Shown: piece after piece, positions 1 to 64,000 of the stretch | Numbering within the stretch: position 1 is the stretch's first letter | How the letters are laid out: every line of letters begins with the position of its first letter | From: Gemmatimonadota bacterium | GTDB taxonomy: Bacteria; Gemmatimonadota; Gemmatimonadetes; Gemmatimonadales; GWC2-71-9 | Length of the DNA stretch: 64,000 nucleotides | Reading direction: 5' to 3' | Assembly (NCBI GenBank): GCA_041486305.1 | Contig: JBGPLG010000001.1 | Span: 5,544 to 69,543 of the forward strand | The notes under the pieces: model-generated | Told to the model about the DNA's origin: nothing | What the model saw: only the letters and a program-made list of their open reading frames with translations | Database searches by the model: none | Made by a program: the position numbers and the translations under genes

Positions 1-1
1 G

Positions 2-661
2 CGGGAGGGCAGTGTCGGCGGCGGGACCGGGATGGTGTGCAATGAATTCAAGGGCGGCACCGGCACCTCGAGCCGACGAATCGCGATCGGCGCGAGGAGC
101 TACACGGTGGGCGTGCTGGTGCAGTGCAACTACGGGCGCCGGACGCGTCTCGAAGTAGCCGGCGTGCCGGTGGGACGGGAGATCCCCGATCTCCTCCCCT
201 GCAAGGCGGCGCTGCCCGAGGGAGGCTACGGCCTGCCCGGACGCGATGCCGAGCCGTGCGGCCTCCCGGGACGGAGCGGGGAGGAACAGGGCTCCATCAT
301 CGTGGTTGTGGCCACCGACGCGCCGCTGCTGCCGTCGCAGCTCAAGCGAGTGGCCAAACGCGCCGCGCTCGGCATCGGGAGGATGGGCGGCATCGGGGGC
401 GATTCCTCGGGCGATATCTTCATCGCGTTCTCCACCGCCAACGCCGGCGCCGCACCGGATACCGGGCTGGTGACCGCGACGTTCATCCCGAACAACGTCA
501 TCAACCCGGTCTTCGAGGCTACGGTGGACGCGACCTCGGAGGCCATCCTCAACGCGATGCTCGCGGCGGAGACGATGACCGGCGCCGACGGCTACCGGGT
601 CTACGCGTTGCCGCACGACCGGCTGATGGCGGCGCTCCGGAAGTACGGGAGGGTGAGATGA
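2..661 (+). CDS. P1/S58 (DmpA-type) aminopeptidase family protein, C-terminal part; the 5' end lies off-window
   Basis: The frame is open from the window edge. It contains the KGGTGTSS and ATDAPL motifs typical of the DmpA/Ntn-hydrolase family. Its stop overlaps the next start (ATGA). Confidence 0.8.
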   Translation, partial: REGSVGGGTGMVCNEFKGGTGTSSRRIAIGARSYTVGVLVQCNYGRRTRLEVAGVPVGREIPDLLPCKAALPEGGYGLPGRDAEPCGLPGRSGEEQGSIIVVVATDAPLLPSQLKRVAKRAALGIGRMGGIGGDSSGDIFIAFSTANAGAAPDTGLVTATFIPNNVINPVFEATVDATSEAILNAMLAAETMTGADGYRVYALPHDRLMAALRKYGRVR

Positions 662-2178
662 CCGGGACCAGGATTCAGGGTTCGGGCGTCAGGGCGTGGG
701 TGGCCTGCCTGGTGGCGGTCACCGGGTGCTCGCCGAACCCGCAGCCGTCGGCTCCTCCGGCGCCGCGGGACGACGGCGCCATTCACGTCATCCTGCTCCA
801 CATCAACGACGTCTACGAGATCACCCCGGTCGAGGCCGGCCGGTCCGGGGGGCTGGCGCGGGTGGCCACGGTGCTGGCCCGGCTCCGGCAGGGCAATCCC
901 GCCACCCGCATGCTGCTGGCCGGTGACTTCGTCTCCCCCTCCGCCCTGGGCACCGCGCGGGTCAACGGCGAGCGGCTGGGCGGGCGGCAGATGATCGCGG
1001 TGCTCAACGCCGCGGGGCTCGACGCCGCCACCCTGGGCAACCACGAGTTCGACATCTCCGAGGCCCAGCTGAGCCAGCGGATCCAGGAGTCGAAGTTCGG
1101 CTATCTGTCCACCAACGTGACCGATTCGGCGGGCCAGCCGCTGCTGGGCATCCCGCGCCACCTGATCATGCGCATCACCGACGCCCGAGGGCGGATCGCG
1201 CGCGTGGCGCTCGTCGCAGCGACGGTGGACCAGGTGCACCGCCCCAACCTCCGCTACCTCCCCAGCGTGGATGCACTGCGCCGGGAGCTGGCGCTGCTCC
1301 GGGACAGTGCCGACGCGTTCGTGGCGCTGACTCATCTCCGCCTCGCGGACGACGTGACCCTGGCCGACTCGCTCCCCGAGCTCGACCTGATCCTGGGCGG
1401 CCATGAGCACGAGAACTGGTCGATCCGCCGGGGCGACCGGTTCACCCCGATCATCAAGGCCGACGCCAACGTGCGCTCGGTGGCGATCGTCGACCTGACC
1501 GTCGGCCCCGGCAGCCGGCCCTTCGTCACCTGGCGCATCGTGACCATCACCGACTCGATCCCGGAAGCACCCCTGGTGGCCGCCGAGGCCCGGCGCTGGA
1601 CTGCGATCGCGTATGACGCATTCCGCAAGGACGGGCTCGAGCCGGAGCGGGTCATCGCCACCCTGCCGGCCCCGCTCGATGCCCGGGAGACGATCATCCG
1701 GAACGGGGAAAACGACTTCTCCCGGCTCCTGACCCAGGCGCTGCTGAAGGAAGCGCCGGACGCCGACCTGGCCCTCATGAACAGCGGTTCGGTCCGGCTG
1801 GACGACATCCTGCCGCCGGGGCCGATCACCGAGTACGACGTGATCCGCCTGCTGCCGTTCGGAGGGAAGACCGTCGAGGTGGAGATGACCGGCGCACTGC
1901 TGCGCCAGGTCCTGGAGCAGGGAGACAAGAATCGCGGCATCGGCGGTTTCCTGCTTCGCGCCGGCGCCGACACCGGGCCGGGAGGCTGGAGCATCGCCGG
2001 ATCACCGCTCGATCCGGAGAAGCGCTACCGGGTGGCCACCACGGACTTCCTGGTGTCGGGCGCGGAGCAGAACCTCGGCTATCTGAGTGAGAAGAACCCC
2101 GGCCTCCGGATGCTTCGCGCCCTGCGCGACATTCGCCTGGTGGTGATCGCCGAGCTGACCAGGCGCTACGGACGCTAG
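658..2178 (+). CDS. bifunctional metallophosphatase/5'-nucleotidase lipoprotein
   Basis: The internal ATG at 658 gives a signal peptide with a lipobox (VTGCSP). GNHEFD and GGHEH metallophosphatase motifs are present, followed by a C-terminal 5'-nucleotidase-like domain. The upstream part of ORF 124..2178 is an R/G-rich artefact. Confidence 0.85.
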   Translation: MTGTRIQGSGVRAWVACLVAVTGCSPNPQPSAPPAPRDDGAIHVILLHINDVYEITPVEAGRSGGLARVATVLARLRQGNPATRMLLAGDFVSPSALGTARVNGERLGGRQMIAVLNAAGLDAATLGNHEFDISEAQLSQRIQESKFGYLSTNVTDSAGQPLLGIPRHLIMRITDARGRIARVALVAATVDQVHRPNLRYLPSVDALRRELALLRDSADAFVALTHLRLADDVTLADSLPELDLILGGHEHENWSIRRGDRFTPIIKADANVRSVAIVDLTVGPGSRPFVTWRIVTITDSIPEAPLVAAEARRWTAIAYDAFRKDGLEPERVIATLPAPLDARETIIRNGENDFSRLLTQALLKEAPDADLALMNSGSVRLDDILPPGPITEYDVIRLLPFGGKTVEVEMTGALLRQVLEQGDKNRGIGGFLLRAGADTGPGGWSIAGSPLDPEKRYRVATTDFLVSGAEQNLGYLSEKNPGLRMLRALRDIRLVVIAELTRRYGR

Positions 2179-2817
2179 CTAACCCGGCAGCCTGATGATC
2201 CCGCGGTCCAGCGCCGTGGTCACGGCGGCGGTCCGGTCCGACACGCCGAGCTTCTGATAGATGTGAAGCAGGTGAGACTTCACCGTCGCCTCCGAGATGC
2301 TGAGCCCCGTCCCGACTTCCTTGTTGCTCTGGCCCGCCGCCACGCGCTGGAGCACTTCGAGCTCGCGGGAGCTGAGCGCCGAGCGGTCCGCGTCGCTCCG
2401 CCGGCTGGAGAGCCGGGCCGCGACGGCGGGAGCCAGCGCGGGGCTTCCCCGCGTCGTAGCCCGGATTCCCCGAAACAGCTCCTCCCGCGGAGCGTCCTTC
2501 AGCAGGTAGCCGGAGGCGCCGGCCTCGATGGCCAGGAGGATATCGGCGTCCGTGTCGTAGGTGGTCAGCACGATGATGCGCACCGCCGACAGCTCCTTCC
2601 GGATCGCCCGGATCGCGGTGACGCCGTCCATTTCCGGCATGCGGAGGTCCATGAGCACCACACCCGGCCGGAGCCGGGCGGCCCGCTCCAGCGCCGCGCG
2701 TCCGTTCTCCGCCTCGCCCACCACCTCGAAGTCCGACTGACTCTCCAGCATGCCGCGGACGCCGGCGCGAACGACGGGGTGATCGTCCACGATGAGAATC
2801 CGGATCACGGCACTCAT
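2179..2817 (-). CDS. NarL/LuxR-family response regulator
   Basis: Starts at MSAVIRILIVDDHP. It has a receiver domain (DLRMPEMDG) and a C-terminal LuxR HTH (ELEVLQRVAAGQSNKEVG). The start overlaps the kinase stop (ATGA). Confidence 0.9.
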   Translation of the reverse strand: MSAVIRILIVDDHPVVRAGVRGMLESQSDFEVVGEAENGRAALERAARLRPGVVLMDLRMPEMDGVTAIRAIRKELSAVRIIVLTTYDTDADILLAIEAGASGYLLKDAPREELFRGIRATTRGSPALAPAVAARLSSRRSDADRSALSSRELEVLQRVAAGQSNKEVGTGLSISEATVKSHLLHIYQKLGVSDRTAAVTTALDRGIIRLPG

Positions 2818-4001
2818 GCGCCGGATTCCACCGGCAGGCTCACCGTGAGGGTGGTTCCCTCGCCGGGCTGGGATTCCAGGATCAGCCGCCCGCCCAGCCC
2901 TCGGACCCGCTCGTCCAGCGCCTTGAGGCCGAAGCCACCGCCACCAGCGGGGCGCCCGCTCCCGATCCCGGCTCCGTCGTCCCTCACGTCGAGCGCGACT
3001 TCGTCCTCCATGTAGCTGAGAGTGACCGTGACGTGGCTGGCCCCGGCGTGGGTCTTCACGTTGTTGAGGGCCTCGCGCGCCGCCTGGAGGATCGCCGTCT
3101 CGCGATTGGGATCGAGCTCGCGGGCCGTGCCGGTCAGGACGTGCCGCCCCCGGACGCCGCTCCGGGCGGACCATTCGGCCAACTGCCGCTCGAGCACCAC
3201 GGTCAGCGGGGCGCCGTCCCGGAGATCGGGCCGGAGGTCCCACACCAGACGGCGGGACGCTTCGAGGCTCTCGCGCGCGAGCGCCTTGGCCTCCGCGACA
3301 TGCCCGGCGATTCCGGGATCGGCGCCCCCCGGCGCGGCTTCGGCCGCTTCGAGGTGCGTGACGATCCCGACGAAGCCCTGGGCCACCGTGTCGTGGATCT
3401 GCTGCGCCAGCCGCTGGCGCTCCGCCTGGATGCCGGCCTGCCGCTCCGCCGCGGCGAGGCTGGCCCGGGTGGACTCCAGTTCATCGATCAGCCGTTTCCG
3501 CTCGATACTCTGCCGGATGATCGAGTGGATGAACAGCGCGAGCATCACCGAGGAGGCCACCGCCAGCAGAATCGCGAGAATGTCGCCCGGGCCGACCCGC
3601 ACCCGCCATCCGTTGCCGGCCAGAAGCATGATGCCCGAGAGCGCGATCCCGCTGGGGATCGAGTAGCGGATGCTGAGCAGCGAGTAGGTAACCGGGAACA
3701 TGAACGCGGCGAATGCGTAGGCCGCCGGATGGAGCGGGAGGATCAGCGCCCAAATGACCAGTCCGAGCAGATAGAAGCCGTACGACCAGGGAAGCGAGGC
3801 GACCAGCCGGGCCCGGCCCAGGCTCTGGATCCCGACGTACCAGATCACCAGAGCCCCGAACAGCGCCCAGAAGTGCGCCGCATCGGGCCATCCCTCCGGC
3901 GCCGAGAATGCCACCGAGAATCCGACGACGACGAACGCCGCCCCGGCCAGCAGGCGCCAGCCGAGGATCCACTGTCGGGACATGTTCGAAGGAGTCGTCA
4001 T
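2814..4001 (-). CDS. sensor histidine kinase, DesK/NarX type (HisKA_3)
   Basis: N-terminal multi-TM region, H-box QQIHDTVAQ, and an HATPase_c region (DDGAGIG, GGFGL). Confidence 0.9.
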   Translation of the reverse strand: MTTPSNMSRQWILGWRLLAGAAFVVVGFSVAFSAPEGWPDAAHFWALFGALVIWYVGIQSLGRARLVASLPWSYGFYLLGLVIWALILPLHPAAYAFAAFMFPVTYSLLSIRYSIPSGIALSGIMLLAGNGWRVRVGPGDILAILLAVASSVMLALFIHSIIRQSIERKRLIDELESTRASLAAAERQAGIQAERQRLAQQIHDTVAQGFVGIVTHLEAAEAAPGGADPGIAGHVAEAKALARESLEASRRLVWDLRPDLRDGAPLTVVLERQLAEWSARSGVRGRHVLTGTARELDPNRETAILQAAREALNNVKTHAGASHVTVTLSYMEDEVALDVRDDGAGIGSGRPAGGGGFGLKALDERVRGLGGRLILESQPGEGTTLTVSLPVESGA

Positions 4002-4735
4002 TCCCAGCGGAAGTTACGCACCGCGATGCCGCCCGCCACAAGGAGGGCTCCCAGGAGCACGGCCAGCGACACCGGGCGCCATTGCGCGGTCAGCCAGAAT
4101 CCGGCGATCAGCTCGTTGACGTGGGTGAGTGGGAGCAGGCTGGAGACGCGCTGGACTCCGGCGGGCATCAGCGCCCGCGGAAACGCGGAGCCGGAGAGAA
4201 ACAGCATCGGAAAATAGATGGCCATGCCGATGGCCTGGGCGCTGCGCGCGGTCCCGGCCACCGCCGCCAGCATCCCGCCGATGCTCATGATGCTGGCGCT
4301 GCCGATCACGATCGCCGCCAGCACGCCGAGGGGGGCCGCGGGCATGCGGAGGTGAAACGCGAGCCGCCCGGCAACGATGAGGAGCCCGATACCGAGCAGC
4401 GACGTCAGGAAACCCACGATGCCCTGGGCCAGCAGCAGCGTCGACGGCCGAATCGGCGTAACCCGGAACCGCCGGAAGATGCCCTGCTCCCGGTAGGTGG
4501 CCACCCATCCGGGTACGCCCATGAGCCCGGTGGTACCGAGAATCATCCCGATGTAGCCGGGAACGCTCAGGTCCATGGCGCCACCGGGCTGCCCGACGAT
4601 GGGCCGGTTGCCGAAAATGGCGCCGAACACGAACAGCAGCAGCAGCGGGAAGGCGAGAATGAAGAACGCCGCGCGGGGGTTCCGGAAAAAGAGCCGCAGC
4701 TCGATTTCGGTGAGCTTGAGCAGTGGCTGGGCCAT
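3998..4735 (-). CDS. ABC-2 family transporter permease
   Basis: 245 aa, six predicted TM segments, and an ABC-2 type N-terminus (LRLFFRNPRAAFF). Its stop overlaps the kinase start. Confidence 0.85.
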   Translation of the reverse strand: MAQPLLKLTEIELRLFFRNPRAAFFILAFPLLLLFVFGAIFGNRPIVGQPGGAMDLSVPGYIGMILGTTGLMGVPGWVATYREQGIFRRFRVTPIRPSTLLLAQGIVGFLTSLLGIGLLIVAGRLAFHLRMPAAPLGVLAAIVIGSASIMSIGGMLAAVAGTARSAQAIGMAIYFPMLFLSGSAFPRALMPAGVQRVSSLLPLTHVNELIAGFWLTAQWRPVSLAVLLGALLVAGGIAVRNFRWE

Positions 4736-5646
4736 CAGTCGCGGACCTCCCGGCCGGTCAGGGCGAGAAACACGTCCTCGAGGGTGGAGCGCTCGGACCG
4801 GAAGTCGAGGGGCGGCTCCGCGAGAGTGGCGAGGCGCGCGGCCACGTGCACCAGCAGCGGGCCGTGGCCCGAGACCACCACCTCGGCGCCGTCGCGCTCC
4901 AGCCGCTCCACGCCGGGCGCCCCCTGGATCAGCGCGGGATCGAATCCCGGTGGCGCGGTGAAGCGGACCCGCGCGCCGGAACGCTGCTGCGCGATGAGGC
5001 GGCCCGGGGTGTCCTGCGCCACGATCCGGCCCCGGTCGATCACCAGCACCCGATCGCAGAGGACTTCGGCCTCATCCATGAAATGGGTGACCAGGATGAC
5101 GGTGGCGCCCCGATCCCGGACCGCCCGGACCAGGTCCCACGTGGCCCTGCGGGCCTGGGGATCGAGGCCGGTGGTGAGCTCGTCCAGCACCACGAGCTCG
5201 GGACGGTTCACCAGCGCCATCGCGATGAACAGCCGTTGCTTCTGCCCGCCGGAGAGATCGCCGAAGGCCGCGTTCCGCCGCTCGTCCAGGCCCCACTGCG
5301 CAATCAGCTGCTCGGGATCCTCCGCGCGGGAATAGAGCGACGCGAATAGCTCCACCGCTTCGTGGACCCGAAGCCGGTCCTGCAGCGCCGCGGCCTGGAG
5401 CTGCACGCCGATCCGTTCCCGGATCGTGTTGGACCGCGCTGCGGGGTCCTCGCCGAACACCTCGACGGTCCCGGCGTCCCGCGACTTGAGGCCGAGGAGG
5501 CACTCGATCGTCGTGGTCTTGCCGGCGCCATTGGGGCCGACGATCCCGATGATCTCGCCGCGTTCCACCTCGAATGAAACATCGTTCACCGCAGCCAGGC
5601 TTCCGTAGCGCTTGCCCAGCCCCCGTACCCTGACAATCGGTTCCAT
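4735..5646 (-). CDS. ABC transporter ATP-binding protein (ABC-2 exporter type)
   Basis: Walker A GPNGAGKTT, signature LSGGQKQR, Walker B LVVLDE. GAAAGGA Shine-Dalgarno upstream. Confidence 0.92.
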   Translation of the reverse strand: MEPIVRVRGLGKRYGSLAAVNDVSFEVERGEIIGIVGPNGAGKTTTIECLLGLKSRDAGTVEVFGEDPAARSNTIRERIGVQLQAAALQDRLRVHEAVELFASLYSRAEDPEQLIAQWGLDERRNAAFGDLSGGQKQRLFIAMALVNRPELVVLDELTTGLDPQARRATWDLVRAVRDRGATVILVTHFMDEAEVLCDRVLVIDRGRIVAQDTPGRLIAQQRSGARVRFTAPPGFDPALIQGAPGVERLERDGAEVVVSGHGPLLVHVAARLATLAEPPLDFRSERSTLEDVFLALTGREVRD

Positions 5647-5746
5647 GCCCGTCCTTTCGTGGTGCCCAAGGGTACCTCACCGGCTGGGCCACGGCATCCA
5701 CCATCCGGTGGATGTGCCGCCGGACCCCGATCGGTATCCTCATTCC

Positions 5747-7900
5747 ATGAGATTCGCCATCATCGCGGTCCTGGCGCTCGTCCCGTTTTCAACACTCGCG
5801 GCCCAGGCCGACTCCACCCACGTGGTGCGCGGCGCGGTCCGGGACTCGGCCGGCAAGCCGGTGCCGGGAGTGGATGTGTTCATCCTCAGCACGCTCGAAG
5901 GGGGAGCCACCGACACCCTGGGTCGCTTCGCGTTCCGTAGCTCGGCGCGCGGCCCGGTGACGCTGGTGGCCCGGAAGATCGGTCATCCGCCGGTCCGGCT
6001 GCCGGTGACGCTGCCGTCGGCCGCGCCGGTGGAGATCGTGCTGGAAGCCGAGGCCGTGGCGCTGGAGGAGATTTCCGTGTCGGCGGGCACCTACATCGCC
6101 GGGGAGGAGCGCGGCGCGCAGCTCACCCCGCTCGAGGTGGCCACGACTCCGGGAACCACCGCCGACATCGGGCGCACCATCCAGACCCTTCCCGGCGTAC
6201 AAAGCGTGGATGAAGGGAACGCGCTCTTCGTACGCGGCGGCGACTACCTGGAAACCAAGGTCTTCGTCAACGACGCGTTGCTGCTGAGCGGCTTTCGCTA
6301 CGACAACCCCACCGGCACATTCGCCAACACGCCCAACGCGTTTCTGCTGGACGGGATCTTCTTTTCCTCGGGCGGGTTCGGCGCGAGGTTCGGCAACGCG
6401 CTCTCCGGCTTGGTGAGCCTCCGCACCCTGGGCCGCCCGGTCAAGAACCTCGGCAACCTGAGTGCCGGGTTAGGGGCATTGTCGGCCAGCGGCGGATGGG
6501 CCCCCTCCGCCACGGTGGGGATGCGGGCCACCATCACCCGCTTCAGCACCGGCCCGATCTTCTGGCTCAACGGGACGCCCCGCGAATACGACCCCGCGCC
6601 CAACGGCACCGACGCGAGCGTGAGCGCCACCTGGACCTATCGCCAGAACGGCGAGCTCAAGATCTTCGCGATCGACCAGCTGAACCGGCTGGGCCTCGTG
6701 CAGGATCTGCCCGATGCCACCGACACCTACCGCAACCGGACCCGGAATTCGGTGGCGATCCTCTCCTGGCGCGACACCTTCGGGCGGTTCTCCGAGACCG
6801 CGACCTTCGCGATCGGCAAGCGGCGCCAGAACGAGTCCTTCGGGGGGTTCTTCGACCTGGAGCAGGGGTCCACGCTCGGTAACTTCTTCACCTATGCGGG
6901 TTACGATTTCACGGACCGGGTGACGGTGCGCGCCGGGGACGAGTGGGAGCGTCAGGAAGGAACCTTTTCCGGGCGGAAGGGCGTGGTGCTCGATTCACGG
7001 ACCACCGACGATCGCTTGGCCGCATTCATCGAGTCGGACTGGCGGGTCGGCCAGCGGCTCAAGCTGACACCCGGTCTCAGGACCGACCGGGCGAGCCTTC
7101 CGGGAAAGCGCACCTGGGACCCGCGATTCGCCGCGGCGTGGCTGGTGGGGAACGATGCCACCGTCACCCTGGCGGCGGGTGTCTACCACCAGGTCCCGGA
7201 CCCGCTCTTCTACGACGCCGCGCTGGGCCATCCGGGCCTCGAGCCGATGCGCGCCGATCAGGTGGTCGGCGGGTTCCAGCTCGGCGAGGGCGAGCGGATC
7301 CTCCGCATCGAGGGCTATGCCAAGCGCTACCGACACCTGGCCCAGATGACCCGGGATAATGCCGTGGTTGACGGGGGGGTCGGGACCAGCACGGGCTTCG
7401 ATTTCTTCCTCAAGGGGAGCACAGTCTGGAAGGTGACCGGCCGGCTGGCATACAGCTACATCCACGCCCGGCGCACCGACCCCGACACCGGGATTCCCGC
7501 GCCGGCCCCGGCGGACATCACCCACGCGCTGACACTGGTCCTGGAACGGCCGATCGGCCAGTCGGTCAAATCCGGCATCGCGGCGCATTACGCCACCGGA
7601 CGGCCCTACACCCGCGTAGTCTCCGCGGCCTCGGACCCCTCGGGTAACGGGTTTACCCCTACCTTCGGCCCGCCGATGGGCAGCCGGGTACCGCCGCTCA
7701 TCCGTCTCGACGCCAATGTGAGTAAGATCGTGTCCCTCGGACCCAAGGCGTTCGTGGTGCTCTACGGCTCGGTCAACAACCTGCTGGGACGGGAAAACAT
7801 CTACCAGTACACCTACACCCGCGACTACAGTCGGCGAATCGCCGTACCAAGTCTGTTCAACCGGTCCTTCTATTTCGGCGCGACCCTCACCACCCGGTAA
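5747..7900 (+). CDS. TonB-dependent receptor-like outer-membrane protein with N-terminal carboxypeptidase-regulatory-like domain
   Basis: The ATG at 5747 gives a signal peptide (ALVPFSTLAAQA). A CarboxypepD_reg-like segment (VRGAVRDSAGKPVPGVDV), a plug-like segment (TLPGVQSVDEGNALFVRGG) and a long beta-barrel region follow. Confidence 0.75.
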   Translation: MRFAIIAVLALVPFSTLAAQADSTHVVRGAVRDSAGKPVPGVDVFILSTLEGGATDTLGRFAFRSSARGPVTLVARKIGHPPVRLPVTLPSAAPVEIVLEAEAVALEEISVSAGTYIAGEERGAQLTPLEVATTPGTTADIGRTIQTLPGVQSVDEGNALFVRGGDYLETKVFVNDALLLSGFRYDNPTGTFANTPNAFLLDGIFFSSGGFGARFGNALSGLVSLRTLGRPVKNLGNLSAGLGALSASGGWAPSATVGMRATITRFSTGPIFWLNGTPREYDPAPNGTDASVSATWTYRQNGELKIFAIDQLNRLGLVQDLPDATDTYRNRTRNSVAILSWRDTFGRFSETATFAIGKRRQNESFGGFFDLEQGSTLGNFFTYAGYDFTDRVTVRAGDEWERQEGTFSGRKGVVLDSRTTDDRLAAFIESDWRVGQRLKLTPGLRTDRASLPGKRTWDPRFAAAWLVGNDATVTLAAGVYHQVPDPLFYDAALGHPGLEPMRADQVVGGFQLGEGERILRIEGYAKRYRHLAQMTRDNAVVDGGVGTSTGFDFFLKGSTVWKVTGRLAYSYIHARRTDPDTGIPAPAPADITHALTLVLERPIGQSVKSGIAAHYATGRPYTRVVSAASDPSGNGFTPTFGPPMGSRVPPLIRLDANVSKIVSLGPKAFVVLYGSVNNLLGRENIYQYTYTRDYSRRIAVPSLFNRSFYFGATLTTR

Positions 7901-7907
7901 CGCTCCC

Positions 7908-8708
7908 ATGCGACCAATGACGATGTTTGCCACGATGCTGCTCGCTACAACGACACTTACCGCCTTACCGCCCTGCCGGCTTACCGACTTGCACGCGCAG
8001 GGATCTCCCGATCCGCTCACCCTGGCCGAAAACCTGCGCGGAGAAATCCAGGCGGGATGGCTCGCGGGAGACCGGCCTCGCCTCGAGGCGGCACGCAAGC
8101 TGGCGGACCGGGCCACGGTGCTGTACCCGAAGAATGCTCTTCTGCAGCACTACCTGGGCTATGCGGCCTATCGGTCGGTCCAGCTCCCCGAAACATCGGA
8201 CGAAGCCAAGAAGGCCTTGCTCGTCCAGGGCCTGTCGGCGCTCGCCACCGCGAACCAGCTGGAGCCGATGGCGGAGTCCTACATCCTGCGCTGGGCAATG
8301 ATGGCGGAGACCATCACCGATGCCGGCTCCGCAATGGCCGTGGTGGGCGCCATGCAGGAGGAGTTGGCCCAGGCCATGCGGCTTGGCAAGGAGAATCCCC
8401 GGGTCTGGCTGGTGGACGGGGTCGGCAGCTTCTTCACACCGCCGATGTGGGGCGGCGGTCCCGAAACGGCCCTGCAGCATCTGACCAAAGCCGAAGCGCT
8501 CTTCAAGACCGACCACCCCGGCAAGGCGATGCCCGATTGGGGGCGCGCGGAGGTCTACGCCTGGCTCGGCGTGATGCACCAGAAGCTGGGCCACACCGAC
8601 GAGAGCCGGCGGGCCTACCAGGAGGCGTTGCGCATCGAGCCCGGCCTCCTCTGGGTGAAGGACGGGCTCCTCCCCGGCCTGGAAAAGGGAATTCAGCCGT
8701 TTCCCTGA
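7908..8708 (+). CDS. secreted TPR-like hypothetical protein
   Basis: N-terminal signal-like sequence and a C-terminal TPR-like helix pair (AEVYAWLGVMHQKLGHTDESRRAYQEALRIEP). It starts 7 nt after the receptor gene. Confidence 0.6.
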   Translation: MRPMTMFATMLLATTTLTALPPCRLTDLHAQGSPDPLTLAENLRGEIQAGWLAGDRPRLEAARKLADRATVLYPKNALLQHYLGYAAYRSVQLPETSDEAKKALLVQGLSALATANQLEPMAESYILRWAMMAETITDAGSAMAVVGAMQEELAQAMRLGKENPRVWLVDGVGSFFTPPMWGGGPETALQHLTKAEALFKTDHPGKAMPDWGRAEVYAWLGVMHQKLGHTDESRRAYQEALRIEPGLLWVKDGLLPGLEKGIQPFP

Positions 8709-8709
8709 G

Positions 8710-9621
8710 TTACTTCCCGAGTCCGGCCGGTGCCCTGGCCTTTCCTACCGCTCCGGCCAGCGCCAGCAGCGCCAGCGCATAGGGCATCACCAGGAAGAGC
8801 TGATAGGGCACCGCCAGTCCCATGGCCTGGAACGCGAACTGAAGTGCGCTCGCCGCACCGAACAGCAGCGCGGCGAGCAGGACGCCCGCCGGATGCCATC
8901 GCCCCAGCACCACGATGGCGATGGCGATGAAGCCCCGGCCCGCCGTCATCTTCTCGGCGAACGTTCCGACTTGGGCCAGTACCAGGGTCGCGCCGGCCAG
9001 CCCCGCCAGCCCACCCCCCACGAGAGTGGACATGACCTGCACTCGTCTCACCGGAACACCCGACGCCCGTGCCGCCTCGGCCGACTCACCCGTCGCACGG
9101 AGCGCCAGGCCCCACCAGCTCCGGAACAGGAACCACCAGGCCGCCGGAATCAGCAGCCACGCGATGTAAGTGAGCGCTGGCTGGCTGAACAAGGACTGGC
9201 CTATGACGGGAATCGAGGAGATTCCTGGTATCGGCACCACGGCGAAGGTCGGTAGCGTCAGGCCCGGCCCTCCCGAGCCGAAGGCCGTCCTATATAAGGC
9301 CCCGGTCAGTCCCACCGATCCCAGCGTGATCGCGGTGCCGCTGATGATCTGATCGGCCCGGGCGCCGATGGCCACCACGGCGAAGACCCCCGCGACCAGC
9401 ACGCCGGCTACGACCGCCAGAAGGGTCCCGGCCCACGGTCCACCCGCCGCCGCGCCCACCGCCGAGGCCAGCGCCCCGGCAAGCATCGCCCCTTCGACAC
9501 CGAGGTTGATCACACCCGCGCGCTCATTCAGCATTTCCCCGGTGGCCGCCAGGAGCAGCGGGGTCGAGATCCTGATCGACGCGGCGAGGAAGCCGGTCAG
9601 CACCGTCATGTCTTCGGTCAC
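8710..9621 (-). CDS. ABC transporter permease (BMP/nucleoside-sugar type)
   Basis: Multi-TM. The N-terminus STPLLLAATGEMLNERAGVINLGVEG is typical of the RbsC/YufQ family. GTGA overlap with the upstream permease. Confidence 0.85.
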   Translation of the reverse strand: MTEDMTVLTGFLAASIRISTPLLLAATGEMLNERAGVINLGVEGAMLAGALASAVGAAAGGPWAGTLLAVVAGVLVAGVFAVVAIGARADQIISGTAITLGSVGLTGALYRTAFGSGGPGLTLPTFAVVPIPGISSIPVIGQSLFSQPALTYIAWLLIPAAWWFLFRSWWGLALRATGESAEAARASGVPVRRVQVMSTLVGGGLAGLAGATLVLAQVGTFAEKMTAGRGFIAIAIVVLGRWHPAGVLLAALLFGAASALQFAFQAMGLAVPYQLFLVMPYALALLALAGAVGKARAPAGLGK

Positions 9622-10670
9622 GCCGAGTCCTCGGCGGAAATCGCCCGTCCCGCCGCCCGTCGCGCCAGTACTTCGGCCAGGAGTACTGCCAGAATGATCG
9701 TCGCCTCAGCCACCTGCACGGCGACCGCCGGGACACCCGCCTCGCGTTGCATCCCCTGGGCACCGGCCTCGAGCGCGCCGAACAGGATTCCGGTGACGAT
9801 GATCCCCAGCGGGTGGAGCCGCGCAAGAAGTGCCACGGCGATGGCCGTGAATCCATAGCCGGGAGATAGATTCTGAAACAGGGTGTAGGTCACCCCGCTG
9901 ATTTCCACCCCTCCGCCGAGCCCCGCCAGGGCGCCGGACCAGAGTAGAGCCCCCGCCACCACCCGCTTGACCGGGATGCCGCCGCTCACCCGCGCCGCTT
10001 CAGGCCCCATCCCGACCGCCTTGAGGCGAAAGCCCCATCGGGTGCGGGTAAACAGGAGCCAGAGCGCCATCGCCAGGACGACAGCCAGGAGAATGCCCGC
10101 GTGCAGCCTCGATCCCGCCAGGAGCGGCAGCCGCGCCGCCGATGCGATGGGATCGCTCTGGGGGTATACCCGCTTCGCTTCCTGCAGCGGTCCAGTGACG
10201 GCGAAGCTCACCACCGCTTCGGCGACGAAGTTGAGCAGCAACGTCGAGATCACCTCCAATACACCGAATCGGACCTTGAGCAGCACCGGCAGCCCGATCC
10301 AGATCACTCCGGCCACCGCCGCGGCAACCCAGACCGCGCCGACTGCGAGCGCGGAGGGCCAGGCGGCGACATGAATCCCGACCCAGGTGGCGGCGATGGC
10401 TCCCGCGTAGAACTGGCCTTCCCCGCCGATATTGAGCGCTCCCGCGCGAAACGCGAGCGCCACACCCAGCCCGAGCAGGATGAGCGGAACCGCGCGGACC
10501 AGGGTCGCCGAGCTGAACGTGTACCACGATCCGAACGCGCCCCGGCCGAGTGCACCCAGGGCGAGCACCGGGTCGTATCCCGAGGCGGCGAGGCCGATCG
10601 CCAGCACGCCGAACCCTGCGCCGAGCGCGCCGAGTGCCGTGAGAATGGGCCGAAGGCGGTTTCCGCTCAC
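9618..10670 (-). CDS. ABC transporter permease (BMP/nucleoside-sugar type)
   Basis: Multi-TM with the GALNIGGEGQFY motif (YufP-like). Overlaps the ATPase stop. Confidence 0.85.
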   Translation of the reverse strand: MSGNRLRPILTALGALGAGFGVLAIGLAASGYDPVLALGALGRGAFGSWYTFSSATLVRAVPLILLGLGVALAFRAGALNIGGEGQFYAGAIAATWVGIHVAAWPSALAVGAVWVAAAVAGVIWIGLPVLLKVRFGVLEVISTLLLNFVAEAVVSFAVTGPLQEAKRVYPQSDPIASAARLPLLAGSRLHAGILLAVVLAMALWLLFTRTRWGFRLKAVGMGPEAARVSGGIPVKRVVAGALLWSGALAGLGGGVEISGVTYTLFQNLSPGYGFTAIAVALLARLHPLGIIVTGILFGALEAGAQGMQREAGVPAVAVQVAEATIILAVLLAEVLARRAAGRAISAEDSA

Positions 10671-12088
10671 CGGTCCGCGCCCCCCGCTCGCCGTATCCCC
10701 AGCATCATCTCGCCCACGACCCTTCGGTCCGCCCCGCGCGGCGCTTCCGCCACCAGTCCGGCGTGCACCACCAGCACCCGTTGCCCCAGCTCCAACACCT
10801 CGTCGAGGTCAGTACCGTAGATCAGCACCAGAACCCCGGCGCTTGCCGCGGCACGAATCTGTTCGTGCACGAACGCCGTCGCGCGAATGTCCAGACCCCG
10901 CGTGGGATTCTCGGCGACCAGGATTGTGGGGCGGCGTTCCAGCGCGCGCGCCAGGACCACCTTTTGCTGATTCCCGCCCGACAGGGTTCGGACCGCCACA
11001 TCCGGTCCTTCGGCGCGAATCCGGAACGCCTCGATGAGCTCCGCGGCTCGGGCACGGGCCCTGGCCCAGTCGAGGCGCCGCCCCCGGGTCCACCGGGGAT
11101 CGTGGTCGAGCCCCAGCACCAGGTTCTCGGTGATGGACAATTCAGGGATCAATCCTTCGGTGGTTCGGTCCTCGGGCACCAGTGCGACCGAGCCCTGGGC
11201 ACCATCGGTCGGCCGGGTCGCTCGGAGGAGCTCCCGCTGGCCGTTGCGCTCGATGGCCGCAATCCCGACCAGCTCTCCGGCCCGCAGCGGAATACCGCCG
11301 AACCGGGTGACAATCGGTGCGGTCCCGGAGGAACTCGGTGCCGCCGGGGAGATGGGATTCGCGCTCGGCTCCACCGTCGGCCCGATCATCGCGCGAGCCA
11401 GGGTCTCCTCGGTCTGTCCGGCGACGGCGCCCGAGAATGTCACCGTGCCGCGCCGAAGCACCGTCACCCGATCGGCCGCGGTGAATACCTCGCGGAGCTT
11501 GTGGGTGATCAGCGCCGCCGCGCCGCCGCCATCCACGAATTCACGAACCAGGGCAAGAAGCTCTTCGACCTCGCTCGGCGCCAGGACGGCGCTCGGCTCA
11601 TCGAGGAGGAGGACCCCCGCGCCGGTCGCGAGTGCCTTCACAATTTCGAGCCGTTGCCGCTCGACCACCGAGAGCAACTCCACCCGAGTCGAGGCCGGCA
11701 GGTCCGCCATCAGCTTGGCGCGCACGTCGGCTCCGGGGCGTCCATCCCCGTGTCCACCTCCCGGACCGACCGCCAGCGTGATGTTCTCCGAAACCGTCAG
11801 AGCGCCGATCGACGTGAAGTGCTGGTGTACCATGCCGAGTCCCAGCGCCCGCGCCGCGCGGGGCGACCCGATGATCGTGTCCCTGCCGCCGACCCGGATC
11901 GCTCCCGCGTCCGGAGGGATCATGCCATAGGCAATGTGCAGGAGAGTGGACTTACCGGCGCCGTTCTCCCCCAGCAGGGCGTGAACCTCGCCGGCGCGCA
12001 GCGTGAAATCGGCCCCGCGCAGCGCGTGCACGGGGCCGAACGACTTGGAAATCCCATGAAGCTCGAGAACCGACCCCTCCCCGCTCAC
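10667..12088 (-). CDS. ABC transporter ATP-binding protein with duplicated ATPase domains
   Basis: First domain has Walker A GENGAGKST. Second domain has LSGGNQQK and the Walker-B-like region TILVAENPTRGLD. The size fits the RbsA/YufO type. Confidence 0.9.
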   Translation of the reverse strand: MSGEGSVLELHGISKSFGPVHALRGADFTLRAGEVHALLGENGAGKSTLLHIAYGMIPPDAGAIRVGGRDTIIGSPRAARALGLGMVHQHFTSIGALTVSENITLAVGPGGGHGDGRPGADVRAKLMADLPASTRVELLSVVERQRLEIVKALATGAGVLLLDEPSAVLAPSEVEELLALVREFVDGGGAAALITHKLREVFTAADRVTVLRRGTVTFSGAVAGQTEETLARAMIGPTVEPSANPISPAAPSSSGTAPIVTRFGGIPLRAGELVGIAAIERNGQRELLRATRPTDGAQGSVALVPEDRTTEGLIPELSITENLVLGLDHDPRWTRGRRLDWARARARAAELIEAFRIRAEGPDVAVRTLSGGNQQKVVLARALERRPTILVAENPTRGLDIRATAFVHEQIRAAASAGVLVLIYGTDLDEVLELGQRVLVVHAGLVAEAPRGADRRVVGEMMLGIRRAGGADR

Positions 12089-12106
12089 TGCGTCCCGCCC
12101 ACGTTT

Positions 12107-12877
12107 CTACAGTCCCGTAGGGTGATCGTGAAACTCCCAGGGAATTCCGAATCGGGCCGACAAGTGCTCTGCGAGCGCCTTGACCCCGATCGTCTCGGTC
12201 GCGTAGTGCCCCGCGAAAATGGCATTGACACCCAGCTCCATGGCGTCGAAGTAGGTGTGATGCGGGCCTTCCCCGGTCAGGTACGCATCGAGCCCCGCCC
12301 GGGCCGCCGCGGGAATCCGGTCGCCCGCCCCCCCGGTGATGATCCCGACTCGACGAACCGTTACCGGACCGCCGGGAATCAGCCTGGCCGTCGAGCCGAG
12401 CACTTCCTCCACCCGTGCCACCAGCCGGTTCCGGGGCATCTCCGCCTCGAGGGTGCCCTGCACCCCGATCGGAGTACCCCGGTATAGGTCAAATGGCTCC
12501 AGCTCCCCGAGCCCGATCCGCCGGGCCAGCTCGTGATTGTTGCCGACGTCGGGGTGAATATCCAGGGGGATGTGGGCGGAGTAGAGGGCAATGTCTCCGT
12601 CGAAGAGGGTTCGAACCCGAAGGTACCGTCGCCCGGTGAGCGGGATATTCCCGTCCCAGAAGAGTCCGTGATGCACCACAAGAAGGGCCGCTCCGCGAGA
12701 CACGCCCTCGATCGTGGCCAGCGACGCGTCCACCGCCGCCACGATCCGGCCTACCAGTCCGGACCGGTTCTGGGCCTGAAGGCCATTGACGGCGTTCGCC
12801 TCGTCCGGAACCTCGCCGATTCGGAGGTACTGGTCGAGATAGGCGGCGATCGTGTCGAGCGGAACGGGACCGGACAT
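12107..12877 (-). CDS. Nif3-like dinuclear metal-centre protein (GTP cyclohydrolase 1 type 2 family)
   Basis: The start at MSGPVPLDTIAAYLDQ (12877) is preferred. Conserved VVHHGLFW and ITGEGPHH segments are present. Confidence 0.85.
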   Translation of the reverse strand: MSGPVPLDTIAAYLDQYLRIGEVPDEANAVNGLQAQNRSGLVGRIVAAVDASLATIEGVSRGAALLVVHHGLFWDGNIPLTGRRYLRVRTLFDGDIALYSAHIPLDIHPDVGNNHELARRIGLGELEPFDLYRGTPIGVQGTLEAEMPRNRLVARVEEVLGSTARLIPGGPVTVRRVGIITGGAGDRIPAAARAGLDAYLTGEGPHHTYFDAMELGVNAIFAGHYATETIGVKALAEHLSARFGIPWEFHDHPTGL

Positions 12878-12905
12878 TTCGCGAAGAATAACCGGCCCCT
12901 CCCCT

Positions 12906-14987
12906 CTAGCGCCTGCAATCGTACACCGGCGTCGCAACCGCCAGATCCCAGGTGGGACCGATCGGTCCCTCGTAGACCGTCGCCATCTGCCGGTTACGCA
13001 TGATCACCACCTGGGTCGTGCCTTCGAGGAGTTTCCACAGTCCGATCTCCAGGTCACCGTCCTTGATGAGCCCGGAACGGCGTTCAACATAATTGTTCTT
13101 GTCAACCAGATGGTTGTAGAGGTTATCGAAGTATGTCTGGGCCGCCGGCTCGTTCTTGAAGGCCAGCGTTATCCCCGAGACGACGGTTCCATCGGCCGCC
13201 AGGTACTCCGCCTCGATGGCATCGTTGATGACGTCGTCCAGCGACTCCGGAAGGTTGTGGATGGACTTGCGGTCGAAGCGCCCCCGCCGGCAACTGGTGT
13301 GATCGATCAGCGGACCGCTCGAAGGGGTGGCTTTCTGCTGCGCGATCGCCGGAGGAGCATGCACCGCCTTGATGAAATCCGGCCCGCTACAGTCCCGGCC
13401 TTCGACCCCTTCGGTGAATGCGTCGATCCGCTGCCCCCCGGACCCATGCGCGCCGCTCTGGAACCACTCCACCCCCAGCGGGTCCTTCATTTCGAGCAGG
13501 GCGGTCACGGCCTCGTTCTGGTCTCCCGCATCGAGAAACCCCTTCGTTTTCGCATCCCGGGTCCATCGCCCCGCAAGACAGTCTGCCCCCAGCTCGGTCT
13601 CGAGGCTCCACTTCCCCGCCAGTGGACCCAGCTCACCGCGGAGATCCTGGACCAGATGCCCCCATTCGTGCGCCAGGACGAAGGCCGCGGCAAAATCTCC
13701 GTTCCCTTTCCACAGTCTCTGGAGCAAGCCTGCATCGTAATAGATGTGACGGTCGCCTCGGCAATACGTTGCGTTGTTGGTCCGGGGCGGGCAGGATAGC
13801 GAGAACATGGAGTAGGGCCCCACATCAGCCGGAGGACGATAAGTGGTGCCGAGCTGGAAGCTCCAATACCCATTAATGAGCCGCCGGCTGCCGGCCACGA
13901 GGGAATCGAGATTGGCCCAGTTGTCTCGGGCGAGCGAGACGGCCTGCTTTCCCGCCCCGAGAACGACCGCTCCCACCAGCACCACGACGATGACAGCCAG
14001 GGTATGCGCGTGGCGGATGACCCGCCGGATCAGCGCGGCCTGCGCCTCCATTCGGGTACGCTGCGCAGGGCTGCTCTCACGGGCTGCGCGGTGCTTGAGC
14101 AGCGCCAGTTGAACCTGCCGGTTGTGCAGCGCGGCCAAGTGCAGACACTGACCGACCCGGCCCCTGACCAGCAGCCGCAGATAGCTGAACTGGCGGCGCC
14201 AGAAGCTGTCCAGTAACGCAACCTCCTCGGCGGAAACGACGCCGGCGTCGGCCTCCTCCGCCAATTGCGCCCGTAGGACCCGTCGCTCCCGGGTGAGCGA
14301 GAATAGGCCGACTCCGACCAGCAGGAGCAGGGGAAGTAGCACCGCCAGCCACGCGCGGAAATGGCCCTCCGCTCCACCGAGCCCATTGCCATGAGCCAGG
14401 ATTCGAAAGAGGCCGTTGAGCAGCGTCGCGCCGGCGAGGCCCACGATGGCCCAGAGCCCCTCAGCCAGTCGTCCCCGGGCATCGAACGCCGCGCCGATAC
14501 CCAGGCCGGCCACGGCGGCAAAGACGCCGTGGGACAGTCCCCCGGCCGCGGCGTTGAGCGCGGTCTGGAGCGGCGAGGTCCCTGCGTGAAGGGCGATGAG
14601 GTGCGCGGTCTGAAGCTCGCGCACCAGGGTTTCTCCCGTGCTGTACCCCAGCCCAACGGCGATGCCGTAGATGATGCCGTCGGTCAGGTCGCTGAATTCC
14701 GACCACCCCCGGATGCGGGACACCGCGGAGAAGATCCCGATGCCCGCCAGGAGAGAGATGAGCTTGGTCGCTTCGACCGCAAACGCCCCGTGCCAGATCG
14801 AGCCGTTCAGCGCCTCCGATCCGATGAAGAGCTCTGCCACGCACGCGCCCAGCAGACCGAGCCCGAATACGGTCGCAAGGGCCCAGACCGGCTCCCGTTC
14901 GTTGACGTCCACGAACCGGACGAAGGTCAGGTAGATCCAGGCGACCCCAACGGTGATCAGGATCTCGCCCAGATAGCCGACGGGCAT
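12906..14987 (-). CDS. fusion protein: N-terminal PrsW-family intramembrane protease domain plus C-terminal YpfJ-like neutral zinc metallopeptidase domain
   Basis: The N-terminal multi-TM region carries PrsW-like motifs (FVDVNEREP, AVEATK, GLGYSTGE, HGVFAA). After a linker and a further TM helix, the C-terminal region has YCRGDRHIYYD, AHEWGHLVQ, ELGADCLAG and GAHGSGGQR, as in the Zn_peptidase/YpfJ family. A strong GAAGGAGG Shine-Dalgarno lies upstream. Confidence 0.75.
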   Translation of the reverse strand: MPVGYLGEILITVGVAWIYLTFVRFVDVNEREPVWALATVFGLGLLGACVAELFIGSEALNGSIWHGAFAVEATKLISLLAGIGIFSAVSRIRGWSEFSDLTDGIIYGIAVGLGYSTGETLVRELQTAHLIALHAGTSPLQTALNAAAGGLSHGVFAAVAGLGIGAAFDARGRLAEGLWAIVGLAGATLLNGLFRILAHGNGLGGAEGHFRAWLAVLLPLLLLVGVGLFSLTRERRVLRAQLAEEADAGVVSAEEVALLDSFWRRQFSYLRLLVRGRVGQCLHLAALHNRQVQLALLKHRAARESSPAQRTRMEAQAALIRRVIRHAHTLAVIVVVLVGAVVLGAGKQAVSLARDNWANLDSLVAGSRRLINGYWSFQLGTTYRPPADVGPYSMFSLSCPPRTNNATYCRGDRHIYYDAGLLQRLWKGNGDFAAAFVLAHEWGHLVQDLRGELGPLAGKWSLETELGADCLAGRWTRDAKTKGFLDAGDQNEAVTALLEMKDPLGVEWFQSGAHGSGGQRIDAFTEGVEGRDCSGPDFIKAVHAPPAIAQQKATPSSGPLIDHTSCRRGRFDRKSIHNLPESLDDVINDAIEAEYLAADGTVVSGITLAFKNEPAAQTYFDNLYNHLVDKNNYVERRSGLIKDGDLEIGLWKLLEGTTQVVIMRNRQMATVYEGPIGPTWDLAVATPVYDCRR

Positions 14988-15077
14988 TGAGGGCCTCCTT
15001 CAGGGAACGACGTCTCGAGTGGTCGGGGGTGGAGCAGGGGAGAACTTACCCGTTGTGCGGAAAAGCGTTAGCCGTCC

Positions 15078-16043
15078 TTAGGGCACCGCCTTGAGGGTGC
15101 CCGCAACCAGGGAATCCGCCGCGGCCCTGACCCACGCCGCGAGTGCCGGGGAAATCCGGTTCGCCAGCCGGGGGTTGGCCTCGTAGCGCAGCACCCCGCC
15201 GGCCAGCCCGAATGATTCCACTCTCGGCGCGAAACTTCCCTCCTTGACCTTTCGGGCGATGGCCAGAAACGCCCGGGGCAGGTCGATCACCACGGAACCC
15301 ACGACGCGATCGGGGGCCAGGGCGGTTTGATCGGCATTGGCGCCGAACGCATAGGCTCCCGGACTCTCCTTCACCGCCTGGAACAGTCCCAGTGCGGCTT
15401 GGTCCGCGTTGTGGTGCAGCATGTCGACACCCACGCGGATCATCGCCAGAGCCGCCTCGCGACCCGCCGCCGCGTCATCGAACGTATTGAGATACGCAAC
15501 CCGGCTGTCCACGGCCGGGTTCACCGCCTTGGCCCCGTGGAGCCAGCCTTCATAGCCTCGCTTGATGGGGGGCAGCTCGATTCCGCCGATGAAACCGATC
15601 TTGTTGGTTCTGGTCAGGCCCCCGGCAACCATACCGGCCAGGTACGTCCCCTCTTCGATGCCGAACACCATGGGAACTACGTTCCCCGCCGCCGATACCC
15701 GCTCTCCCGAAGTGACGACGAAGATCGTCTTCGGATACTCCGCTCCGATCCGCTCTGCAGGCCCCTGGAATTCGAAACCGTGCCCGAAGACCACGTCGTA
15801 GCCCTGCTCGGCGTAGGCCCGGAGCGCTTCCTGCTGCGCTCCGGGAGTTCGAGCCTCGACGTGGCTGATTTCGACGTGGAGTGAATCCCGGATGGCGATG
15901 AGCCCTGCATAGGCCCCGGAGTTCCATGCGGCGTCGGCAATGGAGCCCGGCGTGATGAGCGCGACGCGAAAGGCCCCCGCCGCACCGGGCTTCTGGCCAC
16001 AGGCAACGAGGGCGAGAATAAGAAGGGAAAGAACGCGGATCAT
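15078..16043 (-). CDS. BMP-family ABC transporter substrate-binding lipoprotein
   Basis: Lipobox LVACG. The body resembles the Med/PnrA basic-membrane-protein family (ITPGSIADAAWNSGAYAG). Confidence 0.9.
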   Translation of the reverse strand: MIRVLSLLILALVACGQKPGAAGAFRVALITPGSIADAAWNSGAYAGLIAIRDSLHVEISHVEARTPGAQQEALRAYAEQGYDVVFGHGFEFQGPAERIGAEYPKTIFVVTSGERVSAAGNVVPMVFGIEEGTYLAGMVAGGLTRTNKIGFIGGIELPPIKRGYEGWLHGAKAVNPAVDSRVAYLNTFDDAAAGREAALAMIRVGVDMLHHNADQAALGLFQAVKESPGAYAFGANADQTALAPDRVVGSVVIDLPRAFLAIARKVKEGSFAPRVESFGLAGGVLRYEANPRLANRISPALAAWVRAAADSLVAGTLKAVP

Positions 16044-16077
16044 GGCAGGATCATAACACGTGCATACCTCCTATCGC

Positions 16078-16488
16078 TTACGGCTCGCTGCTCCCCGCGG
16101 TCACGCTTTCCATCTTCACCCCCCCGTTGACCTGGCCGCCCTCCTGAATCAGCAACCGGCAGGTCGCGATGTCACCATGCACCACGGCGGTGGCCTGCAG
16201 CTCGACCCGCTCCTCCCCGTGAATGCACCCGTGCACCCTCCCGGCCACTACCGCTTCGCGCGTCACCACGTCGCCCTCGACGATGCCACCCTCCGAGATC
16301 AGCACCTGATCGCCGGCGTGCACATTGCCGATCACCCGTCCCTCGATCCGGACCACGCCCTCGGCCTGCAGATCGCCGGCGATGGTGAGATCCTTCGCGA
16401 CGATCGACAGCCCGCCCTGCGCGCCGTTCATTCGGCGGCGTTCGATGGGCGGAGCCGCGGTGGTCGAGGGTGCCGAGAAGATGCCCAT
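16078..16488 (-). CDS. bactofilin (polymer-forming cytoskeletal protein)
   Basis: 136 aa with the repetitive beta-helix pattern of DUF583 (IAGDLQAEGVVRIEGRVIGNVHAGDQVLISEGGIVEGDV...). Its start shares 1 nt with the M23 stop (TGATG). Confidence 0.9.
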   Translation of the reverse strand: MGIFSAPSTTAAPPIERRRMNGAQGGLSIVAKDLTIAGDLQAEGVVRIEGRVIGNVHAGDQVLISEGGIVEGDVVTREAVVAGRVHGCIHGEERVELQATAVVHGDIATCRLLIQEGGQVNGGVKMESVTAGSSEP

Positions 16489-17282
16489 CAGTGTTCCTCC
16501 TTCACCATCGTGCCGGGATCGATCGAGACCCCGTTGAGCCGGATCTCGAAATGAAGATGTGGTGCCGATGACCGGCCGGTGTTGCCGCTTCGGGCAATCA
16601 CCTCGCCGGCGTTCACCCGAGCCCCCTGAACCGCGATGATCCGGGACAAGTGGCCATACATCGACTGATACCCGTCCGGGTGCTCGAGGAGCACAAAACG
16701 CCCGTACTGCTCATGTTCTCCGGTCTGCAGGACGATGCCCCCGCCGGAGGCCCGGACCAGGCTTCCTACCGGTACTGCGATATCGATGCCAGGGTGCTCG
16801 TCCTGGGTGGTATCCGCAAGCGCCTGGCCCCGCGTGACATAGCCGCGCTCATCAAGAGGCCAGTGCCGGGGAGTGGAGGAGCCGATCTCGTAAACTGCCC
16901 CGGAATCCGGGCCGGCCGCGAAGAGGGCCGGAGCCACCGGGAGCGAGCTGCCGAGCATGACGGGGTCGGGGACGATGTCGGCGCCCACCATCTTGCGGAG
17001 TCGTTCGTAGTTCATCTCCAGGCTGTCCATTGCGACCGCCAGTTCGCGGACCCGGAGATTGTCGGTGCGCAGGCGGTCTACCTCACGCTCCAGTGGTGGG
17101 ACCCGCAACGCCTGCCGCGCGATGGGCCCGTAGAAGGCGACGCCCAGCACCAGCAGAACTGTGAGGACCACGCCGAGGATCAGCGCACCGCGCAACGCCC
17201 AGACCGGAATCCGGTAGGTGCTGGACTGAAGCGCCCCGTCCCGCTGCACAATGATGGAGACGCTGCGCCGCCAGCCGATCAT
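16488..17282 (-). CDS. bitopic M23-family metallopeptidase (LmdC-like architecture)
   Basis: Short N-terminal cytoplasmic tail, one TM helix (ALILGVVLTVLLVLGVAFY), a coiled-coil-like linker, and an M23 domain with HPGIDI and APHLHFE catalytic motifs. Confidence 0.9.
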   Translation of the reverse strand: MIGWRRSVSIIVQRDGALQSSTYRIPVWALRGALILGVVLTVLLVLGVAFYGPIARQALRVPPLEREVDRLRTDNLRVRELAVAMDSLEMNYERLRKMVGADIVPDPVMLGSSLPVAPALFAAGPDSGAVYEIGSSTPRHWPLDERGYVTRGQALADTTQDEHPGIDIAVPVGSLVRASGGGIVLQTGEHEQYGRFVLLEHPDGYQSMYGHLSRIIAVQGARVNAGEVIARSGNTGRSSAPHLHFEIRLNGVSIDPGTMVKEEH

Positions 17283-18178
17283 CCTCCGAAGGGCTCGCCC
17301 AGGATGAGCTCGAGCAGGCGCGCCAGATCCTCGTTCGAGTAGTAGTGAATGGTGACCGCGCCGCGACCCCGCCGCCGGGCGGTCACCCGGACATCGGTCT
17401 GCAGCCGCTTGCGCAGCGAGTCTTCGACCCGTCGCACGTCGGCGCTGGGATTCCTTGCTTCGGCCTTGGGCCGCCGGATTGTCCGGCGCACCACCGGAAT
17501 CTCGGTGAGGCGCTCACCCCGCACCCGCGCCTCGAGATCGCGCACCGACCACTCGGCCGCGGCGCATTCCCGCCCGAGACGCGTCATTTCCCTCAGATCG
17601 GAAAGCGACAGCAGCGCGCGGGCGTGACCTTCCGAGAGCTTCCGGTGCTGCAGCAGGTCCTGTACCTCCTGCGGAAGCCGGAGCAGCCGGAGCGTATTGC
17701 TGACCGTCGAGCGGTCTTTCCCGACCAGCCGCGCCACTTCCTGCTGCGGCATGGAGAACTCCTGCATCAGGCGCTGATAGCCCATCGCCGCGTCGATCGG
17801 CGAGAGATCGTCGCGCTGCAGGTTCTCGATCAGGGCCAACGTGAGCAGGGCGCGGTCATCGACGTCCTTCACCACCGCGGGGACCTTCTGCCAGCCCAGC
17901 CGCTGTATCGCACGATAGCGGCGCTCGCCTGCGATCAGCTCGTAACGACCGTCAGGCCTCGAACGCACCACGATCGGCTGCAGCAGCCCGGAGGCCGCGA
18001 TGGAATCCGCCAGCTCCTTGAGTTGGGCTTCGTCGAACTCTCGCCTCGGCTGATAGGGATTGGGCCCGATCGAGGACACCGCGAGCTCTCGAAGACCCCC
18101 ATTCGCCTGCGCATCTTCCCGGGTGATCGGACCGAGCAACGCCTCGAGGCCACGTCCCATCCGCCTGGTCTCGGTCAT
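17279..18178 (-). CDS. parB: chromosome partitioning protein ParB/Spo0J
   Basis: GRGLEALL N-terminus, ParB box (LIENLQRDDLSP), HTH region. ATGA overlap with parA. Confidence 0.95.
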   Translation of the reverse strand: MTETRRMGRGLEALLGPITREDAQANGGLRELAVSSIGPNPYQPRREFDEAQLKELADSIAASGLLQPIVVRSRPDGRYELIAGERRYRAIQRLGWQKVPAVVKDVDDRALLTLALIENLQRDDLSPIDAAMGYQRLMQEFSMPQQEVARLVGKDRSTVSNTLRLLRLPQEVQDLLQHRKLSEGHARALLSLSDLREMTRLGRECAAAEWSVRDLEARVRGERLTEIPVVRRTIRRPKAEARNPSADVRRVEDSLRKRLQTDVRVTARRRGRGAVTIHYYSNEDLARLLELILGEPFGG

Positions 18179-19017
18179 GTATGTACCTCCCCCGTGGCAC
18201 GGGCGGTTCCGTGAGGCAATTCGATGTCGCCGGCCGAGTCGGATGCTTCGGCCCGGCGAAGCAGCTCCTGCGCAACCGACAAGTAGCTCTTGGCGCCCAC
18301 CGACTGCACGTCATACATCAGGATCGGCTTGCCGAAGCTGGGCGCCTCGGCGAGACGAACGTTCCGTGGAATGACGGTCTTGAAGACCTTGGCACCGAAG
18401 TACTCCTTTGCGTCCTTTGCCACCTGACGGCAGAGATTGAGCCGCGAATCGTACATGGTGAGCAAGACCCCGTCGAGCGCCAGCTCGGGATTGAAGTTCT
18501 GCTGCACCAGACGAATGGTGTTGAGCAGCTGCGAGATTCCCTCGAGCGCGTAGTACTCGCATTGAATCGGAACGATCACGCCGTGCGCCGCCGAAAGGAC
18601 GTTGAGCGTGATCAGGCCGAGGGAGGGAGGACAATCGATGATGATGTAGTCGAAAGACGCCAGCGCGGGGCGCAAGGCCTCACGCATTCTGGCCTCGCGC
18701 TTCTCGACGTTTACCAACTCCAACTCGGCACCGACCAAGTCCTGTGTCGCTGGAAGAATCGAAAGGAAAGGAAGCTCCGCGTCTTGCTGAATGACTTCGT
18801 GAATCGGCCGACGGTCCACCAGGAGATCATAGAGCGAGGGCCGAGACGGATCCTTGGCCACACCAACACCGCTCGTTGCGTTGCCCTGAGGGTCCGCATC
18901 GACCAGCAAGGTGCGCCGCTCGGCGATGGCCAGGGAAGCGGCCAGGTTAACGGCCGTTGTAGTCTTCCCTACCCCGCCCTTTTGATTGGCGATCGCAACA
19001 ATACGGGCCATTGCCAT
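18175..19017 (-). CDS. parA: chromosome partitioning ATPase ParA/Soj
   Basis: Deviant Walker A (ANQKGGVGKTTT) and full-length Soj-like sequence. Confidence 0.95.
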   Translation of the reverse strand: MAMARIVAIANQKGGVGKTTTAVNLAASLAIAERRTLLVDADPQGNATSGVGVAKDPSRPSLYDLLVDRRPIHEVIQQDAELPFLSILPATQDLVGAELELVNVEKREARMREALRPALASFDYIIIDCPPSLGLITLNVLSAAHGVIVPIQCEYYALEGISQLLNTIRLVQQNFNPELALDGVLLTMYDSRLNLCRQVAKDAKEYFGAKVFKTVIPRNVRLAEAPSFGKPILMYDVQSVGAKSYLSVAQELLRRAEASDSAGDIELPHGTARATGEVHT

Positions 19018-19121
19018 ATCACGTAACTATATGTTTTGAAAGAAGTTATAACTAGAACTACCGGGACCTTCATGCGTCGGTGTTTAACAATATACCTGTT
19101 TGGCGGTTACTGTGCTAGGCT

Positions 19122-19137
19122 GGTTTCACGTGAAACG
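19122..19137. other. parS centromere-like site 1 (GGTTTCACGTGAAACG)
   Basis: 14/16 match to the canonical parS TGTTNCACGTGAAACA. The core GTTTCACGTGAAAC is perfect. It lies about 105 bp upstream of parA. Confidence 0.85.
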
Positions 19138-19262
19138 GTACAATTACCTGCGGCTTGGAAGCAAACACAACAATGGTGGACCAGGAATGGGGGAACGCAA
19201 GGATGTTTCTCACACCGAGGGAACCGAGCTCCCGGGGAATCCGCTCACTACCAGGCATTGTC

Positions 19263-19278
19263 GGTTTCACGTGAAACC
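19263..19278. other. parS centromere-like site 2 (GGTTTCACGTGAAACC, perfect palindrome)
   Basis: It has the same 14-bp core as site 1 and lies 141 bp from it, 20 bp from the mnmG stop. Confidence 0.85.
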
Positions 19279-19297
19279 GGCCTTGGTAACCAGGATC

Positions 19298-21151
19298 CTA
19301 TCCTCTGATCTTGAGCACCTCCATGACCAAGTTCTGCAAATCGCTGGGTGAGACGCCCGGGATTCTCCCCGCTTGTCCGAGGCTGGAGGGGCGCTGTCGC
19401 GTCAGCTTCTCTCGGGCCTCGAAGGAGAGGCTCTCCAAGGAATGAAACTCGAGCCATCCAGGGATGCTGAACTCCTCCATCTCCAGCATCTTGCCGGCCA
19501 TATCTCGCTCCCGTTCCATGTATCCACCGTACCGGAGCTCGATGGCGGCCCATTCCTCAGCTCCTCCGGTGGATTCGAATCCCGATGCACCCAGGAGTTG
19601 CTGCAGCTCAACTGCTGGTCGCCGAGCGAGTTCCGCTAGCCGTACGGGCTCCGCGATGGCTGCTGAACCTGCGGCTTCAAGGACCGGGTTGGCGAGTGAA
19701 GGGGGGATGGGGGTCTCCACCGCGAATGTCATGACTGCTTCCTCGGCCGCCATCCTCGATTCCGCTGTGTGCCTTTCCGCCTCCGAGAGCAATCCCAGTC
19801 GCAGGGCGGTCGGGAAGAGGCGCCGAAGTGCGTTGTCCTGGCGGAGGATCAACCGGAACTCCGCGCGGGATGTAAAGAGGCGGTAGGGCTCGTCTACCCC
19901 GCGAGTCACGAGGTCGTCCACAAGCACACCGAGAAATGCTTCATCCCGACGAAAGCGGACTGGGGCCTGGTCCAGAGCGGAGGCGGCCGCGTTCAATCCA
20001 GCCACCACGCCTTGTCCTGCGGCCTCTTCGTACCCCGTCGTACCATTGATCTGCCCCGCGAAATACAGCCCGTCGACACCCCGAACCCTGAGGGTCGGTT
20101 CAAGTTGGGTGGGGGGGAAATAGTCGTACTCAATCGCATAGCCGGGCCGAGTCATTTCGACCTGCTCGAGTCCCGGCACGGAGCGCAGGTACTCGAGTTG
20201 TACGCCGGGCGGGAGGGAGGTGGAAAGGCCGTTGACGTACATCTCCGTGGTGTCGAGCCCTTCCGGTTCGAGAAAGACCTGATGCCGAAGCGCGTCGGGG
20301 AATCGCACGATCTTGTCTTCGATCGAGGGGCAGTACCGGGGCCCGCGTCCGCTGATGGCTCCGCCATACATGGCAGACTCGGACAGGTGTGCGGTGATGA
20401 TGTCCCTGAGGCGCTCATTCGTATGGGTCAGGTAGCAGGGCATTTGGGCAGGATGTTCGGCGCGCTCGTAAAAGGAGAACCAGTAGGGACGCTTCTCTCC
20501 GTCCTGCCGCGCCAGCGAGGCCAGGTTTGCCGTTCGCCCGTCGATCCGCGGGGGCGTTCCGGTCTTGAAGCGTTCGACTGTAACACCAATATTCACAATG
20601 GCTTGCGATATCTCTACGGAAGGGGCTTCACCGGCCCGGCCCGCCGGTACCGGAGTAGCCAGTCCCATGTGGATCTGACCTCTCAGAAACGTGCCGGCGG
20701 TAATCACAATCGAACGAGCCGAGTATCGTCGACCGTCGGTGGTCTCGACACCGGCGATCCGGGTTCCTTCAAAAAAGAACCGCGCCGCCGTTCCCTGGGC
20801 GAACCGGAGGTTCGGCCGTCGCTCGAGGAGCGTGCGCACCGCGCGGCGGTAGAGTCCCCGGTCGCACTGTGATCGGGGTGACCAGACCGCCGGTCCCTTC
20901 GAGCGATTGAGCATGCGGAACTGGATCCGGGCCATGTCGGTCGCTCGCCCCATAATCCCGCCCAGCGCATCGACTTCACGCACCACGGTGCCCTTGGCGA
21001 TGCCCCCAATGGCCGGGTTGCACGACATCTGCCCGATCGTCTCCAGGTGTTGGGTCAGCAAAAGCGTCCGAGCCCCGGACCGCGCGGCCATCGCGCAGGC
21101 CTCGGTGCCGGCGTGCCCTCCCCCAATCACCAGAACATCGTAGCGGTCCAT
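19298..21151 (-). CDS. mnmG: tRNA uridine 5-carboxymethylaminomethyl modification enzyme MnmG (GidA)
   Basis: FAD-binding N-terminus (DVLVIGGGHAGTEA) and full-length GidA similarity. Confidence 0.96.
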   Translation of the reverse strand: MDRYDVLVIGGGHAGTEACAMAARSGARTLLLTQHLETIGQMSCNPAIGGIAKGTVVREVDALGGIMGRATDMARIQFRMLNRSKGPAVWSPRSQCDRGLYRRAVRTLLERRPNLRFAQGTAARFFFEGTRIAGVETTDGRRYSARSIVITAGTFLRGQIHMGLATPVPAGRAGEAPSVEISQAIVNIGVTVERFKTGTPPRIDGRTANLASLARQDGEKRPYWFSFYERAEHPAQMPCYLTHTNERLRDIITAHLSESAMYGGAISGRGPRYCPSIEDKIVRFPDALRHQVFLEPEGLDTTEMYVNGLSTSLPPGVQLEYLRSVPGLEQVEMTRPGYAIEYDYFPPTQLEPTLRVRGVDGLYFAGQINGTTGYEEAAGQGVVAGLNAAASALDQAPVRFRRDEAFLGVLVDDLVTRGVDEPYRLFTSRAEFRLILRQDNALRRLFPTALRLGLLSEAERHTAESRMAAEEAVMTFAVETPIPPSLANPVLEAAGSAAIAEPVRLAELARRPAVELQQLLGASGFESTGGAEEWAAIELRYGGYMERERDMAGKMLEMEEFSIPGWLEFHSLESLSFEAREKLTRQRPSSLGQAGRIPGVSPSDLQNLVMEVLKIRG

Positions 21152-21286
21152 CTTGAGAAACTAAGCCCTCGCGAGCCGAGAATCAGGGTGGGGGGCCGGT
21201 GAGACGGACGGTATGTTCCCGTCGTTAAATGAGGGTACCTCGCGCTGGTCCCATTCACCCGAGAACGGACGACAGGAGTAGCACCC

Positions 21287-21922
21287 ATGGCCATTCGCCT
21301 TGGCGACACCGCCCCCGACTTCACCGCCGATACCACGCAGGGCCCGGTCTCCTTCCACGCCTGGAAGGGGAATTCCTGGGCGGTGCTGTTCAGCCACCCC
21401 AAGGATTTCACCCCGGTCTGCACCACCGAGCTGGGACGCGCGGCCCAGCTCAAACCGGAATTCGAGAAGCGACGCTGCAAGATCATCGGCCTCTCGGTGG
21501 ATCCGGTGTCGTCCCATCAGAAATGGGAGGGAGACATCAGGGACGTGACCGGTCATGCCGTGAATTTCCCCATGATCGGCGATCCCGATCGCGCGGTGGC
21601 CCTGCTGTACGACATGATCCATCCCAACGCCAGCGAGAACTTCACGGTGCGATCGGTCTTCGTGATCGGCCCCGATAACAAGGTGAAGCTCACCATCACC
21701 TATCCCGCCAGCACCGGCCGGAACTTCGATGAGTTGCTCCGGGTCATCGACTCGCTCCAGCTGACCGCCGAGTATTCGGTGGCGACGCCGGTCGACTGGA
21801 AACACGGGGAGGACGTGATCATCGTCCCCGCCGTCTCCGACGAGGACGCGAAAAAGAAATTCCCGAAGGGATTTGTGGCGAAGAAACCGTACTTGAGGGT
21901 GACGCCGCAGCCGAACAGGTAG
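21287..21922 (+). CDS. 1-Cys peroxiredoxin (Prx6 type)
   Basis: FSHPKDFTPVCTTE active site, 211 aa. AGGAG Shine-Dalgarno. Confidence 0.95.
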   Translation: MAIRLGDTAPDFTADTTQGPVSFHAWKGNSWAVLFSHPKDFTPVCTTELGRAAQLKPEFEKRRCKIIGLSVDPVSSHQKWEGDIRDVTGHAVNFPMIGDPDRAVALLYDMIHPNASENFTVRSVFVIGPDNKVKLTITYPASTGRNFDELLRVIDSLQLTAEYSVATPVDWKHGEDVIIVPAVSDEDAKKKFPKGFVAKKPYLRVTPQPNR

Positions 21923-21930
21923 GCCGCTGA

Positions 21931-21999
21931 GGTCGGTAGGTCGGTAGGTCGGTAGGTCGGTACCGGCCTACCGAGCTACCGACCTACCGACCTACCGAC
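21931..21999. terminator. long bidirectional hairpin built from (GGTCGGTA)x4 tandem octamers
   Basis: The left arm (21932-21962) and right arm (21969-21999) pair at 30 of 31 positions around CCGGCC. It lies between the convergent prx and ABC-2 permease genes. Confidence 0.75.
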
Positions 22000-22002
22000 T
22001 CT

Positions 22003-23316
22003 CTACGCCGTCCTGATCCAGCGGAACACCTCGCCAAAACTCGCCTTCTTGCCGTACATGAGGATGCCTACTCGATAGATCCTTCCCGCGAGCCACACGA
22101 CCACCAGAACGCCCAGGATGGTGGTCAGAATGGTGCTCGCGAGCGACAGCGGTGACAGCGGTGAGATGGAATAGCGCATCGGCACCACGAAAGGAGCCAA
22201 TGGTGGCACGTAGCTGAGCGCCCGCGCGGCGGCGCCGTTGGGGTCCCGAATCAGCGCGAAGACCGAGAAGAATCCGGCAATCACCGTCATCATCACCGGC
22301 ATCTGGGCCTGGCCCGCGTCCTGGATGGTATTGCACATAGCGCCGACCGCGGCATAGAGCGCCGCGAAGAACAGAAACCCCAGCGTAAAGAAGATCAAGA
22401 AGACCAGAAACAGATCCGGCTTCATCGACGGGAGCGAGAGCGGAAGCGGCCCGGTGGCGGTGGCACCGAGCGCGCCGAGGATCTGGTCCTTGTAGGTGGA
22501 GAACAGGGTCGCCGCCCCGGTCCAGATGCCGATCTGAAGCAGCGCGACCGCGCCGACTCCGATCACCTTGCCGAGCATCATCTGGAACGGGGTCAGGCTG
22601 GAGGCCAGCACTTCCACAATCCGGCTGGTCTTCTCCTCGACGATCGCGCCCATGATCTGCTGGCCGTAGATCAGCAGCGCGATGTACAGAATGAGGCCCA
22701 TGGCATATGCCAGCAGAAACGTCGCTGCGCCGCTCTCACCGGTCAGCCTTCCGTCGGCCACCTTGGCGGTGACCAGATCGATGCCCTGGACCGATTTCAT
22801 CACTTCGGCGGGATCCACGCCCAGCCGTTGCAAGCGAGTCGCCTGGATTACCGGCCGGATCTCCGTCTCGATCATCCGCATGTCATCGAACGACCCGACA
22901 TTGTTGCCGAGGTAGTGCACTCGCCCCGTCATGATCGAGGAGTCGCTGACCAGCAGCAGGCCGTCGAATCCCGCGGCCTGCTTGTCCGAGAGTCCGGTCA
23001 ACTTGACCAGGGAATCCCGCACGGCGAGCTCGCGGCCCGCCGCCGCGACATGGGTGACCTCGAAGCGTGGCGGCGCCCCGGCGCCCCGACCCCGCCTGGC
23101 TGCCTTGAGGGCGGCCGTCGCCTGGTTCCCGAACTCGGTCGTGCTGCCGTCCACCACTGCGACCCGCTTCACCCCGGTGTCGCGGCTCATCAGGTACCCG
23201 GGCACGATGGCAAGGACCCCGAAGAACACCGGCCCCAGAATCGTGGCAAGGATGAAGGCCCTGGTGCGGACCTTTTCGATGAACTCCCGCCGGATGACCG
23301 CCCAGATTTTATGCAT
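22003..23316 (-). CDS. ABC-2 family transporter permease (NatB-like) with large extracytoplasmic loop
   Basis: Starts at MHKIWAVIRREFIEKVRTRAF (23316). One N-terminal TM helix, a roughly 150-aa loop, and a C-terminal multi-TM bundle. The upstream part of ORF 22003..23598 is an artefact. Confidence 0.8.
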   Translation of the reverse strand: MHKIWAVIRREFIEKVRTRAFILATILGPVFFGVLAIVPGYLMSRDTGVKRVAVVDGSTTEFGNQATAALKAARRGRGAGAPPRFEVTHVAAAGRELAVRDSLVKLTGLSDKQAAGFDGLLLVSDSSIMTGRVHYLGNNVGSFDDMRMIETEIRPVIQATRLQRLGVDPAEVMKSVQGIDLVTAKVADGRLTGESGAATFLLAYAMGLILYIALLIYGQQIMGAIVEEKTSRIVEVLASSLTPFQMMLGKVIGVGAVALLQIGIWTGAATLFSTYKDQILGALGATATGPLPLSLPSMKPDLFLVFLIFFTLGFLFFAALYAAVGAMCNTIQDAGQAQMPVMMTVIAGFFSVFALIRDPNGAAARALSYVPPLAPFVVPMRYSISPLSPLSLASTILTTILGVLVVVWLAGRIYRVGILMYGKKASFGEVFRWIRTA

Positions 23317-24265
23317 GCTGCACCTCGCTGGCTGGCGCGCTGGCGGCATCGGCTCCGACCTTCGCGATGAAAATGGCCTGGAGCGAAGGCTCCACGACCT
23401 CGAAACGGGCGAGCCCCACATCTTCCTGGACCAGCGTCTTGAGCAGCCGGTCGGGGTCGGCGCCGGGGGCGAGCTGCACCTCCGCGGAATCACCATAGTC
23501 GTCGAAGCTGGCCACCAGGGTCCGGTCGGAGAGAATCCGGGTTGCCCGCTCGGAGTTCCGGGTGAACGTGAGTGCAATGTGCCGCCCGCCGAATTCACGC
23601 TTGATCTGCGCCAGGGGTCCGTCCACCAGCTTGTGTCCTCGCGCGATGATCACGATGTGATCGCACATCTTCTCGGCCTGCTCCATGATATGGGTCGAGA
23701 AGAGCACCGTCCTTCCAGCCCGCGCCGCTTCCACCACCACGTCTTTCATCACCTGGGCATTGACCGGGTCCAGCCCGCTGAACGGCTCGTCCAGGATCAG
23801 CAGTTCAGGGTCGTGGAGCAGCGCAGAAATGAATTGGACTTTCTGCTGCATGCCCTTGGACAGGTCCTCGACTTTCTTCTGCGACCAGTCCATGAGTCCG
23901 AGTCGCTCGAGCCAGGTGACGGCGCGGGTCTTGGCGCTCGCCCGCGTGATTCCCTTGGCCTCACCCAGGAAGACCAGGTGGTCCAGCACCCGCATCTTCT
24001 TGTACAGACCACGCTCCTCGGGCAGAAACCCGATCCGTTCCGACAGGTCCCGGCTCGCGGCGACCGAGTCGAACACCGAGATCCGGCCCTCGTCGGGCGT
24101 AATAATGTTCATGATCATGCGGATCGTCGTGCTCTTGCCGGCGCCGTTCGGGCCCAGCAGGCCGAAGATCCCGCCCTTGGGAACGCCGATCGTCAGCCCC
24201 TCTACCGCGGTGTGTCCCGCGAAACGCTTCGTGACACCCTCGACCTTCACAACGCTGCCGTTCAT
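23309..24265 (-). CDS. ABC transporter ATP-binding protein (NatA-like)
   Basis: Walker A GPNGAGKST, signature LSKGMQQK, Walker B LLILDE. Confidence 0.9.
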   Translation of the reverse strand: MNGSVVKVEGVTKRFAGHTAVEGLTIGVPKGGIFGLLGPNGAGKSTTIRMIMNIITPDEGRISVFDSVAASRDLSERIGFLPEERGLYKKMRVLDHLVFLGEAKGITRASAKTRAVTWLERLGLMDWSQKKVEDLSKGMQQKVQFISALLHDPELLILDEPFSGLDPVNAQVMKDVVVEAARAGRTVLFSTHIMEQAEKMCDHIVIIARGHKLVDGPLAQIKREFGGRHIALTFTRNSERATRILSDRTLVASFDDYGDSAEVQLAPGADPDRLLKTLVQEDVGLARFEVVEPSLQAIFIAKVGADAASAPASEVQHA

Positions 24266-24537
24266 GCGGATGCTCCGCGGAGGAGAGGTGTGCGCTGGAC
24301 CGTTCGTACGGAGGAGCCCGGAGGGAGGTTTCGTCTATGCCGGCCCGCGAAGACCCGCAGCCGGCACCCGGTCACCCATTCGGCATATCGCCGGGGGGCT
24401 AGAGACGCCGACCCGAACAGCGCGGCGAACCTGAGGGCCTGGGCCAGAACCCTGGGCACCGTCAGGGGGCCGCCGACCACCGCACTCAGCACCGAGCCCA
24501 AGACGAGGGTGATCACGAAGGCGGACCACCTACGCAT
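24262..24537 (-). CDS. possible small membrane protein (91 aa)
   Basis: The ATG at 24537 is preceded by GGAGG and overlaps the XRE stop. Its own stop overlaps the ABC ATPase start (ATGA). It has an N-terminal TM helix (AFVITLVLGSVLSAVV). I recognise no homologue, so this is a tentative call. Confidence 0.4.
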   Translation of the reverse strand: MRRWSAFVITLVLGSVLSAVVGGPLTVPRVLAQALRFAALFGSASLAPRRYAEWVTGCRLRVFAGRHRRNLPPGSSVRTVQRTPLLRGASA

Positions 24538-24736
24538 CGGGGCCTCCGTTCGCGCTGAAGATGGACTCGATCGGCCGCTCGAACAACCGTGCAATGGCAA
24601 ACGCCAGCGGAAGGCTCGGATCGTACTTCCCCGTCTCGATCGCATTGACGGTCTGACGGGAGACGTTCAGTCGCTGCGCGAGATCGGCCTGGGACCACGC
24701 TCGCTCGGCCCGCAGCACCCGGAGGCGATTGGTCAC
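24530..24736 (-). CDS. small XRE/Cro-C1 family HTH transcriptional regulator (68 aa)
   Basis: LRAERAWSQADLAQRLNVSRQTVNAIETGKYDPSL. The GTG start at 24736 overlaps the upstream stop (GTGA). Confidence 0.85.
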   Translation of the reverse strand: MTNRLRVLRAERAWSQADLAQRLNVSRQTVNAIETGKYDPSLPLAFAIARLFERPIESIFSANGGPDA

Positions 24737-25134
24737 CGGTATCGGCGGCCCACGATTGCCTGGCCCAGCGACCAGCTCACGAACAGCAGCAGCCAGATCC
24801 AGGGCCAGAGGTCCCCGACCGGCGGGTTGGGTACGGCCCCCGTTTCGGCCAGCACTCCATATCCCATCACCGACAGCGCGGTGATCCCGAACTGAAGCAA
24901 GAGTGCCTCGAACTGGATCAGGCGCTGCATCTCGTCCAAGCTCCGAACCCACCTGGCGAGGGCGAAGAAATAGCCCACCATCGGCAGCACCGGCAGCAGG
25001 GCCACGGGCCCGCGCAGGGCGCCCCCGCCAAGATTCCAGCGCTTGAGCAGCGCCTGGACCAGGGCCAGCAGGGCCGAGAGAAGCGCCCAGCCGAGCAACT
25101 GCCAGGTGAATCGATTCGGCTTACAAAGCATCAC
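24733..25134 (-). CDS. small multi-TM membrane protein, partner of the XRE regulator
   Basis: 133 aa with about four TM helices. This gene arrangement commonly precedes roughly 70-aa Cro/C1 regulators. Confidence 0.7.
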   Translation of the reverse strand: MMLCKPNRFTWQLLGWALLSALLALVQALLKRWNLGGGALRGPVALLPVLPMVGYFFALARWVRSLDEMQRLIQFEALLLQFGITALSVMGYGVLAETGAVPNPPVGDLWPWIWLLLFVSWSLGQAIVGRRYR

Positions 25135-25155
25135 GTCTCCGGGAATCGCCCGCAG

Positions 25156-25199
25156 ACAGTAAAGCTTGTTTGACTGATTGTCAAGTGTGCTTGACTACG
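25156..25199 (-). promoter_or_regulatory. putative promoter with overlapping palindromic operators for the XRE operon
   Basis: On the minus strand: TTGACA (25184-25179), 17 bp, TACTGT (25161-25156). Overlapping inverted repeats GTCAAG-N4-CTTGAC and TTGAC-N5-GTCAA are present. Confidence 0.5.
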
Positions 25200-25488
25200 A
25201 GATGGTCGGTTCCCAGTCCATGAGCCGGACAATACGGGTTGCCTGGTCGGCCGGCACTACGAGGTGTCGGAGGTCGGCGCGCACGCCGAATTTGATCTGC
25301 CGCTGAACCCAGGCGGCACGGGGCTGGTCCGAAGCGGCAGGGTCATAGCTGGCGACGTCATGCAGCAGAACCCCGCGCTCGGTCCGCTCGTGGTAGCGGC
25401 CGACCCAGGTCATCCCGGCCGGGCCCTCCACGACGACCGTTACTCCGTGGAGTTCCTCATGGCCCGGGTGAAACACGTGACCGGGCAA
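25195..25488 (-). CDS. hypothetical protein (97 aa), last gene of the suf transcription unit
   Basis: Starts 1 nt after the bacilliredoxin stop. I recognise no family. Confidence 0.6.
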   Translation of the reverse strand: MPGHVFHPGHEELHGVTVVVEGPAGMTWVGRYHERTERGVLLHDVASYDPAASDQPRAAWVQRQIKFGVRADLRHLVVPADQATRIVRLMDWEPTIS

Positions 25489-25489
25489 C

Positions 25490-25933
25490 CTATGCGTCCT
25501 TCGCCGCGCCCTGCGGCAAGCAATGCTTGTCGAATGCGGCTACCAGGTCCGCGGCAATGGCCTGCGGCGGGCGTCCCTCGATCATGTGACGGTGCACGAA
25601 GTACACGACTTCGCCGTCCCGGAGCAGCGCCACTGAGGGTGAGCTGGGCTGGTACTCCGAGAAGTAGCTCCGCGCCCGCGCGGTGGCGTCGAGGTCCTGG
25701 CCGGCGAAGACGGTGTAGAGCTGCTGGGGCTTGATCCCATGGGAAAGCGCGAGCGCCAGCGCGGGGCGGGCCCCGCCGGCGGCGCAACCGCACACCGAAT
25801 TCACGAACACCAGCGCGGTTCCTTCGCCGGGGCCCAGTGCCGCGTCTACCTCGGCGACCGTGCGAAGCTCCTTGACACCGTGCCGGGCGATTTCTTCGCG
25901 CATCGGCTTGACCATCATTTCGTGGTAGGGCAT
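25490..25933 (-). CDS. bacilliredoxin-family protein (YphP/YqiW, DUF1094; CGC redox motif)
   Basis: VFVNSVCGCAAGGARP, TVFAGQD.DAT, PSSPSVALL and HRHMIEG closely parallel B. subtilis BrxA/BrxB. Confidence 0.88.
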   Translation of the reverse strand: MPYHEMMVKPMREEIARHGVKELRTVAEVDAALGPGEGTALVFVNSVCGCAAGGARPALALALSHGIKPQQLYTVFAGQDLDATARARSYFSEYQPSSPSVALLRDGEVVYFVHRHMIEGRPPQAIAADLVAAFDKHCLPQGAAKDA

Positions 25934-25942
25934 TGCAACTCC

Positions 25943-26389
25943 TTAGGTCGGTAAGTCGGTAGGTCGGTCTGTCGACTCCAGCGCCTGCTTCATGGCATGC
26001 CAGCTGAGCGTCGCGCACTTGACCCGAATCGGGAAGGCGCTGACGCCCCGGAAGACCTCCAGCTTCGACGGGAGCGACGGAGGGCCACCGGCCCCGGTCA
26101 CCACCTCGTGGAACTCCTCGAAGAGCGCCCGCGCCTCGCCCACCGTCTTTCCCTTGACCGCCTGTGTCATCATCGAGGCGCTGGCCTTGGATATCGCACA
26201 CCCTTGGCCCAGGAAGGCGGCTTCGGCGATGACGTCGCCCTCCAGCTTGAGCCAGACCTCGAAATGGTCGCCACAGAGCGGATTACGCCCTTCGGCATGA
26301 TTGGTGGCGTTCGGAAGTTTCCGGAAGTTCCTCGGCGCCCGGTTGTGATCGAGGATCACGCTCTGGTAGAGCTCATCCAGCTCGCTCAT
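25943..26389 (-). CDS. sufU: SUF-system Fe-S scaffold/sulfur-transfer protein SufU
   Basis: NPLCGD, GQGCAISKAS and CATLSW motifs. Confidence 0.9.
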   Translation of the reverse strand: MSELDELYQSVILDHNRAPRNFRKLPNATNHAEGRNPLCGDHFEVWLKLEGDVIAEAAFLGQGCAISKASASMMTQAVKGKTVGEARALFEEFHEVVTGAGGPPSLPSKLEVFRGVSAFPIRVKCATLSWHAMKQALESTDRPTDLPT

Positions 26390-27660
26390 CCAAGCACCTT
26401 CCGGGCCTGCTCCAGGCCTGCCACCAGCGCCTCGACTTCGCCGATCGTGTTGTAGGCGCCGAAGGAGGCCCGCAGGGTGGCCGTAACGCCGAAGCGGCGC
26501 ATCAGGGGCTGGGCGCAGTGGTGGCCGGCCCGCACCGCGATGCCCAGGGTGTCGAGCACGGTACCCGCATCGTGCGGATGGATCCCCTCGAGCATGAACG
26601 AGAACACACTCACCCGATCGGCCCCCTCGCCCATGATCCGGACTCCGGGGATCCGTCCGATCAGCCGGGAGGCCTCTGCCACCAGCCCCTGCTCATATCC
26701 GACCAGCGCCTCCCAGTCCCAGGCCATCACGTAGTCGAGCGCGGCGCCCAGACCCACCACCTCGGCGATCGGTGGGGTGCCGGCCTCGAATCGCTCGGGC
26801 GGCGGTGCGTAGGTGCTGCGTTCGATGTAAACCTCGCGGATCATTCCGCCCCCGCCCTGCCAGGGCGGCATCGCCTCGAGCAGCTTGTGCTTGCCGTACA
26901 GAAGCCCGATCCCGGTGGGGCCGTAGAGCTTGTGTCCGGAGCAGACGAAGAAATCGCAGTCGATCGCCTGCACATCCACCCGCAGGTGCGGGGCCGACTG
27001 GGCGCCGTCCACCACCACGACCGCGCCGGCTTCGTGGGCCATCGCGGCAATCGCGTTGATCGGGTTGATCGCACCCATCACATTGGACGCATGGGTAACG
27101 GCCACGATTCGGGTCCGCGGTCCGAGCTGCCGCTCGAACGCGGCCAGGTCGAGTCCCCCCGAGTCCATGACCGGGATCGGACGGACGCTCGCCCCGGTGC
27201 GTTCGGCGACCAGGTGCCACGGGATGATGTTCGAGTGGTGCTCCATCTCGGACACCAGGATCTCATCGCCCGGGCGGAGAACCGATCCGCCATAGCTCTG
27301 TGCGACGAGGTTGAGGCCGGCGGTGGTCCCGGCGGTGAAAATGATCTCGGAGGGAGACTCGGCGGCGAGAAACCGCGCGGCCAGCTGCCGGACCCGCTCG
27401 TACGCGGTCGTGGCCTCCTGGCTCAACGCATGGACCCCGCGATGCACGTTGGCGTTGCCGCGCTCGTAGTAGGCGCTGATCGCGTCGATGACCGCTCTGG
27501 GCTTCTGCGCCGTGGCGGCGCTGTCCAGGTACACCAGCGGCTGGCCCCGCACTCGCCGGGTGAGAATCGGAAAGTCGGCGCGCACCTTGGCCACGTCCCA
27601 CGAGTGGCCCTGACGCCCACTCACCGGTTCCCGGGGCGGCACCGCGGCAACCGGGCTCAT
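26386..27660 (-). CDS. sufS: cysteine desulfurase SufS
   Basis: VRADFPIL..LVYLDSAATAQKP, SGHKLYGPTG (PLP lysine), RAGHHCAQP. The ATG at 27660 is preferred over the TTG at 27696, which would overlap sufD by 26 nt. Confidence 0.9.
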   Translation of the reverse strand: MSPVAAVPPREPVSGRQGHSWDVAKVRADFPILTRRVRGQPLVYLDSAATAQKPRAVIDAISAYYERGNANVHRGVHALSQEATTAYERVRQLAARFLAAESPSEIIFTAGTTAGLNLVAQSYGGSVLRPGDEILVSEMEHHSNIIPWHLVAERTGASVRPIPVMDSGGLDLAAFERQLGPRTRIVAVTHASNVMGAINPINAIAAMAHEAGAVVVVDGAQSAPHLRVDVQAIDCDFFVCSGHKLYGPTGIGLLYGKHKLLEAMPPWQGGGGMIREVYIERSTYAPPPERFEAGTPPIAEVVGLGAALDYVMAWDWEALVGYEQGLVAEASRLIGRIPGVRIMGEGADRVSVFSFMLEGIHPHDAGTVLDTLGIAVRAGHHCAQPLMRRFGVTATLRASFGAYNTIGEVEALVAGLEQARKVLG

Positions 27661-27670
27661 CGCGACGAGG

Positions 27671-28957
27671 TCACGTGAGGCCACCCAGCCGCTCAATGAT
27701 CAGGCGATCCAGCGCCTCACGTACCGGGGGGGAGGCCACTTCCGCCGTGACCTCGGCGGCAAAGGCGTAGGTCAGCAGACGCTTTGCGGAGGCGCGCGGA
27801 ATGCCGCGGCTCTGCAGGTAAAAGAACGCCGTCTCGTCCAGCCGTCCCACGGTGGCGCCATGGGTGCAGCGCACGTCGTCGGCAAAGATCTCGAGCTGCG
27901 GCTTGGTGTCGACCCGGGCGCCGTCGGACAGCAGCAGGTTTCGGTTGGTCTGCTTGGCGTCGGTCTTCTGGGCTTCGGGCCGGACGAAAACCTTCCCGTT
28001 GAATACCGCACGGCTCTTCCCCTCGAGCACGCCCTTGTAGACCTCCCAGCTCCGGCAGTTGGGGCGATCGTGGTAGATCACCGTGTGATTGTCCACCAGC
28101 TGGCTGCCTCGTCCGAGGTAGAGTCCGTAAAGAAGCGTCTCGACGTTTTCGTCTCCCAGCCGGGCCCGCAGATCGTGGCGGGCGATTGCGCCACCCATCG
28201 ACAGGGTAAAGGAGCGATAGTGGCTGTCCCGGGCCTGCTCCACCCGGGTCAGCCCGATATGGTATGCCGATTCGCTTTCCCGCTGAATCCGGCTGTGCTC
28301 GACCCAGGCGCCCGCGCCGACGGTCACGTCGGTTACCGCATTGGTGAACGAGGCGGCGCCGCCCAGCCCCGCATAGCTCTCCACGAACTGCGCCCGGGCG
28401 CCCGGCGCCGCTGCGATCAGGGAGCGGACCTGAGCGGTCCGGCCGGCGCTGTCGGCCGTGGTGAGGAAGAGCAGATGGATCGGGTCGGCCACCACGACAC
28501 CGGCCCCGACGCGGACGACGGCGCCGTCCCTGGCGAACGCCGCGTTGAGCGCGGAGAACGGCGTTGCCTCCGCAAGATCGAGGAGCTCCGGATGGCCGGC
28601 CAGGACATCCGCCAGGGGTTCGATGGTCACTCCCGAGGGGAGTCCGGACCGGTGGGAGAGTTCCGCGTCATAGCGGCCATTGACGAAGACCACGGTGATC
28701 CAGCTCGACGGGCCGACCCGGTAGGGGTCCAGCTCCTCGGGGGCCGGTCGCCGCGCCGGCGGCACCGCGGGGGTCCAGCCGATTTTCTCGATGGCCGACA
28801 CGGGCGTGAAGCGCCATTCCTCGTCCCGCGAGGAAGGAAAGCCGGCCGCGGCGAACCGGCCCCACGCCTCTCGCCGGCGCATCAGCAGCTCGGCGGGGCC
28901 CTCGGCGCCCCCGTTGCGGCTGAACTTCTCGAAGGCCTCGGCCAGCGCCCTGGTCAC
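27671..28957 (-). CDS. sufD: Fe-S cluster assembly protein SufD
   Basis: The GTG start at 28957 overlaps the sufC stop (GTGA). The C-terminal region is SufD-like (TDAKQTNRNLLLSD..A.VDTKPQLEIFADDVRCTHGATVG). Confidence 0.85.
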   Translation of the reverse strand: MTRALAEAFEKFSRNGGAEGPAELLMRRREAWGRFAAAGFPSSRDEEWRFTPVSAIEKIGWTPAVPPARRPAPEELDPYRVGPSSWITVVFVNGRYDAELSHRSGLPSGVTIEPLADVLAGHPELLDLAEATPFSALNAAFARDGAVVRVGAGVVVADPIHLLFLTTADSAGRTAQVRSLIAAAPGARAQFVESYAGLGGAASFTNAVTDVTVGAGAWVEHSRIQRESESAYHIGLTRVEQARDSHYRSFTLSMGGAIARHDLRARLGDENVETLLYGLYLGRGSQLVDNHTVIYHDRPNCRSWEVYKGVLEGKSRAVFNGKVFVRPEAQKTDAKQTNRNLLLSDGARVDTKPQLEIFADDVRCTHGATVGRLDETAFFYLQSRGIPRASAKRLLTYAFAAEVTAEVASPPVREALDRLIIERLGGLT

Positions 28958-29715
28958 GCCGGGGCGCCCTCGGCGACGCCGGTCAGCCACTCGTATCCCT
29001 TGGCCTCGAGTTCCAGGGCGAGCTCCCGGCCGCCCGACTTGACGATTCGCCCGTCGGCGATCACGTGCACAAAATCGGGAACGATGTAATCGAGCAGCCG
29101 CTGATAGTGTGTCACGACGATCGTGGCCCGATCCGGCCGCCGGAGCGAGTTGACTCCCTTGGCCACGACGCGCAACGCGTCGATGTCGAGACCCGAGTCG
29201 GTCTCGTCGAGGATGGCGAGCGTCGGCTCGAGCACGGCCATCTGTAGGATCTCGTTGCGCTTCTTCTCTCCCCCGGAAAAGCCGCTGTTCACCGCGCGAC
29301 TCATGATATCGGGCTCCCACTCCACCAGCCGGAGCTTCTGCTCCAGCAGGTCGAGGAAGTCCATCGGATCCAGTTCTTCCTCGCCCCGGGACTTCCGGAT
29401 GGCGTTGTACGAGGCCCGCAGGAAGTAGGCATTGGTGACACCGGTGATTTCCACCGGATACTGGAACGCCAGGAAGAGGCCGGCCTGGGCACGCGCTTCC
29501 GGCTCCAGGTCCAGCAGGTCGGCGCCCTGAAACCGCACCGTGCCTTCGGTAACGGTATAGGCGGGATGACCCGCCAGGACCTGGGCGAGGGTGCTCTTGC
29601 CGGAGCCGTTGGGACCCATGATGGCGTGCACCTCGCCGGGTCTCACGACGAGGTCGATGCCCTTGAGAATCTCCTTCTCGCCGGCGGAGGCCCTGAGGCC
29701 CTGGACTTCGAGCAT
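28954..29715 (-). CDS. sufC: Fe-S cluster assembly ATPase SufC
   Basis: Starts at MLEVQGLRASAGEKEILKG. Walker A GPNGSGKST, signature FSGGEKKR, Walker B AILDE. Confidence 0.95.
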   Translation of the reverse strand: MLEVQGLRASAGEKEILKGIDLVVRPGEVHAIMGPNGSGKSTLAQVLAGHPAYTVTEGTVRFQGADLLDLEPEARAQAGLFLAFQYPVEITGVTNAYFLRASYNAIRKSRGEEELDPMDFLDLLEQKLRLVEWEPDIMSRAVNSGFSGGEKKRNEILQMAVLEPTLAILDETDSGLDIDALRVVAKGVNSLRRPDRATIVVTHYQRLLDYIVPDFVHVIADGRIVKSGGRELALELEAKGYEWLTGVAEGAPA

Positions 29716-29720
29716 CGCGC

Positions 29721-31154
29721 TCACCCCACGCTCCCTTCCAGGCTGACGCCGAGGAGCTTCTGTGCTTCGACCGCGAACTCCATGGGCAGCTCCTTGAAGA
29801 CTTCCTTGCAGAACCCGTTCACGATCATCGAAATCGCATTCTCGGTATTGAGGCCGCGCTGCTTGCAATAGAAGATCTGGTCTTCGCCGATCTTCGAGGT
29901 GCTGGCCTCGTGTTCCACCGACGCGGTGGGGTTCTGCACCTCGATGTAGGGAAACGTGTGGGCTCCGCAGCGGTTTCCGATCAGCATCGAGTCACATTGA
30001 GTGTAGTTGCGGGCGTTGTCCGCCTTGGGCAAGACCTTCACCAGGCCACGGTAGCTGTTGTTCCCCTGGCCAGCGCTGATGCCCTTGGATACGATCGTGC
30101 TGCGGGTATTCCGGCCCATGTGAATCATCTTGGTGCCGGTGTCGGCCTGCTGCCGGTTGTTGACCACGGCCACGGAGTAGAACTCCCCGACCGAATCGTC
30201 GCCCTGGAGGATGACGCTGGGATACTTCCAGGTAATGGCCGAACCGGTCTCGACCTGGGTCCAGGAGATCTTGGCCGCTCGCGACGCCTTGCCGCGCTTG
30301 GTGACGAAATTGTAGATGCCGCCCTTGCCCTCTTCATCTCCGGCGTACCAGTTCTGCACCGTGGAGTACTTGATCGTCGCCGCGTCGAGTGCCACCAGCT
30401 CGACCACCGCGGCATGGAGCTGGTTCTCGTCCCGCTTCGGCGCGGTGCAGCCCTCGAGATAGCTCACCGAGGCACCCTCGTCCGCGACGATGAGGGTTCG
30501 CTCGAACTGGCCGGTGTTCTGGGCGTTGATTCTGAAGTACGTGGAGAGGTCCATCGGGCAGCGGACGCCCTTCGGCACATACACGAAAGACCCGTCGCTG
30601 AACACCGCGGAGTTGAGTGCCGCAAAGAAGTTGTCGCTGGCCGGCACCACCGACCCCAGGTACCTCCGCACCAGGTCGGGATGCTCGCGGACCGCTTCAG
30701 AAAAGGAACAGAAGACGATCCCCATCTCCCCCAGCGCCTTCTTGTACGAGGTGCCCACGGACACCGAGTCGAAGATGGCGTCCACCGCAACCCCCGACAG
30801 GATCTTCTGCTCGGTCAGCGGGATGCCGAGTTTGGCGTACGTCTCGAGGAGCTTGGGGTCGACCTCATCGAGGCTCCCCAGCGGCGTCTTGGTCTTGGGG
30901 GCGGAATAGTAGATCGAATCCTGGTAGTCGATGGGCGGATACTTGACGTTGGGCCAATGCGGCTCGGTCATTTTGAGCCAACCGCGATAGGCCTTGAGCC
31001 GCCACTCGAGCAGGAATTCGGGCTCGTTCTTCCTGGCCGAGATCATCCGAACGATCTCCTCGGACAACCCCTTGGGTACGGTGTCAGCCTCGATGTCGGT
31101 GACGAAGCCGTACTTGTACTCGCGATTGACCAGCGACTCTACCGGACTGCTCAT
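29721..31154 (-). CDS. sufB: Fe-S cluster assembly protein SufB
   Basis: Starts at [17 protein letters not shown]. Full-length SufB similarity. AGGGGA Shine-Dalgarno. Confidence 0.95.
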
Positions 31155-31220
31155 CGATCCCCTGTTCCCCGACCGTGAAGCACCTTGGCACCCGCAGGCT
31201 TCTGGTCCAGTTGAAAACAA

Positions 31221-31249
31221 ATCCTAAGTAAAATAGTCGGGATTGTCAA
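31221..31249 (-). promoter_or_regulatory. putative suf operon promoter
   Basis: On the minus strand: TTGACA (31249-31244), 17 bp, TAGGAT (31226-31221). It lies about 65 nt upstream of the sufB ATG. Confidence 0.4.
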
Positions 31250-31510
31250 AATTGCGGAAGGGATGGAAGGGCAAGGAGTTATAGCCGGTTACCTCGTTTC
31301 GGGATTTGAGGCTCCGGGAATGCCGGCCGACGCGAGGGGTCAGGTCGACCGATCTAGGATCGGACTCGCGAATGAACCTGCGCCTCTCATTAGTAGTTTG
31401 ATATACCACCCCTACAGCATGTCTTCCCAAGTGGCTGGGAGGCTCCCAAATCCCGATTCCTGCTCCGGTTCCTCTTGAGGATTCCTGTTCTTGGCCGGAG
31501 ATTGTCAGAC

Positions 31511-32083
31511 ATGACCATCCACCGCATCCGGCTCCTGGGAGACCCGATCCTCCGGACCCCCTGTCAGCCGATCACCAAGCCGCGATCGACCGCGGTCCGG
31601 GTGATCGTGGACGATCTGCGGGAGACCCTCCGGGACTGGCAATCGCGCTTTGGGAGCGGGCGGGCGATCGCCGCGCCCCAGATCGGCGCACCGGTGCGGA
31701 TTCTCCACGTGGAGATGGATCAGCCCTGGACCCTCATCAACCCGGAAGTGGTGGATATCGGCACTGAGGACTTCACGGTCTGGGACGATTGCTTTTCGTT
31801 TCCCAACCTGCTGGTCCGGGTCCAGCGGGCCTATCATGTTCGAATCCGCTATCAGGACCTCAAGGGCGAGACCCAGGAGCAGGATCTGGAGCGGGATCGG
31901 GCCGAGCTCCTGCAGCACGAAATCGACCATCTCGACGGGGTCCTGGCGGTCAACCGGGCTCACGGCCCGGACCCATTCTGCCTCCGCGAAGAGTGGAACC
32001 GTCTGTATACCGCCGCGGACCGCTACGGTGAACCGGAGCTGCGGTCGGAGCAGGTTCCCGCGCCGCTTTCCTCGCTGCTGTAG
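31511..32083 (+). CDS. def: peptide deformylase
   Basis: AAPQIG, and HEIDHLDG (metal-binding HExxH). A C.SFP region stands where EGCLS is expected. Starts at MTIHRIRLLGDP. Confidence 0.88.
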   Translation: MTIHRIRLLGDPILRTPCQPITKPRSTAVRVIVDDLRETLRDWQSRFGSGRAIAAPQIGAPVRILHVEMDQPWTLINPEVVDIGTEDFTVWDDCFSFPNLLVRVQRAYHVRIRYQDLKGETQEQDLERDRAELLQHEIDHLDGVLAVNRAHGPDPFCLREEWNRLYTAADRYGEPELRSEQVPAPLSSLL

Positions 32084-32096
32084 CCGAGGGGGTTCC

Positions 32097-32801
32097 ATGG
32101 GACAGATGATCGAGTTTCCGGCCAACGGCCATTCCGGGTCCGGTTATCTCGCGACGCCATCTTCATCGCCTGGGGGGCCTGGCGTGCTGGTCATTCAGGA
32201 GTGGTGGGGGCTGGTCGACCACATCAAGGACGTCTGCGATCGTCTGGCGCGGGAGGGGTTCGTGGCGCTGGCGCCCGACTTCTACCACGGCGCCGCAACC
32301 AAGAGTCCGGACGAGGCCGGAAAGCTGTTCATGGCGCTCAACATCGCCAAGGCGGGGGCGGATCTGCGCGGCGCCGCCGATGCACTGTTGGCCCGGCCCG
32401 AGGTGACTTCCCGGCGGCTGGGCGTGGTGGGGTTCTGCATGGGCGGGCAACTCGCAATGTACGCGGGAGCCGAGTACCCCGATCGAATCGCCGCGGCGGT
32501 CAACTTCTACGGGATTCATCCCAACGTGCGGGTCGACCCCGGCAAGTTGCGGGTACCGCTCCAGGCGCACTTCGCCAAACGGGACAACTCGGTGAAGGAG
32601 GCGGATGCCCGCGCCCTGGTCGGTCGAATCGTCGCCGCGGGTGGCTCCGTCGAAGCGTATTACTACGACGCGGACCACGCCTTCTTCAACGACAGCCGTC
32701 CCACCGTGTACGACAAACAGTCGGCGAAGGACGCGTGGCAACGGACCCTCGAGTTCCTCCGCAAGCACACCGAGGTCAGAACCACCGCCCGACCCGGATG
32801 A
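32097..32801 (+). CDS. dienelactone hydrolase family protein
   Basis: VLVIQEWWGL, nucleophile region GFCMGG, and a C-terminal DHAF motif. Confidence 0.85.
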   Translation: MGQMIEFPANGHSGSGYLATPSSSPGGPGVLVIQEWWGLVDHIKDVCDRLAREGFVALAPDFYHGAATKSPDEAGKLFMALNIAKAGADLRGAADALLARPEVTSRRLGVVGFCMGGQLAMYAGAEYPDRIAAAVNFYGIHPNVRVDPGKLRVPLQAHFAKRDNSVKEADARALVGRIVAAGGSVEAYYYDADHAFFNDSRPTVYDKQSAKDAWQRTLEFLRKHTEVRTTARPG

Positions 32802-34824
32802 AGGCGGCGCGGCGCCCGTTTGAAGCGAATCCGTACTCGAACGCCACCGGCCCGATCGGCGTCGCGGCGCCCAAACCCAGCCGGATCCCCGCCAGCCAGT
32901 TGACCCGCTCGAAAAGCGCCCCGCCGTTTGCCGACCTTCCTGCCGCGACCAGCATCCGGAGTGCAATTGGACCCTTGAGTTGCCAGGCGCTCTGGATCCG
33001 CGCGTAGACCTCTCGATCGCCCCGGCGCTCCCCGATATGCAAACCGGGAAAGCCCTCGTCTCCCCCAAGCTCGAACGCCTGGTGGATCGGAAGATGGTGC
33101 CCGACGCCGAGCCGGACCTCCGGCGCCAGCGTGAGGCGCCCCGAACCGATCGCGGTCCCCGCCGTAATCCGGGCGGATTGATAGTCTCCGGTCCAGGTCA
33201 GCTCGACGCTGCCTTCGGCGCGGCGTCCCGGTTCGAGCCGCGCGCTGAAAAACGTTCCGCCGGTCGAGCGGTTCTCGCCCTCAGCCGTGCGCCAGGTAGC
33301 CACCTGGCCTCCCGCCTGCGCCCTCCAGGCGCCAAGCCGGGCCCATTCCGCCCCGGCAGAGGCGCCGGCCTCATGGGCCTCAAGCGTTGCGAAGCTGGTG
33401 CCGTCGGGAGTGAACTGTCGCACGCCGTCCGACAGCAGGTGAAACGAAGCGAGCGGCGTCAGGCTCATCCGGCCGACGCCGATGTGGGTCAACAGGCTGC
33501 CGGTGAGGTTGTTCCGGAAGCGTCCCAGGGAGAGGACCGCGCTGCCCTCAATTCCCCGGACCGTGAAACGGTCGAGCGCGCCGAGCCAAAGCCGGCCACC
33601 CAGGTCGTGGTCGTAAGCCAGCCCGAGGCCGGCGACTCGGCGGGCCGATGGTGTGAACTGGATCCGGAAATCGATGGTGTCGGGACCGCCGACCGGTCCG
33701 AGCCAGACTTCGCGGAACGTCTCCAGGTTGGGCATCTCGGAGAGCTGGGCCTCGAGCGCAGCCAGGTCGAGCCGTTGCCCCGCGGCGAGTCCCAAGACCC
33801 GGCCCATGGTTTCCCGGTCGCGGGTGTCTCCGTTGACGACCTCCCACCGGCGAAGCCAGCCGGGCAACGGGGGAATGACGGGTGGAGGGCGGCGGGGAAG
33901 ACACGCCATCCCCCCCAACATCGAGTCAGCCGCGGCGCGCCCGTTCCTCACCAGACGATCGCGATTGCCGGGCTGGAAATCGAGATTCGCGAAGCCGCGA
34001 ACATCCGGCCGGATATAGACGTCGTCCGGACCCAGGGCCGGCATCGGTTGGGTGAAGAGAAAACTCGCCAGCCGCCCCGCCACGGTGCCCGGAGAGGTCA
34101 TGTCGGCGCTGTCCAGCTGGGCCGATTCATCCTTGAGGTCCACCACGATCAGTCGCCGCGCCCCCGCCGCCCGCGCTGCCTCGACCGGGAGGTTGGCGGA
34201 GATCCCACCATCGATGTAGTACCGGTCGCCGATCCGTTCGGGCGTGTAAACCAGGGGAATTGCGATCGAGGCCCGCACCGCCTGGGCGAGGTCGCCGCCC
34301 CTGAGCGGCACGGCTTCCCGGGTTCGAAGGTCGGTGGCTACCGCGCGAAACCGGATCGGGAGGCGGTCGAAGTCGCCGCGCGCCAGAAGGTTGCCTCGCA
34401 GGAGGATGCGATTGAGCGCGGCATCGGTTCGGAGCTCCGAGGCGCCGCGGGTAACCAGCGAGAACCCCCGCCCGCCCTGCTCCCAGAGGAGGAGCGGGAG
34501 CAGCGTTTCCCAGTTGTGGGGGGGCAGGGTGGAGAAGTTTCCGGTGACCGCGGCCGGCGGGAGAACCCGAACGATCGAATCGATCTGCCGGCCCGAAAGG
34601 CCGCTGGCATAAAGGGCACCGAAGATCGAGCCGATACTGGTGCCGACGATCAGGTCGGGGCGCACACCGAGGCTGTCCAGCGCGAGAAGCACGCCGATAT
34701 GGGCGTAGCCCTTGGCGCCGCCGCCCGCCAGGACCAGAGCGACCGGGCCATCGGGGCATTGCTGGCCCTCGAGTGGCGAGCCGGCGATCAATGCAGCGGC
34801 GAGCAGGCGCAACGGAACACGCAT
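32776..34824 (-). CDS. patatin-like phospholipase fused to an Omp85/surface-antigen beta-barrel (PlpD-like, type Vd secretion architecture)
   Basis: Signal peptide; patatin motifs GGGAKG, GTSIGS and DGG; a POTRA-like middle region; a C-terminal barrel ending in ...RVGRWF. Confidence 0.85.
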   Translation of the reverse strand: MRVPLRLLAAALIAGSPLEGQQCPDGPVALVLAGGGAKGYAHIGVLLALDSLGVRPDLIVGTSIGSIFGALYASGLSGRQIDSIVRVLPPAAVTGNFSTLPPHNWETLLPLLLWEQGGRGFSLVTRGASELRTDAALNRILLRGNLLARGDFDRLPIRFRAVATDLRTREAVPLRGGDLAQAVRASIAIPLVYTPERIGDRYYIDGGISANLPVEAARAAGARRLIVVDLKDESAQLDSADMTSPGTVAGRLASFLFTQPMPALGPDDVYIRPDVRGFANLDFQPGNRDRLVRNGRAAADSMLGGMACLPRRPPPVIPPLPGWLRRWEVVNGDTRDRETMGRVLGLAAGQRLDLAALEAQLSEMPNLETFREVWLGPVGGPDTIDFRIQFTPSARRVAGLGLAYDHDLGGRLWLGALDRFTVRGIEGSAVLSLGRFRNNLTGSLLTHIGVGRMSLTPLASFHLLSDGVRQFTPDGTSFATLEAHEAGASAGAEWARLGAWRAQAGGQVATWRTAEGENRSTGGTFFSARLEPGRRAEGSVELTWTGDYQSARITAGTAIGSGRLTLAPEVRLGVGHHLPIHQAFELGGDEGFPGLHIGERRGDREVYARIQSAWQLKGPIALRMLVAAGRSANGGALFERVNWLAGIRLGLGAATPIGPVAFEYGFASNGRRAAFIRVGRWF

Positions 34825-34938
34825 GGGGAAAAGCTAACCCCGGCTCCCCTTGCGATACGCGGCCCGGTTCCTTAATTCTGTCCCCAGAGCAGGAACGTTT
34901 GCGGGGACGCCCAACGCCCACCCGGGAGACGCGCAGTC

Positions 34939-35202
34939 ATGGCGTATGTGATTACCGAAGCATGCATCGGCACCAAGGACAAAGCCTGCGTCGACGTGTG
35001 CCCGGTCGATTGCATCTATGAGGGCGAGGATCAGCTCTACATTCACCCGGACGAGTGCATCGACTGCGGGGCGTGCGAGCCGGAGTGCCCCGTGACGGCG
35101 ATCTTCCCGGAAGAGGATGTTCCGCCCAACCTCGAGAGCTACATCGAAAAGAACCGCGAGGTCTTCAATTCCGATGTTCCCCCGGGGAGGCCGAAGAAGT
35201 AG
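34939..35202 (+). CDS. fdxA: 7Fe ferredoxin ([3Fe-4S][4Fe-4S], FdxA type)
   Basis: [37 protein letters not shown]. Confidence 0.93.
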
Positions 35203-35240
35203 GACTGAGGATTGAGGATGGAGGATGGAGGGCAACTGAA

Positions 35241-35276
35241 AGGCGGCGCTCCCGGTCGGGGCGCCGCCTACGTGTT
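35241..35276 (+). terminator. Rho-independent terminator of the ferredoxin gene
   Basis: AGGCGGCGC-loop-GCGCCGCCT stem followed by the T-rich ACGTGTTTCT. It is nested inside a larger imperfect repeat-armed hairpin (35203-35304). Confidence 0.7.
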
Positions 35277-35448
35277 TCTACTGAACCTCAGTCCTCGATC
35301 CTCAAAAGTGGGCGACCCGCGAGACCGGCATATGCGCCGATCCCGGGGTCGTTGGGGGAGAAGACCTGCATGAGGCTTGGCAGTGATCCGATATAGAGCA
35401 TCGGTTCGGCCCGCCATACTAATAGACGCCCGGGCCCCGGAAATGGTT

Positions 35449-36645
35449 TCATGCGATTGACTGAAGGAACTTGAGGATCGCCCGGGTGGTGGGAACCGGC
35501 TGTTCCACCCCCGGCAAGTGACCGGCCCCGGGTATCTCCATCAGCCGGGCGCCGGGAATAGCCGCCGCCATGCCCTGGGCAATGGCGGGGGGCGTGATCA
35601 TGTCTTCCGCGCCCACCAGCACGAGGGTCGGTACGCCGGTCAGCGTCTCGAGCAATGAAGTGCTGTCGGGCCGCTCCCGCATGGCCGATAGCGCGCCGAC
35701 AATGCCGGGCACCGGCGTTCGCAGGATGGTCGTGCGGATGCGCTCGATGATCTCCGGGGAAACCTGGGAGGTGAAGAATCGCGGCAGCATCGCCTCGGCG
35801 GCGGCGATGGCTCCGAGCTCCCGCACCCGTCCAATCAGGGCATCCCGGGCCCGGCGACCGTCGGCGTTGTCCGCTTCGGCGCGGGTATCAACCAGGATGA
35901 GTCCGCGGACTCGCTCCCGCCACCGGCGTACGAACTCGAATGCGATATACCCGCCGAGCGAGTGCCCGCACAGCACAACCTCTCCCTCTCCGAGCGCATC
36001 GAGCAGGCCGAGCAGATCCTCGGCATAGGTACTCATCGAATAGCCCAGGTCGGGGGCGTCGGACTGACCCATGCCGCGCAGGTCGGGCGCGATGCGCCGA
36101 TAACCGGTCAGGGTGTCGATCTGATGCTGCCAGATGGTGCGATCGAGAGGGAAGCCGTGCACGAAGAGAATGCTGGGGCCGGTACCGCGATGCTCCACGG
36201 CCAGGCTCACCCCGTTCACGGTGAGCCGGTCGGCGGGCTCGGTGCTGGGCCGCGCGTTGAACAATTCCCCCACTTCCTCGGGCACCGGAATGGGGCGGCC
36301 CTCGCGATCGATACAGACGAACACGAACTCGGCGGTCGCAATGAGGTTGCCGTCGCTGGCCCGGCGCGCGGTCTGCCGCATGGTGAAGCTGGTCCTTCCA
36401 TGGTGCACCACCGCTTGGTGCACCCGAAGGACATCCCCGGGAAAGGCCGGAGCATGATAGTCGATCACGGTCTTTCGGACCGCTGGCCAGGCATCATGCC
36501 GGGTGAACACGTCCATGCCCGGGCCCCGGGCCATCACGTCCCAACGGGCCCGCTCGAACACCCGAAGGAACGACGCCTGATTCAGATGCCCGAACGCATC
36601 GCAATCATCGGGATAGACGACTTGTTCGACGTCGGCGAGATTCAT
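35449..36645 (-). CDS. fusion protein: 4HBT/YbgC-type acyl-CoA thioesterase plus alpha/beta hydrolase
   Basis: N-terminal hotdog-fold motif (YPDDCDAFGHLNQASF). The C-terminal region has HGFP and the nucleophile elbow GHSLGG. Confidence 0.8.
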   Translation of the reverse strand: MNLADVEQVVYPDDCDAFGHLNQASFLRVFERARWDVMARGPGMDVFTRHDAWPAVRKTVIDYHAPAFPGDVLRVHQAVVHHGRTSFTMRQTARRASDGNLIATAEFVFVCIDREGRPIPVPEEVGELFNARPSTEPADRLTVNGVSLAVEHRGTGPSILFVHGFPLDRTIWQHQIDTLTGYRRIAPDLRGMGQSDAPDLGYSMSTYAEDLLGLLDALGEGEVVLCGHSLGGYIAFEFVRRWRERVRGLILVDTRAEADNADGRRARDALIGRVRELGAIAAAEAMLPRFFTSQVSPEIIERIRTTILRTPVPGIVGALSAMRERPDSTSLLETLTGVPTLVLVGAEDMITPPAIAQGMAAAIPGARLMEIPGAGHLPGVEQPVPTTRAILKFLQSIA

Positions 36646-36709
36646 GCAAGTCGCTCCGGGAATGCCTTAAGGTACGCCGGTCTCTGCCGGACTCGCTACT
36701 ATTCGGCCC

Positions 36710-37849
36710 GTGACCACCTCGCCTCTGCGACTCATCGAGAACTCCACCGAGTTCGAGACGCTGCTCCGGCGGCTCTGCCAGGCGCCGATGGTGGCGATCG
36801 ATACGGAGGCGGCGAGTTTTCACCGCTACCGCGACCGGGTCTACTTGGTCCAGGTCTCGACCCGCGGCGAGACCCACCTCATCGACCCCCTCGCGGTCCC
36901 GGGGCTCCCGGGCTTCGGGGAGTTGCTGGCCGACCCCGCCATCGAAAAAGTATTTCATGACGCTGATTACGATCTCCGGCTCCTGGGGTACGAGTTCGGG
37001 TTCAAAGCGACCAACCTGTTCGACACCAGGGTCGCGGCCCAGTTCCTGAACGAGCCCGGCATCGGTCTCGCTGCCCTGCTCGAGAAGCACATCGGGGTCA
37101 CCCCAGACAAGCGCTTTCAGCGAGCCGACTGGTCGGCTCGGCCCCTGAGCCAGCCGATGCTCGAGTACGCCGCGATGGACACCCGGCATCTGCCCGACCT
37201 GCGAGACCTGATGCGGGACAAACTGGTCGCACGCGGACGGCTCGAGTGGGTCCTGGAGGAGTGTGCGCTGCTCACCGCGGTGCGCTGGCCGGATCCGGTG
37301 CCTTCGGAAGAAGCCGCACTGACGGTCAAGGGCGTCCGTGCCCTCACCCCCCGGGCCCAGGCGCTTTTCCGCGAGCTCTACCTCTGGCGGGCCCGCACGG
37401 CGGAAGCGCTGGATCGGGCAGCGTTCCGAGTCATGGGGAACGAAACGCTCGTGGCACTCGCCCAACAGCCTCCGGCAGACCAAACGGCCCTCGTGGGCGT
37501 GAAGGGTGTGGGACGCGATATCGCCGAGCGACGCGGAACGGAAATCATGGCCGCGGTCCGACGGGGGCTCGAGCTGCCGGATGCCGAGCTCCCCCGTTTG
37601 CCCCGAGGCCCGCGCCGCCGTCCCGACCCAGTCTTCGATGTGCGGCTCGAACGCCTGAAGGCGCTCCGCACCGGCCTGGCCGCCCGGGAGGATCTGGCCC
37701 CCGGGGTGCTCTGCCCCAATTGGCTACTCGAAGCGATTGCCCGTGCCGCACCGGCGACCCTGGAGGAATTGGGGCAGGTCGAGGGAATCCGTCGCTGGCA
37801 GGTCGGTGCTATCGGGCCGGACCTGCTCAAGGTAATCCCAGCCACGTAG
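36710..37849 (+). CDS. rnd: ribonuclease D (DEDD 3'-5' exonuclease plus HRDC domain)
   Basis: VAIDTEA, HDADYDL and YAAMD exonuclease motifs, with an HRDC-like C-terminus. GTG start. Confidence 0.85.
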   Translation: MTTSPLRLIENSTEFETLLRRLCQAPMVAIDTEAASFHRYRDRVYLVQVSTRGETHLIDPLAVPGLPGFGELLADPAIEKVFHDADYDLRLLGYEFGFKATNLFDTRVAAQFLNEPGIGLAALLEKHIGVTPDKRFQRADWSARPLSQPMLEYAAMDTRHLPDLRDLMRDKLVARGRLEWVLEECALLTAVRWPDPVPSEEAALTVKGVRALTPRAQALFRELYLWRARTAEALDRAAFRVMGNETLVALAQQPPADQTALVGVKGVGRDIAERRGTEIMAAVRRGLELPDAELPRLPRGPRRRPDPVFDVRLERLKALRTGLAAREDLAPGVLCPNWLLEAIARAAPATLEELGQVEGIRRWQVGAIGPDLLKVIPAT

Positions 37850-37862
37850 TTGTAATTACAAC
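37849..37862. repeat. perfect AT-rich palindrome GTTGTAATTACAAC, the core of the motif GTAGTTGTAATTACAACA (37846-37863)
   Basis: It overlaps the rnd stop codon and ends 5 nt before the ATG at 37867. It matches 52904-52921 at 16 of 18 positions. Confidence 0.7.
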
Positions 37863-37866
37863 ATCT

Positions 37867-38547
37867 ATGAGAATCCCGGAACGGCCCCAGACCTTGGGTC
37901 CTCCGGCGGTTCGCGTCGTTCTTTCCAGTCTGACCCAACGCTTCTTCGGTTGGTATCGTCATACGAGTGCAGGCAGAACCGAAGCCCATGCGGCCGCAAG
38001 GGACGGTGTGGTGGACGATACGGATCTGATCGCGGGCGCGCGCGCCGGCGACCGGTTGGCAGCCCGCCGACTCTACGACCGACACGCCCCCCGGGTGTAT
38101 CGGCTGATCTTTCGCATGGTTGGCGAGGAGTCCCTGGCTCAAGAATACACGCAGGACACGTTCGTGAAGGTATTCGACCGATTGGAGCAGTATCGCGGCG
38201 AGTCGGCATTTTCGACCTGGCTGCATTCGGTGGCGATGTCATCGGTCCTGACGGGATTTCGGCGCCGCAAGAGGATTCGGTCCCGGGAGATCGAGCTGGA
38301 GGAAGCGTCGGCGGTGGCCGCGCCACCGGGTGGCTCGGACCCGTACCTGAGGGATCGGTTGACGGCGGAGCTGGAACGGCTCCCGGACCGGCTGCGGATT
38401 CCGGTGGTGCTGCACGACATCGAGGGGTTCACCCATCGGGAGATCGGCGAGATGCTGGACATTCCGCAGGGCACCAGCAAGGCCCGGCTCTTTGAAGCGC
38501 GAGCACGACTGCGCGACGCGCTGGCCGGCGTCGCGACAGAGCAGTGA
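37867..38547 (+). CDS. ECF-family RNA polymerase sigma factor
   Basis: Region 2 (RLYDRHAPRVYRLIFRMVG..AQEYTQDTFVKVF) and region 4 (EGFTHREIGEMLDIPQGTSKARL). The start is ambiguous: ATG 37867 (leaderless geometry) or GTG 38008 (AAGGGA Shine-Dalgarno, 179 aa). Confidence 0.85.
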   Translation: MRIPERPQTLGPPAVRVVLSSLTQRFFGWYRHTSAGRTEAHAAARDGVVDDTDLIAGARAGDRLAARRLYDRHAPRVYRLIFRMVGEESLAQEYTQDTFVKVFDRLEQYRGESAFSTWLHSVAMSSVLTGFRRRKRIRSREIELEEASAVAAPPGGSDPYLRDRLTAELERLPDRLRIPVVLHDIEGFTHREIGEMLDIPQGTSKARLFEARARLRDALAGVATEQ

Positions 38548-38557
38548 GGAAAATGTC

Positions 38558-39196
38558 ATGATGAGCGAAAAGGACCTGGAACGACGGCTGGTGGAGCTCC
38601 GCGACCATTGGCGAGTGGCCGGGGATCCGCCTCTGGATCAGATGTGGGAGCGGGTCGAAGCGGAGGCCCTCGCACCGGGGCGCCGGGGTCTGGGCGGCCC
38701 CTGGATTCGCCACCTCTTGCCCCTCGCGGCAATGCTCGTGCTTGGATTCGGAATCGGTCAACTGACGCCCCATGTCGTCGGCGGGCGCCCCGGAAAGGCG
38801 GTGACCGCGCCGATGGGGCCCGGGATTGCGGCCCGGAGTGTTTCTTCTCAATCAGTGCCGTTCGTCGGCGTCGCGACCGACTACCTCGAACGGGTCACGG
38901 CGCTGCTGGTGACCCTCGCCTCGCAATCGCGCGACGGAAAGTCGCTGGAGTATTCCGCCACGCAGGCCCGGGACCTGCTGGCCACGACCCGTCTCCTCAT
39001 GGATACGCCGCAGCGACTGGACCCGCATCTGCAGGGCCTGCTCGAAGATCTCGAGCTGGTGCTCGCGCAGATCGCCCGGCTGCCGTCCAGGCCCGACGCG
39101 CCCGACGTCTATCTCATCGATCAGGCCCTGAATCAGCGGGACGTCATCCCGCGCCTCCGCGTCTTTCTCGCGGAGAATCCCACCTCGCAGCCGTAA
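38558..39196 (+). CDS. putative membrane-anchored anti-sigma factor (no ZAS motif)
   Basis: Sits 10 nt after the sigma gene, with a GAGGA Shine-Dalgarno. Short cytoplasmic N-terminus, one TM helix (LLPLAAMLVLGFGIG), and a helical extracytoplasmic domain. The functional assignment rests on position only. Confidence 0.6.
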   Translation: MMSEKDLERRLVELRDHWRVAGDPPLDQMWERVEAEALAPGRRGLGGPWIRHLLPLAAMLVLGFGIGQLTPHVVGGRPGKAVTAPMGPGIAARSVSSQSVPFVGVATDYLERVTALLVTLASQSRDGKSLEYSATQARDLLATTRLLMDTPQRLDPHLQGLLEDLELVLAQIARLPSRPDAPDVYLIDQALNQRDVIPRLRVFLAENPTSQP

Positions 39197-39213
39197 CGGG
39201 CGGAGCCCTCGCC

Positions 39214-41010
39214 ATGCGATCCATTCCTCTGCTGGTTCTCGCGCTGGCGTCCGTCGCCACCGCTCAGACTCCCCCATCGCGGCGGCCTTCCGCACGGCCC
39301 CCCGTGATACCCGCGCCGCGGGTCCGTCCGAAACCCCACGCGGTGACCCTCGATCACGCCGCGCCCCTGCCCTTCGAGGCCTGGGGATTGCTCGATCAGG
39401 ACATGGCGCCCCTCGGCTCAATGTCCCTGGCGCCGCTCGACCAGCTCACACCCTTCGAGCTCCCCTGGTCGGACCCCCTCGGCTCCGTGAACACCAACAT
39501 CATGAGCCTGGAGCAGGGGCTGTTGAGTCACGCGGCGCCGCTGCCGTCGCTGCACGGGTTCGAGGACCTTCGCGTGGACTTGGAGCAATTGCAGGAGCTC
39601 CGCGCGCCCCGGGCGTTCAGCCTGAACGGAGATCTCTGGCCATCATCATGGCGCGACGAGGCGGAGTCCCGCGGGCCGCTCACGCGGATGCGGCCGGACC
39701 AGGGGACCCCGGAAGACTCGATGTACCGTGCCGCCCGCGAGGCGCTCAATCGTGGCGAGTACAGCCGCGCCTCCACGATGTTCCGCACCCTGGAGCAGAA
39801 ATATCCCCGCTCCCGCGTGGCGCCGGCCGTGCTGTACTGGCAGGCGTTCGCGCTGTATCGCGCCGGGTCGACCGATGAGCTCAAACGGGCCCTCGAGGTC
39901 CTCAGGGCGCAGCAGGATCGCTATCCCGATGCGGCAGCCGACGTCGAGGCCGCGACCCTCCGCACCCGGCTCCAGGCGGCCCTCGCCGCCCGGGGTGACG
40001 CCGGGGCCGCGGAGGCGTTGCGCCTCGCGACCGCCGGAGGTCCGACCTGCGACCGGGAAGACGTGGAAGTACGTGCCGAAGCGCTCAATGCGCTGGCCCA
40101 GATCAATCCCCCCGAGGCGCGTCCAACCCTCAAGAAGGTCCTGGCCCGCCGCGACGAATGTTCGGTGCGGCTGCGTCGCAGCGCGGTGTACATCCTGGGC
40201 CGGATCGGGACCGACGAGGCCACCACCGACCTCATCGAAGTGGCCAAGACCGATCCTGATCTCAGCGTTCGAAGCGACGCGATCCTCCTCATCGGCCGGT
40301 CTCCCGGCACCACGACCATCAAGACGCTCGAGCTGCTCTTCGCCGGGAGCACCGACGACCGGACTCGGCAGGCGGTGCTCTCCGCGCTCCGTTCCCGGGG
40401 CGGTCCGGAAGCCCGCCGGGTGCTCCGCGGCATCATCGAACGGAGCGACACGCCCGACAAGATGCGCAGCGAAGCGATTGCCCAGCTGGCCGGGAGCTCG
40501 TACGATACCCGGCGCGCGCTGATGGAAGCCGCCGCGGAAAAGGGCGTGGTGGAGGGCCGCCGAGCCGTCGAAACAGGAGCCAGTGACGAGGATGCGGCCT
40601 ATCTGCGCGGGCTGTATTCCAAGACCGGGTCGATGGACCTCAAGGCCACGATCATCGCCGCGGTGGGCCGCATCGGCGGCACCGCGAACGACCAGTGGGT
40701 CCTGGGCATTGCCCGGAATCGTGACGAGGATATGCGCCTGCGCCGGGAGGCCCTGTCCCGCCTGCGTTCGACCTCGCTCACGGTCGATGACCTCGGAAAG
40801 CTGTTCGACTCGCTGTCGGAGCGGGAGCTTCGCGCCGCCGTGATCTACCAGCTTGCCAACCGAGAGGATGACGCCGCGACCGACAAGCTCATCGAGATCG
40901 CCAAGTCGGGCACCGATCCGCAGACCCGCCGTGAGGCCATCTCGGCGCTGACCCGCAAGAAGGATCCCCGCACCACCAAACTGCTGCTCGACCTGGTGGA
41001 GCGGCCATGA
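39214..41010 (+). CDS. secreted HEAT-repeat protein with a YbgF/TPR-like segment
   Basis: Signal peptide (LLVLALASVATAQ), a Pro-rich linker, a TPR-like segment (YRAAREALNRGEYSRASTMF), and multiple PBS-lyase/HEAT-like repeats (VRLRRSAVYILGRIG...). Confidence 0.75.
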   Translation: MRSIPLLVLALASVATAQTPPSRRPSARPPVIPAPRVRPKPHAVTLDHAAPLPFEAWGLLDQDMAPLGSMSLAPLDQLTPFELPWSDPLGSVNTNIMSLEQGLLSHAAPLPSLHGFEDLRVDLEQLQELRAPRAFSLNGDLWPSSWRDEAESRGPLTRMRPDQGTPEDSMYRAAREALNRGEYSRASTMFRTLEQKYPRSRVAPAVLYWQAFALYRAGSTDELKRALEVLRAQQDRYPDAAADVEAATLRTRLQAALAARGDAGAAEALRLATAGGPTCDREDVEVRAEALNALAQINPPEARPTLKKVLARRDECSVRLRRSAVYILGRIGTDEATTDLIEVAKTDPDLSVRSDAILLIGRSPGTTTIKTLELLFAGSTDDRTRQAVLSALRSRGGPEARRVLRGIIERSDTPDKMRSEAIAQLAGSSYDTRRALMEAAAEKGVVEGRRAVETGASDEDAAYLRGLYSKTGSMDLKATIIAAVGRIGGTANDQWVLGIARNRDEDMRLRREALSRLRSTSLTVDDLGKLFDSLSERELRAAVIYQLANREDDAATDKLIEIAKSGTDPQTRREAISALTRKKDPRTTKLLLDLVERP

Positions 41011-42296
41011 GCGCCGCGGCGAGGGTCCTGGGTGGCCAGTTCGGGGCCGCGTTCCTGGCTACCGTGGCACTCAGCGCCCAGGGGGGGCTCCGAGCCCGCG
41101 TCGAGGGAAGTGGAGACGCCCGGGTCCAATTCCGCTACGCGGCCCGCGCCGACGTCTGCGGCACCGGGTCCTCGATACAGATCGGCAACTCGACGTACAT
41201 CTCCACCGGCTCGGGCCGGAATTTCGATGGAGACGTTCGCCCGGTGTGCTCGCGCGGGCCGGTGGTGGTGCGGGTGACCCGGTCCGGCGGCATGGTCGTC
41301 GGTATCGACGTGGAGATCGCGCCGGAGCGCTCCCCGGAAGGGGTGACCGACCTGGGCGCCGTGCCGGCGGCCGCCGCCGCCGAGTACCTGCTCGACCTCG
41401 CCGCCCGGGCCGAGGGACGGCCCGGCCGCGAGGCGATCCTTCCCGCTGTGCTGGCCGACAGCGCCACCGTCTGGCCGGGACTCATCGAGCTCGCGAAGAA
41501 TCGCGCCCTGGCTCGCGCGGTGCGCCAGAGCGCCATGAACTGGCTGGGCCGCGAGCTGGATCGCACCAGTGGAGCGGATGCCCGGCGAGCCTCCGCGCCG
41601 CTAATCGCACTCGCCACCGATCCCGACGAGATGCTGCCGGTCCGCCAGCAGGCAGTCTCGGTGCTGGCTCGCTCGGAAACCGCCGACCTCGCGGCGCTGA
41701 CCAGCATGGCGAACGGCAGCGACACCTGGCTCCGCCAGACCGCGATCCAGGCGCTGGCCAATTCGGGGGACCCGCGAGCCCGGGAGTATCTGCGCGCCGC
41801 ACTCCAGGACCCCGCCCTGCCTGAGATGCTCCGGACGACCGTGATCCGGGGGCTTGGCCGCGAATACGCGACGGGGAAGGACATCGACCTGCTCCGGACC
41901 CGCTACGCCACCCTGACCTCGGTCAGCAGCAAGCAGGCGGTGCTCTCCGTGCTTTCCGAGGAAGGCGGCGCGGCCAACGTGGCGTGGCTCCTCAAGATTG
42001 CGGGAGACGCCGAGGCCGAGCCGGAGCTCCGCGCCCAGGCCATCGAGGCCGTGCAGCGGGCGGGGGCGACCTCCGCTCAGCTCGGCAAGCTCTACGAGCA
42101 GGCCCCTGATCGGCGCGCCAAGGAAGCGGCCATCAATGGGCTCTTCCGGCGTGCCGACCGCCAATCGGTGGATTTGCTGCTGGGAATCGCCCGGACCGAA
42201 ACCGATCAGTCGGTACGACGGTCGCTGATCTCGCGGCTGGGACGGCTGGAGGACGAGCGGGTGAAGGGATTCTTGAAGGACCTGGTGAATCAGTAG
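41007..42296 (+). CDS. secreted HEAT-repeat protein with an N-terminal beta-rich domain
   Basis: ATGA overlap with the previous gene. Signal-like N-terminus, then a beta-rich segment (VQFRYAARADVCGTG...VVVRVTRSGG), then HEAT-like repeats (VRQQAVSVLARS, LRQTAIQALANSGDPRA). Confidence 0.75.
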   Translation: MSAAARVLGGQFGAAFLATVALSAQGGLRARVEGSGDARVQFRYAARADVCGTGSSIQIGNSTYISTGSGRNFDGDVRPVCSRGPVVVRVTRSGGMVVGIDVEIAPERSPEGVTDLGAVPAAAAAEYLLDLAARAEGRPGREAILPAVLADSATVWPGLIELAKNRALARAVRQSAMNWLGRELDRTSGADARRASAPLIALATDPDEMLPVRQQAVSVLARSETADLAALTSMANGSDTWLRQTAIQALANSGDPRAREYLRAALQDPALPEMLRTTVIRGLGREYATGKDIDLLRTRYATLTSVSSKQAVLSVLSEEGGAANVAWLLKIAGDAEAEPELRAQAIEAVQRAGATSAQLGKLYEQAPDRRAKEAAINGLFRRADRQSVDLLLGIARTETDQSVRRSLISRLGRLEDERVKGFLKDLVNQ

Positions 42297-42328
42297 GAGG
42301 GAGGAGGGAGCCTGCTCTCTCCTCCCTC
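42297..42328. terminator. hairpin with GAGGGAGGAG / CTCCTCCCTC arms between convergent genes
   Basis: 10-bp perfect stem (42297-42306 with 42319-42328). Confidence 0.6.
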
Positions 42329-42332
42329 TTCG

Positions 42333-42662
42333 TCACCCCAGAAACGCCCGCACTCTTGGATCCATGCGCTCCGGCGTCCAGTAAGGCTCCCACACCAGAT
42401 CGATCGCTACGCTCTTCACGCCTTCCAGGTCTTCGAGGACGAGCTTGGCGTCTTCCATAATTTCCGCACCGGCCGGACAGCCGGGCGAGGTGAGGGTCAT
42501 TTTCACCGTCACATCGCCTGCCGGGCTCACGATGGCGTCGTACACCAGGCCGATATCGATAATATTGAGTCCGAGCTCGGGGTCCTTCACCGCACGGAGG
42601 GCCTTCTTCACCGTTTCGGGGCTCGGGACGATTCGCGACGGGTCCATGCCTTCGGTGGCCAT
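42333..42662 (-). CDS. DUF59/MIP18-family Fe-S assembly protein (SufT-like)
   Basis: VKDPELGLNIIDIGLVY...MTLTSPGCP. Confidence 0.85.
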   Translation of the reverse strand: MATEGMDPSRIVPSPETVKKALRAVKDPELGLNIIDIGLVYDAIVSPAGDVTVKMTLTSPGCPAGAEIMEDAKLVLEDLEGVKSVAIDLVWEPYWTPERMDPRVRAFLG

Positions 42663-42693
42663 GGGAGAACAATGGGCATCCCGGGCCGGCCGG

Positions 42694-43824
42694 TCAATGT
42701 TGGGCCGCCCGGATCACCAGGTCGGACAACGCCGAGCGAAGCCCGCGCAGCGCGGTGATCGAATGCCGGACCCGGGGCTCGAGGCTGCGATTGGTGAGGA
42801 AGACCACGAACAGATCACGCACTGGATCGACCCACAGCATGGTGCCGGTCCATCCGCTATGCCCAAAGGTGTGAGCCCCAGCCAGATGACCGTATATCGA
42901 CGGGACCGTGCCGCGCTGCTCCGGAGTATCCCATCCCAGGGCGCGGCTCCCGCTCTGCGCCGATCGGCGCAGGAACTCGCGCATCGCGCTGGCCGAGACC
43001 CACGGCCTATCCGGCGCGCGGCCTTCGCGAAGCCACGCCTGGGCAAACCTGGCCACATCGGCACCGGTGGAAAACAGCCCCGCGTGTCCCGCAACTCCAC
43101 CCAGAAGATTGGCGTTGTCGTCGTTAACCCGGCCGAAGACGGGTCGCCCGCTGGCACTCCAGCTCGGGGCGACCGAGAGGCCGGGCGTGAGCGCGGGCGT
43201 GAACGTCGTCGACGAAAGCCCGAGGGGCGCGAACACCTCCCGCTTCGCGAAGACATCGAGGGGTTCGCCGGTCACCGCTTCGACCAGAATGCCGAGCAGC
43301 ATCGCGTTGAGATCACTGTACTCCGGGGAGGACCCGGGGACCCGAACCGGCACGGCCTCGTACAGCAGCTCGATGGCCGCCGCACGGCTTCCAGTCAAAC
43401 GGTAGAAGGCCAAGTACGGCCGCAGCCCGCTGGTATGATCGAGCAGCATCCTCACGGTGATCAGCTCCCTGCCGGAGCCCGTGAAGCGCGGCAGGTAGCG
43501 TGAAACCGGGGCGTCGAGGCTGACCCGGCCCTGGTCGACCAGCACCATCACCGCGCTCGCGGTCGCAACGACCTTGGTGAGCGATGCGAGGTCCCATCGG
43601 GTTTCGAGGGCGGAGGGCCGGGGAGAGCTCCGAGCCCAACTCAGGTGGCCGAACCCCCTGGCAAACAGCACGGTGTCCCGCCGGCCGATGACCACCACCG
43701 CGCCCGGGTAGACCCCCTGCCGAATCCCCCGCTCGACCAAGGCCCCCACGGCAGCAAAGGCCGGGGCCGCCACGGGTCGAGGAGCCTGAAGTGCCAGCAG
43801 GCCCACGAGGAGTGCAGGGATCAT
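42694..43824 (-). CDS. serine hydrolase, beta-lactamase/transpeptidase-like family
   Basis: Starts at MIPALLVGLLALQA (43824), overlapping the matrixin stop (ATGA). SLTK nucleophile motif and a YSD segment. Confidence 0.85.
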   Translation of the reverse strand: MIPALLVGLLALQAPRPVAAPAFAAVGALVERGIRQGVYPGAVVVIGRRDTVLFARGFGHLSWARSSPRPSALETRWDLASLTKVVATASAVMVLVDQGRVSLDAPVSRYLPRFTGSGRELITVRMLLDHTSGLRPYLAFYRLTGSRAAAIELLYEAVPVRVPGSSPEYSDLNAMLLGILVEAVTGEPLDVFAKREVFAPLGLSSTTFTPALTPGLSVAPSWSASGRPVFGRVNDDNANLLGGVAGHAGLFSTGADVARFAQAWLREGRAPDRPWVSASAMREFLRRSAQSGSRALGWDTPEQRGTVPSIYGHLAGAHTFGHSGWTGTMLWVDPVRDLFVVFLTNRSLEPRVRHSITALRGLRSALSDLVIRAAQH

Positions 43825-44603
43825 GGGGTGATCACTTCGCGGATTGTTCCGAGTGGTAGTTCGTACAACAACGTCAACGTCGAGCGATCCCTCTGGCTCA
43901 GAATGGCTGTCCGGGTTACCGGGAACATGACGTCGTCGGGATTGGGTGAGTGCGCCAACCCCATCGCGTGGCCGATCTCGTGTACTGCCACGGCGAGGAG
44001 GCCGCGGCCTGGGATGGGCCGGCCGGCCTGATCTCGCCGCGCCAGCGTAATCACCGCGGAGTGAATCAGACCATCCCTCGACCATTGAAGGTCGGTCTGG
44101 CCCGCCCGCTCTCCGGCAAGCTGGTCGCTCCCTCGCACCAGGATCTGGGCGCCGGTCGTGTCGGAAGTCACGCTGAAGCGAAGGCCCAGCCCGGCGGCCT
44201 CCCAGGTGGCCACCGCCTGGTGCAGCACCGCCACGAGCCCGGCATCGTACCGGGCCGAGTCTCCGGGAGGGATGGCGATGACAAAGGGCGCTCCGGTCCG
44301 GTCGGGCCACCGGCGCACCACCGAATCGGTTTCGGCGAACAATGAATCGAAATAAGTCGTTCGGGTGGCCCGGACCAGGCGGCGGCGGCCTTCGAGGCGC
44401 GCCAGCAGATCGATGGTTGGGGTGCCGGCGGGCTGCAGGACCGGCGTGAGAACGGGGGCGGGCGGCGGAAGCGGCCTTGGTCCGGGCGGCCGAATCACCT
44501 CGATGGCCTTAACCGCGGGCCCCGCCACGGCGGGACGGTTGAGCCGACCGATCAGGAGAAGCGCGAGAAGCACCGCGAGCGCGAGCAGGAGGGAGCGCGA
44601 CAT
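43821..44603 (-). CDS. matrixin-like (M10) zinc metalloprotease
   Basis: Starts at MSRSLLLALAVLL. HEIGHAMGLAHS zinc-binding motif. Confidence 0.8.
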   Translation of the reverse strand: MSRSLLLALAVLLALLLIGRLNRPAVAGPAVKAIEVIRPPGPRPLPPPAPVLTPVLQPAGTPTIDLLARLEGRRRLVRATRTTYFDSLFAETDSVVRRWPDRTGAPFVIAIPPGDSARYDAGLVAVLHQAVATWEAAGLGLRFSVTSDTTGAQILVRGSDQLAGERAGQTDLQWSRDGLIHSAVITLARRDQAGRPIPGRGLLAVAVHEIGHAMGLAHSPNPDDVMFPVTRTAILSQRDRSTLTLLYELPLGTIREVITP

Positions 44604-44761
44604 GGTCGTCCCGGAATATGGGGAGGCGGGACCGGCGGTCGCCACTCCGCGGCGAAACTGGCGTCCGACCGCATCGCGGCCTACCATTCGTGCTTGCAGA
44701 TCCTTGCATTCGCCTCCCGCCTGATCGCGGTGCACCTTCCTCGCGTCCTGCGCCCGTGCTG

Positions 44762-47080
44762 ATGTCGGAACGGGCCGCTCTCCTCGTCGTCCGGTTCCGT
44801 TGGCTGATCGTGGTGATCTGGACCGTGATCGGCGTGGTGGGGCTGATCCGGGCGCCTGGCACCGCCGAGCTGTTGAGCGTGCGCGGCGGCGCCGATCGGG
44901 AGACCGAGGCGGCTCGCGCCGACCGGTTGCTCACCAGCCGATTTGCCCGGCCCTTCAGCGAGTTCTTTGCGGTGGCCATCGAAAGCCCGGCGCCGTTCAC
45001 CGATGGCCTTCCCGCGGCGATGCTCGATTCGATCACCGATGAGCTCAAGCGTGAGCCGTACGTCCGTTCGATCCTCTCCTACCGCACCTCCCACGATTCC
45101 CTGTTTCTGAGCGCCGATGGGCGGATGACGTTTCTCCTCGTCTCGGTCGACGCGCCGGCCGGCGACAGCGTCGGCAAGGTGGTGGTGACGTTTCGCCGGG
45201 CCCTGAACCATGCCATCGGGCGGGTGCCCTATCGCGACGCCTACCGGACCTGGGTGACCGGCCGCTCGCCCCTCGACCTCGACGTCCGGACGGTGAGCAC
45301 CGAGGACAGCCGTCGCCTCGAAGCGCGGGTGATCCCCCTCACCCTGATCATCCTGATCCTCGCCTTCGGCGCCCTGGTGGCGGCCCTGCTCCCGCTGCTG
45401 ATCGGCTTCCTGGCGGTGACAGTCTCGGTGGCGCTGATCGGGGTGGTCGCCGGGCATATGCCGATGTCGGTGTTCGTCCTCAATCTGACCACGATGGTCG
45501 GCCTCGGCGTGGGGATCGACTATTCGCTCCTGGTCGTCACGCGCTTCCGGGAGGAGCTCACCCGGGGGTATCGCCGCAAGGAGGCGGCGGCACGCACCTT
45601 CCGCACCGCCGGCATGGCGGTGCTCACTTCCGGCCTCACCGTCGTGGTGGGATTCGGGGCTCTGGTGCTGACACCCCTGGTGGAAACCAAGAGCCTCGGC
45701 ATCGGGGGGTTGATCGTGGTGGGGGTCGCGGTGCTGTTGTCGACGACGCTCCTCCCTGCCCTGCTGGCCACGATCGGTCGCGGCATCGACCGACCCCGCT
45801 GGCTGGCGCGCCGGCTGACCTGGTATCACTCGCCCCGCGGCTGGGAGAAATGGGCCCGGACCCTGTCGAGGCATCCGCGCCGGGCGCTGGTGCTGGGGGG
45901 CACAGCGGTGGCGATCCTCACCGCACCGCTGCTGTGGATCCGGATCGGGCTTCCGGCCCGCCACTGGTGGCCTTCGAAGACCGAGGCCGGCGCGGGTGTG
46001 GAGGTGCTGGAGCGGATCGGGGTCTCGGGGTACCTCTTCCCGATCCGGGTGCTGGTAGAATTCCCCGAGGGGCGGAGCGCCACCGACCTGACCGGCCTGC
46101 GCGCGCTTCGGCATCTCTCGGATTCGCTTCGGACCGACCCCCGGGTGCGGGACGTACGGAGCCTGGTCGACCTCACGCCGGGGCAGTCGCTGCTGGCCTA
46201 TTCTCTGATCTATTCCGATCCCGATTCGGCCCGGGCCCATTACAGCGACGCGGTCGACGCATACCTGAGCAAGGACGGCCGGATGGCCCTGGTCGACGTC
46301 ATCCCCCGGGATTCGACCTCGCTCACCACGTCGATGGACCTGGTCGCGGCTATCCGGGCGCTGGCCCGGGCCAACGATATCAAGCAGCTCAAGGGCTCGT
46401 CCATCCTGGTGGGCGGCTATGTCGCCGGCAGCGTCGACTTTCAGAAGGATCTGCTGGGCCGATTCCCCGGCATCATCGCCCTGGTGTTGGGAGTCACGGC
46501 GGTGATGCTGGCGATCGCCTTCCGCTCGGTGCTGGTGCCGGTGAAGGCCGTGATCATGAACTCGCTCTCGGTGAGCGCCACCTTCGGGCTGATCGTGCTG
46601 GTGTTCCAGTACGGAATCGGAGGACAGGCGTTCGGCATCATGGGACGGACCGAGGCGATCTTCGTGGTGATTCCGGTGCTGGTCTTCGCGGTGGTCTTCG
46701 GGCTCAGCATGGACTACGAGGTCTTTCTGCTTTCGCGCATCAAGGAGGCCTTCGACCGCACCGGCCGGAACACCGAGGCGACCATGGAAGGCGTCAGCGC
46801 CACGGCGTCGGTGATCACTTCCGCGGCGCTGATCATGATCGTGGTGTTCGGGGCGTTCGCCTTTGCGCGGGTGCTCATGGTGCAGTTTCTGGGCTTCGGC
46901 CTGGCCGTGGCGGTGCTGCTCGACGCGACGGTGATCCGGATGGTGCTGGTGCCGGCCTTCATGCACCTGGCCGGGCAATGGAACTGGTGGCCGGGAGGCC
47001 GCCGGGGAGGCCAGGGGCCGGGAGTCAGCGGAACGTCCGGATCCCATCCGGTCCCTACACCGCCAACCCCCGACGCCTGA
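44762..47080 (+). CDS. MMPL-family (RND superfamily) transporter
   Basis: Starts at MSERAALLVVRFRWLIV. Two 6-TM bundles with large loops, and a duplicated GxGxDYxLL.. motif (GVGIDYSLLVVTRFRE / GLSMDYEVFLLSRIKE). Confidence 0.87.
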   Translation: MSERAALLVVRFRWLIVVIWTVIGVVGLIRAPGTAELLSVRGGADRETEAARADRLLTSRFARPFSEFFAVAIESPAPFTDGLPAAMLDSITDELKREPYVRSILSYRTSHDSLFLSADGRMTFLLVSVDAPAGDSVGKVVVTFRRALNHAIGRVPYRDAYRTWVTGRSPLDLDVRTVSTEDSRRLEARVIPLTLIILILAFGALVAALLPLLIGFLAVTVSVALIGVVAGHMPMSVFVLNLTTMVGLGVGIDYSLLVVTRFREELTRGYRRKEAAARTFRTAGMAVLTSGLTVVVGFGALVLTPLVETKSLGIGGLIVVGVAVLLSTTLLPALLATIGRGIDRPRWLARRLTWYHSPRGWEKWARTLSRHPRRALVLGGTAVAILTAPLLWIRIGLPARHWWPSKTEAGAGVEVLERIGVSGYLFPIRVLVEFPEGRSATDLTGLRALRHLSDSLRTDPRVRDVRSLVDLTPGQSLLAYSLIYSDPDSARAHYSDAVDAYLSKDGRMALVDVIPRDSTSLTTSMDLVAAIRALARANDIKQLKGSSILVGGYVAGSVDFQKDLLGRFPGIIALVLGVTAVMLAIAFRSVLVPVKAVIMNSLSVSATFGLIVLVFQYGIGGQAFGIMGRTEAIFVVIPVLVFAVVFGLSMDYEVFLLSRIKEAFDRTGRNTEATMEGVSATASVITSAALIMIVVFGAFAFARVLMVQFLGFGLAVAVLLDATVIRMVLVPAFMHLAGQWNWWPGGRRGGQGPGVSGTSGSHPVPTPPTPDA

Positions 47081-47088
47081 CCCCTGCC

Positions 47089-49920
47089 CTAGCTCTTTGC
47101 GTCGAGCCAGTTGTCTCCTACTCCCACATCCACGACCAGCGGTACCTCCAGCGACGCCGCGCCTTCCATGTGCGCTTTGACCAGCGCCGCGACCGGCTCG
47201 ACTTCCTCCGCCGGCGCCTCGAGCACCAGCTCGTCGTGGACCTGGAGGAGCAGCCGGCCCGCGAATCCGCCATCCCGCAGCGCGCCGTGGAGGCGGGCCA
47301 TGGCAATCTTGATCAGGTCGGCGGCGGAGCCCTGAAGCGGGGCGTTCTGGGCCTGGCGCTCCCCGAACGCCCGCACGTTGAAGTTGCGGTCGTGCACCTC
47401 GGGGATATACCTGCGCCGGCCGAAGAGGGTCTCCACGTACCCGCGCTCGCGGGCAATCTCGACCTGCCGATCGAGGAACCGCCGGACTCCGGAAAACCGC
47501 CGGAAGTACTCGGCGATGAACGCCTTGGCCTCTTCCTGGGGAATCGAGAGCTGCTTCGACAGCGCGAAGGGGCCCTGGCCGTAGATCGTGCCGAAATTGA
47601 TGGTCTTGGCGCGGGCTCGCATGTCCGGGGTCACCGCCGGAAGCGGCACATCGAAGATGATCGCCGCCGTCTGGCGATGGATGTCCTGTCCCTGCCGGAA
47701 GGCCTCGATGAAGGCGGGGTCGAGGGAGAGGTGGGCCATCAGACGCAGCTCGATCTGCGAATAGTCCGCCACCACGAACTTCCACCCCGGTTGCGGCACG
47801 AAGCCGCGGCGGATGGCCTCACCGCGGGGGGAGCGCACCGGGATGTTCTGCAGGTTGGGGTCGGTCGAGGAGAGCCGCCCCGTCGCGGCGCCGATCTGAT
47901 TGAAGCTGGTGTGGATCCGGCCGGTGGATTTGTTGATGGCCCTGGGAAGCACGTCGACATAGGTGGAGCGGAGCTTTTCCAGCTCGCGATAGTCCAGCAG
48001 GAGCTTGGGCACCAGGTGCCCCATCTCGGCGAGCTGCTCGAGCACATCGGCGTCGGTCGAGGGGCCGGTCTTGGTGCGCTTGAGCGCAGGGAGCTGAAGC
48101 CTCTCGAACAGCACCGCGGCGAGCTGTTTCGGGCTGTTCAAATTGACCGAACCGCCTGCCGCGACCGCGATTTCGGCTTCGAGCCGCTGCAGGTCGGCGG
48201 CGAGCTCCTTGGCGAGGCGACCGAACAGCCCGGGATCGATCGCGATGCCGACCCACTCCATGTCAACCAAGACCTCGACCAGGGGCATCTCCAGTCCGTC
48301 CAGCAGCGGCTGCATCGCCGATTCGGCCAGCCGGGGCAGGAAGAGCCGGTGCAACGCGAGGACAATGGCGCTGTCGGTGCCGCAATACTCCGCCGCGTCG
48401 GCAATCGCCACCTCGGCAAAGGGAATCCGGGCCTTTCCCTTCCCCGTGAGGTCGTCATAGCTCCGCATCGGCCGGCTCAGCAGCTCGAGCGCGAGGGTGT
48501 CGATCCCATGCGAGCGGCGGCCCGGGTCCAGCAGAAAGCTGGCCAGCATCGAATCGTAGACCACCCCCTTGAGCTCGACGCCGGCCCGACGGAGCACCTG
48601 CCAGTCGTACTTGATGTTGTGCCCGGCCTTCTTCACCGCCGGATCCCGCAGCAGCGCGGCGATCGGAGCGAGTGCGGGATCGGTGAGGGGAGGGAGGTTG
48701 GTCACCGGGGCCGGCGCGGCCAACTCCCCGCCCCGCGGCAGATGCCCGAACGGCAAGTACCACGCGGTTTCCGGGTCCACCGCGAGGGAAAGGCCTACCA
48801 GCTCGGCATCGCGGGGATCGAGCGAGGTGGTCTCGGTGTCGATGGCAATGAGGGGAGCGGCGCGGAGCGCCAGCGCCAAGGCCTCAATCTGCTCGGGGCC
48901 GTCGACGACCCGCACGCACGACGCCGGTGCGGTGGGGAGCGTTGCCGGCACCGGCGGCACCGGGCCCGCCGGGGCGAGGGCCTCGATCGCCGGATCAGCC
49001 GGGGCCTCGGACCGACCACCGGCTTCGGTGAGCCGCTTGGCAAGGGAATGAAACTCCAGCCGGGCCAGGACCTTGACCAGCGCGTCGGTATCGGGCTCCC
49101 GCATGGCCGCCGTCCCGATGTCCAGATCGACGGGCACATCGCATTGGATGGTGACCAGCTCACGGGAAAGCCGGGCTTCCGCCGCATACTGCGCCAGCGC
49201 CTCCCGCGGGCGCTTGGCCTTGATCTCGCCCGCCCTAGCCAGGAGGGTTTCCAGGTTGCCGTACTCGGTCAGGAGCTGCACCGCCCCCTTGTCGCCGATC
49301 CCCCGGACTCCCGGCACATTGTCCGAGCTGTCGCCGACCAGGGCCAGGTAATCCGCCACTTGATGCGGCGGTACCCCCAGTCGCTCGGAAGCGTTGGTCT
49401 CATCGACCCACATCTCGTCGACGCCGCCGGGACCTCCCCGGCCCGGATTGAGCAGCGAGATCCCGGGCCCGATGAGCTGGTAGAAATCCTTGTCGCCCGA
49501 AACGATCACCACCTGGCGACCCGCCGCGGCCTCCCGCTTGGCCACGGTGCCGATCACGTCGTCGGCTTCATAGCCCTGCACCGCGAGCGCGGGAATGCGG
49601 AATGCCGTCAGCAGCGCGCCGATCTGTTCCAGCGCGGTGTCGAAGTCGGCCTGGAGCTCCGAATCGAGTTTCTCGCGGGTGGACTTGTATTCGGCGTAGC
49701 GCTGGGTGCGGAACGAGTCGCCCGCGTCCAGAACCCAGACCAGGTAGTCAGGACGGTACTTGGACTGGAGCCGCAGCAGGAAATTGACCACGCCCCAGGC
49801 CGCGGAGGTGTTCTCCCCGCGGCTGGTCCGGAGCGGCCGGGTGATCAGGGCGAAGAATGCGCGATAAATGAGCGCGTAACCATCAACCAGGAAGAGCTGG
49901 GGCGGTACGTGGTTGGACAT
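47089..49920 (-). CDS. polA: DNA polymerase I
   Basis: 5'-nuclease domain, 3'-5' exonuclease-like domain, and a family-A polymerase domain (DYSQIELR, QVHDE). Confidence 0.96.
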   Translation of the reverse strand: MSNHVPPQLFLVDGYALIYRAFFALITRPLRTSRGENTSAAWGVVNFLLRLQSKYRPDYLVWVLDAGDSFRTQRYAEYKSTREKLDSELQADFDTALEQIGALLTAFRIPALAVQGYEADDVIGTVAKREAAAGRQVVIVSGDKDFYQLIGPGISLLNPGRGGPGGVDEMWVDETNASERLGVPPHQVADYLALVGDSSDNVPGVRGIGDKGAVQLLTEYGNLETLLARAGEIKAKRPREALAQYAAEARLSRELVTIQCDVPVDLDIGTAAMREPDTDALVKVLARLEFHSLAKRLTEAGGRSEAPADPAIEALAPAGPVPPVPATLPTAPASCVRVVDGPEQIEALALALRAAPLIAIDTETTSLDPRDAELVGLSLAVDPETAWYLPFGHLPRGGELAAPAPVTNLPPLTDPALAPIAALLRDPAVKKAGHNIKYDWQVLRRAGVELKGVVYDSMLASFLLDPGRRSHGIDTLALELLSRPMRSYDDLTGKGKARIPFAEVAIADAAEYCGTDSAIVLALHRLFLPRLAESAMQPLLDGLEMPLVEVLVDMEWVGIAIDPGLFGRLAKELAADLQRLEAEIAVAAGGSVNLNSPKQLAAVLFERLQLPALKRTKTGPSTDADVLEQLAEMGHLVPKLLLDYRELEKLRSTYVDVLPRAINKSTGRIHTSFNQIGAATGRLSSTDPNLQNIPVRSPRGEAIRRGFVPQPGWKFVVADYSQIELRLMAHLSLDPAFIEAFRQGQDIHRQTAAIIFDVPLPAVTPDMRARAKTINFGTIYGQGPFALSKQLSIPQEEAKAFIAEYFRRFSGVRRFLDRQVEIARERGYVETLFGRRRYIPEVHDRNFNVRAFGERQAQNAPLQGSAADLIKIAMARLHGALRDGGFAGRLLLQVHDELVLEAPAEEVEPVAALVKAHMEGAASLEVPLVVDVGVGDNWLDAKS

Positions 49921-49932
49921 GCCTGTAAAGTA

Positions 49933-49973
49933 GCGAGTAGCAAGTAGCGAGTCCCTCGCTATTCGCTACTCGC
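49933..49973. terminator. hairpin with GTAGCGA/GTAGCAA tandem-heptamer arms
   Basis: 17 of 19 bp pair around a 3-nt loop. It lies between the GWxTD gene stop and the polA start. Confidence 0.65.
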
Positions 49974-49990
49974 CACCGGTGCCTCGCCAA

Positions 49991-51361
49991 TCAATGCGTC
50001 GCGCCTTGCCTCATCACCTGGGCCCGAGCCCGGGAGAATTCCGCCCGTGACGCCGGGGTCATGCGAAGCCGGGAGAATCCGAGCTGGCCGCTGAACGAGA
50101 TCACCGCGCGGTAGTTGTTGTAGAGCCACTGCACGATCCGGGTGTCGTTCCCAGGCGGCGTCTCCATGACCTGGTCCGGCTCGCCCAGGGTGATGTACAC
50201 TTCGCCCCGGTCGGTGCGCCAGCCGGCGCCACCCTCGTCCTTGAACCGCTCGTTGGCGATCGCGACCCGGGTGAAATACTGGTCCAGCGCTTCGTTCTCC
50301 GGCGTCTGCGGGATCGGATCTGTCGCCGTCCAGAATTCACGCCAGAGCCGGGGCCGGTCCGGCGGCTTGGCATTGCGCAGCGCGTTGAGCTTGTCGGCTC
50401 CCCAGGGGAAGTACCGCAACAGGGCCAGCAGGTTGTCATAGTTGGTGACCACCCAGCTCCGCGAGAAGGACACCAGTGCGGTGGCCTTCTTGGCCTGCGC
50501 CCCCTCGCCCACGGTGATCTTCAGCTCGCCGAGCGGCGGCGCATCCGACGGCACCCGGAGCACGAAGCCTTCCAGCGGGCGGCCGCCCTTGAACGGGATG
50601 GTTCCCTGATAGACCACGCTGTCCCGCTCGTCCCGGACATCCACCGGCACCAGGACGGGCCCCGGCAGCCGATAACCCTCGACATACATCGTGAGGGAGT
50701 CTCCGCCTCCGTTGGCGACCGTGCCGCGCGGGTTAAGGACCACCGCCAGCGTGTCGGTCAGCCGCTCGCGGGCCTGGGCGGCGTAGACCAGAATCGGCAT
50801 CGTGGTGCTTCCGGCCCGGAATCCCGGCACCTCGGTCAGCTGCTCGGCCCGAGAAGCGACGTTCGACGCCGGGTCTCGCACCGTCACGGTGAGGGTGTAG
50901 CTGCCCGGCGCGAGCAGGAACCCCTGCTCCACGATGATGCTCTCGTCGCTCCGCTGCGTCTCTGCAAAGGATTCGACCCGGACGATTTCGTCCCGCACCG
51001 CCTGCACCGGCGCCGCCCCCGGCCGCACAAAGCCGATCTCGACCCGGAAGCGGGTGGAAAAGGCCCGGCCGTCCCGCTGAAACGCGAAGGCATGGTTGTC
51101 GAAGGAGAGCCCGACCCGCGCGATGGTCGAGTCTCCCCGCCCGCCCGCATAGGCAATCGTTCCGACAAAGGGCATCGGCCCCCCCGCGGCCAGCCGGCCC
51201 ATGCGCTGATAGAGCGCCGAGAGATTGAAGAGCTCGTTGAGCGTCTGCTCGGTCGACGGCACGACGCCGCCCGAGGGCGTACGGCGGCCCCCTCCGCAGG
51301 CTACGGCGGCGAGCAAGAGCCCGGTGGGTACCGTGCGTCGGAACAGGGCGGAGATCGTCAT
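49991..51361 (-). CDS. GWxTD domain-containing lipoprotein
   Basis: Starts at MTISALFRR.. with lipobox LLAAVACG. The C-terminal region has GWRTDRGEVYITLGEPD. Confidence 0.8.
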   Translation of the reverse strand: MTISALFRRTVPTGLLLAAVACGGGRRTPSGGVVPSTEQTLNELFNLSALYQRMGRLAAGGPMPFVGTIAYAGGRGDSTIARVGLSFDNHAFAFQRDGRAFSTRFRVEIGFVRPGAAPVQAVRDEIVRVESFAETQRSDESIIVEQGFLLAPGSYTLTVTVRDPASNVASRAEQLTEVPGFRAGSTTMPILVYAAQARERLTDTLAVVLNPRGTVANGGGDSLTMYVEGYRLPGPVLVPVDVRDERDSVVYQGTIPFKGGRPLEGFVLRVPSDAPPLGELKITVGEGAQAKKATALVSFSRSWVVTNYDNLLALLRYFPWGADKLNALRNAKPPDRPRLWREFWTATDPIPQTPENEALDQYFTRVAIANERFKDEGGAGWRTDRGEVYITLGEPDQVMETPPGNDTRIVQWLYNNYRAVISFSGQLGFSRLRMTPASRAEFSRARAQVMRQGATH

Positions 51362-51494
51362 GCGGGGCCGCGGAAGAGGGTGGCCAGGCCATCGGAGGGT
51401 CGGGGGACGCTTGGGGGGACGCCCGCCAGGGCCCCGGGATGCACTCGCGCGGCTTGTGAGGGGTCCCCGCCGGCAGTAGTTTGGACTGCCTCCC

Positions 51495-52400
51495 ATGAGC
51501 CAAGATAATCTCGTCGGCCGGACTGTGGCCGGATACAAACTCCTCTCGCATGTCGGCGAAGGTGGCACCGCCACCGTCTATCGCGCGGAGCATTCCGAGC
51601 GGGGGCCGGCGGCCATAAAGATCCTGCGCCCCCGCATGGCGCAGGATCCCGTGGCCGTCAAGCGCTTTCTCCGCGAGGCGGAGTTCGGGGCCCGCATCAA
51701 TCACAAGTACATCATCCGCACCTACGATTTCGGCGAGGCCGAGGGCCTGTATTACCTGGCCCTCGAATGGGCCCAGGGCGAGCCGCTTGGCACGTTCCTG
51801 AGCGCGGCCGGGCGACTGGCTCCGCCGCTCGCCGCCAGGATCATCGAGCAGCTCGGCGCCGCGCTGGAAGTGGCGCACAAGGCCGGCATCATCCACCGCG
51901 ACCTGAAGCCCGCCAACATCATGTACGATCCGGAGACGCAGACCGCGCGGCTCCTGGATTTCGGCATCGCGCGAGACGCGGAGGACAATCCGGCCGACCG
52001 GTTGACCCGCGCGGGGTTCTTCGTGGGCACCTTGCAGTACGTGGCCCCCGAAGCCCTCTCGGGAGAGCTGGTGGGCGAGCAGGCCGATGTCTATAGCCTG
52101 GCGACCATCGCCTACCACCTGCTTACCGGCATACTACCCTTCCCCGGGCGCAGCCCGCGCGAACTCTTCCAGCAGCTGCTGACCCAGTCTCCGATTCCGC
52201 TCAACGAAGCCGTGAAGGGGCTCAAGTTCACGAAAGAGATCGAAGCCGCGGTAATGACCGGCCTCGAGCGGGATCTGACGAAGCGCTGGAAGACCGTAGG
52301 AGGGTTCGCCCGAGCGTTCTGCGCCGCGGCAGGCGCGGAGGCAGCGCCGGAAAAGAAGGGCGGCTTCCTCTCTTCGTTCTTCCGCCGAGGCAGCGAGTGA
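51495..52400 (+). CDS. Ser/Thr protein kinase (kinase domain plus short tail, 301 aa)
   Basis: GEGGTATVY, AIK, HRDLKPANI and DFG motifs. Its stop overlaps the pyrE GTG (GTGA). Confidence 0.9.
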   Translation: MSQDNLVGRTVAGYKLLSHVGEGGTATVYRAEHSERGPAAIKILRPRMAQDPVAVKRFLREAEFGARINHKYIIRTYDFGEAEGLYYLALEWAQGEPLGTFLSAAGRLAPPLAARIIEQLGAALEVAHKAGIIHRDLKPANIMYDPETQTARLLDFGIARDAEDNPADRLTRAGFFVGTLQYVAPEALSGELVGEQADVYSLATIAYHLLTGILPFPGRSPRELFQQLLTQSPIPLNEAVKGLKFTKEIEAAVMTGLERDLTKRWKTVGGFARAFCAAAGAEAAPEKKGGFLSSFFRRGSE

Positions 52401-52945
52401 CCGATCAGGAGGCGCTCGCGGCACTGCTCCGCGAGCGCTCCGTCAGCCTGGGCGATTTCCTGCTTTCCTCCGGCCAGCGCTCCACCTACTACATCGACGC
52501 CCGCAAGACCACCATGTCCGCCGAGGGCCAGCGCTTGATCGGGAGACTCGGCCTGGCGGCCATCCGGGCCGCAGGTTGGCGGCCCGCATCGGTGGGCGGA
52601 CTGACCATGGGGGCCGACCCGGTGGCCTACGCGATCGCCCGGGAGAGCTTGGACGCGCCCCCCCTCATCCAGGCGTTCAGTGTACGGAAGACGGTCAAAG
52701 ATCACGGTACCCGCCGACGCATCGAGGGGAATTTCTCGTCGGGTGACACCGTGGTGATCGTAGAAGACGTGATCACGCTGGGTGGCTCTGCAGCCGAGGC
52801 AATCGACTCGGTGACCGAGGCCGGAGGCCGGGTGCTGGGTGTTCTGGCCGTTGTCGACCGCGAACAAGGCGGCCGGGAAAAACTCCAAGCGAGAGGAATT
52901 AAAGTAGTTGTATTAACAACAACTAGCGAACTCAGCCTGGGCTAG
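52397..52945 (+). CDS. pyrE: orotate phosphoribosyltransferase
   Basis: PRPP-binding loop VVIVEDVITLGGS and an N-terminal FLLSSGQRSTYYID motif. Confidence 0.9.
   Translation: MTDQEALAALLRERSVSLGDFLLSSGQRSTYYIDARKTTMSAEGQRLIGRLGLAAIRAAGWRPASVGGLTMGADPVAYAIARESLDAPPLIQAFSVRKTVKDHGTRRRIEGNFSSGDTVVIVEDVITLGGSAAEAIDSVTEAGGRVLGVLAVVDREQGGREKLQARGIKVVVLTTTSELSLG
52904..52921. repeat. second copy of the AT-rich motif (GTAGTTGTATTAACAACA), inside the pyrE 3' end
   Basis: 16/18 identical to 37846-37863. It is encoded with A/T-ending codons that are atypical for this sequence. Confidence 0.65.
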
Positions 52946-52965
52946 GCCTTCGGTGACGACCCCGC

Positions 52966-53832
52966 TCAATCCTCCCTCCGCGATCCCCGTAAGGGGTGAA
53001 ACTCCGACCAGACTCTCTTGTACGGCAGCACCAATTGTGCAAGAAAACGCTCCAAGGCCGTCGGGAAGGGAAATCGACGGCGAAACTCACCGGGTGTGAT
53101 GCCGAGCATCGCCCGAATGGTGCGCCCGAAGCTCTGGGGGGAGGAACAGTCGAGCCGGTAGGCGACGTCTGCCACGGATCGACCGCCACCCTCGAAGAAC
53201 TGTGCCGCATAGAGCAGCCGCACTGCGGCCAGGTAAGTCTTGGGGGAGGGAAGCCCGGCGCGGGCAAACCGGGACATGAGCGTGCTCGGCTTGATGTCGA
53301 ATCGCGCGGCAACTGTCCGCACCGCCGGCATCTCCGGGGCAAGCCGGATCAGCAGCTCGAGGAACATTCTCGAATCCTGGGACAGCTCGGGGAGCGAAGC
53401 GAAGACCGGGGCCAGGATTCGGGAGGCCCCGTGCGTGGCGGGCTCGGCCACCAGCTGGCGGAGGCGATTCCACCCAGCCGGGATGGTGACATCCACCACC
53501 TGGCGCACCCCGGTGGCGCCGAGGCGGAGCAGCGTTTCCGAAGCGAGGGCATCGTGTCGGGTAACCAGCGCCACGGTGGGCACACCGGGAAAGCTCCGAA
53601 CCAGTTGATCGACTTCATCAACCTGGCCCTGGGCACACTGGTGCACGGAGAGGAGCACGGCATCGATCGCCCGTTCCCGTACGGCCCGCACCACCTCCGG
53701 CACGGAGTTTCGGTGGAGAACGGCAAAGCAGCCGATACTCGCCGCGTCGAGACTGGCCCGCTCGGCGGGGGTTAGCACCGCCGCAACCGTGGGGGCGGAG
53801 GGTCGAGTGAGGGCTGCGACGGCGACTGGCAT
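52966..53832 (-). CDS. AraC-family transcriptional regulator with an N-terminal receiver-like (pseudo-receiver) domain
   Basis: C-terminal AraC HTH (VADVAYRLDCSSPQSFGRTIRAMLGITPGEFRR). The N-terminus has a CheY-like alternating pattern without an obvious phospho-acceptor context. Confidence 0.78.
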   Translation of the reverse strand: MPVAVAALTRPSAPTVAAVLTPAERASLDAASIGCFAVLHRNSVPEVVRAVRERAIDAVLLSVHQCAQGQVDEVDQLVRSFPGVPTVALVTRHDALASETLLRLGATGVRQVVDVTIPAGWNRLRQLVAEPATHGASRILAPVFASLPELSQDSRMFLELLIRLAPEMPAVRTVAARFDIKPSTLMSRFARAGLPSPKTYLAAVRLLYAAQFFEGGGRSVADVAYRLDCSSPQSFGRTIRAMLGITPGEFRRRFPFPTALERFLAQLVLPYKRVWSEFHPLRGSRRED

Positions 53833-53922
53833 CGGGGGGTCCGGAGCGTAAGTTGAGGTGACGATGGCCCGGTTCCCTCAACCGCCAGTCAACTGGGCCG
53901 GCGGTCGGCTTTTCGCAGAACG

Positions 53923-56900
53923 GTGCCAAACGCAACGAACCACCCCATTTCGGCATCGAATGGGGTATCCCCTGGCAAGGTCGTGGCAGTGACCGACACC
54001 GAGCTCTTCCAGACCCTGGTTCGGACGCTGGGCCAGCAATACCGGCTCGAGCGGGAAGTCGGGCGGGGAGGGATGGGCGTGGTGTTCCTAGCCACCGACC
54101 TGGCTCTTGACCGTCGGGTCGCGGTCAAAGTCATCCATCCTGACTTGGTCGTGAATCGGGCGCTGGCCGCCCGCTTCCTGGCCGAGGCCCGGCTGGTGGC
54201 GCGGATCCGCCATCCGAACATCGTCACGGTGCATGCGGCCGGCGACGCGGAAGGCCACCTCTTCTACGTCATGGATTTTCACGAAGGCGAGACGCTCCGC
54301 CAGCGGCTTCGCCGGGAGCGCCGCCTTCCTGAGGCAGTGGCCGTGTCCATCGCCGCAGACCTGGCGCTGGCGCTGGACGCCGCGGCCGCGACGGGGGTCG
54401 TTCATCGCGACCTCAAGCCGGAGAACATTCTGCTCGAGGGCCCGCCAGAGACCCCGACGGCCCTTCTGGCCGACTTTGGCATCGCCCGCCTGGTGGATGG
54501 TGTGGAGGGACCCACGGGTCCAACGGCCGTCATGGGCACGCCAGCGTATATGAGCCCGGAGCAGGCCGCCGGCGAGGAGATCGACTCCCGCAGCGACCTG
54601 TATTCGCTGGGCGTCGTGGCCTACGAGATGCTCGCTGGCGAGGCGCCGTTTACCGGCCCGGCCCGTATCGTGGTCTCTCGGCAGATCATCGATCCACCGC
54701 CGCCACTCGCCATCGTCCGCCAGGGACTTTCGGCGCCGGTGACCGACGCGGTCATGCGGGCGCTCGAGAAGATCCCGGAAAGCCGCTGGCAAAGCGGCGC
54801 CGCTTTCCGGCGTGCGTTGCTGGGAGAGCCGACACCGCCCGCGCCGGTGCCGCCGGGGAAACGGCGGCGGCGGCGGCGGCTCGGGGTCACGGTGGCGCTG
54901 ATGATCCTGCTCGCGGCCGCGCTCGGGGTTCTGGTGAAGGGCAGGGCAGGGGCACTCCGCGGTGCCAATCCCCGGCTCTCGCTGCTGGTGCTCCCGTTCG
55001 ACAACCTGCGGGACGATCCGGCACTCGCGTGGCTGCACGATGGCAGCGTCAACATGCTGGCTATGGCGCTTTCGCAGTGGCGCGATCTCGGCGTCGTGGA
55101 TCAGGACCGGGTCCACGACCTCTTGAGCCAGGCCAGGGTTCCCGATGACCAGCCGATCGGACTGGCCGAGGCGCGCCGGCTGGCTCGGCAGGCGGGCGCC
55201 GGCACCGTGGTGCTGGGAGACTACGCCCGCGCGGGTGATTCGCTCCGCCTCACTGCGCGCACCTATGACGTGGCCACCGGGGCGCGGGTCGATGTGGTAG
55301 AGTCCGCGGGCCGGGCCACCGACGACGTGCGGCCGTTGTTCGACGAACTGGCGGGCCGCCTGCTCGACCTCTCGGGCGCCCCCTCGGGCCGGCAGAGCCC
55401 CCTCGCCACAGTCACGACGGGATCGCTGGAGGCCTATCGAGCGTACCTGCAGGGCGTCGAGCACCTCAATCACTGGGAGCTGTTGCCCGCCGAGATCTCG
55501 TTCCGGCGCGCGGTGGCGCTCGACAGCACGTTCAGTCTCGCCTATTTCAAGCTCGGGCTCACCAGAGGGTGGGTGCTGGGCGCGGGCGACAGCGCTGGCC
55601 GGAACGCGGTCCTCCAGGCCTCACGATTCGCCGACCGGCTCCCGGAGCGTCAGCGCGGAATGATCGGCGCCTACCGCGCCATGCTCGATGGTGAGTACGA
55701 GCGGTCCCAGCAGCTGTACCGGAACATCCTGGCGCGCGATTCGGCGGACGCCGACGCCTGGTACGGATTGGGGGACGCGTTCTTCCACGACTCGGTCGCG
55801 GGGCTGACGCCGGGAGGCATGACGCGCTCGCTTCAGGCGTTCGGGAAGGCGCTGTCCCTCGATCCTCAGTACGCACTGGCATACGAGCACGTCACCTACC
55901 TGCTGACCGGCGCCGCCGGCCGGACCGCAAGCTATGCGCTGGTGGCTCCCGATTCGTTCGCGGCCACGATGGTGGCGGGAAAGCCTGCGCTCGACAGCAC
56001 TACCCGAGCAGCCGCACTCCGGCGCGCCGGTGCGGCTGCGGTGCGCGCCGCGCGGAACTGGGTCGCCTCTCAGCCGGCTACGGCGCGTGCGCACCATGCG
56101 CTCTTCGAGGCCTATTTTGCGAGCGAGGACTGGAACCAGGCTTCGCTCGAGGTCGCCGAGCTGGGGCGTTTGCTGCCGCCGGCGGGTCGCGGCCTTGCGG
56201 CCTTTCTCGAGGCCCGGGTGCGCTTCGCCAGGGGAGAGGCGCGCTCGGCCGCGACCCTGGTGCGGAGCACCACCGCCTCGTTCGGCGGCCGTGCGCCGGC
56301 ACTGCCCGATTTCGGGAGGGAATTCGTCTCCGACGTGATGGCCGGAGCGAACACCCTGGCCTATCAAGGCGATCTCGATGGCGCGGCGGACGTCATTGCG
56401 CTGGGCGACGCGATCCGCCGGGCAACGCTGATTCCCGCGAGCTCACCGACGATCTGGGACCAGGACGATGTGTGGCAGTGGTCCCGGCTGGCCCAGTTGT
56501 ACAGCGCGGCGGGCGGGCCGGCTCGGGAGCTCCGACGGGTCTGGTCCGATGTGGTGGAGGCGGCCAGGCGGGCGCCTGCGGCGGATCGCGCCAGCGTGGC
56601 CGGGGCGGGGGCCGCCGCCGCGGTCGGGCTGCTCCTCGGCGCGGAACCGGACAGCCGCCCGCTGGCCGAGCTGGAGACGTTGACCGGCCGATCCGCCTCT
56701 CCCGAGGTGCGGGCCCTCGCGGCGCTGGCGCGGGGCGACAGCGCGGTGGCCCGACAGGCGCTGGCCGATTCCGGCAGGCGGCCGGATCAGCCGGTGACCA
56801 AGACCGACGCGATCTACCTGGGCGTCGCCTGGAACGATCCCCGGCCGCTCGAGGCGGAGGCACGGTACCAGCTGGGCGACTACCGGGGCGCGATCGACAT

Positions 56901-57195
56901 GCTCCAGTCGTTCACCGAGACCCAGTTGTTCCGACGCGGATTCGACTCGCGCTGGGGCATCCTGGGCCGGGTGCACCTGCTGCGGGGCCTGGCCTACGAA
57001 CGGCTGGGCGAACCGGATCGTGCCACCCGCGAGTTCAGGGAGGTGGTCGTCGCCTGGCAGGGCGCCGACGAGCCGCTGCTGACCTTCGTCCAGCAGGCGC
57101 AGGCGGGCCTGGCTCGCTTGCGGGGATCGGTCGAGACCAAGAGCGAGGCGGCGATCGAGCCGCCGGGTTGCTCGGGGTGCAGCGGTATCCGCTAG
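53923..57195 (+). CDS. membrane Ser/Thr protein kinase with a large extracytoplasmic TPR-rich region
   Basis: Kinase motifs (GRGGMGVV, HRDLKPENI, DFG), one TM helix after an RRRRRR stretch, then TPR-like repeats. The GTG start is uncertain. Confidence 0.85.
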   Translation: MPNATNHPISASNGVSPGKVVAVTDTELFQTLVRTLGQQYRLEREVGRGGMGVVFLATDLALDRRVAVKVIHPDLVVNRALAARFLAEARLVARIRHPNIVTVHAAGDAEGHLFYVMDFHEGETLRQRLRRERRLPEAVAVSIAADLALALDAAAATGVVHRDLKPENILLEGPPETPTALLADFGIARLVDGVEGPTGPTAVMGTPAYMSPEQAAGEEIDSRSDLYSLGVVAYEMLAGEAPFTGPARIVVSRQIIDPPPPLAIVRQGLSAPVTDAVMRALEKIPESRWQSGAAFRRALLGEPTPPAPVPPGKRRRRRRLGVTVALMILLAAALGVLVKGRAGALRGANPRLSLLVLPFDNLRDDPALAWLHDGSVNMLAMALSQWRDLGVVDQDRVHDLLSQARVPDDQPIGLAEARRLARQAGAGTVVLGDYARAGDSLRLTARTYDVATGARVDVVESAGRATDDVRPLFDELAGRLLDLSGAPSGRQSPLATVTTGSLEAYRAYLQGVEHLNHWELLPAEISFRRAVALDSTFSLAYFKLGLTRGWVLGAGDSAGRNAVLQASRFADRLPERQRGMIGAYRAMLDGEYERSQQLYRNILARDSADADAWYGLGDAFFHDSVAGLTPGGMTRSLQAFGKALSLDPQYALAYEHVTYLLTGAAGRTASYALVAPDSFAATMVAGKPALDSTTRAAALRRAGAAAVRAARNWVASQPATARAHHALFEAYFASEDWNQASLEVAELGRLLPPAGRGLAAFLEARVRFARGEARSAATLVRSTTASFGGRAPALPDFGREFVSDVMAGANTLAYQGDLDGAADVIALGDAIRRATLIPASSPTIWDQDDVWQWSRLAQLYSAAGGPARELRRVWSDVVEAARRAPAADRASVAGAGAAAAVGLLLGAEPDSRPLAELETLTGRSASPEVRALAALARGDSAVARQALADSGRRPDQPVTKTDAIYLGVAWNDPRPLEAEARYQLGDYRGAIDMLQSFTETQLFRRGFDSRWGILGRVHLLRGLAYERLGEPDRATREFREVVVAWQGADEPLLTFVQQAQAGLARLRGSVETKSEAAIEPPGCSGCSGIR

Positions 57196-57224
57196 CCAGG
57201 GCGGCGCTTCCACCGTATAGTTCT

Positions 57225-57610
57225 GGCACGGGTCGAACGCGATGGTCGCGGGGGAACGCGAGTTCCCCCGAGGAAAGTCCGAGCTCCAACGGGTAGACTG
57301 CCAGGTAACGCCTGGGCGCCGAGAGGCGACGGACAGGGCCACAGAAAACAGACCGCCTCACGCAAGTGAGGTAAGGGTGAAACGGTGGGGTAAGAGCCCA
57401 CCGCGCTCCTGGCAACAGCGAGCGGCACGGCAACCCCCAGTCGGAGCAAGGCCAAATAGGCGGCGAGGTGTGGCCCACACCGACAACACCGGCAACGGTG
57501 AGCCGCGGGTAGGCTGCTCGAGGTGGCCGGCGACGGCCATCCCAGACAGATGACCATCCTTCGCGCGGAAGCGCGGGGAACAGAACTCGGCTTACGGTTC
57601 GACCCGTGCC
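57225..57610 (+). ncRNA. rnpB: RNase P RNA, bacterial type A
   Basis: Universal elements are present: GAGGAAAGTCCGAGCTCC, ACAGAAAACAGACCGCC, GGTAAGGGTGAAA, GGTAAGAGCCCACC, CAGACAGATGA and ACAGAACTCGGCTTAC. The P1 helix pairs GGCACGGGTCGAAC with GTTCGACCCGTGCC. A TATAGT -10-like box lies at 57216-57221. Confidence 0.92.
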
Positions 57611-57646
57611 CCCGGCGTCCCCCAAGGACGCCGGGGGTTGAAGTTT
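57609..57646 (+). terminator. Rho-independent terminator after rnpB
   Basis: CCCCCGGCGTCC-CCCAA-GGACGCCGGGGG followed by TTGAAGTTT. Confidence 0.8.
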
Positions 57647-57705
57647 GGTAGCTTTCGACTTCCTGGCGGGAACCGGCCCGCCCACTCATCCAAGCGAGGT
57701 GTTCC

Positions 57706-58500
57706 ATGTCGGTCCGTTCCACGATGCTTGCGTCGCTGGCCCTGATGCCATTCGCCCTGCCAGCGACGCCCCCGGCGGCGAGCACCACGCGATACCGCTT
57801 CGACCTCAAGGTGGAGACGACGGTGGACCTGAGCGTGGTCGGCGCCCCGACCCAGGTCACCAATCTCGGCCTCAACGCCTGGGTCGTGATGACGCTCAGC
57901 GACAGCGCGGGCGGCAAGGTCGTCCACGTCATCGTCGACTCGCTCAAGGTGGATACGACGATTCCGCAGATCACCCCCGCGACCATCGACAGCGCGAAAG
58001 GGGGCATGGTCCATGGCTGGGTCGACCCTACCGGTCACATCAAGAACGTCACCGGTACGCCGAGCGGGAACCCGCTGCTCGCGTCGGTGCAGGGGGTCGT
58101 CAACGCGCTCTTCCCCCGGGTCAAGGCCGGCACCAAGGCGGGCGATCACTGGGTCGACACGACCGAGGTGTCCAACTCCGGAGAAGGAAACAACACCAAG
58201 GTCAAGCTCGTTCTGAACTACGCCGCGGAGGGCAACGAGACCGTGGCCGGGCTGCCGGCCACCAAGGTGACGGCGAGCAGTACTTCCACCGTGTCGGGCA
58301 CCATGGAGAACGCGATGGCCGGCACCATGGAGGTCGAGGGGAACGGCACCGGGACCGGAACATTCTCCATTGGAACCGACGGCCGATTCCTGGGCGGCAC
58401 CTTGGCGTCCACGATTGACCAGCGACTGAAGGTCGCGATGGCACCGGCGCCGATCCCGGTCAAGACGATCCAGTCGCTCACCGTCACCCTGCTCAAGTGA
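57706..58500 (+). CDS. secreted hypothetical protein, paralog 1 of a tandem pair
   Basis: Signal peptide (LASLALMPFALPA) and a beta-rich, Thr/Gly/Val-rich body. I recognise no family. Confidence 0.6.
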   Translation: MSVRSTMLASLALMPFALPATPPAASTTRYRFDLKVETTVDLSVVGAPTQVTNLGLNAWVVMTLSDSAGGKVVHVIVDSLKVDTTIPQITPATIDSAKGGMVHGWVDPTGHIKNVTGTPSGNPLLASVQGVVNALFPRVKAGTKAGDHWVDTTEVSNSGEGNNTKVKLVLNYAAEGNETVAGLPATKVTASSTSTVSGTMENAMAGTMEVEGNGTGTGTFSIGTDGRFLGGTLASTIDQRLKVAMAPAPIPVKTIQSLTVTLLK

Positions 58501-59360
58501 GACCAGGCTTTCTGGGTGCCTGCGCGGCGGCCCTGGTGGGCGCGTGCGCAGGTACCAAGGGCTCGGCGCCGCCGGAGCCGGTCAGCGGAGCCCAGCCCAT
58601 AGCGGTACCGGCGGCGCCGAGCCCCCCGATCCACTACCGTCTGCGCACCCCCTTGGTGTATGAAGTGGAGCGATATGACAGCCTGTTCTACGCCAGCATG
58701 CCGGGCGCACCCCAGGCAACCGCCAAACGTGCCGTTCTGACTGCCCTGCCGCTCACCAGCCGGGGCAGTGACGTTGAAGTCCGGCTCGATTCCCTGTTGG
58801 CGCTTGAGGACACCCGGCTGACCTCGACTAGCGTCGACAGCAGCGTCGGGCGCCGCTGGCAATTCACGCTCGGCCCGACCGGCCCCAAAGGGGTGATGCT
58901 GGGGGGTCATCCGACGATTCTCTCGGGCCAAATCGAGGCGATCGTCAGGTTGTTGTTTCCGCAACTACCGTCGGAAGGCCTCCGGAGTCTGGATACCTGG
59001 AGCGATTCGACCTCGTACCGAGTGCAGCTTGATGCCTTCGATGCGTTCGAGACGGCGGTCCGGACCAGTCAGTCGGTGCCAGGCGTCGCGCAGACCGGCC
59101 AAGGCTCCGGGGTGTCGGTGGAGGCAAACGAGCGGCTCACCCGCACCGGCACGGCGATGCAGGCCGGCCAGGTCATGACCCTTAGAGGCGCTGGACTGCG
59201 CCGGTTGCGCTACGAGTTTGGTTCGGATGGCTGGGTCAGCGCCCTGACCGCACGAGACTCGCTCGACCTGGTCGTGACGGTCGGACCGGCGGGCGAAACG
59301 GTTCCCGTCCGCTGGCGCTCGACTCTGATCGGTCGACTGCGTGACCTACCCGTTCGCTGA
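58497..59360 (+). CDS. hypothetical lipoprotein, paralog 2 of a tandem pair
   Basis: The GTG start overlaps the previous stop (GTGA). Lipobox LVGACAG. Several blocks align by eye with paralog 1 (YR.., VDSL/LDSL, LFP, ..SDG../..TDG..). Confidence 0.6.
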   Translation: MRPGFLGACAAALVGACAGTKGSAPPEPVSGAQPIAVPAAPSPPIHYRLRTPLVYEVERYDSLFYASMPGAPQATAKRAVLTALPLTSRGSDVEVRLDSLLALEDTRLTSTSVDSSVGRRWQFTLGPTGPKGVMLGGHPTILSGQIEAIVRLLFPQLPSEGLRSLDTWSDSTSYRVQLDAFDAFETAVRTSQSVPGVAQTGQGSGVSVEANERLTRTGTAMQAGQVMTLRGAGLRRLRYEFGSDGWVSALTARDSLDLVVTVGPAGETVPVRWRSTLIGRLRDLPVR

Positions 59361-60225
59361 ACCGGAGGTACCCGCGGAGAGGCGCCGCGGTGGCTTTCGG
59401 GCGCTCAAGCGGATTGCTCGGTACGCCTGCCTCCTGTTCTTCGCCTGGCTCTGGTTCCTGTGGCCGCCGCCAGTCTGGTACCGGTGGGCCTGGCCCAGAC
59501 AAACGGCGTTCATGGCCATGCGCCGCGGTGAGGAGCGCCAGGTGCTCACGAGGGGCCTTGCCAAGGGCGAGCTGCCCAGGCGGCTGTACCAGCCGGTGGC
59601 GATCGAGCTGATCGCGCCGGTGGCGAAGACCGCAGCGCTGGTGGCGGAGGATCACCGCTTCTACGAGCACGCCGGTATCGACTACGTGGAGTTCCGCCAC
59701 GCCCTGGGCTATCGACCGGACGATTTTTCGGTGGGAAGCGCGCGCGATCGAGCCGAGCTGTGGCGGGCCCTGGAGCGGAGCCTGGCGGGGAAGGGACGGA
59801 TGCGGGGCGCCAGCACGATCACCCAGCAACTGGCCAAGAATCTCTACCTGTCCCCTTCACGCAACCCGCTCCGGAAGGTGAAGGAGGCGGTGACCGCCTG
59901 GCGGCTGGAGTACTGGCTGGGGAAAGAGCGGATCCTCGAACTGTACCTCAACGTCGTGGAGCTCGGGCCCGAGGTGTGGGGAGTCGAGGCGGCGAGCCGG
60001 AAGTATTTCGGCCACCCGGCACGCCAGCTGACGCTGGACGAGGCGGCCGCGCTCGCCGGCTCGCTGCCGTTCCCACTCAAGTCGAATCCGGGGTACCGTC
60101 CGGGCCGGATGCGCTGGCGTCAGGCGATGATCCTTCGCCGGGTGCGGGGAGAGAAGGTCGAGATTCCGAGGACGGCGGAGGAAGTCGATTCGGTAAGGCC
60201 GGATACCACCGGAATCCAGTACTGA
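59341..60225 (+). CDS. mtgA: monofunctional biosynthetic peptidoglycan transglycosylase (GT51)
   Basis: N-terminal TM helix. EDHRFYEHAGID, GASTITQQLAKN and RKVKEA motifs. Overlaps the preceding gene by 20 nt. Confidence 0.87.
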   Translation: MTYPFAEPEVPAERRRGGFRALKRIARYACLLFFAWLWFLWPPPVWYRWAWPRQTAFMAMRRGEERQVLTRGLAKGELPRRLYQPVAIELIAPVAKTAALVAEDHRFYEHAGIDYVEFRHALGYRPDDFSVGSARDRAELWRALERSLAGKGRMRGASTITQQLAKNLYLSPSRNPLRKVKEAVTAWRLEYWLGKERILELYLNVVELGPEVWGVEAASRKYFGHPARQLTLDEAAALAGSLPFPLKSNPGYRPGRMRWRQAMILRRVRGEKVEIPRTAEEVDSVRPDTTGIQY

Positions 60226-60243
60226 CGTCGCCCGAACGGGGCA

Positions 60244-60267
60244 CGGGAGACGCATCGTTGTCTCCCG
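60244..60267. terminator. hairpin between convergent mtgA and dnaN
   Basis: CGGGAGAC-N8-GTCTCCCG, with additional flanking complementarity. Confidence 0.6.
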
Positions 60268-60274
60268 CGGGGCG

Positions 60275-61387
60275 TCAATCCACCAGCCGAAGCGGCATCA
60301 CCAGCGTCATGAAGCTCGCCGGATCATCCCAGCCCACCGGCTCGCAGGTCGCGGCGCGCTCGGGGGCTTTGAAGGTCATGCGTACCTCGTCGGTGGGCAT
60401 GTACTTCAGGATCTCGAGCATGTAGGCCGCGTTGAAGCCGATTTCCAGGGAGTCGCCCTCGTAGGCTACCGCCAGTTCCTCCTGGGCCTCGCCCAGGTCC
60501 GGGGTCTGGACCGACATCTTGCAGGCGCCGTTGGTGAACGCCATCCGGATCCGGTGGGTCTGGTCACTCGCCACGATGCTCATACGGCGGAGGGCCGCGG
60601 CCAGCGCGGCTTTATCGGCAGTGAGGCTCTTGTCGTTCTCCCGCGGGATTACCTGTTCGTAGTTTGGGTAGGGGCCCTCGATCAGACGGGTGTAGATCTG
60701 CGTGGTGGTCGATCGGAACCCGAGGTGGTTGTCGCTCTTCCCGATTTCGATCTCCTCGTCGCCCCCGAAGAGCCGGCGAATCTGATCCAGCGCCTTGGGC
60801 GGGATGATCAGATCCGCCTGTCCGCCGCCCTGGCCGCTGGTCGGTACATCCATGCGCGCCAGTCGGTGCCCGTTGGTGGCGACCATCCGCATCCGGTCGG
60901 CGCGGAGCTCCCAGAGCACCCCGTTCAGAATCGGGCGGCTCTCCTCGGTGCTGGCGGCAAAGGCGACGTGGCTGATCAGCTTCTGCAGATCCTTGGCCGC
61001 CACCTTCCAGCCCCCCTCGAACTTGACGGTGGGGAAGGCGGGGAACTCGTCCCGGGACAGGCCCAGGAGCTTGAACTTGGACTTGCCGCACTCGATGCTG
61101 GCGCGCTGCTCGCCGGAGCTGGTCATCCGGATAGCGGCGTTGGGGAGCTCCTTCACGATCTCGACCAGTTTGCGGGCCGGGAGCGTCGTGGCGCCCTCCT
61201 GGTCAACCGAGGCCGGTATGGTGGTGCTCACCGAGATGTCGAGATCCGTGCCGGAGAGCTTGAGCCCGTCCTTGGATGCCTCGACCAGAATGTTGGCCAG
61301 CACGGGAAGCGTAGTCTTCGAAGGCACGCTTGCCGCGACCGCCCCGAGACCTTCATGGAGTTTTTCCCGCGTGATCGTGAACTTCAT
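60275..61387 (-). CDS. dnaN: DNA polymerase III beta sliding clamp
   Basis: Starts at MKFTITREKL (61387). Full-length three-domain DnaN similarity. Confidence 0.96.
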   Translation of the reverse strand: MKFTITREKLHEGLGAVAASVPSKTTLPVLANILVEASKDGLKLSGTDLDISVSTTIPASVDQEGATTLPARKLVEIVKELPNAAIRMTSSGEQRASIECGKSKFKLLGLSRDEFPAFPTVKFEGGWKVAAKDLQKLISHVAFAASTEESRPILNGVLWELRADRMRMVATNGHRLARMDVPTSGQGGGQADLIIPPKALDQIRRLFGGDEEIEIGKSDNHLGFRSTTTQIYTRLIEGPYPNYEQVIPRENDKSLTADKAALAAALRRMSIVASDQTHRIRMAFTNGACKMSVQTPDLGEAQEELAVAYEGDSLEIGFNAAYMLEILKYMPTDEVRMTFKAPERAATCEPVGWDDPASFMTLVMPLRLVD

Positions 61388-61610
61388 CCGAAAGCTCCCC
61401 GCAAAGCCCAATAAGAAGAGACTACTTACAGATAGTTATACCTAGCAGCAGTAGTAGAGGAGCTGAAGATGTGGACATGGTCCGCAAGTGACGTGTCCAC
61501 CGGCTCATCCCTTGTTTGGTCGCGTGGGGATCGTGTTGGCATTGGGGATAGATGCGCCCCCGCTGTGCCCTTATCCCCGATCGTCCACAGGACCACATAC
61601 GCCGAAGCGA
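61388..61610. other. candidate oriC module (dnaA-dnaN spacer): AT-rich patch plus a cluster of degenerate DnaA boxes
   Basis: AT-rich stretch at about 61410-61460. 9-mers matching TTATCCACA/TGTGGATAA at 7/9: 61470-78 TGTGGACAT, 61543-51 TGGGGATAG, 61571-79 TTATCCCCG, 61581-89 TCGTCCACA. Weaker 6/9 matches at 61493-501 and 61525-33. Confidence 0.5.
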
Positions 61611-62996
61611 TTACGGTGCGTACAACTCCTGCCGAGCGGACTCAACGCGTTCGCGGAACTGACGATCGCGCTGCAACTGTCGCTGCACCTTGTCCACACT
61701 GTGAATCACGGTTGAGTGGTCCCGTCCTCCGAAAGCCTGCCCGATTTCCACGAGCTGCATCTGCAGCACTTCGCGCGCGAGGTACATTGCAATCTGACGC
61801 GGCACGGTGAGCGTCTTGATGCGCGCCTTGGAGCGGAGCCCTTCCGGTGTCACCCCCCAGCGCCGGGCCACGACGTCCTGCACCTTGTCGATGGTCGGAC
61901 TCTGTTTGGGCAACGCACCGGACTGCTCCTGCCCAGGCCGGATCTTGTCGGCCAGGGCCTCGCGGGCCAGGTCGATAGTGATCTCGCGATGCCGGAGCGA
62001 CGCGTAGAGAAGGAGCTTGATGATGCAGCCCTCGAGCTCCCGCACATTCGAGTGCACGTATTCCGCGATGAAGCTCAGGACTTCATCAGGAATCGTCGTT
62101 TCGAGGTGATCCTGCTCCTGTTTCTTGCGCAGGATGGCGATCCGGTGCTCGAGGTCCGGCTGGCCCACATCGGCCACCATGCCCCATTCGAACCGACTGA
62201 CCAGCCGCGCCTCGAGACCCGGCATTTCCTTGGGGGGCCGGTCCGAGGTCAGGACGATCTGTCTCTTGGCCTCGTAGAGGGTGTTGAACGTGTGAAAGAA
62301 CTCTTCCTGAGTGGCTTCCTTGCCCTCGAGGAAGTGCACGTCGTCCACCAGGAACAGGTCCACGTCGTTGCGATAGCGGCGCCGGAGCTCCGGCATGGTG
62401 CGAGAGTGGATGCTCTCGATCACTTCGTTGATGAACTGCTCGGCCCCGACGTAGAGCACCCGCACGGAGGGGCTTCTGCGGGTGACGATATGGCCGATGG
62501 CCTGCATGAGATGGGTCTTGCCGAGCCCGGTGGCCCCGTAGATGAACAGGGGGTTGTAGAGCTTTCCGGGGGCCTCCGCGACGGCGTGCGCGGCTGCGGC
62601 GGCCAGCTCGTTGGACTTGCCGATGACGAAATTCTCGAAGGTATAGCGCTCGTTGAGCGGTTGCGCGGGCGCATTGGCCGCCGCCGCCGAGCTCACGGCA
62701 GGGATCGGCGCGACGAAGAAGTCCATCTGGGGGCGCTGCAGCCGATCTTCGTCCACTCGGAAGATGACCGAGACGGGGCGCCCCAGCGCGCGCTCGGCAA
62801 GCCGCGCAAACAGCCCGGAGTTCTTGGCCTCGTTCCATTGCACGGCAAACTCGTCGGGGACGCCCAGGATCAACCGATCGCTCTCCAGCGCGACAGGTTT
62901 GGCGGGCTCAACCCAGGCCTTGAAATCCTTTTCGGGGATTTCGCGGCGAGCGTCGTCCAGGATGCGCGTCCAGGCCTCTTTTAGCGACAGCTGCAT
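61611..62996 (-). CDS. dnaA: chromosomal replication initiator protein DnaA
   Basis: AAA+ motifs (GATGLGKTHL, LVDDVHF) and the domain IV DNA-binding signature (DHSTVIH). Confidence 0.97.
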   Translation of the reverse strand: MQLSLKEAWTRILDDARREIPEKDFKAWVEPAKPVALESDRLILGVPDEFAVQWNEAKNSGLFARLAERALGRPVSVIFRVDEDRLQRPQMDFFVAPIPAVSSAAAANAPAQPLNERYTFENFVIGKSNELAAAAAHAVAEAPGKLYNPLFIYGATGLGKTHLMQAIGHIVTRRSPSVRVLYVGAEQFINEVIESIHSRTMPELRRRYRNDVDLFLVDDVHFLEGKEATQEEFFHTFNTLYEAKRQIVLTSDRPPKEMPGLEARLVSRFEWGMVADVGQPDLEHRIAILRKKQEQDHLETTIPDEVLSFIAEYVHSNVRELEGCIIKLLLYASLRHREITIDLAREALADKIRPGQEQSGALPKQSPTIDKVQDVVARRWGVTPEGLRSKARIKTLTVPRQIAMYLAREVLQMQLVEIGQAFGGRDHSTVIHSVDKVQRQLQRDRQFRERVESARQELYAP

Positions 62997-63058
62997 GCCG
63001 ATCGTTCGGTCGGATGACAGTAGGGATGTTGTTGGGGGAGGCGAAGCTACGACACGCT

Positions 63059-63067
63059 TGTGGAAAA
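63059..63067. promoter_or_regulatory. DnaA box (TGTGGAAAA, 8/9) in the dnaA-rpmH divergent promoter region
   Basis: Best single match to TGTGGATAA in the window. It is followed directly by the palindrome GTCAACCTTGAC, which contains a TTGACC -35-like hexamer for rpmH. Confidence 0.5.
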
Positions 63068-63134
63068 GTCAACCTTGACCGAAGCGGGTTCGCGCGGCTA
63101 ACTTTGCGGGCTCATCGGAGGAGAAGGATTTCGT

Positions 63135-63296
63135 ATGCAGCCGACATATCGCCCTCGCAATCGCAAGCGGATCAACCGCCACGGTTTCCGGGCCCGGATG
63201 GCCGACCGTTGGGGTCGCGAGGTGCTTTCCCGCCGCCGCAAGAAGGGCCGCAAGCGCCTCACGGTCCGGATCCCGTCGAAGCACGGCGGAAGCTGA
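63135..63296 (+). CDS. rpmH: 50S ribosomal protein L34
   Basis: Translates to [64 protein letters not shown] Shine-Dalgarno. Too short for the ORF track. Confidence 0.95.
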
Positions 63297-63637
63297 CGGC
63301 AGGCGAGCGGCTGCCGCGGGCCGGCCGGCTCACTCGCAGTTCGGAGCTTCGCCGGGTGCAGGATACCGGGAAACGGCGGCGGTCAGCGCACCTCGACGTA
63401 CTATGGGCAGACAATCAGGCGGGCCACCCGAGGGTGGGACTGATCGTTCCGAAATATCAGTCCAGCGCGGTGGCCCGCAATCGTTTGCGGCGCCGACTCC
63501 GGGAAATCTGGCGCCGGGAGCTCAAGCAAGACTTGCCTTCGTGGGACGTGGTCATTCGGGCCCGGCGGGAAGCGTATGGCGCCGCGTTCGCCGCGCTTTC
63601 GAGCGAGCTGCTGGCCTGGCGAATGGGGGCGGGGTGA
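63293..63637 (+). CDS. rnpA: ribonuclease P protein component
   Basis: [20 protein letters not shown]...[27 protein letters not shown]. No ATG, GTG or TTG lies upstream of the conserved N-terminal motif, so the 5' end is uncertain (CTG at 63293 or 63311). Confidence 0.8.
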
Positions 63638-63677
63638 CCGGGTGCAGCCCATTACTCGATGGCCTCGTCGGGCAGCC

Positions 63678-63872
63678 ATGGGCCTGATTCGGGGCTACCA
63701 GCGTTTCATCTCGCCGGCGCTTCCGCCAAGCTGCCGTTTCACCCCGAGCTGCTCGCAGTACACTCTGGAAGCCATCGGACGCTACGGTGTGCTTCGCGGT
63801 GGATGGCTGGGCGCCCGCCGGATCGTGCGCTGCCATCCCTTCAACCCGGGCGGGTTCGACCCCGTGCCGTAA
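63678..63872 (+). CDS. yidD: membrane protein insertion efficiency factor YidD
   Basis: [28 protein letters not shown]...[21 protein letters not shown]. An alternative GTG start lies at 63642. Confidence 0.85.
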
Positions 63873-63894
63873 TCTCCCGGATACCCCCTTCGAT

Positions 63895-64000
63895 ATGGAT
63901 CGTCGCGTTCTCCTGGCCGTCGTGCTGATGATGGCGGTCGCCATTCTGCCTTCGATGTTCCTCAAGTCGAAGAAGCCGCCCATTGTCCAGACCAGCGGGC
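63895..64000 (+). CDS. yidC: membrane protein insertase YidC, N-terminal fragment (continues off-window)
   Basis: MDRRVLLAVVLMMAVAILPSMFLKSKKPP is a signal-anchor typical of YidC. The call also rests on the conserved position after rnpA-yidD. Confidence 0.75.
   Translation, partial: MDRRVLLAVVLMMAVAILPSMFLKSKKPPIVQTSG

Follow-up and report, generated by a model that had tools for sequence, protein, structure and literature searches.

A gene on the minus strand of the window (the whole 64,000-nucleotide stretch of Gemmatimonadota DNA that was analysed) encodes a single 693-residue polypeptide in which a PrsW-like membrane domain is covalently joined to a YpfJ-type zinc metallopeptidase. With a probability of about one half, we read the product as a membrane-tethered periplasmic zinc endopeptidase seated on a PrsW-derived docking or regulatory platform, and its gene as a "Rosetta-stone" fusion of a conserved two-gene module. 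The protein consists of four modules: a 7-TM PrsW-like domain, a cytoplasmic helical domain, TM8 followed by a gluzincin, and a C-terminal Mog1/PsbP-like domain (Table 1). The original prediction from this DNA had recognised two, missing both the cytoplasmic helical domain and the PsbP-like domain. From sequence and model, the product is predicted to be an inner-membrane protein with eight TM segments and its N-terminus outside. The PrsW-derived domain would be a platform in the membrane for docking, gating or regulation and would hold zincin and PsbP-like domain at the surface of the membrane, where the zincin would probably cleave envelope or membrane proteins in extracytoplasmic segments close to the membrane. 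Regulation or coupling would likely run through the cytoplasmic helical domain and invariant cytoplasmic loops. No description of this fusion architecture was found in the literature searched.

Table 1. Modules and motifs of the 693-residue protein, with positions in the window.
Feature	Residues	Nucleotides	Strand	Basis
Whole ORF, 693 aa		12906..14987	(-)	ATG at 14987, TAG at 12906-12908; full-length homologues
PrsW-like 7-TM domain	1-231	14295..14987	(-)	Pfam PF13367, helices, hydropathy, B. subtilis PrsW mapping, conservation
N191xxxR195, replacing canonical TMH6 HxxxD	191-195	14403-14417	(-)	
Cytoplasmic helical domain	232-328	14004..14294	(-)	Conservation, model
TM8	329-346	13950..14003	(-)	Hydropathy, helices; position of the partner gene's Sec signal peptide in split systems
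YpfJ-type extracytoplasmic gluzincin	356-535	13383..13922	(-)	Pfam PF04228, NCBIfam NF050010, invariant columns, model
HEWGH (H440-E441-W-G-H444)	440-444	13656-13670	(-)	
E465xxxD469	465-469	13581-13595	(-)	
C-terminal Mog1/PsbP/DcrB-like alpha/beta domain	556-693	12909..13322	(-)	Foldseek, Cys covariation

The reading frame is uninterrupted, and its ATG is preceded at a distance of 6 nt by a Shine-Dalgarno / ribosome-binding site, GAAGGAGG. Both enzyme-related domains score above the curated Pfam gathering cut-offs: PrsW-protease (PF13367) matches residues 32-217 with E=4.4e-9 and 36.6 bits (cut-off 23.5), and Zn_peptidase (PF04228) matches residues 406-530 with E=7.3e-15 and 55.7 bits (cut-off 23.2), covering profile positions 136-281 of 290. 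Furthermore, 25 fused homologues with 42-100% identity have the same architecture and come from independent assemblies (NCBI, JGI, ENA, Logan), so the junction is not an assembly or frameshift artefact and the fusion is genuine and conserved in Gemmatimonadota. The original prediction of a single chain with PrsW signature blocks in a multi-TM N-terminal domain is thereby confirmed, and so are the two points it had left to be checked, profile support for both domains and the integrity of the junction.

[quoted passage not shown] The two have in common PF13367, an N-out 7-TM layout, an outer-leaflet pocket, a D..E.EP loop, ExxK in TM3, DG..YG...GLGF...E in TM4 and a His in TM5; in the window protein these blocks are DVNEREP (residues 27-33), xE72xxK75, D103G..YG...GLGYxxxE119 and H153. 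Unlike B. subtilis PrsW, the window protein has a 9-residue loop insertion after TM6, adds the cytoplasmic helical domain, TM8 and two periplasmic domains, and is encoded with no sigW/rsiW-like genes nearby.

The active site is altered at the decisive positions. An hhalign comparison of the clade with authentic B. subtilis PrsW (probability 96%, E=1.7e-9) pairs H175, E75 and D179 with positions 191, 71 and 195, and the register at 191 is also fixed by H191/Y194 in unfused relatives; in the window protein these three residues are Asn, Val and Arg, respectively. Another assignment, H175 to H199, came from an hhalign of 21 fused sequences alone and needed an 11-residue gap inside TM6; it was dropped when the deeper profile of unfused relatives led to 191, H199-G-N lying in a clade-specific loop insertion. 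Position 191 is Asn or Asp, never small or hydrophobic, in 25 of 25 zincin-containing fusions. His occupies it in none of these, in 8 of the 11 split systems that pair zincin and C-terminal domain with a separate PrsW, and in 38 of 59 other unfused members. For example, P0026 and P0027, which are independently fused, have Asp at 191, and their nearest unfused relatives have His. The H175A mutant of B. subtilis PrsW is non-functional (PMC12943098), as is E75A/E76A, where only the double mutant was tested. Motif 1 (E75-E76-x-x-K79, TM3) appears in the window protein as V71-E72-A-T-K75; E72 and K/R75 are each found in 25 of 25 fusions, the first Glu in only 6. Motif 2 (F110xxxE114) is present as Y115xxxE119, with E/D at 119 in 21 of 25 fusions, and motif 3 (His138) as H153, with His in 19 of 25, while motif 4 (H175xxxD/N179, TM6) is missing, N191xxxR195 standing in its place. 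The NCBIfam PrsW equivalog NF033739 gives 20.4 bits against a cut-off of 225.

E72, K75, E/D119, H153 and N/D191 are predicted to line a polar pocket on the outer-leaflet side, which has been conserved. E72, K/R75 and a polar residue at 191 are invariant and H153 is kept in most fusions, so that the pocket is under selective constraint and might work by an altered catalytic mechanism. The idea that fusion itself entails the loss of His191 was rejected: six zincin-less fusions, made of PrsW, linker, TM8 and a short PsbP-like domain, with tails that hhalign relates to the C-terminal domain as homologues (94%), keep the His, and only the zincin-containing ones are uniformly without it. Fusion to the ectodomain therefore does not preclude an active PrsW domain. 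The membrane half of the window protein has lost a catalytic histidine and probably serves as a docking platform rather than as a second protease.

The original prediction had instead envisaged two active proteases in a two-step device. In such a scheme, which we consider rather unlikely, the PrsW-like domain would be active through E72, E119, H153 and N191 and would make a site-1-type juxtamembrane cut in a single-pass protein (e.g., an anti-sigma factor), and the zincin would trim the stub for a site-2 protease. The conservation of the pocket would fit this, and judged from helix position its residues are about 8-14 residues from the periplasmic helix ends, on the zincin's side; most split systems, moreover, combine His191 with a zincin partner. 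Further extracytoplasmic trimming is reportedly required before RasP acts, a finding of 2009 that is ascribed to Heinrich, Hein and Wiegert and counts in the same direction. PrsW itself cuts the extracytoplasmic domain of RsiW between Ala168 and Ser169 (PMC8767453). These points have to be weighed against the uniform absence of a residue whose replacement abolishes function in B. subtilis PrsW, the additional loss of the E75 and D179 equivalents, and the low equivalog score. With the zincin alone complete, two active proteases are not borne out. The neighbourhood points the same way: no ECF sigma or anti-sigma gene adjoins the fusion gene in the window or in three other fused loci (L075-L077). 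This is weak evidence, since in B. subtilis, too, prsW is not known to lie beside sigW-rsiW. The search for conserved neighbours, which extended to S2P genes, found none, and the neighbourhood gives no hint of a substrate.

The segment behind the membrane domain had been taken for a charged linker. Its charge (18 K/R versus 9 D/E) and location are as described; it is, however, not a mere linker, being a conserved helical domain that is modelled confidently (block pLDDT about 80-86). E234, R265, Y269, H288, R290, Q293 and R321 are invariant or near-invariant, and the domain is found in all unfused relatives, 72 stand-alone PrsW+linker proteins carrying one. The further TM helix expected after it was recovered by hydropathy and helix assignment. 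The assignment of the C-terminal ~330 residues to YpfJ was right as to the Zn_peptidase motifs and HEWGH and too wide in extent, as the zincin makes up only the first part of them. Pfam searches at E up to 10 gave nothing credible for the cytoplasmic helical domain or the C-terminal domain.

In the zincin, all 21 sequences compared keep H440, E441, H444, E465 and D469, which gives the HExxH + ExxxD pattern of gluzincins with E465 as the predicted zinc-ligand Glu; A513-H514-G515 and the invariant cysteines C399, C409, C470 and C533 are also present, and the domain is predicted to be stabilised by disulfides. The isolated domain scores 60.1 bits with PF04228. It resembles YpfJ/KPN_02809 (PF04228, NF050010) in its HExxH + ExxxD motifs, four cysteines and extracytoplasmic placement behind an N-terminal hydrophobic segment, and differs in having HEWGHL instead of HExGHH, so that the HH pair lacks its second His. 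The YpfJ equivalog NF050010 gives 68 bits against a cut-off of 250, which is below equivalog level, so that the zincin is not an ortholog. Also unlike in YpfJ, where a single helix is the anchor, an entire PrsW-like protein takes this role, and a PsbP-like domain follows the zincin. Zinc-dependent proteolysis has been shown in the family only for its prototype, K. pneumoniae KPN_02809, whose activity EDTA, phenanthroline and DTT inhibit and HExxH mutations abolish. In the window protein the zincin active site is complete, and the zincin would be the sole fully competent protease of the chain.

When the periplasmic half is modelled separately (pLDDT 91.7, pTM 0.86), the zincin packs against the Mog1/PsbP-like domain; the whole-protein model has a pTM of 0.51, too low to fix how the periplasmic and membrane halves are oriented towards each other. 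Foldseek gave no significant match for the whole-protein model, only the separately modelled half being informative, and found no solved structural relative of the zincin; a profile search of PDB sequences was also without a match. For the C-terminal domain, the best Foldseek match was TM1622 (1vr8; E=9.8e-4, prob 1.0, target-normalised TM 0.52), with weaker ones to Apa (5zxa), PsbP (4rth), DcrB (6e8a), Dip2269 and MTC28 (4pws). This places it in the Mog1/PsbP/DcrB-like fold class, with no detectable sequence similarity to these proteins and no Pfam family of its own. In bacteria this fold is used for generic binding, so it predicts little about function. C566 and C691 covary perfectly, both being present in 16 sequences and neither in 5. 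This covariation, the four invariant cysteines of the zincin, the K/R-rich residues 232-328 before TM8 and the signal peptides of the split form all argue that the C-terminal half lies outside the cytoplasm.

Vicinamibacterales and other Gemmatimonadota encode these modules in two same-strand genes. The first encodes PrsW+linker (~330 aa) and the second a signal peptide, zincin and PsbP-like domain (~355-400 aa); the two overlap by 4 nt (GTGA) or abut (L012, L014-L017, L033, L020, L034, L073, L074, L083/84). Products of the second gene begin with Sec-type signal peptides, and TM8 derives from this signal peptide of the partner gene. In a neighbour-joining tree, 23 fused proteins form one clade, and P0026 and P0027 are nested among split systems, which suggests at least three independent fusions on a rough, unbootstrapped tree with few events. 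The pair is retained in both Gemmatimonadota and Acidobacteriota, while the genes around it differ. The halves are thus neighbours on one strand in relatives and have apparently been fused more than once; judging from these gene arrangements, they are very likely to be functionally coupled, in agreement with the original view of the covalent fusion as a meaningful coupling.

An improbable alternative is that the PrsW domain cleaves its own chain, or its split partner, and so frees zincin and PsbP-like domain together as an effector that is soluble in the periplasm or secreted. The accessible part of the survey of Zhang et al. (2012) describes N-terminal PrsW membrane domains fused to toxin domains, as well as to PilZ, cNMP, FHA and Zn-ribbon domains, infers autoproteolytic release of C-terminal effectors, and does not mention a YpfJ fusion. 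The window protein shares with these the N-terminal PrsW domain and C-terminal functional module, and the partner of PrsW+linker is always exported or single-pass. Unlike the fusions described there, it carries a conserved protease and a PsbP-like domain across an extra TM helix instead of a polymorphic toxin or cytoplasmic signalling domain, and the catalytic His is missing precisely in the zincin-containing fusions. Furthermore, in split systems a Sec signal peptide of its own lets the partner be exported without PrsW; no conserved downstream or immunity-like gene was found in the window or the three other fused loci; and PADLOC anti-phage defence models gave no match. The features of a PrsW-dependent polymorphic toxin are thus lacking. 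Far less credible still is a meaningless fusion of unrelated, independent neighbours by stop loss or sequencing frameshift, which a single indel at the GTGA overlap could easily produce, and which the frameshifts in some MAG copies (L008, L009) and the singleton status of P0027 would fit, since 25 fused sequences, down to 42% identity, come from independent assemblies, fusion has apparently recurred, the gene pair persists amid differing surroundings, the ectodomain partner is kept throughout the PrsW+linker family, and Gaiellales have a YpfJ gene adjoining that of a related PrsW protein.

In relatives further removed, PrsW+linker is paired or fused with a zincin-less PsbP-like ectodomain; the regular partner of this PrsW subfamily is the PsbP-like domain, not the zincin. 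One relative (P0162) carries a cytoplasmic Zn-ribbon. In Gaiellales, the YpfJ gene, which encodes a lipoprotein, adjoins one for a PrsW protein related to the PsbP-ectodomain type. A general YpfJ-PrsW linkage was rejected, as about 45 stand-alone YpfJ-like loci, mostly of Chloroflexota, have no PrsW-like ORF in the examined flanks. Tentatively, our reading of a platform-borne endopeptidase can be widened to an undescribed, widespread envelope module, although we hold this extension to be doubtful. It would consist of a 7-TM PrsW-subfamily protein with a dedicated cytoplasmic helical domain, always paired or fused with a single-pass or secreted PsbP-like partner. Zincins would have been recruited at least twice, by insertion into the partner (Gemmatimonadota, Acidobacteriota) and as a neighbouring lipoprotein gene (Gaiellales). 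In every lineage with a covalently fused zincin, where the intramembrane catalytic His is lost, catalysis would have been handed over, with the pseudoprotease holding clients or the former substrate.

Non-catalytic relatives of intramembrane proteases, such as APH-1 and iRhoms, serve as scaffolds. The window protein may be likened to them as a protease-derived multi-TM domain without its catalytic residue beside an active protease; unlike for APH-1, whose partner is an intramembrane aspartyl protease, it goes with a soluble-type zincin, and as the loss of activity here is predicted, the likeness is an analogy only. APH-1 of gamma-secretase shares a superfamily with PrsW and CPBP proteins and has been cited as a member of the PrsW superfamily (PMC4602095). 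The uniform loss of His in zincin-containing fusions may be a natural case of a protease turned pseudoprotease scaffold, and the repeatedly fusing operon pair is strong comparative evidence that one PrsW and one YpfJ subfamily form a complex at the membrane surface. In the literature searched, no physiological role or substrate was found for YpfJ-type zincins, and a Y. pestis ypfJ insertion mutant left PsaE turnover unaffected; a hand-over of catalysis, if true, would give this orphan family its first physiological context. Two unannotated domain families, the cytoplasmic helical domain and the PsbP-like ectodomain, are also delineated here. Among the retrieved loci, YpfJ-type zincins occur in several bacterial phyla, and the gene order M23-bactofilin-Bmp-fusion-NIF3-ABC is confined to relatives of about 80% identity.

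The fusion gene is a 693-aa ORF on the minus strand that begins with ATG at 14987, has a ribosome-binding site (GAAGGAGG) 6 nt 5′ of this ATG, and ends with TAG at 12906–12908; HEWGH of the protein lies at aa 440–444 (nt 13656–13670). Profile searches support both domains in this single ORF, as PF13367 (PrsW-protease; aa 32–217, E=4.4e-9, 36.6 bits) and PF04228 (Zn_peptidase; aa 406–530, E=7.3e-15, 55.7 bits) exceed their curated Pfam cut-offs of 23.5 and 23.2, respectively, in agreement with the original prediction of a PrsW and a YpfJ/Zn_peptidase domain in one polypeptide. The NCBIfam PrsW and YpfJ families are also matched but far under their equivalog cut-offs (20.4 vs. 225 and 68 vs. 250), and thus the protein belongs to both superfamilies and is an ortholog of neither prototype. 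The fusion is genuine: a search of 5.8 billion proteins gave 22 full-length homologues (42–100% identity), all annotated PF13367+PF04228, and their independent NCBI, JGI, ENA, and Logan assemblies exclude the junction artefact against which the original prediction had warned. Furthermore, a profile search yielded more fused clusters among 1.84 billion cluster representatives, species-representative Gemmatimonadota MAGs carry the fused gene, and purpose-built module HMMs classified 25 proteins as complete fusions. Both halves are already named in some automatic annotations, e.g., [quoted passage not shown]. In two Gemmatimonadota MAGs (L008 917–3178, L009 9323–11528), the fused gene is broken across frames within the zincin domain, probably by assembly indels or as pseudogenes; fragments from broken fused genes (P0298, P0299) share a database cluster with an intact protein, P0012.

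The protein consists of four modules rather than two: the two protease-type domains first proposed are present, while a helical domain and a PsbP-like domain are extra. The former, previously regarded as a charged linker, has 18 K/R vs. 9 D/E and belongs to no Pfam family; its E234, R265, Y269, H288, R290, Q293, and R321 are invariant or nearly so and also conserved in unfused relatives. The periplasmic half modelled alone reached pLDDT 91.7 and pTM 0.86. By Foldseek, the C-terminal domain has the Mog1/PsbP/DcrB fold, with TM1622 (1vr8) at the top (E=9.8e-4, probability 1.0), followed by Apa, PsbP, DcrB, Dip2269, and MTC28. No solved relative of the zincin was found by PDB profile search or Foldseek.

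Positions of the features (gene positions in nt of the window, modules in aa of the window protein, junctions in nt of each locus)
Feature	Position	Strand	Remark
mnmG/gidA	19298–21151	minus	
parA	18175–19017	minus	
parB	17279–18178	minus	
M23 peptidase	16488–17282	minus	directly after parB
Bactofilin	16078–16488	minus	
Bmp/PnrA substrate-binding gene	15078–16043	minus	
NIF3/DUF34 gene	12107–12937	minus	
Bmp/PnrA-operon ATPase	10667–12088	minus	
Bmp/PnrA-operon permeases (two)	9618–10670, 8710–9621	minus	
Module 1, membrane domain	aa 1–231		seven helices
Module 2, helical domain	aa 232–328		block pLDDT about 80–86
TM8	aa 329–346		then a short variable tether
Zincin	about aa 356–535		
Module 4, alpha/beta domain	aa 556–693		separate domain
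Junction of two-gene pair, L012	11008 (stop of gene 1) and 11005 (GTG start of gene 2)		
Junction of two-gene pair, L034	2101 (stop of gene 1) and 2098 (GTG start of gene 2)		

The zincin and PsbP-like unit is extracytoplasmic because its separate-gene counterparts start with a typical Sec signal peptide, C399, C409, C470, and C533 are invariant, C566 and C691 covary perfectly (both in 16 sequences, neither in 5, one alone in 0), and the stretch preceding TM8 is positively charged. Seven helices ahead of this positive segment place the N-terminus outside, in agreement with the published topology of PrsW.

When HMMs for all four modules were run over every fetched locus, the modules were found on two adjacent same-strand ORFs in six Vicinamibacterales MAGs (L012, L014–L017, L033) and two Gemmatimonadota MAGs (L020, L034). 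Gene 1 encodes PrsW plus the helical domain (PrsW+linker, ~330 aa), and gene 2 a signal peptide, zincin, and PsbP-like domain (~355–400 aa). At the two junctions read (L012, L034), the GTG start of gene 2 and the stop of gene 1 share 4 nt, the usual signature of translational coupling. The pair recurs at the unfused representatives that were looked up (L073, L074, L083/84), where the genes abut or have a 4-nt overlap; those of L018 converge, with 1.5 kb between them. The flanking genes vary among loci, and the M23-bactofilin-Bmp-fusion-NIF3-ABC synteny of the window is common only to ~80%-identical relatives. The constancy of the pair amid varying surroundings indicates that what is conserved is the two-gene unit, and that the window gene is its fused version, in which TM8 occupies the former signal-peptide position. 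Some split-system partners (L034 2098–3312, P0078, P0092, P0094, P0129) have an Asp-rich segment between signal peptide and zincin, DxDxDG..D..D.CP...NGF.D.DGCPD, presumably resembling thrombospondin-type-3 or OmpA-like calcium-binding repeats.

The pair was probably fused more than once. In an NJ tree built from 111 sequences of the PrsW+linker region (without support values), one clade holds 23 fused proteins with unfused L018/P0028 as sister, while fused P0026, whose two members come from separate contigs, and fused P0027 are placed among split systems, implying at least three zincin fusions. Stand-alone PrsW+linker proteins account for 72 of the top 150 representatives; in more divergent ones, the next gene downstream is tightly linked and codes for a single-pass protein that has a PsbP-like domain and no zincin (L080/81, E=4.7e-10; L079, E=9e-8; L082, E=4.4e-4). 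In P0023, P0029, and P0066, PrsW+linker+TM8 is joined straight to the PsbP-like domain with no zincin in between, and six longer zincin-less fusions have tails matching the C-terminal domain (hhalign probability 94%, E=1.2e-7). In Gaiellales, the gene for a PrsW+linker-like+TM+tail protein is directly preceded by one for a YpfJ-like lipoprotein, while ~45 stand-alone YpfJ-like loci, mostly of Chloroflexota, have no PrsW-like ORF within the flanks examined. This survey indicates that the regular partnership is that of PrsW+linker with a PsbP-like ectodomain, and that zincin is an accessory recruited more than once.

There are further variations around these modules. CxxC...CxxC zinc-ribbon motifs are found repeatedly on the cytoplasmic side: single-pass PsbP-like partners have them at the N-terminus (L078 1333–1644, L079 3993–4808), and P0162, a PrsW+linker protein without TM8, at the C-terminus (Zn_Ribbon_1, E=3.2e-9). 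Upstream of the Gaiellales pair, a conserved secreted protein of ~465–516 aa with AAHELVHNLG or TTHELVHNLG (HExxH) is encoded (L064 7552–8949, L070 3860–5410), which may be a third metalloprotease of that cluster. Two Chloroflexia MAGs (L039 9131–13824, L042 9152–13733) have three tandem YpfJ-like genes of about 460–500 aa each, the third broken across frames in L039, and nine database proteins (e.g., P0090, P0104) carry two Zn_peptidase domains in a single chain.

The zincin motif set is intact, with H440, E441, H444, E465, D469 (HExxH...ExxxD), and H514 all invariant. KPN_02809, the prototype of the YpfJ family, is a casein-hydrolysing enzyme with one bound zinc ion; EDTA, phenanthroline, and DTT inhibit it, and the substitutions H171S and E172D inactivate it. 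The window zincin is very probably active as well. PrsW has the published motifs E75E76xxK79, F110xxxE114, H138, and H175xxxD/N179, and both E75A/E76A and H175A are non-functional (H175A: PMC12943098). The unfused clade aligns with canonical PrsW by profile-profile comparison (probability 96%, E=1.7e-9). With authentic B. subtilis PrsW as reference, E75, E76, and K79 correspond to V71, E72, and K75, E114 and H138 to E119 and H153, and H175 and D179 to N191 and R195; thus canonical motif 4 is missing. Pairing of H175 with H199, obtained when fused sequences were aligned alone, was rejected as the H199 segment is a clade-specific loop insertion. Among the 25 zincin fusions, position 72 is always Glu and 75 always Lys or Arg, 119 is Glu or Asp in 21, 153 is His in 19, and 191 is Asn (13) or Asp (12), never His. 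His191 occurs in 8/11 split Zn+C (zincin plus PsbP-like) systems, 38/59 other unfused members, and 6/6 zincin-less long fusions; the independently fused P0026 and P0027 have Asp, and their nearest unfused relatives His. The strictest conservation clade-wide is on the cytoplasmic side, in loops DVNEREP (27–33) and RGWSE (93–97), D103-G104, and the helical domain.

At about even odds (roughly 0.5), the protein would be a membrane-tethered periplasmic zinc endopeptidase in which the domain derived from PrsW acts as a platform for docking, gating, or regulation and not as a second protease; through its conserved polar pocket, located in the outer leaflet, this domain may still bind a stretch of peptide. 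Strict conservation of E72, K75, and N/D191, together with the known extracytoplasmic cut in RsiW (PMC8767453), speaks for a still active PrsW domain performing site-1 cleavage before the zincin trims the stub, which we regard as unlikely given the missing motif 4. Autoprocessing and release of PrsW type, as suggested for toxin fusions (Zhang et al. 2012), is quite improbable since the partner has its own signal peptide, the C-terminus is conserved, and the His is missing. That the fusion is meaningless or artefactual is hardly credible. Both domain families are already known, PrsW domains bearing C-terminal modules are a known habit (Zhang et al. 2012), and as a domain fusion the case is not startling. 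The PrsW-YpfJ-PsbP-like architecture, for which literature searches found no paper discussing such a fusion, its split-operon counterpart, and the wider PrsW+linker/PsbP-like module appear undescribed. Their usefulness lies in a testable functional link between two poorly understood protease families, and they may represent a transition from protease to pseudoprotease.

As for the surroundings, the fusion gene and the NIF3/DUF34 gene interrupt a Bmp/PnrA-type ABC transporter operon (8710–16043, minus strand), splitting the substrate-binding gene from the ATPase and permeases; this order recurs in the relatives L001 and L002 (~80% identical), with an extra ~3.2 kb from fusion gene to NIF3. At three unrelated loci, the fused gene is flanked by large exported peptidases, of DPP-IV/S9 type (~775 aa) at two and Tricorn/S41 type at the third (L075 4533–6854, L077 8816–11143, L076 2037–5243). 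None adjoins the window gene, and therefore this pattern may just reflect peptidase-rich genomes. An origin-region-like cluster occupies 16078–21151 on the minus strand, in which the M23 and bactofilin genes after parB may together constitute a module of cytoskeletal or cell-wall function.

Follow-up and report, generated by a model that had tools for sequence, protein, structure and literature searches.

In the DNA analysed here (the window, the whole stretch of 64 kb), a predicted ParABS locus and a bactofilin/LmdC-type M23 peptidase pair lie together in one candidate operon, parA-parB-M23-bactofilin, and this arrangement most likely means that a segregation module and a morphogenesis module are co-expressed, a reading that we consider probable. 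In at least three phyla the genes of a subfamily of small LmdC-like M23 peptidases lie nearly always between parB and a bactofilin gene. Bactofilins guide cell-wall enzymes and in one species scaffold ParABS, and the frequent adjacency of bactofilin genes to parAB has, to our knowledge, never been explained. The locus offers a concrete, testable case for the question whether segregation of the chromosome shares its regulation with local wall remodelling or is physically tied to it.

Results

Gene order and junctions

Reading of the open reading frames (ORFs) gave parA, parB, an M23 peptidase gene and a bactofilin gene as four consecutive minus-strand ORFs (Table 1). The parA/parB and parB/M23 junctions are ATGA overlaps (18175-18178 and 17279-17282, respectively), and the M23 and bactofilin genes overlap by 1 nt in TGATG at 16486-16490. 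The gene identities and the three overlaps that had been claimed from the sequence alone are thus borne out by ORFs, Pfam matches and junction sequences. A bmp gene begins 34 bp 3' of the bactofilin gene; many Gemmatimonadales loci have bmp in this place, six of them with a 4-nt overlap between the two genes. No terminator-like site was found between the bactofilin gene and bmp in an intrinsic-terminator scan with an E. coli-type consensus, and the transcription unit may extend into bmp. Scanning of positions 14900-19400 for sigma-70 promoters and intrinsic terminators likewise returned no site; since these scans rely on an E. coli-type consensus, which may not fit Gemmatimonadota, internal promoters within the coding sequence are conceivable. 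From the overlaps and the absence of terminator-like sites we infer co-transcription from parA to the bactofilin gene.

Table 1. Features of the locus, with positions in the 64-kb window
Feature	Position	Strand	Description	Basis
parS site 1	19263..19278	.	GGTTTCACGTGAAACC, gidA-parA spacer	motif match
parS site 2	19122..19137	.	GGTTTCACGTGAAACG, gidA-parA spacer, ~105 bp upstream of parA start	
parA	18175..19017	-	ParA/Soj-type partition ATPase, 280 aa	ORF, Pfam
parB	17279..18178	-	299 aa	ORF, Pfam, TIGR00180
M23 gene	16488..17282	-	LmdC-like bitopic M23 endopeptidase (predicted), 264 aa	Pfam, AF2
Cytoplasmic beta-hairpin of M23 protein (predicted)	aa 7-26, nt 17205-17264	-		AF2
TM helix of M23 protein (predicted)	aa 27 to ~51, nt 17130-17204	-		AF2
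Periplasmic helix or coiled coil of M23 protein (predicted)	aa 61-99, nt 16986-17102	-	disordered linker after	AF2
M23 domain	aa 140-260, nt 16503-16865	-		AF2
Shine-Dalgarno site of bactofilin gene	16496..16502	-	AAGGAGG, inside conserved C-terminal VKEE codons of M23 gene	
Bactofilin gene	16078..16488	-	136 aa	PF04519
bmp	15078..16043	-	Bmp/PnrA-type lipoprotein gene; lipobox LVAC read from translation	Pfam Bmp, 1e-53

ParABS locus and parS sites

ParA matches the Pfam families AAA_31 (1e-62) and CbiA and carries the deviant Walker A motif KGGVGKT. ParB contains the Pfam domains ParB_N, HTH_ParB and ParB_C, scores 191 bits against TIGR00180, over the cut-off, and displays in its translation an N-terminal GRGLEALL peptide, the GERRYRA CTP-binding motif, an HTH and a C-terminal dimerisation domain. 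Upstream of parA, parS site 1 has two mismatches to TGTTTCACGTGAAACA and a perfect 14-nt palindromic core. Two parS-like palindromes were found against 0.03 expected, a number reached in 0 of 100 shuffles, and one or two such sites are present in the gidA-parA spacer of most related loci. A ParA with deviant Walker A motif, a three-domain ParB and nearby parS sites mark the locus, by these sequence features, as a chromosomal ParABS system. Assignment of the ParB protein as Noc was considered and rejected: its score against the Noc model is 245 bits where the cut-off is 315, and both a ParA partner and parS sites accompany it. Ten ORFs scanned around a shallow minimum of GC skew (28-44 kb) include no DnaA gene, so that the ori-proximity of the operon is read only from gidA and the parS sites.

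The M23 protein and the bactofilin

The M23 protein matches Peptidase_M23 (Pfam) over residues 162-256 with E = 1.8e-30. Its AF2 model has a mean pLDDT of 88; this is the later run, an earlier one with a shallow alignment of close homologs having given a pLDDT below 50 in the M23 domain. Hairpin strands at residues 7-13 and 20-26 were obtained in two independent AF2 runs, and the motif is conserved across homologs. A helix at residues 27-59 is modelled with pLDDT 95-98, the sequence itself having a hydrophobic stretch at 28-51, and the protein is predicted to be bitopic, with a short cytoplasmic N-terminus leading into a single TM helix. Only one more helix, of ~40 residues, is modelled between this segment and the M23 domain. 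The zinc-binding and catalytic residues H163, D167, H211, H242 and H244 show no or almost no variation in 50 homologs with identities down to 30%; the HxxxD and HxH motifs are intact and align with HxGxD and PHLHxE of NMB0315. The closest sequence and fold matches are the active endopeptidases MepM, ShyA and NGO1686, and Csd1 is also among the best fold matches. The LmdC-like layout put forward in the sequence-only reading is therefore reproduced in the predicted structure, from the hairpin and TM helix through helix 61-99 to an M23 domain with intact residues. We draw the likeness to LmdC from this layout, from the catalytic residues and from the adjacent bactofilin gene; by analogy with the BacA-binding hairpin of LmdC, the modelled hairpin is a putative bactofilin-binding determinant.

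The bactofilin matches PF04519 over residues 28-124 (E = 8.6e-24), with a beta-helical core, as well as C. crescentus BacA (2N3D, E = 1.2e-11) and the Thermus bactofilin 6RIA. Its N-terminus, MGIFS, resembles a membrane-targeting peptide and is kept as M[GA]xF[ST] in Gemmatimonadales, with MFGK in Eisenbacteria; of the published membrane-targeting consensus, MFSKKKK (PMC12448750), the window protein keeps the hydrophobic Phe but has none of the lysines. The C-terminal tail is short, ~12 aa.

Conservation of the block and of its translation signals

The four-gene block is colinear in 80/80 Gemmatimonadales species loci where the contig permits, one being without bactofilin, and it is also found in Longimicrobiales, marine Gemmatimonadota, Candidatus Eisenbacteria, Zixibacteria (including a closed genome) and one further taxon. 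It is thus conserved well beyond the source genome, to which it might have been confined. In a metagenome sample, 61 of 65 loci have parB upstream of the M23 gene and 58 of 59 a bactofilin gene downstream; of the 49 loci with enough flank, 46 have both. The contig profile search with a diverse alignment covered Gemmatimonadales/Gemmatimonadota only, and the other phyla were sampled via representative proteins, exact-protein look-ups and one metagenome scan. Across three phyla the parAB-M23-bactofilin linkage is kept down to ~30% identity of the M23 protein, with differing flanking genes on both sides. Three metagenome loci (L137, L138 and L148) have the M23-bactofilin pair without parAB, one locus has lost the bactofilin gene with the M23 gene still beside parB, and in Hydrothermae an M23 homolog stands alone.

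Of 88 related Gemmatimonadales loci, 79 have a 4-nt overlap at the parB/M23 junction, as do 74 of 86 at parA/parB; between the M23 and bactofilin genes, 47 of 87 loci show a 1-nt overlap and 27 more a gap of 1-3 nt. Because the junctions recur across 88 related loci, the gene arrangement exceeds chance. A parB-M23 gap of ~54-112 nt is found in Eisenbacteria, Longimicrobiales, the closed Zixibacteria genome (L174) and one further taxon. The parA start has no Shine-Dalgarno site, and only 4/73 relatives have one; such a site precedes parB in 68/79 relatives and the bactofilin gene, at a spacing of 3-12, in 73/80, and is present at functional spacing before the M23 gene in only 3/81 loci. The kept parB/M23 ATGA, together with the missing Shine-Dalgarno site of the M23 gene, argues for real translational coupling, and judging from these signals the M23 gene in Gemmatimonadales appears to depend on translation of parB.

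Discussion

In the mechanism that we propose, transcription would start in the gidA-parA spacer and run through parA, parB, the M23 gene and the bactofilin gene, possibly into bmp, and ParB would load at the two parS sites by the promoter region, which would place the operon inside its own partition complex. The M23 gene, with no ribosome-binding site of its own, would be translated by ribosomes terminating on parB at the ATGA, a coupling that would keep the hydrolase level low and tied to ParB, and the bactofilin gene, served by its own strong Shine-Dalgarno site, would yield more protein. The bactofilin would polymerise at the inner face of the membrane via its N-terminal MGIFS peptide and recruit the M23 enzyme through the cytoplasmic beta-hairpin, as BacA does with LmdC; the periplasmic M23 domain would then cut peptidoglycan cross-links locally, and growth would be shaped.

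A spatial tie between the segregation of origins and the remodelling of peptidoglycan, as suggested in the sequence-only reading, is a conjecture from gene linkage, and an obligatory physical complex is less likely than co-expression from an ori-proximal operon. In its physical form the coupling would have a bactofilin/M23 membrane landmark position ParB-parS or ParA, or vice versa, so that segregation and local wall remodelling (e.g. at a new pole, division site or bud site) were mechanically linked, as in BacNOP-PadC but without PadC. The persistence of the block over three phyla while its flanks shuffle is in keeping with such a link, as are the parB/M23 overlap and missing Shine-Dalgarno site, by which M23 synthesis would be tied to ParB synthesis; moreover, the operon lies ~100-250 bp from parS, and its products would therefore be made at the partition complex. 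Bactofilins of M. xanthus do scaffold ParABS, but BacM, encoded in the same position there, has no detectable role in ParA/ParB localisation (PMC5703909). The short bactofilin tail, the lack of a PadC-like protein and of a second bactofilin in the window, and the separation of the modules in nature (M23-bactofilin without parAB, parAB-M23 without bactofilin, the lone M23 gene of Hydrothermae) also speak against it, and on balance we regard physical coupling as unlikely.

The deep conservation of the parB-M23 pair, including the locus without bactofilin, could reflect selection for more than co-expression. A bolder and rather doubtful idea is that of an ancestral "segregation-morphogenesis" supermodule of Gemmatimonadota, Eisenbacteria, Zixibacteria and perhaps relatives, in which the operon would sit in its own ParB-parS complex with M23 translation slaved to ParB, the hydrolase and the bactofilin would be made and inserted at the origin (local translation/transertion), and each newly segregated origin would designate where the wall is later remodelled (new pole, bud or division site).

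It is quite improbable that the M23-bactofilin pair is a neutral passenger that landed by parAB ancestrally and stayed by inertia under its own promoter, the overlaps being a product of high-GC compaction. Overlaps of 4 nt are frequent in compact high-GC operons, and the longer parB-M23 gap in some lineages leaves room for a promoter; however, neutral retention fits poorly with a linkage that outlasts divergence to ~30% M23 identity in three phyla amid differing flanks, or with the presence of both neighbours in nearly all metagenome loci with enough flank, and the systematic want of a Shine-Dalgarno site in the M23 gene, when parB and the bactofilin gene have one, is hard to explain unless upstream translation is needed. 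Weakest of all is the notion that the M23 protein is a catalytically dead amidase activator like EnvC, NlpD or DipM: many coiled-coil M23/LytM proteins are non-enzymatic activators and weak, sub-threshold NCBIfam matches to the DipM, EnvC and NlpD models were obtained, but the conserved H163-x3-D167, H211 and H242-x-H244 and the best matches to active endopeptidases make this highly improbable.

The co-expression of the two modules remains our preferred reading. If the genes are only co-expressed, the locus would still be of use as an annotation rule and would illustrate cleanly how translation can differ within an operon, the hydrolase being held low by coupling and the polymer raised by its own Shine-Dalgarno site.

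Comparison with known systems

In Helicobacter pylori the M23 peptidases Csd1/Csd2 are functionally linked to the bactofilin CcmA; the association of an M23 peptidase with a bactofilin is shared with the locus described here, and Csd1 ranks among the best fold matches.

In the LmdC-BacA system of Hyphomonas neptunium and Rhodospirillum rubrum, the LmdC hairpin binds BacA and the protein has DD-endopeptidase activity (Pohl et al. 2024, PMC10945521). Both there and here the M23 gene is immediately upstream of a co-directional bactofilin gene, the bactofilin tails are short, and the M23 protein (here as predicted) is bitopic, with a cytoplasmic N-terminal beta-hairpin by the TM helix, a periplasmic helical segment (a coiled coil in LmdC) and an intact M23 domain. 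H. neptunium LmdC has three coiled-coil regions, whereas the M23 protein here, of 264 aa, is much smaller and has one helix of ~40 residues; the present pair, moreover, belongs to another superphylum and is joined to parAB by overlapping junctions. Bactofilin-M23 gene adjacency is known in 226 species (PMC10945521), and a text search for "Gemmatimon" in the supplement listing them gave no match.

Bactofilin genes have been described next to parAB in two other bacteria. In M. xanthus parA-parB-bacM(-MXAN_7474) is co-transcribed (PMC3899335); the bactofilin gene is 3' of parAB and is followed by a lipoprotein gene, as it is by bmp here, but the phylum is another and no M23 gene intervenes between parB and the bactofilin gene. 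BacM takes no part in the positioning of ParABS, although its gene directly follows parAB, and is dispensable for segregation (PMC5703909). In B. bacteriovorus the bactofilin gene bd3904 is co-transcribed with the canonical parA3-parB (PMC7186360) beside parS, as is the arrangement here, again without an M23 gene (PMC7186360, PMC10547168). The present locus has the gene order and strand of the BacM/Bd3904 type with an M23 gene intercalated.

In the BacNOP-PadC system of M. xanthus, bactofilins scaffold ParABS (PMC5703909). The bactofilin is functionally tied to ParA/ParB there, and here the tie is gene linkage. PadC, a ParB-like adaptor, is required there along with three bactofilins that assemble together and the longer C-terminal region found in BacP, and the scaffold genes lie at a distance from parAB. 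A search of the 64-kb window at E <= 0.01 gave no further ParB-like, bactofilin or M23 ORF; the earlier statement that PadC is absent holds in this window, and within it the locus lacks the features of a BacNOP-PadC type scaffold.

The sequence-only reading had also held that a unit of this kind was not described. This stands for the four-gene parA-parB-M23-bactofilin combination, which was not found in the literature searched, and has to be withdrawn for parAB-bactofilin (PMC3899335, PMC7186360) and for bactofilin-M23 (PMC10945521): the four-gene block joins two gene pairings, each of which is already known.

Organization of the locus

The genes for ParA, ParB, an LmdC-like M23 peptidase and a bactofilin are consecutive on the minus strand with overlapping ends, as the sequence-only reading had described; coordinates, Pfam identities and the junction sequences read in the window (ATGA for parA/parB and parB/M23, TGATG for M23/bactofilin) all agree with that description. 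The translated ParA carries the Walker A motif KGGVGKT, and ParB the N-terminal peptide GRGLEALL and the motif GERRYRA. Two palindromes, GGTTTCACGTGAAACG and GGTTTCACGTGAAACC, which had not been mentioned before, are located in the gidA-parA spacer and agree with the parS consensus at 14/16 positions (0.03 expected per window); the same spacer holds one or two parS-like sites in most related loci, including one from Eisenbacteria (L088) and one from a further taxon (L087). Because of these sites and the ParA and ParB motifs, the locus is, as judged by sequence, a canonical chromosomal ParABS. Judged by the names of its M23 homologs, the organism belongs to Gemmatimonadales. The ParA C-terminus extends about 25 residues (RRAEASDSAGDIELPHGTARATGEVHT) past the usual end of Soj-type ParA, and ParA length varies from 261 to 294 aa in distant relatives.

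Features of the locus and its surroundings (window positions; residue numbers for the M23 protein)
Feature	Position	Strand	Remarks
mnmG/gidA	19298-21151		upstream neighbour of parA
gidA-parA spacer	19018-19297		280 bp
parS-like sites	19122-19137, 19263-19278		near-consensus, in gidA-parA spacer
parA	18175-19017	-	280 aa; Pfam
ParA C-terminal extension	18175-18255
parB	17279-18178	-	299 aa; Pfam
GGAGG and ATG of M23 gene	17279-17290		zero spacing
M23 peptidase gene	16488-17282	-	264 aa; Pfam
AAGGAGG of bactofilin gene	16496-16502		seven nt upstream
bactofilin gene	16078-16488	-	136 aa; Pfam
bmp (Bmp/PnrA-type lipoprotein)	15078-16043		34 bp downstream of bactofilin gene
693-aa ORF	12906-14987	-	PrsW-type intramembrane protease and putative neutral zinc metallopeptidase domains; after bmp
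RNase P RNA, bacterial class A	57229-57610	+	292 bits
tRNA-Phe, 95 nt	48063-48157	+	ARAGORN call; looks doubtful; inside long overlapping ORFs
M23 protein, beta-hairpin	residues 7-13, 20-26		predicted, AlphaFold2
M23 protein, helix	residues 27-59		AlphaFold2; first ~25 residues hydrophobic TM segment
M23 protein, second helix	residues 61-99		AlphaFold2
M23 protein, linker			AlphaFold2; disordered, between second helix and M23 domain
M23 protein, M23 domain	residues 140-260		AlphaFold2

A scan of 14900-19400 found no sigma-70-like promoter or intrinsic terminator, with a model that may not suit this phylum. In six relatives (L005, L008, L040, L050, L072, L077) bmp overlaps the bactofilin stop codon by 4 nt, so that transcription may run on into bmp and the ABC-transporter genes behind it. 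L001, a related locus whose M23 protein is 76% identical, has a NIF3 (DUF34) gene and ABC-transporter genes immediately behind bmp; by this comparison the PrsW-type/metallopeptidase gene appears to have been inserted in this genome.

The usual position of rsmG/gidB is between gidA and parA; it is missing from this spacer in the window and in other Gemmatimonadales loci, while Eisenbacteria loci (L088, L091) carry yidC-jag-gidB upstream instead. A shallow minimum of the cumulative GC skew lies at about 28000-44000, where the main coding strand also changes from minus to plus, which would fit a nearby replication origin. No DnaA was present among the ten large ORFs scanned there; their products are SufS, SufB/D, a patatin-like protein, an ECF-type sigma factor and HEAT-repeat proteins.

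Conservation of the four-gene block

One genome per GTDB species was scanned, returning 80 loci, all from Gemmatimonadales or Gemmatimonadota (M23 identity 47-92%). Wherever the contig permits, gidA, parA, parB, M23 and bactofilin genes are colinear on one strand, except that L011 (Gemmatimonadales) has no bactofilin match and a 222-bp gap in its place. Exact-protein look-ups, used to reach distant homologs, found the block in marine Gemmatimonadota, Longimicrobiales, two Candidatus Eisenbacteria lineages, Zixibacteria and the taxon of L087. The arrangement, far from being confined to one genome, occurs in Gemmatimonadales, Longimicrobiales and marine Gemmatimonadota, and in Eisenbacteria and Zixibacteria as well. 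A closed 2.56-Mb Zixibacteria genome has the four genes on their own between divergently oriented neighbours. Since the flanking genes change between lineages (gidA, gidB or efp upstream; bmp, NIF3, an FGE-sulfatase gene or moxR downstream), the conserved unit is the block itself.

When the Zixibacteria protein was used to search metagenomes, 80 loci were returned (GC 35-70%). Among those with sufficient flank, ParB is directly upstream of M23 in 61/65, bactofilin is downstream in 58/59, and both are present in 46/49. The modules can be separated: three metagenome contigs (L137, L138, L148) carry M23-bactofilin with no parAB upstream, locus L089 continues from parA-parB-M23 directly into NIF3 with bactofilin missing, and M23 homologs occur alone in Hydrothermae.

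Junction spacing and probable translational coupling

Across all fetched loci, the majority from Gemmatimonadales, a 4-nt overlap is found at parA/parB in 74/86 and at parB/M23 in 79/88; M23/bactofilin overlaps by 1 nt in 47/87 and is separated by 1-3 nt in a further 27. Shine-Dalgarno motifs at functional spacing, counted in the Gemmatimonadales loci (L003-L082), precede parB (68/79) and the bactofilin gene (73/80), and rarely the M23 gene (3/81) or parA (4/73). The GGAGG of the window M23 gene lies directly against its ATG. The bactofilin AAGGAGG falls within the codons of the conserved M23 C-terminus, VKEE, and encoding this site may account for that conservation. From these patterns we infer that M23 relies for its translation on ribosomes completing parB. 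Such coupling would keep the amount of hydrolase low and in proportion to ParB, and the polymer-forming bactofilin would be translated independently and more strongly; this would agree with the published remark that lmdC expression needs precise regulation (PMC10945521). The gap between parB and M23 is about 54-112 nt in Eisenbacteria, in Longimicrobiales, in the closed Zixibacteria genome (L174) and in L087, while marine Gemmatimonadota have a 1-nt overlap at this junction, so the 4-nt coupling belongs to Gemmatimonadales rather than to the block as a whole.

The M23 peptidase and the bactofilin

The M23 protein was modelled with AlphaFold2 on a 50-sequence alignment (lowest identity 30%), giving a confident model (mean pLDDT 88). 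The zinc/catalytic residues H163-x3-D167, H211 and H242-x-H244 are invariant or nearly so across all 50 homologs, and the closest proteins by sequence and fold are the active DD-endopeptidases MepM, ShyA and NGO1686/NMB0315, and also H. pylori Csd1. The LmdC-like layout proposed earlier is supported by the modelled hairpin and TM segment and by the intact M23 residues. LmdC is a DD-endopeptidase whose cytoplasmic hairpin is the BacA-binding determinant (PMC10945521), and the window protein shares its layout by prediction in hairpin, TM segment and M23 domain; H. neptunium LmdC, however, is much larger and has three coiled-coil regions, compared with one helix of about 40 residues here.

The bactofilin, a homolog of C. 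crescentus BacA (E = 1.2e-11), has a short C-terminal tail. Its N-terminus, MGIFS (M[GA]xF[ST] in relatives), resembles the published membrane-targeting consensus MFSKKKK, but without the lysines.

Functional interpretation and comparison with known systems

The best explanation is probably a conserved, co-expressed operon of ParABS and an LmdC/BacA-type pair, with M23 translationally slaved to parB. Physical coupling of ParABS with the bactofilin/M23 assembly, and with it the proposed spatial coupling of segregation to wall remodelling, is a less likely rival: BacM, at the equivalent position in M. xanthus, is not needed for ParABS positioning (PMC5703909), and PadC-type features (an adaptor, several bactofilins, a long bactofilin tail) are absent here, adaptor and bactofilins having been looked for within the 64-kb window, where the sequence-only reading had likewise noted no PadC. 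That reading is partly supported: its gene identities and overlaps hold, its LmdC-like layout is supported by the model, its spatial coupling is the less likely account, and its claim of novelty is only partly right.

We found no mention of parAB adjoining an M23-bactofilin pair in the literature searched, and a text search of the catalogue of bactofilin-M23 adjacency in 226 species (PMC10945521) gave no Gemmatimonadota entry. The four-gene form thus seems not to have been described before, and the same goes for an entire subfamily of small LmdC-like peptidases whose genes are nearly always placed between parB and a bactofilin gene. Both parAB-bactofilin and bactofilin-M23 pairings are nevertheless published. 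M. xanthus co-transcribes parA and parB with bacM and a lipoprotein gene (PMC3899335), the last paralleling bmp behind the bactofilin gene here, and B. bacteriovorus does so for parA3, parB and its bactofilin gene bd3904 (PMC7186360, PMC10547168). The four-gene form is a variant of these known arrangements, each half having been described before.

What the first reader, a model, noticed from the sequence alone, without database searches (positions are those of the whole stretch)
37846..37863. Perfect 14-bp AT-rich palindrome (GTTGTAATTACAAC) bridging the rnd stop codon and the ECF sigma gene, with a near-identical copy 15 kb away
In sequence of roughly 70% GC, GTAGTTGTAATTACAACA stands out. 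It overlaps the rnd TAG and ends 5 nt before the ATG at 37867. A 16/18-identical copy lies at 52904-52921, and a 14/17 relative (GTAGTTCTAGTTATAAC, minus strand, about 19034-19050) lies upstream of parA. Its symmetry suggests a dimeric DNA-binding protein site overlapping the sigma promoter. Alternatively it is simply a -10/discriminator element of a leaderless promoter.
Basis: seen in the sequence. Interest (0 to 1): 0.55.

Follow-up and report, generated by a model that had tools for sequence, protein, structure and literature searches.

The report
Conserved operator palindrome, likely TrmB-type regulator
The AT-rich palindrome at the end of rnd is real. It is one of six copies in this window of a conserved protein-binding DNA motif, most likely the operator of a TrmB-family transcription factor, and it is neither the sigma gene's promoter nor a chance sequence.

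Summary
The sequence is as described: GTAGTTGTAATTACAACA at 37846-37863, overlapping the rnd stop codon.

The palindrome belongs to a motif family with a fixed frame, (TA)GTAGTWG-N6-CWAC(TAC). The window holds six copies, at 19.0, 31.4, 37.8, 43.9, 52.9 and 58.9 kb.

Evidence that the copies are selected:
- Positions are conserved across Gemmatimonadales. The copy upstream of def is present in 35 of 45 loci. The copy at the rnd stop is present in 10 of 10 loci where the ECF sigma operon follows rnd, and in 1 of 64 where it does not.
- Two copies lie inside genes and are written in rare AT-ending codons that close relatives keep.

The six copies do not fold into stable hairpins, and no fixed -35/-10 geometry accompanies them. 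The sigma gene has its own conserved ECF-type promoter about 70 nt further downstream.

In metagenomes the motif recurs next to TrmB-family regulator genes. Four such genes picked by protein similarity alone all carry the motif just upstream.

Best reading: an operator of a bacterial TrmB-like regulator. I could not show that the source genome encodes this regulator. The copies inside genes, the copies between convergent genes, and the clustering near the replication origin remain unexplained.

The parts
37844..37865 (.). The reported motif copy (ACGTAGTTGTAATTACAACATC). Core palindrome 37849-37862. Overlaps the rnd stop codon.
   Evidence: Sequence. Weight-matrix score 29.9 bits. An orthologous copy sits at the rnd stop in L001-L012, L020 and L021. 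It occurs in 10 of 10 loci with the sigma operon downstream and 1 of 64 without.
52902..52923 (.). Motif copy inside the 3' end of pyrE (AAGTAGTTGTATTAACAACAAC). Its codons are K V V V L T T T, written with rare AT-ending codons.
   Evidence: Score 33.8 bits. None of 20000 synonymous recodings of the peptide reached that score (maximum 25.6). GTA GTT GCA TTA ACA is kept in relatives with 87-90% protein identity, L081-L084. Distant orthologues use GC-rich codons and have no site here.
19040..19061 (.). Motif copy upstream of parA (minus strand: GTAGTTCTAGTTATAAC at 19045-19061). It overlaps the -35 region of a putative parA promoter, TAGTTA-N17-TATAGT.
   Evidence: Score 20.1 bits; not used to build the matrix. 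The promoter assignment is my reading of the sequence.
31391..31412 (.). Degenerate motif copy (TAGTAGTTTGATATACCACCCC) in the divergent spacer between sufB and def.
   Evidence: Score 22.4 bits. The orthologous copy is present in 35 of 45 Gemmatimonadales loci that contain def with enough upstream sequence.
43853..43874 (.). Motif copy (minus strand: ACGTTGTTGTACGAACTACCAC) about 80 nt upstream of the beta-lactamase-fold gene plus sufT (DUF59) operon.
   Evidence: Score 19.9 bits; not used to build the matrix. Orthologous copies occur in L001, L002, L003, L008, L010, L012 and L020 and in L081 (14.2 bits).
58949..58970 (.). Motif copy inside an ORF of unknown function, 58656-59360 (minus strand: CGGTAGTTGCGGAAACAACAAC). 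On the plus strand it encodes R L L F P Q L P with the rare codons TTG TTG CAA CTA.
   Evidence: Score 17.2 bits. None of 20000 synonymous recodings reached 15 bits. The site is kept in L083 (14.5 bits) and L081 (17.0 bits).
36710..37849 (+). rnd (ribonuclease D). Its stop codon lies inside the motif.
   Evidence: PF01612 and PF00570. Homologues are named ribonuclease D in Gemmatimonadales.
37934..37960 (+). ECF-type promoter of the sigma operon (CCCAAC-N17-CGTC), probably autoregulated and distinct from the palindrome.
   Evidence: Sequence. The same CCAAC(C)...CGTC arrangement is visible in L002, L008-L012, L020 and L021. The promoter assignment is inferred from the general ECF promoter pattern.
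38008..38547 (+). ECF sigma factor gene, with the most likely start at GTG 38008.
   Evidence: Sigma70_r2 and r4_2 domains. Start chosen by the codon model. Relatives align from residue 1.

Best explanation
The palindrome is a double-stranded DNA operator. It is one copy of a motif family with the consensus (A)TAGTAGTTG-N6-CAACTACTA(T), in which GTAG and CWAC are nearly invariant, the centre is AT-rich, and the spacing is fixed. The protein that binds it is most likely a dimer of a bacterial TrmB-family winged-helix regulator.

Shown:
- The motif is non-random, keeps its position, and is under DNA-level selection.
- In other bacteria it lies at or just downstream of the promoters of TrmB-family regulator genes, the typical position for self-repression.
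- It is also linked to pyrE, greA, the def/suf spacer and sufT.

Inferred:
- The source genome encodes an orthologue of this regulator somewhere outside the window.
- That orthologue binds all six window copies.
- At the rnd/sigma junction, binding controls expression of the ECF sigma operon, either from about 70 nt upstream of its ECF-type -35 element or by blocking read-through from rnd.
- At parA, binding overlaps the -35 region and would repress.

The signal the regulator responds to is unknown. A four-cysteine motif in some family members, together with redox, metal and Fe-S genes among neighbours and targets, hints at a redox or metal signal.
For: 1. Fixed architecture. Thirty-four instances align without gaps. 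G1 T2 A3 G4, C14 and A16 C17 are present in 29-34 of 34, with an AT-rich centre and flanks.
2. Copy number. Six window sites score above every simulated window.
3. Positional conservation across an order: def copy 35 of 45 loci; rnd copy 10 of 10 with the sigma operon against 1 of 64 without.
4. Selection inside coding sequence. The pyrE and ORF58656 copies use rare codons, and none of 20000 synonymous recodings reached the observed scores. Relatives keep these codons. Copies inside the kinase gene and a DUF255 gene are kept across diverged contigs.
5. Not an RNA element. The six copies fold weakly, at -0.7 to -6.9 kcal/mol with z-scores from -2.0 to +2.1. Their orientation relative to the host gene is mixed.
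6. Link to a regulator. Of 86 distinct motif-seeded metagenome sites, 10 abut a PF01978 TrmB-family gene.
7. Independent test. Four TrmB-like homologues were chosen by protein similarity only, two of them named as KSB1 and Chloroflexota. All four carry the motif 13-70 nt upstream of the start codon, for example ATAGTAGTTGTATATACAACTACTAT in L329.
8. Operator-like placement. In L247 (TTGACA-17-TATACT) and L330 (TTGACA-17-TATATT) the motif starts at or just after the -10 element.
9. Family precedent. Archaeal TrmB proteins bind palindromes with TACT/AGTA half-sites and autoregulate (PMC4158304). The nearest solved structures are TrmB 3QPH and TrmBL2.
Against: - No TrmB-family gene was found in the window or in 1.3 Mb of Gemmatimonadales loci, and I could not search the rest of the source genome. 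The regulator's presence there is unproven.
- The taxa of most regulator-bearing contigs are unknown; the two named ones are KSB1 and Chloroflexota.
- Several conserved copies are not upstream of any gene. The pyrE copy faces a convergent gene, L073 has a copy between convergent genes, and some copies are deep inside ORFs.
- The half-sites are arranged AGTA...TACT, the inverse of the archaeal TACT-N3-AGTA, and the spacing differs.
- Two motif-adjacent genes in metagenome loci are MarR-type, not TrmB-type.
- No binding or expression data exist.
Confidence: 0.6

Rival explanations
1. The motif is an operator, but of a different regulator in Gemmatimonadales. Candidates are the SufR-like ArsR-type protein encoded next to the def-proximal copy in most loci, or a MarR-type protein. 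On this view the TrmB association seen in other phyla does not carry over.
For: In most distant loci a SufR-like HTH gene lies 136-265 nt from the def-proximal copy. MarR-type genes abut the motif in L281 and L283. No TrmB gene has been shown in any Gemmatimonadales sequence.
Against: The window clade keeps the motif but has no sufR at that locus. The suf promoter has its own, different conserved element. The cyanobacterial SufR box is CAAC-N6-GTTG, the opposite arrangement (PMC8593673). The 9-bp half-site TAGTAGTTG is identical to the one in front of TrmB-like genes in other phyla.
Confidence: 0.15
2. The copies are high-affinity sites for an architectural or roadblock protein, in the manner of the archaeal chromatin protein TrmBL2. 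Such a protein would organise or insulate the origin-proximal region rather than regulate single promoters.
For: Six copies lie in the 40 kb between parA/parS and dnaN-dnaA. None lies in the flanking 19 kb or in the 14 kb on the other side, which includes 9 kb beyond the window. Density is 1 per 94 kb in the flanks of motif-seeded metagenome loci. Copies occur inside genes and between convergent genes. TrmBL2 binds both coding and intergenic DNA (PMC4158304).
Against: The background density comes from mixed taxa. The rnd loci have 1 site per 15 kb, which makes the clustering only marginal. The strict co-occurrence with the sigma operon and the placement over regulator-gene promoters are typical of gene regulation. 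The position of oriC in this genome is not established.
Confidence: 0.12
3. The element is itself a promoter, either symmetric and bidirectional or leaderless. The arm TAGTAG would serve as a weak -35, and the TAT(A/T)(A/T)N that follows the right arm would serve as the -10.
For: A -10-like hexamer (TATAAA, TATTAT, TATGAT, TATGAG) follows the right arm at most rnd/sigma copies. L329 has a perfect TATAAT there. Two other putative promoters in the window have -35 hexamers starting with TAG, at RNase P RNA and parA. In many metagenome loci the start codon lies 0-10 nt after the motif with no Shine-Dalgarno sequence.
Against: No position outside about 5 nt on either side of the motif is conserved. 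In L247 and L330 a separate canonical TTGACA-17-TATAnT promoter lies upstream of the motif. The motif-to-start distance ranges from 0 to more than 200 nt. Copies occur inside genes and at convergent 3' ends. The GTAG/CTAC conservation far exceeds what a -35 or -10 element needs.
Confidence: 0.08
4. The motif acts as an RNA or single-stranded DNA hairpin: a terminator, a processing site, or an intercistronic coupling element that joins the stop codon in its left arm to a start codon after its right arm.
For: The motif often overlaps a stop codon and precedes a start codon in co-directional gene pairs, such as rnd/ATG 37867 and the kinase/pyrE junctions. Some copies have perfect 6-8 bp arms.
Against: Folding is weak and no better than shuffled sequence for the six window copies. 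The arm sequences are conserved, not covarying. The best-conserved copies lie in divergent spacers where no transcript ends. Canonical GC-rich terminators exist in the same genome. Orientation relative to transcription is mixed.
Confidence: 0.05

Closest known systems
Archaeal TrmB-family operators: TACT-N3-AGTA (Pyrococcus/Thermococcus TrmB), TACT-N7-8-GAGTA (Halobacterium VNG1451C), TATCAC-N5-GTGATA (TrmBL1/Tgr)
   Same: They are palindromic and lie at or near the transcription start, and some of these regulators autoregulate (PMC4158304). The tetranucleotides TACT and AGTA occur in the arms here too. The adjacent regulators here carry the same PF01978 winged-helix domain and are closest to the solved structures TrmB 3QPH and TrmBL2.
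   Different: Here the half-sites are arranged AGTA...TACT (TAGTAGTTG-N6-CAACTACTA), which is the inverse orientation, with longer arms and different spacing. The hosts are bacteria. The C-terminal domains are diverged, and some carry a C-x3-C-x3-C-x2-C motif. The targets are pyrE, greA, def/suf, sufT, an ECF sigma operon and parA rather than sugar metabolism genes.
Cyanobacterial SufR box, CAAC-N6-GTTG
   Same: It uses the same tetranucleotides and the same 6-nt spacer as the core GTTG-N6-CAAC. One conserved copy here lies in the spacer next to the suf operon, beside a SufR-like gene in many loci (PMC8593673).
   Different: The arms are in the opposite order, so it is a different palindrome. 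Most copies here are unrelated to suf, and the window clade has the motif but no adjacent sufR.
Xanthomonadales LexA box, TTAG-N6-TACTA (TTAGTAGTAATACTACTAA). Recalled from memory; not found in the searchable library.
   Same: The arm sequence is nearly identical (TTAGTAGT / ACTACTAA).
   Different: The arms there are 3 nt apart, against 7 nt here for the same arms. No SOS genes such as lexA, recA or uvrA are associated with the motif in any locus examined.
parS, the ParB binding site
   Same: It is a short palindrome, lies near the origin, tolerates being inside genes, and keeps its position.
   Different: The canonical parS sequence occurs separately, twice, at 19122-19137 and 19263-19278, and its sequence is unrelated.
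REP elements recognised by RAYT transposases (GTAG head plus an imperfect palindrome). Properties recalled from memory.
   Same: A GTAG/CTAC tetranucleotide at the ends of a short palindrome, mostly outside genes.
   Different: REP elements are high-copy, GC-rich, mobile and not conserved in position. This motif is low-copy (1 per 15-94 kb), keeps its position across an order, and also occurs inside genes.

Membership tests
Operator of a TrmB-family (PF01978) regulator | The motif lies in the promoter region of the regulator's own gene (autoregulation). | tested here: met
   Ten of 86 distinct motif-seeded metagenome sites abut a PF01978 gene. Four of four homologues chosen by protein similarity alone carry the motif 13-70 nt upstream of the start. 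This was met in other bacteria, not in the source genome.
Operator of a TrmB-family (PF01978) regulator | The genome that carries the sites encodes the regulator. | not testable with these tools
   There is no TrmB-like gene in the window or in the 86 Gemmatimonadales loci. The rest of the source assembly (GCA_041491445.1) could not be read.
Operator of a TrmB-family (PF01978) regulator | Palindrome with TACT/AGTA half-sites arranged as in the characterised archaeal members. | tested here: inconclusive
   TACT and AGTA are present in the arms, but in the inverse order and with different spacing (one search compared with PMC4158304).
Operator of a TrmB-family (PF01978) regulator | Direct binding of the protein to the site. 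| not testable with these tools
   This needs EMSA, DAP-seq or ChIP-seq.
Sigma-70-type or leaderless promoter | -35 and -10 hexamers 16-18 nt apart at a fixed distance from the motif, and a start site or start codon 5-9 nt after the -10. | tested here: not met
   There is no conserved position beyond about 5 nt on either side of the motif. The consensus scan finds no promoter at 37.8 kb. The distance to the start codon is variable.
ECF sigma autoregulated promoter | An AAC-containing -35 and a CGT-containing -10 about 16-17 nt apart, upstream of the sigma gene. | tested here: not met
   Such a promoter exists at 37934-37960 and is conserved in relatives, but it is a separate element downstream of the palindrome.
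Intrinsic terminator or structured RNA hairpin | A stable stem (and a U-tract for terminators), with structure conserved through covariation. | tested here: not met
   Folding energies are -0.7 to -6.9 kcal/mol with z-scores from -2.0 to +2.1. The arm sequence is conserved, not covarying. Rfam gives no match there.
Cyanobacterial SufR box | CAAC-N6-GTTG in the spacer between sufR and sufB. | tested here: not met
   The core here is GTTG-N6-CAAC, against CAAC-N6-GTTG in PMC8593673.
parS | Match to TGTTNCACGTGAAACA. | tested here: not met
   The only parS-like sites are at 19122 and 19263.
REP / RAYT repeats | High copy number, strictly extragenic, position not conserved. | tested here: not met
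   Density is 1 site per 15 kb in the rnd loci and 1 per 94 kb elsewhere. Position is conserved. Some copies are inside genes.

The most novel reading that the evidence does not exclude
The six copies packed between parA/parS and dnaN-dnaA include copies written into coding sequence and copies between convergent genes. They may be nucleation or roadblock sites for a TrmBL2-like DNA-organising protein that structures or insulates the origin-proximal domain of the Gemmatimonadales chromosome. That would be a sequence-specific origin-domain system distinct from ParB/parS.
Probability: 0.12. Interest if true: 0.75.

Novelty: new variant of a known kind. Interest (0 to 1): 0.5.

Why it matters
TrmB-family regulators are well studied in archaea, but my literature searches found no described bacterial regulon or operator for them.

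If the reading holds, it gives three things:
- a testable motif-regulator pair shared by several poorly studied soil phyla, namely Gemmatimonadota, KSB1 and Chloroflexota;
- a first regulatory handle on housekeeping genes of Gemmatimonadales (parAB, def/suf, sufT, pyrE and an ECF sigma operon);
- a clear example of a binding site kept inside coding sequence through rare codons.

The copies away from promoters and the clustering near the origin could point to a role beyond ordinary repression.

Tried and rejected
Readings rejected:
- Sigma-70 or leaderless promoter: no fixed -35/-10 geometry.
- Bacteroidetes-type TAnnTTTG promoter and sigma-54 promoter: the spacings do not fit (read from the sequences).
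- Terminator or RNA hairpin: weak folding and no Rfam match.
- 'Variable loop length', my own early reading: withdrawn. It was an artefact of the 3-nt TAG/TAC repeats, and all instances align in one fixed frame.
- LexA box: the gene downstream of the best-conserved copy is def, not lexA, and no SOS genes are in the window.
- SufR box: opposite arrangement.
- parS and DnaA boxes: separate or absent.
- Resemblance of GTTGTAA to the E. coli Ter core: judged a coincidence (memory only).
- REP elements: copy number and positional conservation do not fit.
- The enrichment of GTAGTTGTA with one mismatch (13 hits against 1.2 expected) is mostly reverse-strand Tyr/Asn codons and is not informative.

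Dead ends:
- Taxonomic assignment of the contigs carrying the regulator through cluster names gave only KSB1 and Chloroflexota.
- Two contig look-ups returned no DNA, and one window protein was not on record.
- A plain motif scan of viral contigs returned only AT-rich chance hits, median GC 37%. The metagenome scan therefore needed a filter for GC-rich flanks.
Full report
**1. The observation**

The sequence is as reported. GTAGTTGTAATTACAACA lies at 37846-37863, and the perfect palindrome GTTGTAATTACAAC at 37849-37862. It overlaps the TAG of an ORF at 36710-37849, which is ribonuclease D: a 3'-5' exonuclease domain plus two HRDC domains, with homologues named ribonuclease D in Gemmatimonadales.

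The second copy, at 52904-52921, matches 16 of 18 positions. The third is at 19045-19061 on the minus strand, not about 19034-19050. Shuffles predict 0.18 matches to the palindrome with up to 3 mismatches; there are 3.

**2. Setting**

The window comes from a Gemmatimonadales genome. A near-identical NCBI contig is JBGPUZ010000003.1 of GCA_041491445.1.

It covers the region around the replication-initiation genes:
- dnaA 61611-62996 and dnaN 60275-61411, both on the minus strand;
- gidA, parA and parB at 17.3-21.2 kb;
- two parS-like sites at 19122 and 19263.

The organism uses ordinary sigma-70 promoters, for example sufB with TTGACA-17-TAGGAT and RNase P RNA with the -10 TATAGT. It also uses ordinary GC-rich terminators. 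The palindrome is therefore not simply what promoters or terminators look like in this genome.

**3. A motif family with a fixed frame**

In the 80 rnd loci fetched from species-representative genomes, the closest relatives all carry a related inverted repeat at the rnd stop.

At first the distance between GTAG and CTAC looked variable (3, 6, 9 or 12 nt), which suggested a hairpin. That impression came from the 3-nt repeats TAG TAG and TAC TAC. All instances align without gaps as (TA)GTAGTWG-N6-CWAC(TAC). GTAG, C14 and A16 C17 are present in 29-34 of 34 instances, and the centre and about 5 nt on each flank are AT-rich.

A weight matrix built from these 34 instances finds six sites in the window:

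| Site | Score (bits) | Location |
|---|---|---|
| 19040 | 20.1 | upstream of parA |
| 31391 | 22.4 | sufB/def spacer |
| 37844 | 29.9 | rnd stop |
| 43853 | 19.9 | upstream of beta-lactamase-fold gene plus sufT |
| 52902 | 33.8 | inside pyrE |
| 58949 | 17.2 | inside ORF 58656-59360 |

The best score in 30 simulated windows of 64 kb was 15.8 bits. Three of the six sites (19040, 43853, 58949) were not used to build the matrix.

**4. Conservation and selection**

- The copy upstream of def is present in 35 of 45 loci that contain def with enough upstream sequence, including distant ones with 57-60% rnd identity.
- The copy at the rnd stop is present in 10 of 10 loci where the ECF sigma operon follows rnd, and in 1 of 64 where it does not. 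The single exception, L001, has a deletion that left only a remnant of the downstream HEAT-repeat gene.
- The pyrE copy encodes K V V V L T T T as AAA GTA GTT GTA TTA ACA ACA ACT. Each of the seven Val, Leu and Thr codons makes up 0.3-7% of its synonymous family in this genome, and AAA makes up 13% of Lys codons. None of 20000 synonymous recodings reached the observed score. Relatives at 87-90% protein identity keep GTA GTT GCA TTA ACA. Orthologues at 62-70% identity use GC-rich codons and lack the site.
- The copy in ORF 58656-59360 uses TTG TTG ... CAA CTA and is also kept in relatives.
- Distant Gemmatimonadales instead keep a copy inside the Ser/Thr kinase gene, 209 nt before pyrE. In the window the same peptide, ELFQQLL, is written in GC-rich codons and there is no site.

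**5. What the motif is not**

- Not a hairpin. The six window copies fold at only -0.7 to -6.9 kcal/mol, no better than shuffled sequence, and the arms are conserved in sequence instead of covarying.
- Not a promoter. Nothing outside the element is conserved at a fixed distance.
- Not the sigma promoter. A conserved ECF-type promoter, CCCAAC-N17-CGTC at 37934-37960, lies about 70 nt downstream of the palindrome.
- The ATG at 37867 is probably not the sigma start. The stretch 37867-38007 has low third-position GC (my count), the codon model picks GTG 38008, and relatives align from that residue.

**6. Who binds it**

I scanned metagenome contigs for TAGTAGTTG-N5-ACWACT with a filter for GC-rich flanks. 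This returned 120 loci with a median GC of 65%.

The 86 distinct sites in GC-rich loci fall into these contexts:

| Context | Sites |
|---|---|
| kinase/pyrE junction | 14 |
| inside the kinase gene, before pyrE | 15 |
| inside a DUF255 thioredoxin-like gene, 204-207 nt before greA | 11 |
| next to a TrmB-family winged-helix gene | 10 |
| other non-coding positions | 32 |
| other coding positions | 3 |
| next to pyrE, other arrangement | 1 |

The TrmB assignment rests on PF01978 matches at E-values of 1e-16 to 1e-20.

As an independent test, I took four TrmB-like homologues chosen only by protein similarity and contig length; one is labelled KSB1 and one Chloroflexota. All four have the motif 13-70 nt upstream of their start codon:
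- L329: ATAGTAGTTGTATATACAACTACTAT
- L330: TTGACA-17-TATATT followed directly by AGTAGTTATAAAAACAACTAC
- L331: ATAGTAGCTGCTACAGCGACTACTAT
- L332: TTAGTAGTAGTTATAACTACTACTAA

In L247 and L330 the motif starts at or just after a canonical -10 element, the usual place for a self-repressing operator.

Archaeal TrmB proteins bind TACT/AGTA palindromes, and some autoregulate (PMC4158304). The nearest solved structures are TrmB 3QPH and TrmBL2.

**7. Mechanism proposed**

A dimeric TrmB-like regulator binds the palindrome.
- At parA the site overlaps the putative -35 (TAGTTA-17-TATAGT), so binding would repress.
- At rnd/sigma the strict co-occurrence with the sigma operon argues that the site controls that operon. 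It could do so from upstream of the ECF-type promoter, or by blocking read-through from rnd.

These functional steps are inferred, not shown.

The signal is unknown. Three of the regulators carry C-x3-C-x3-C-x2-C. Their neighbours and targets include RIC/ScdA, a Pyr_redox_2 oxidoreductase, GTP cyclohydrolase I, a multicopper oxidase, an HMA ATPase, suf, sufT, ferredoxin and a DUF255 thioredoxin-like protein. A thiol-based TrmB-family oxidative-stress regulator is known in Haloferax (PMC9426492). A redox or metal signal is therefore a lead and nothing more.

**8. What remains open**

- No TrmB-like gene is in the window or in the 86 Gemmatimonadales loci, and the rest of the source genome could not be read.
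- Several conserved copies are not upstream of any gene.
- The six window copies lie within 40 kb, with none in the flanking 33 kb. Density is 1 per 94 kb in the flanks of motif-seeded loci and 1 per 15 kb in the rnd loci.

These points keep an architectural or roadblock role alive as a minority reading.

**9. Comparison and novelty**

The element works like a transcription-factor operator and is closest to archaeal TrmB operators, but its half-site order, spacing, hosts and targets differ.
- It is not the cyanobacterial SufR box (CAAC-N6-GTTG; PMC8593673).
- It is not parS, REP, a promoter or a terminator.
- Its arms resemble the Xanthomonas LexA box, recalled from memory, but the spacing differs and no SOS genes are involved.

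Literature searches found no description of this motif or of a bacterial TrmB regulon.

Verdict: a real, conserved and selected regulatory DNA site. It is a new variant of a known kind, of moderate interest.

Noticed in passing
window 57229-57610 (+): Bacterial RNase P RNA class A (Rfam RF00010, 291.9 bits). A -10-like TATAGT lies at 57217-57222, and a GC-rich terminator hairpin follows at about 57600-57640.
   Followed up: partly
window 19122-19137 and 19263-19278: Two parS-like palindromes, GGTTTCACGTGAAAC(G/C), lie in the 286-nt gidA-parA spacer, 60 nt from the parA-proximal motif copy. parAB is followed by an M23 peptidase gene and a bactofilin gene.
   Followed up: partly
window 31214-31249: A 30-nt element, AATCCTAAGTAAAATAGTCGGGATTGTCAA, overlaps the sufB sigma-70 promoter and is nearly invariant in relatives. 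A similar sequence precedes sufT in distant loci (L035, L070). It is probably the operator of an Fe-S regulator and is distinct from the palindrome.
   Followed up: partly
window 37934-37960: An ECF-type promoter, CCCAAC-N17-CGTC, lies upstream of the sigma gene and is conserved in about 10 relatives. It implies that the sigma gene starts near GTG 38008, not at ATG 37867.
   Followed up: partly
window about 49921-49975 (minus strand, just upstream of polA): An array of GC-richer GTAG/CTAC repeats (GAGTAGCGAATAGCGAGGGACTCGCTACTTGCTACTCGCTACTTT) ends 6 nt before the polA start codon. It scores below the motif-matrix threshold, and its relation to the motif family is unclear.
   Followed up: no
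window 48063-48157: ARAGORN calls a 95-nt tRNA-Phe inside the polA coding sequence on the opposite strand. It is probably a false positive.
   Followed up: no
window 51525-52945; loci L015, L016, L031, L034, L044, L046, L048, L055, L064: A Ser/Thr kinase gene immediately followed by pyrE is a conserved gene pair in Gemmatimonadales. The motif sits inside the kinase gene (209 nt before pyrE), in the junction, or in the pyrE 3' end, depending on lineage. The site moves but stays near pyrE.
   Followed up: partly
metagenome loci L219, L222, L227, L230, L236, L242, L243, L265, L268, L299: A motif copy is written into the codons R V V V A D T T T of a DUF255 thioredoxin-like gene, always 204-207 nt before greA. 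This is nearly the same distance as the kinase-gene copy lies before pyrE.
   Followed up: partly
L316:497-1384, L247:1175-2032, L298:310-1185: Three TrmB-like regulators next to the motif share a C-x3-C-x3-C-x2-C motif in their C-terminal domain. TrmB-like genes are often followed by GTP cyclohydrolase I and a Pyr_redox_2/AIF_C oxidoreductase (L329, L330, L332), or lie beside a RIC/ScdA gene (L297, L316).
   Followed up: partly
L332 about 5917-5934: A second palindrome, ATAGTACTAAAGTACTAT (TACT-N2-AGTA, close to the archaeal TrmB site), lies about 25 nt upstream of the main motif in front of a Chloroflexota TrmB-like gene.
   Followed up: no
L001 6542-6850: In the closest species-representative relative, the sigma, anti-sigma and HEAT-repeat genes after rnd are deleted. 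Only a C-terminal fragment of the HEAT-repeat gene remains, and the motif at the rnd stop is retained.
   Followed up: partly
L043 8114-8137 and 11047-11070: An unrelated perfect palindrome, GGGTATACAAGTACTTGTATACCC, occurs twice, 2.9 kb apart, in one Gemmatimonadales locus.
   Followed up: no
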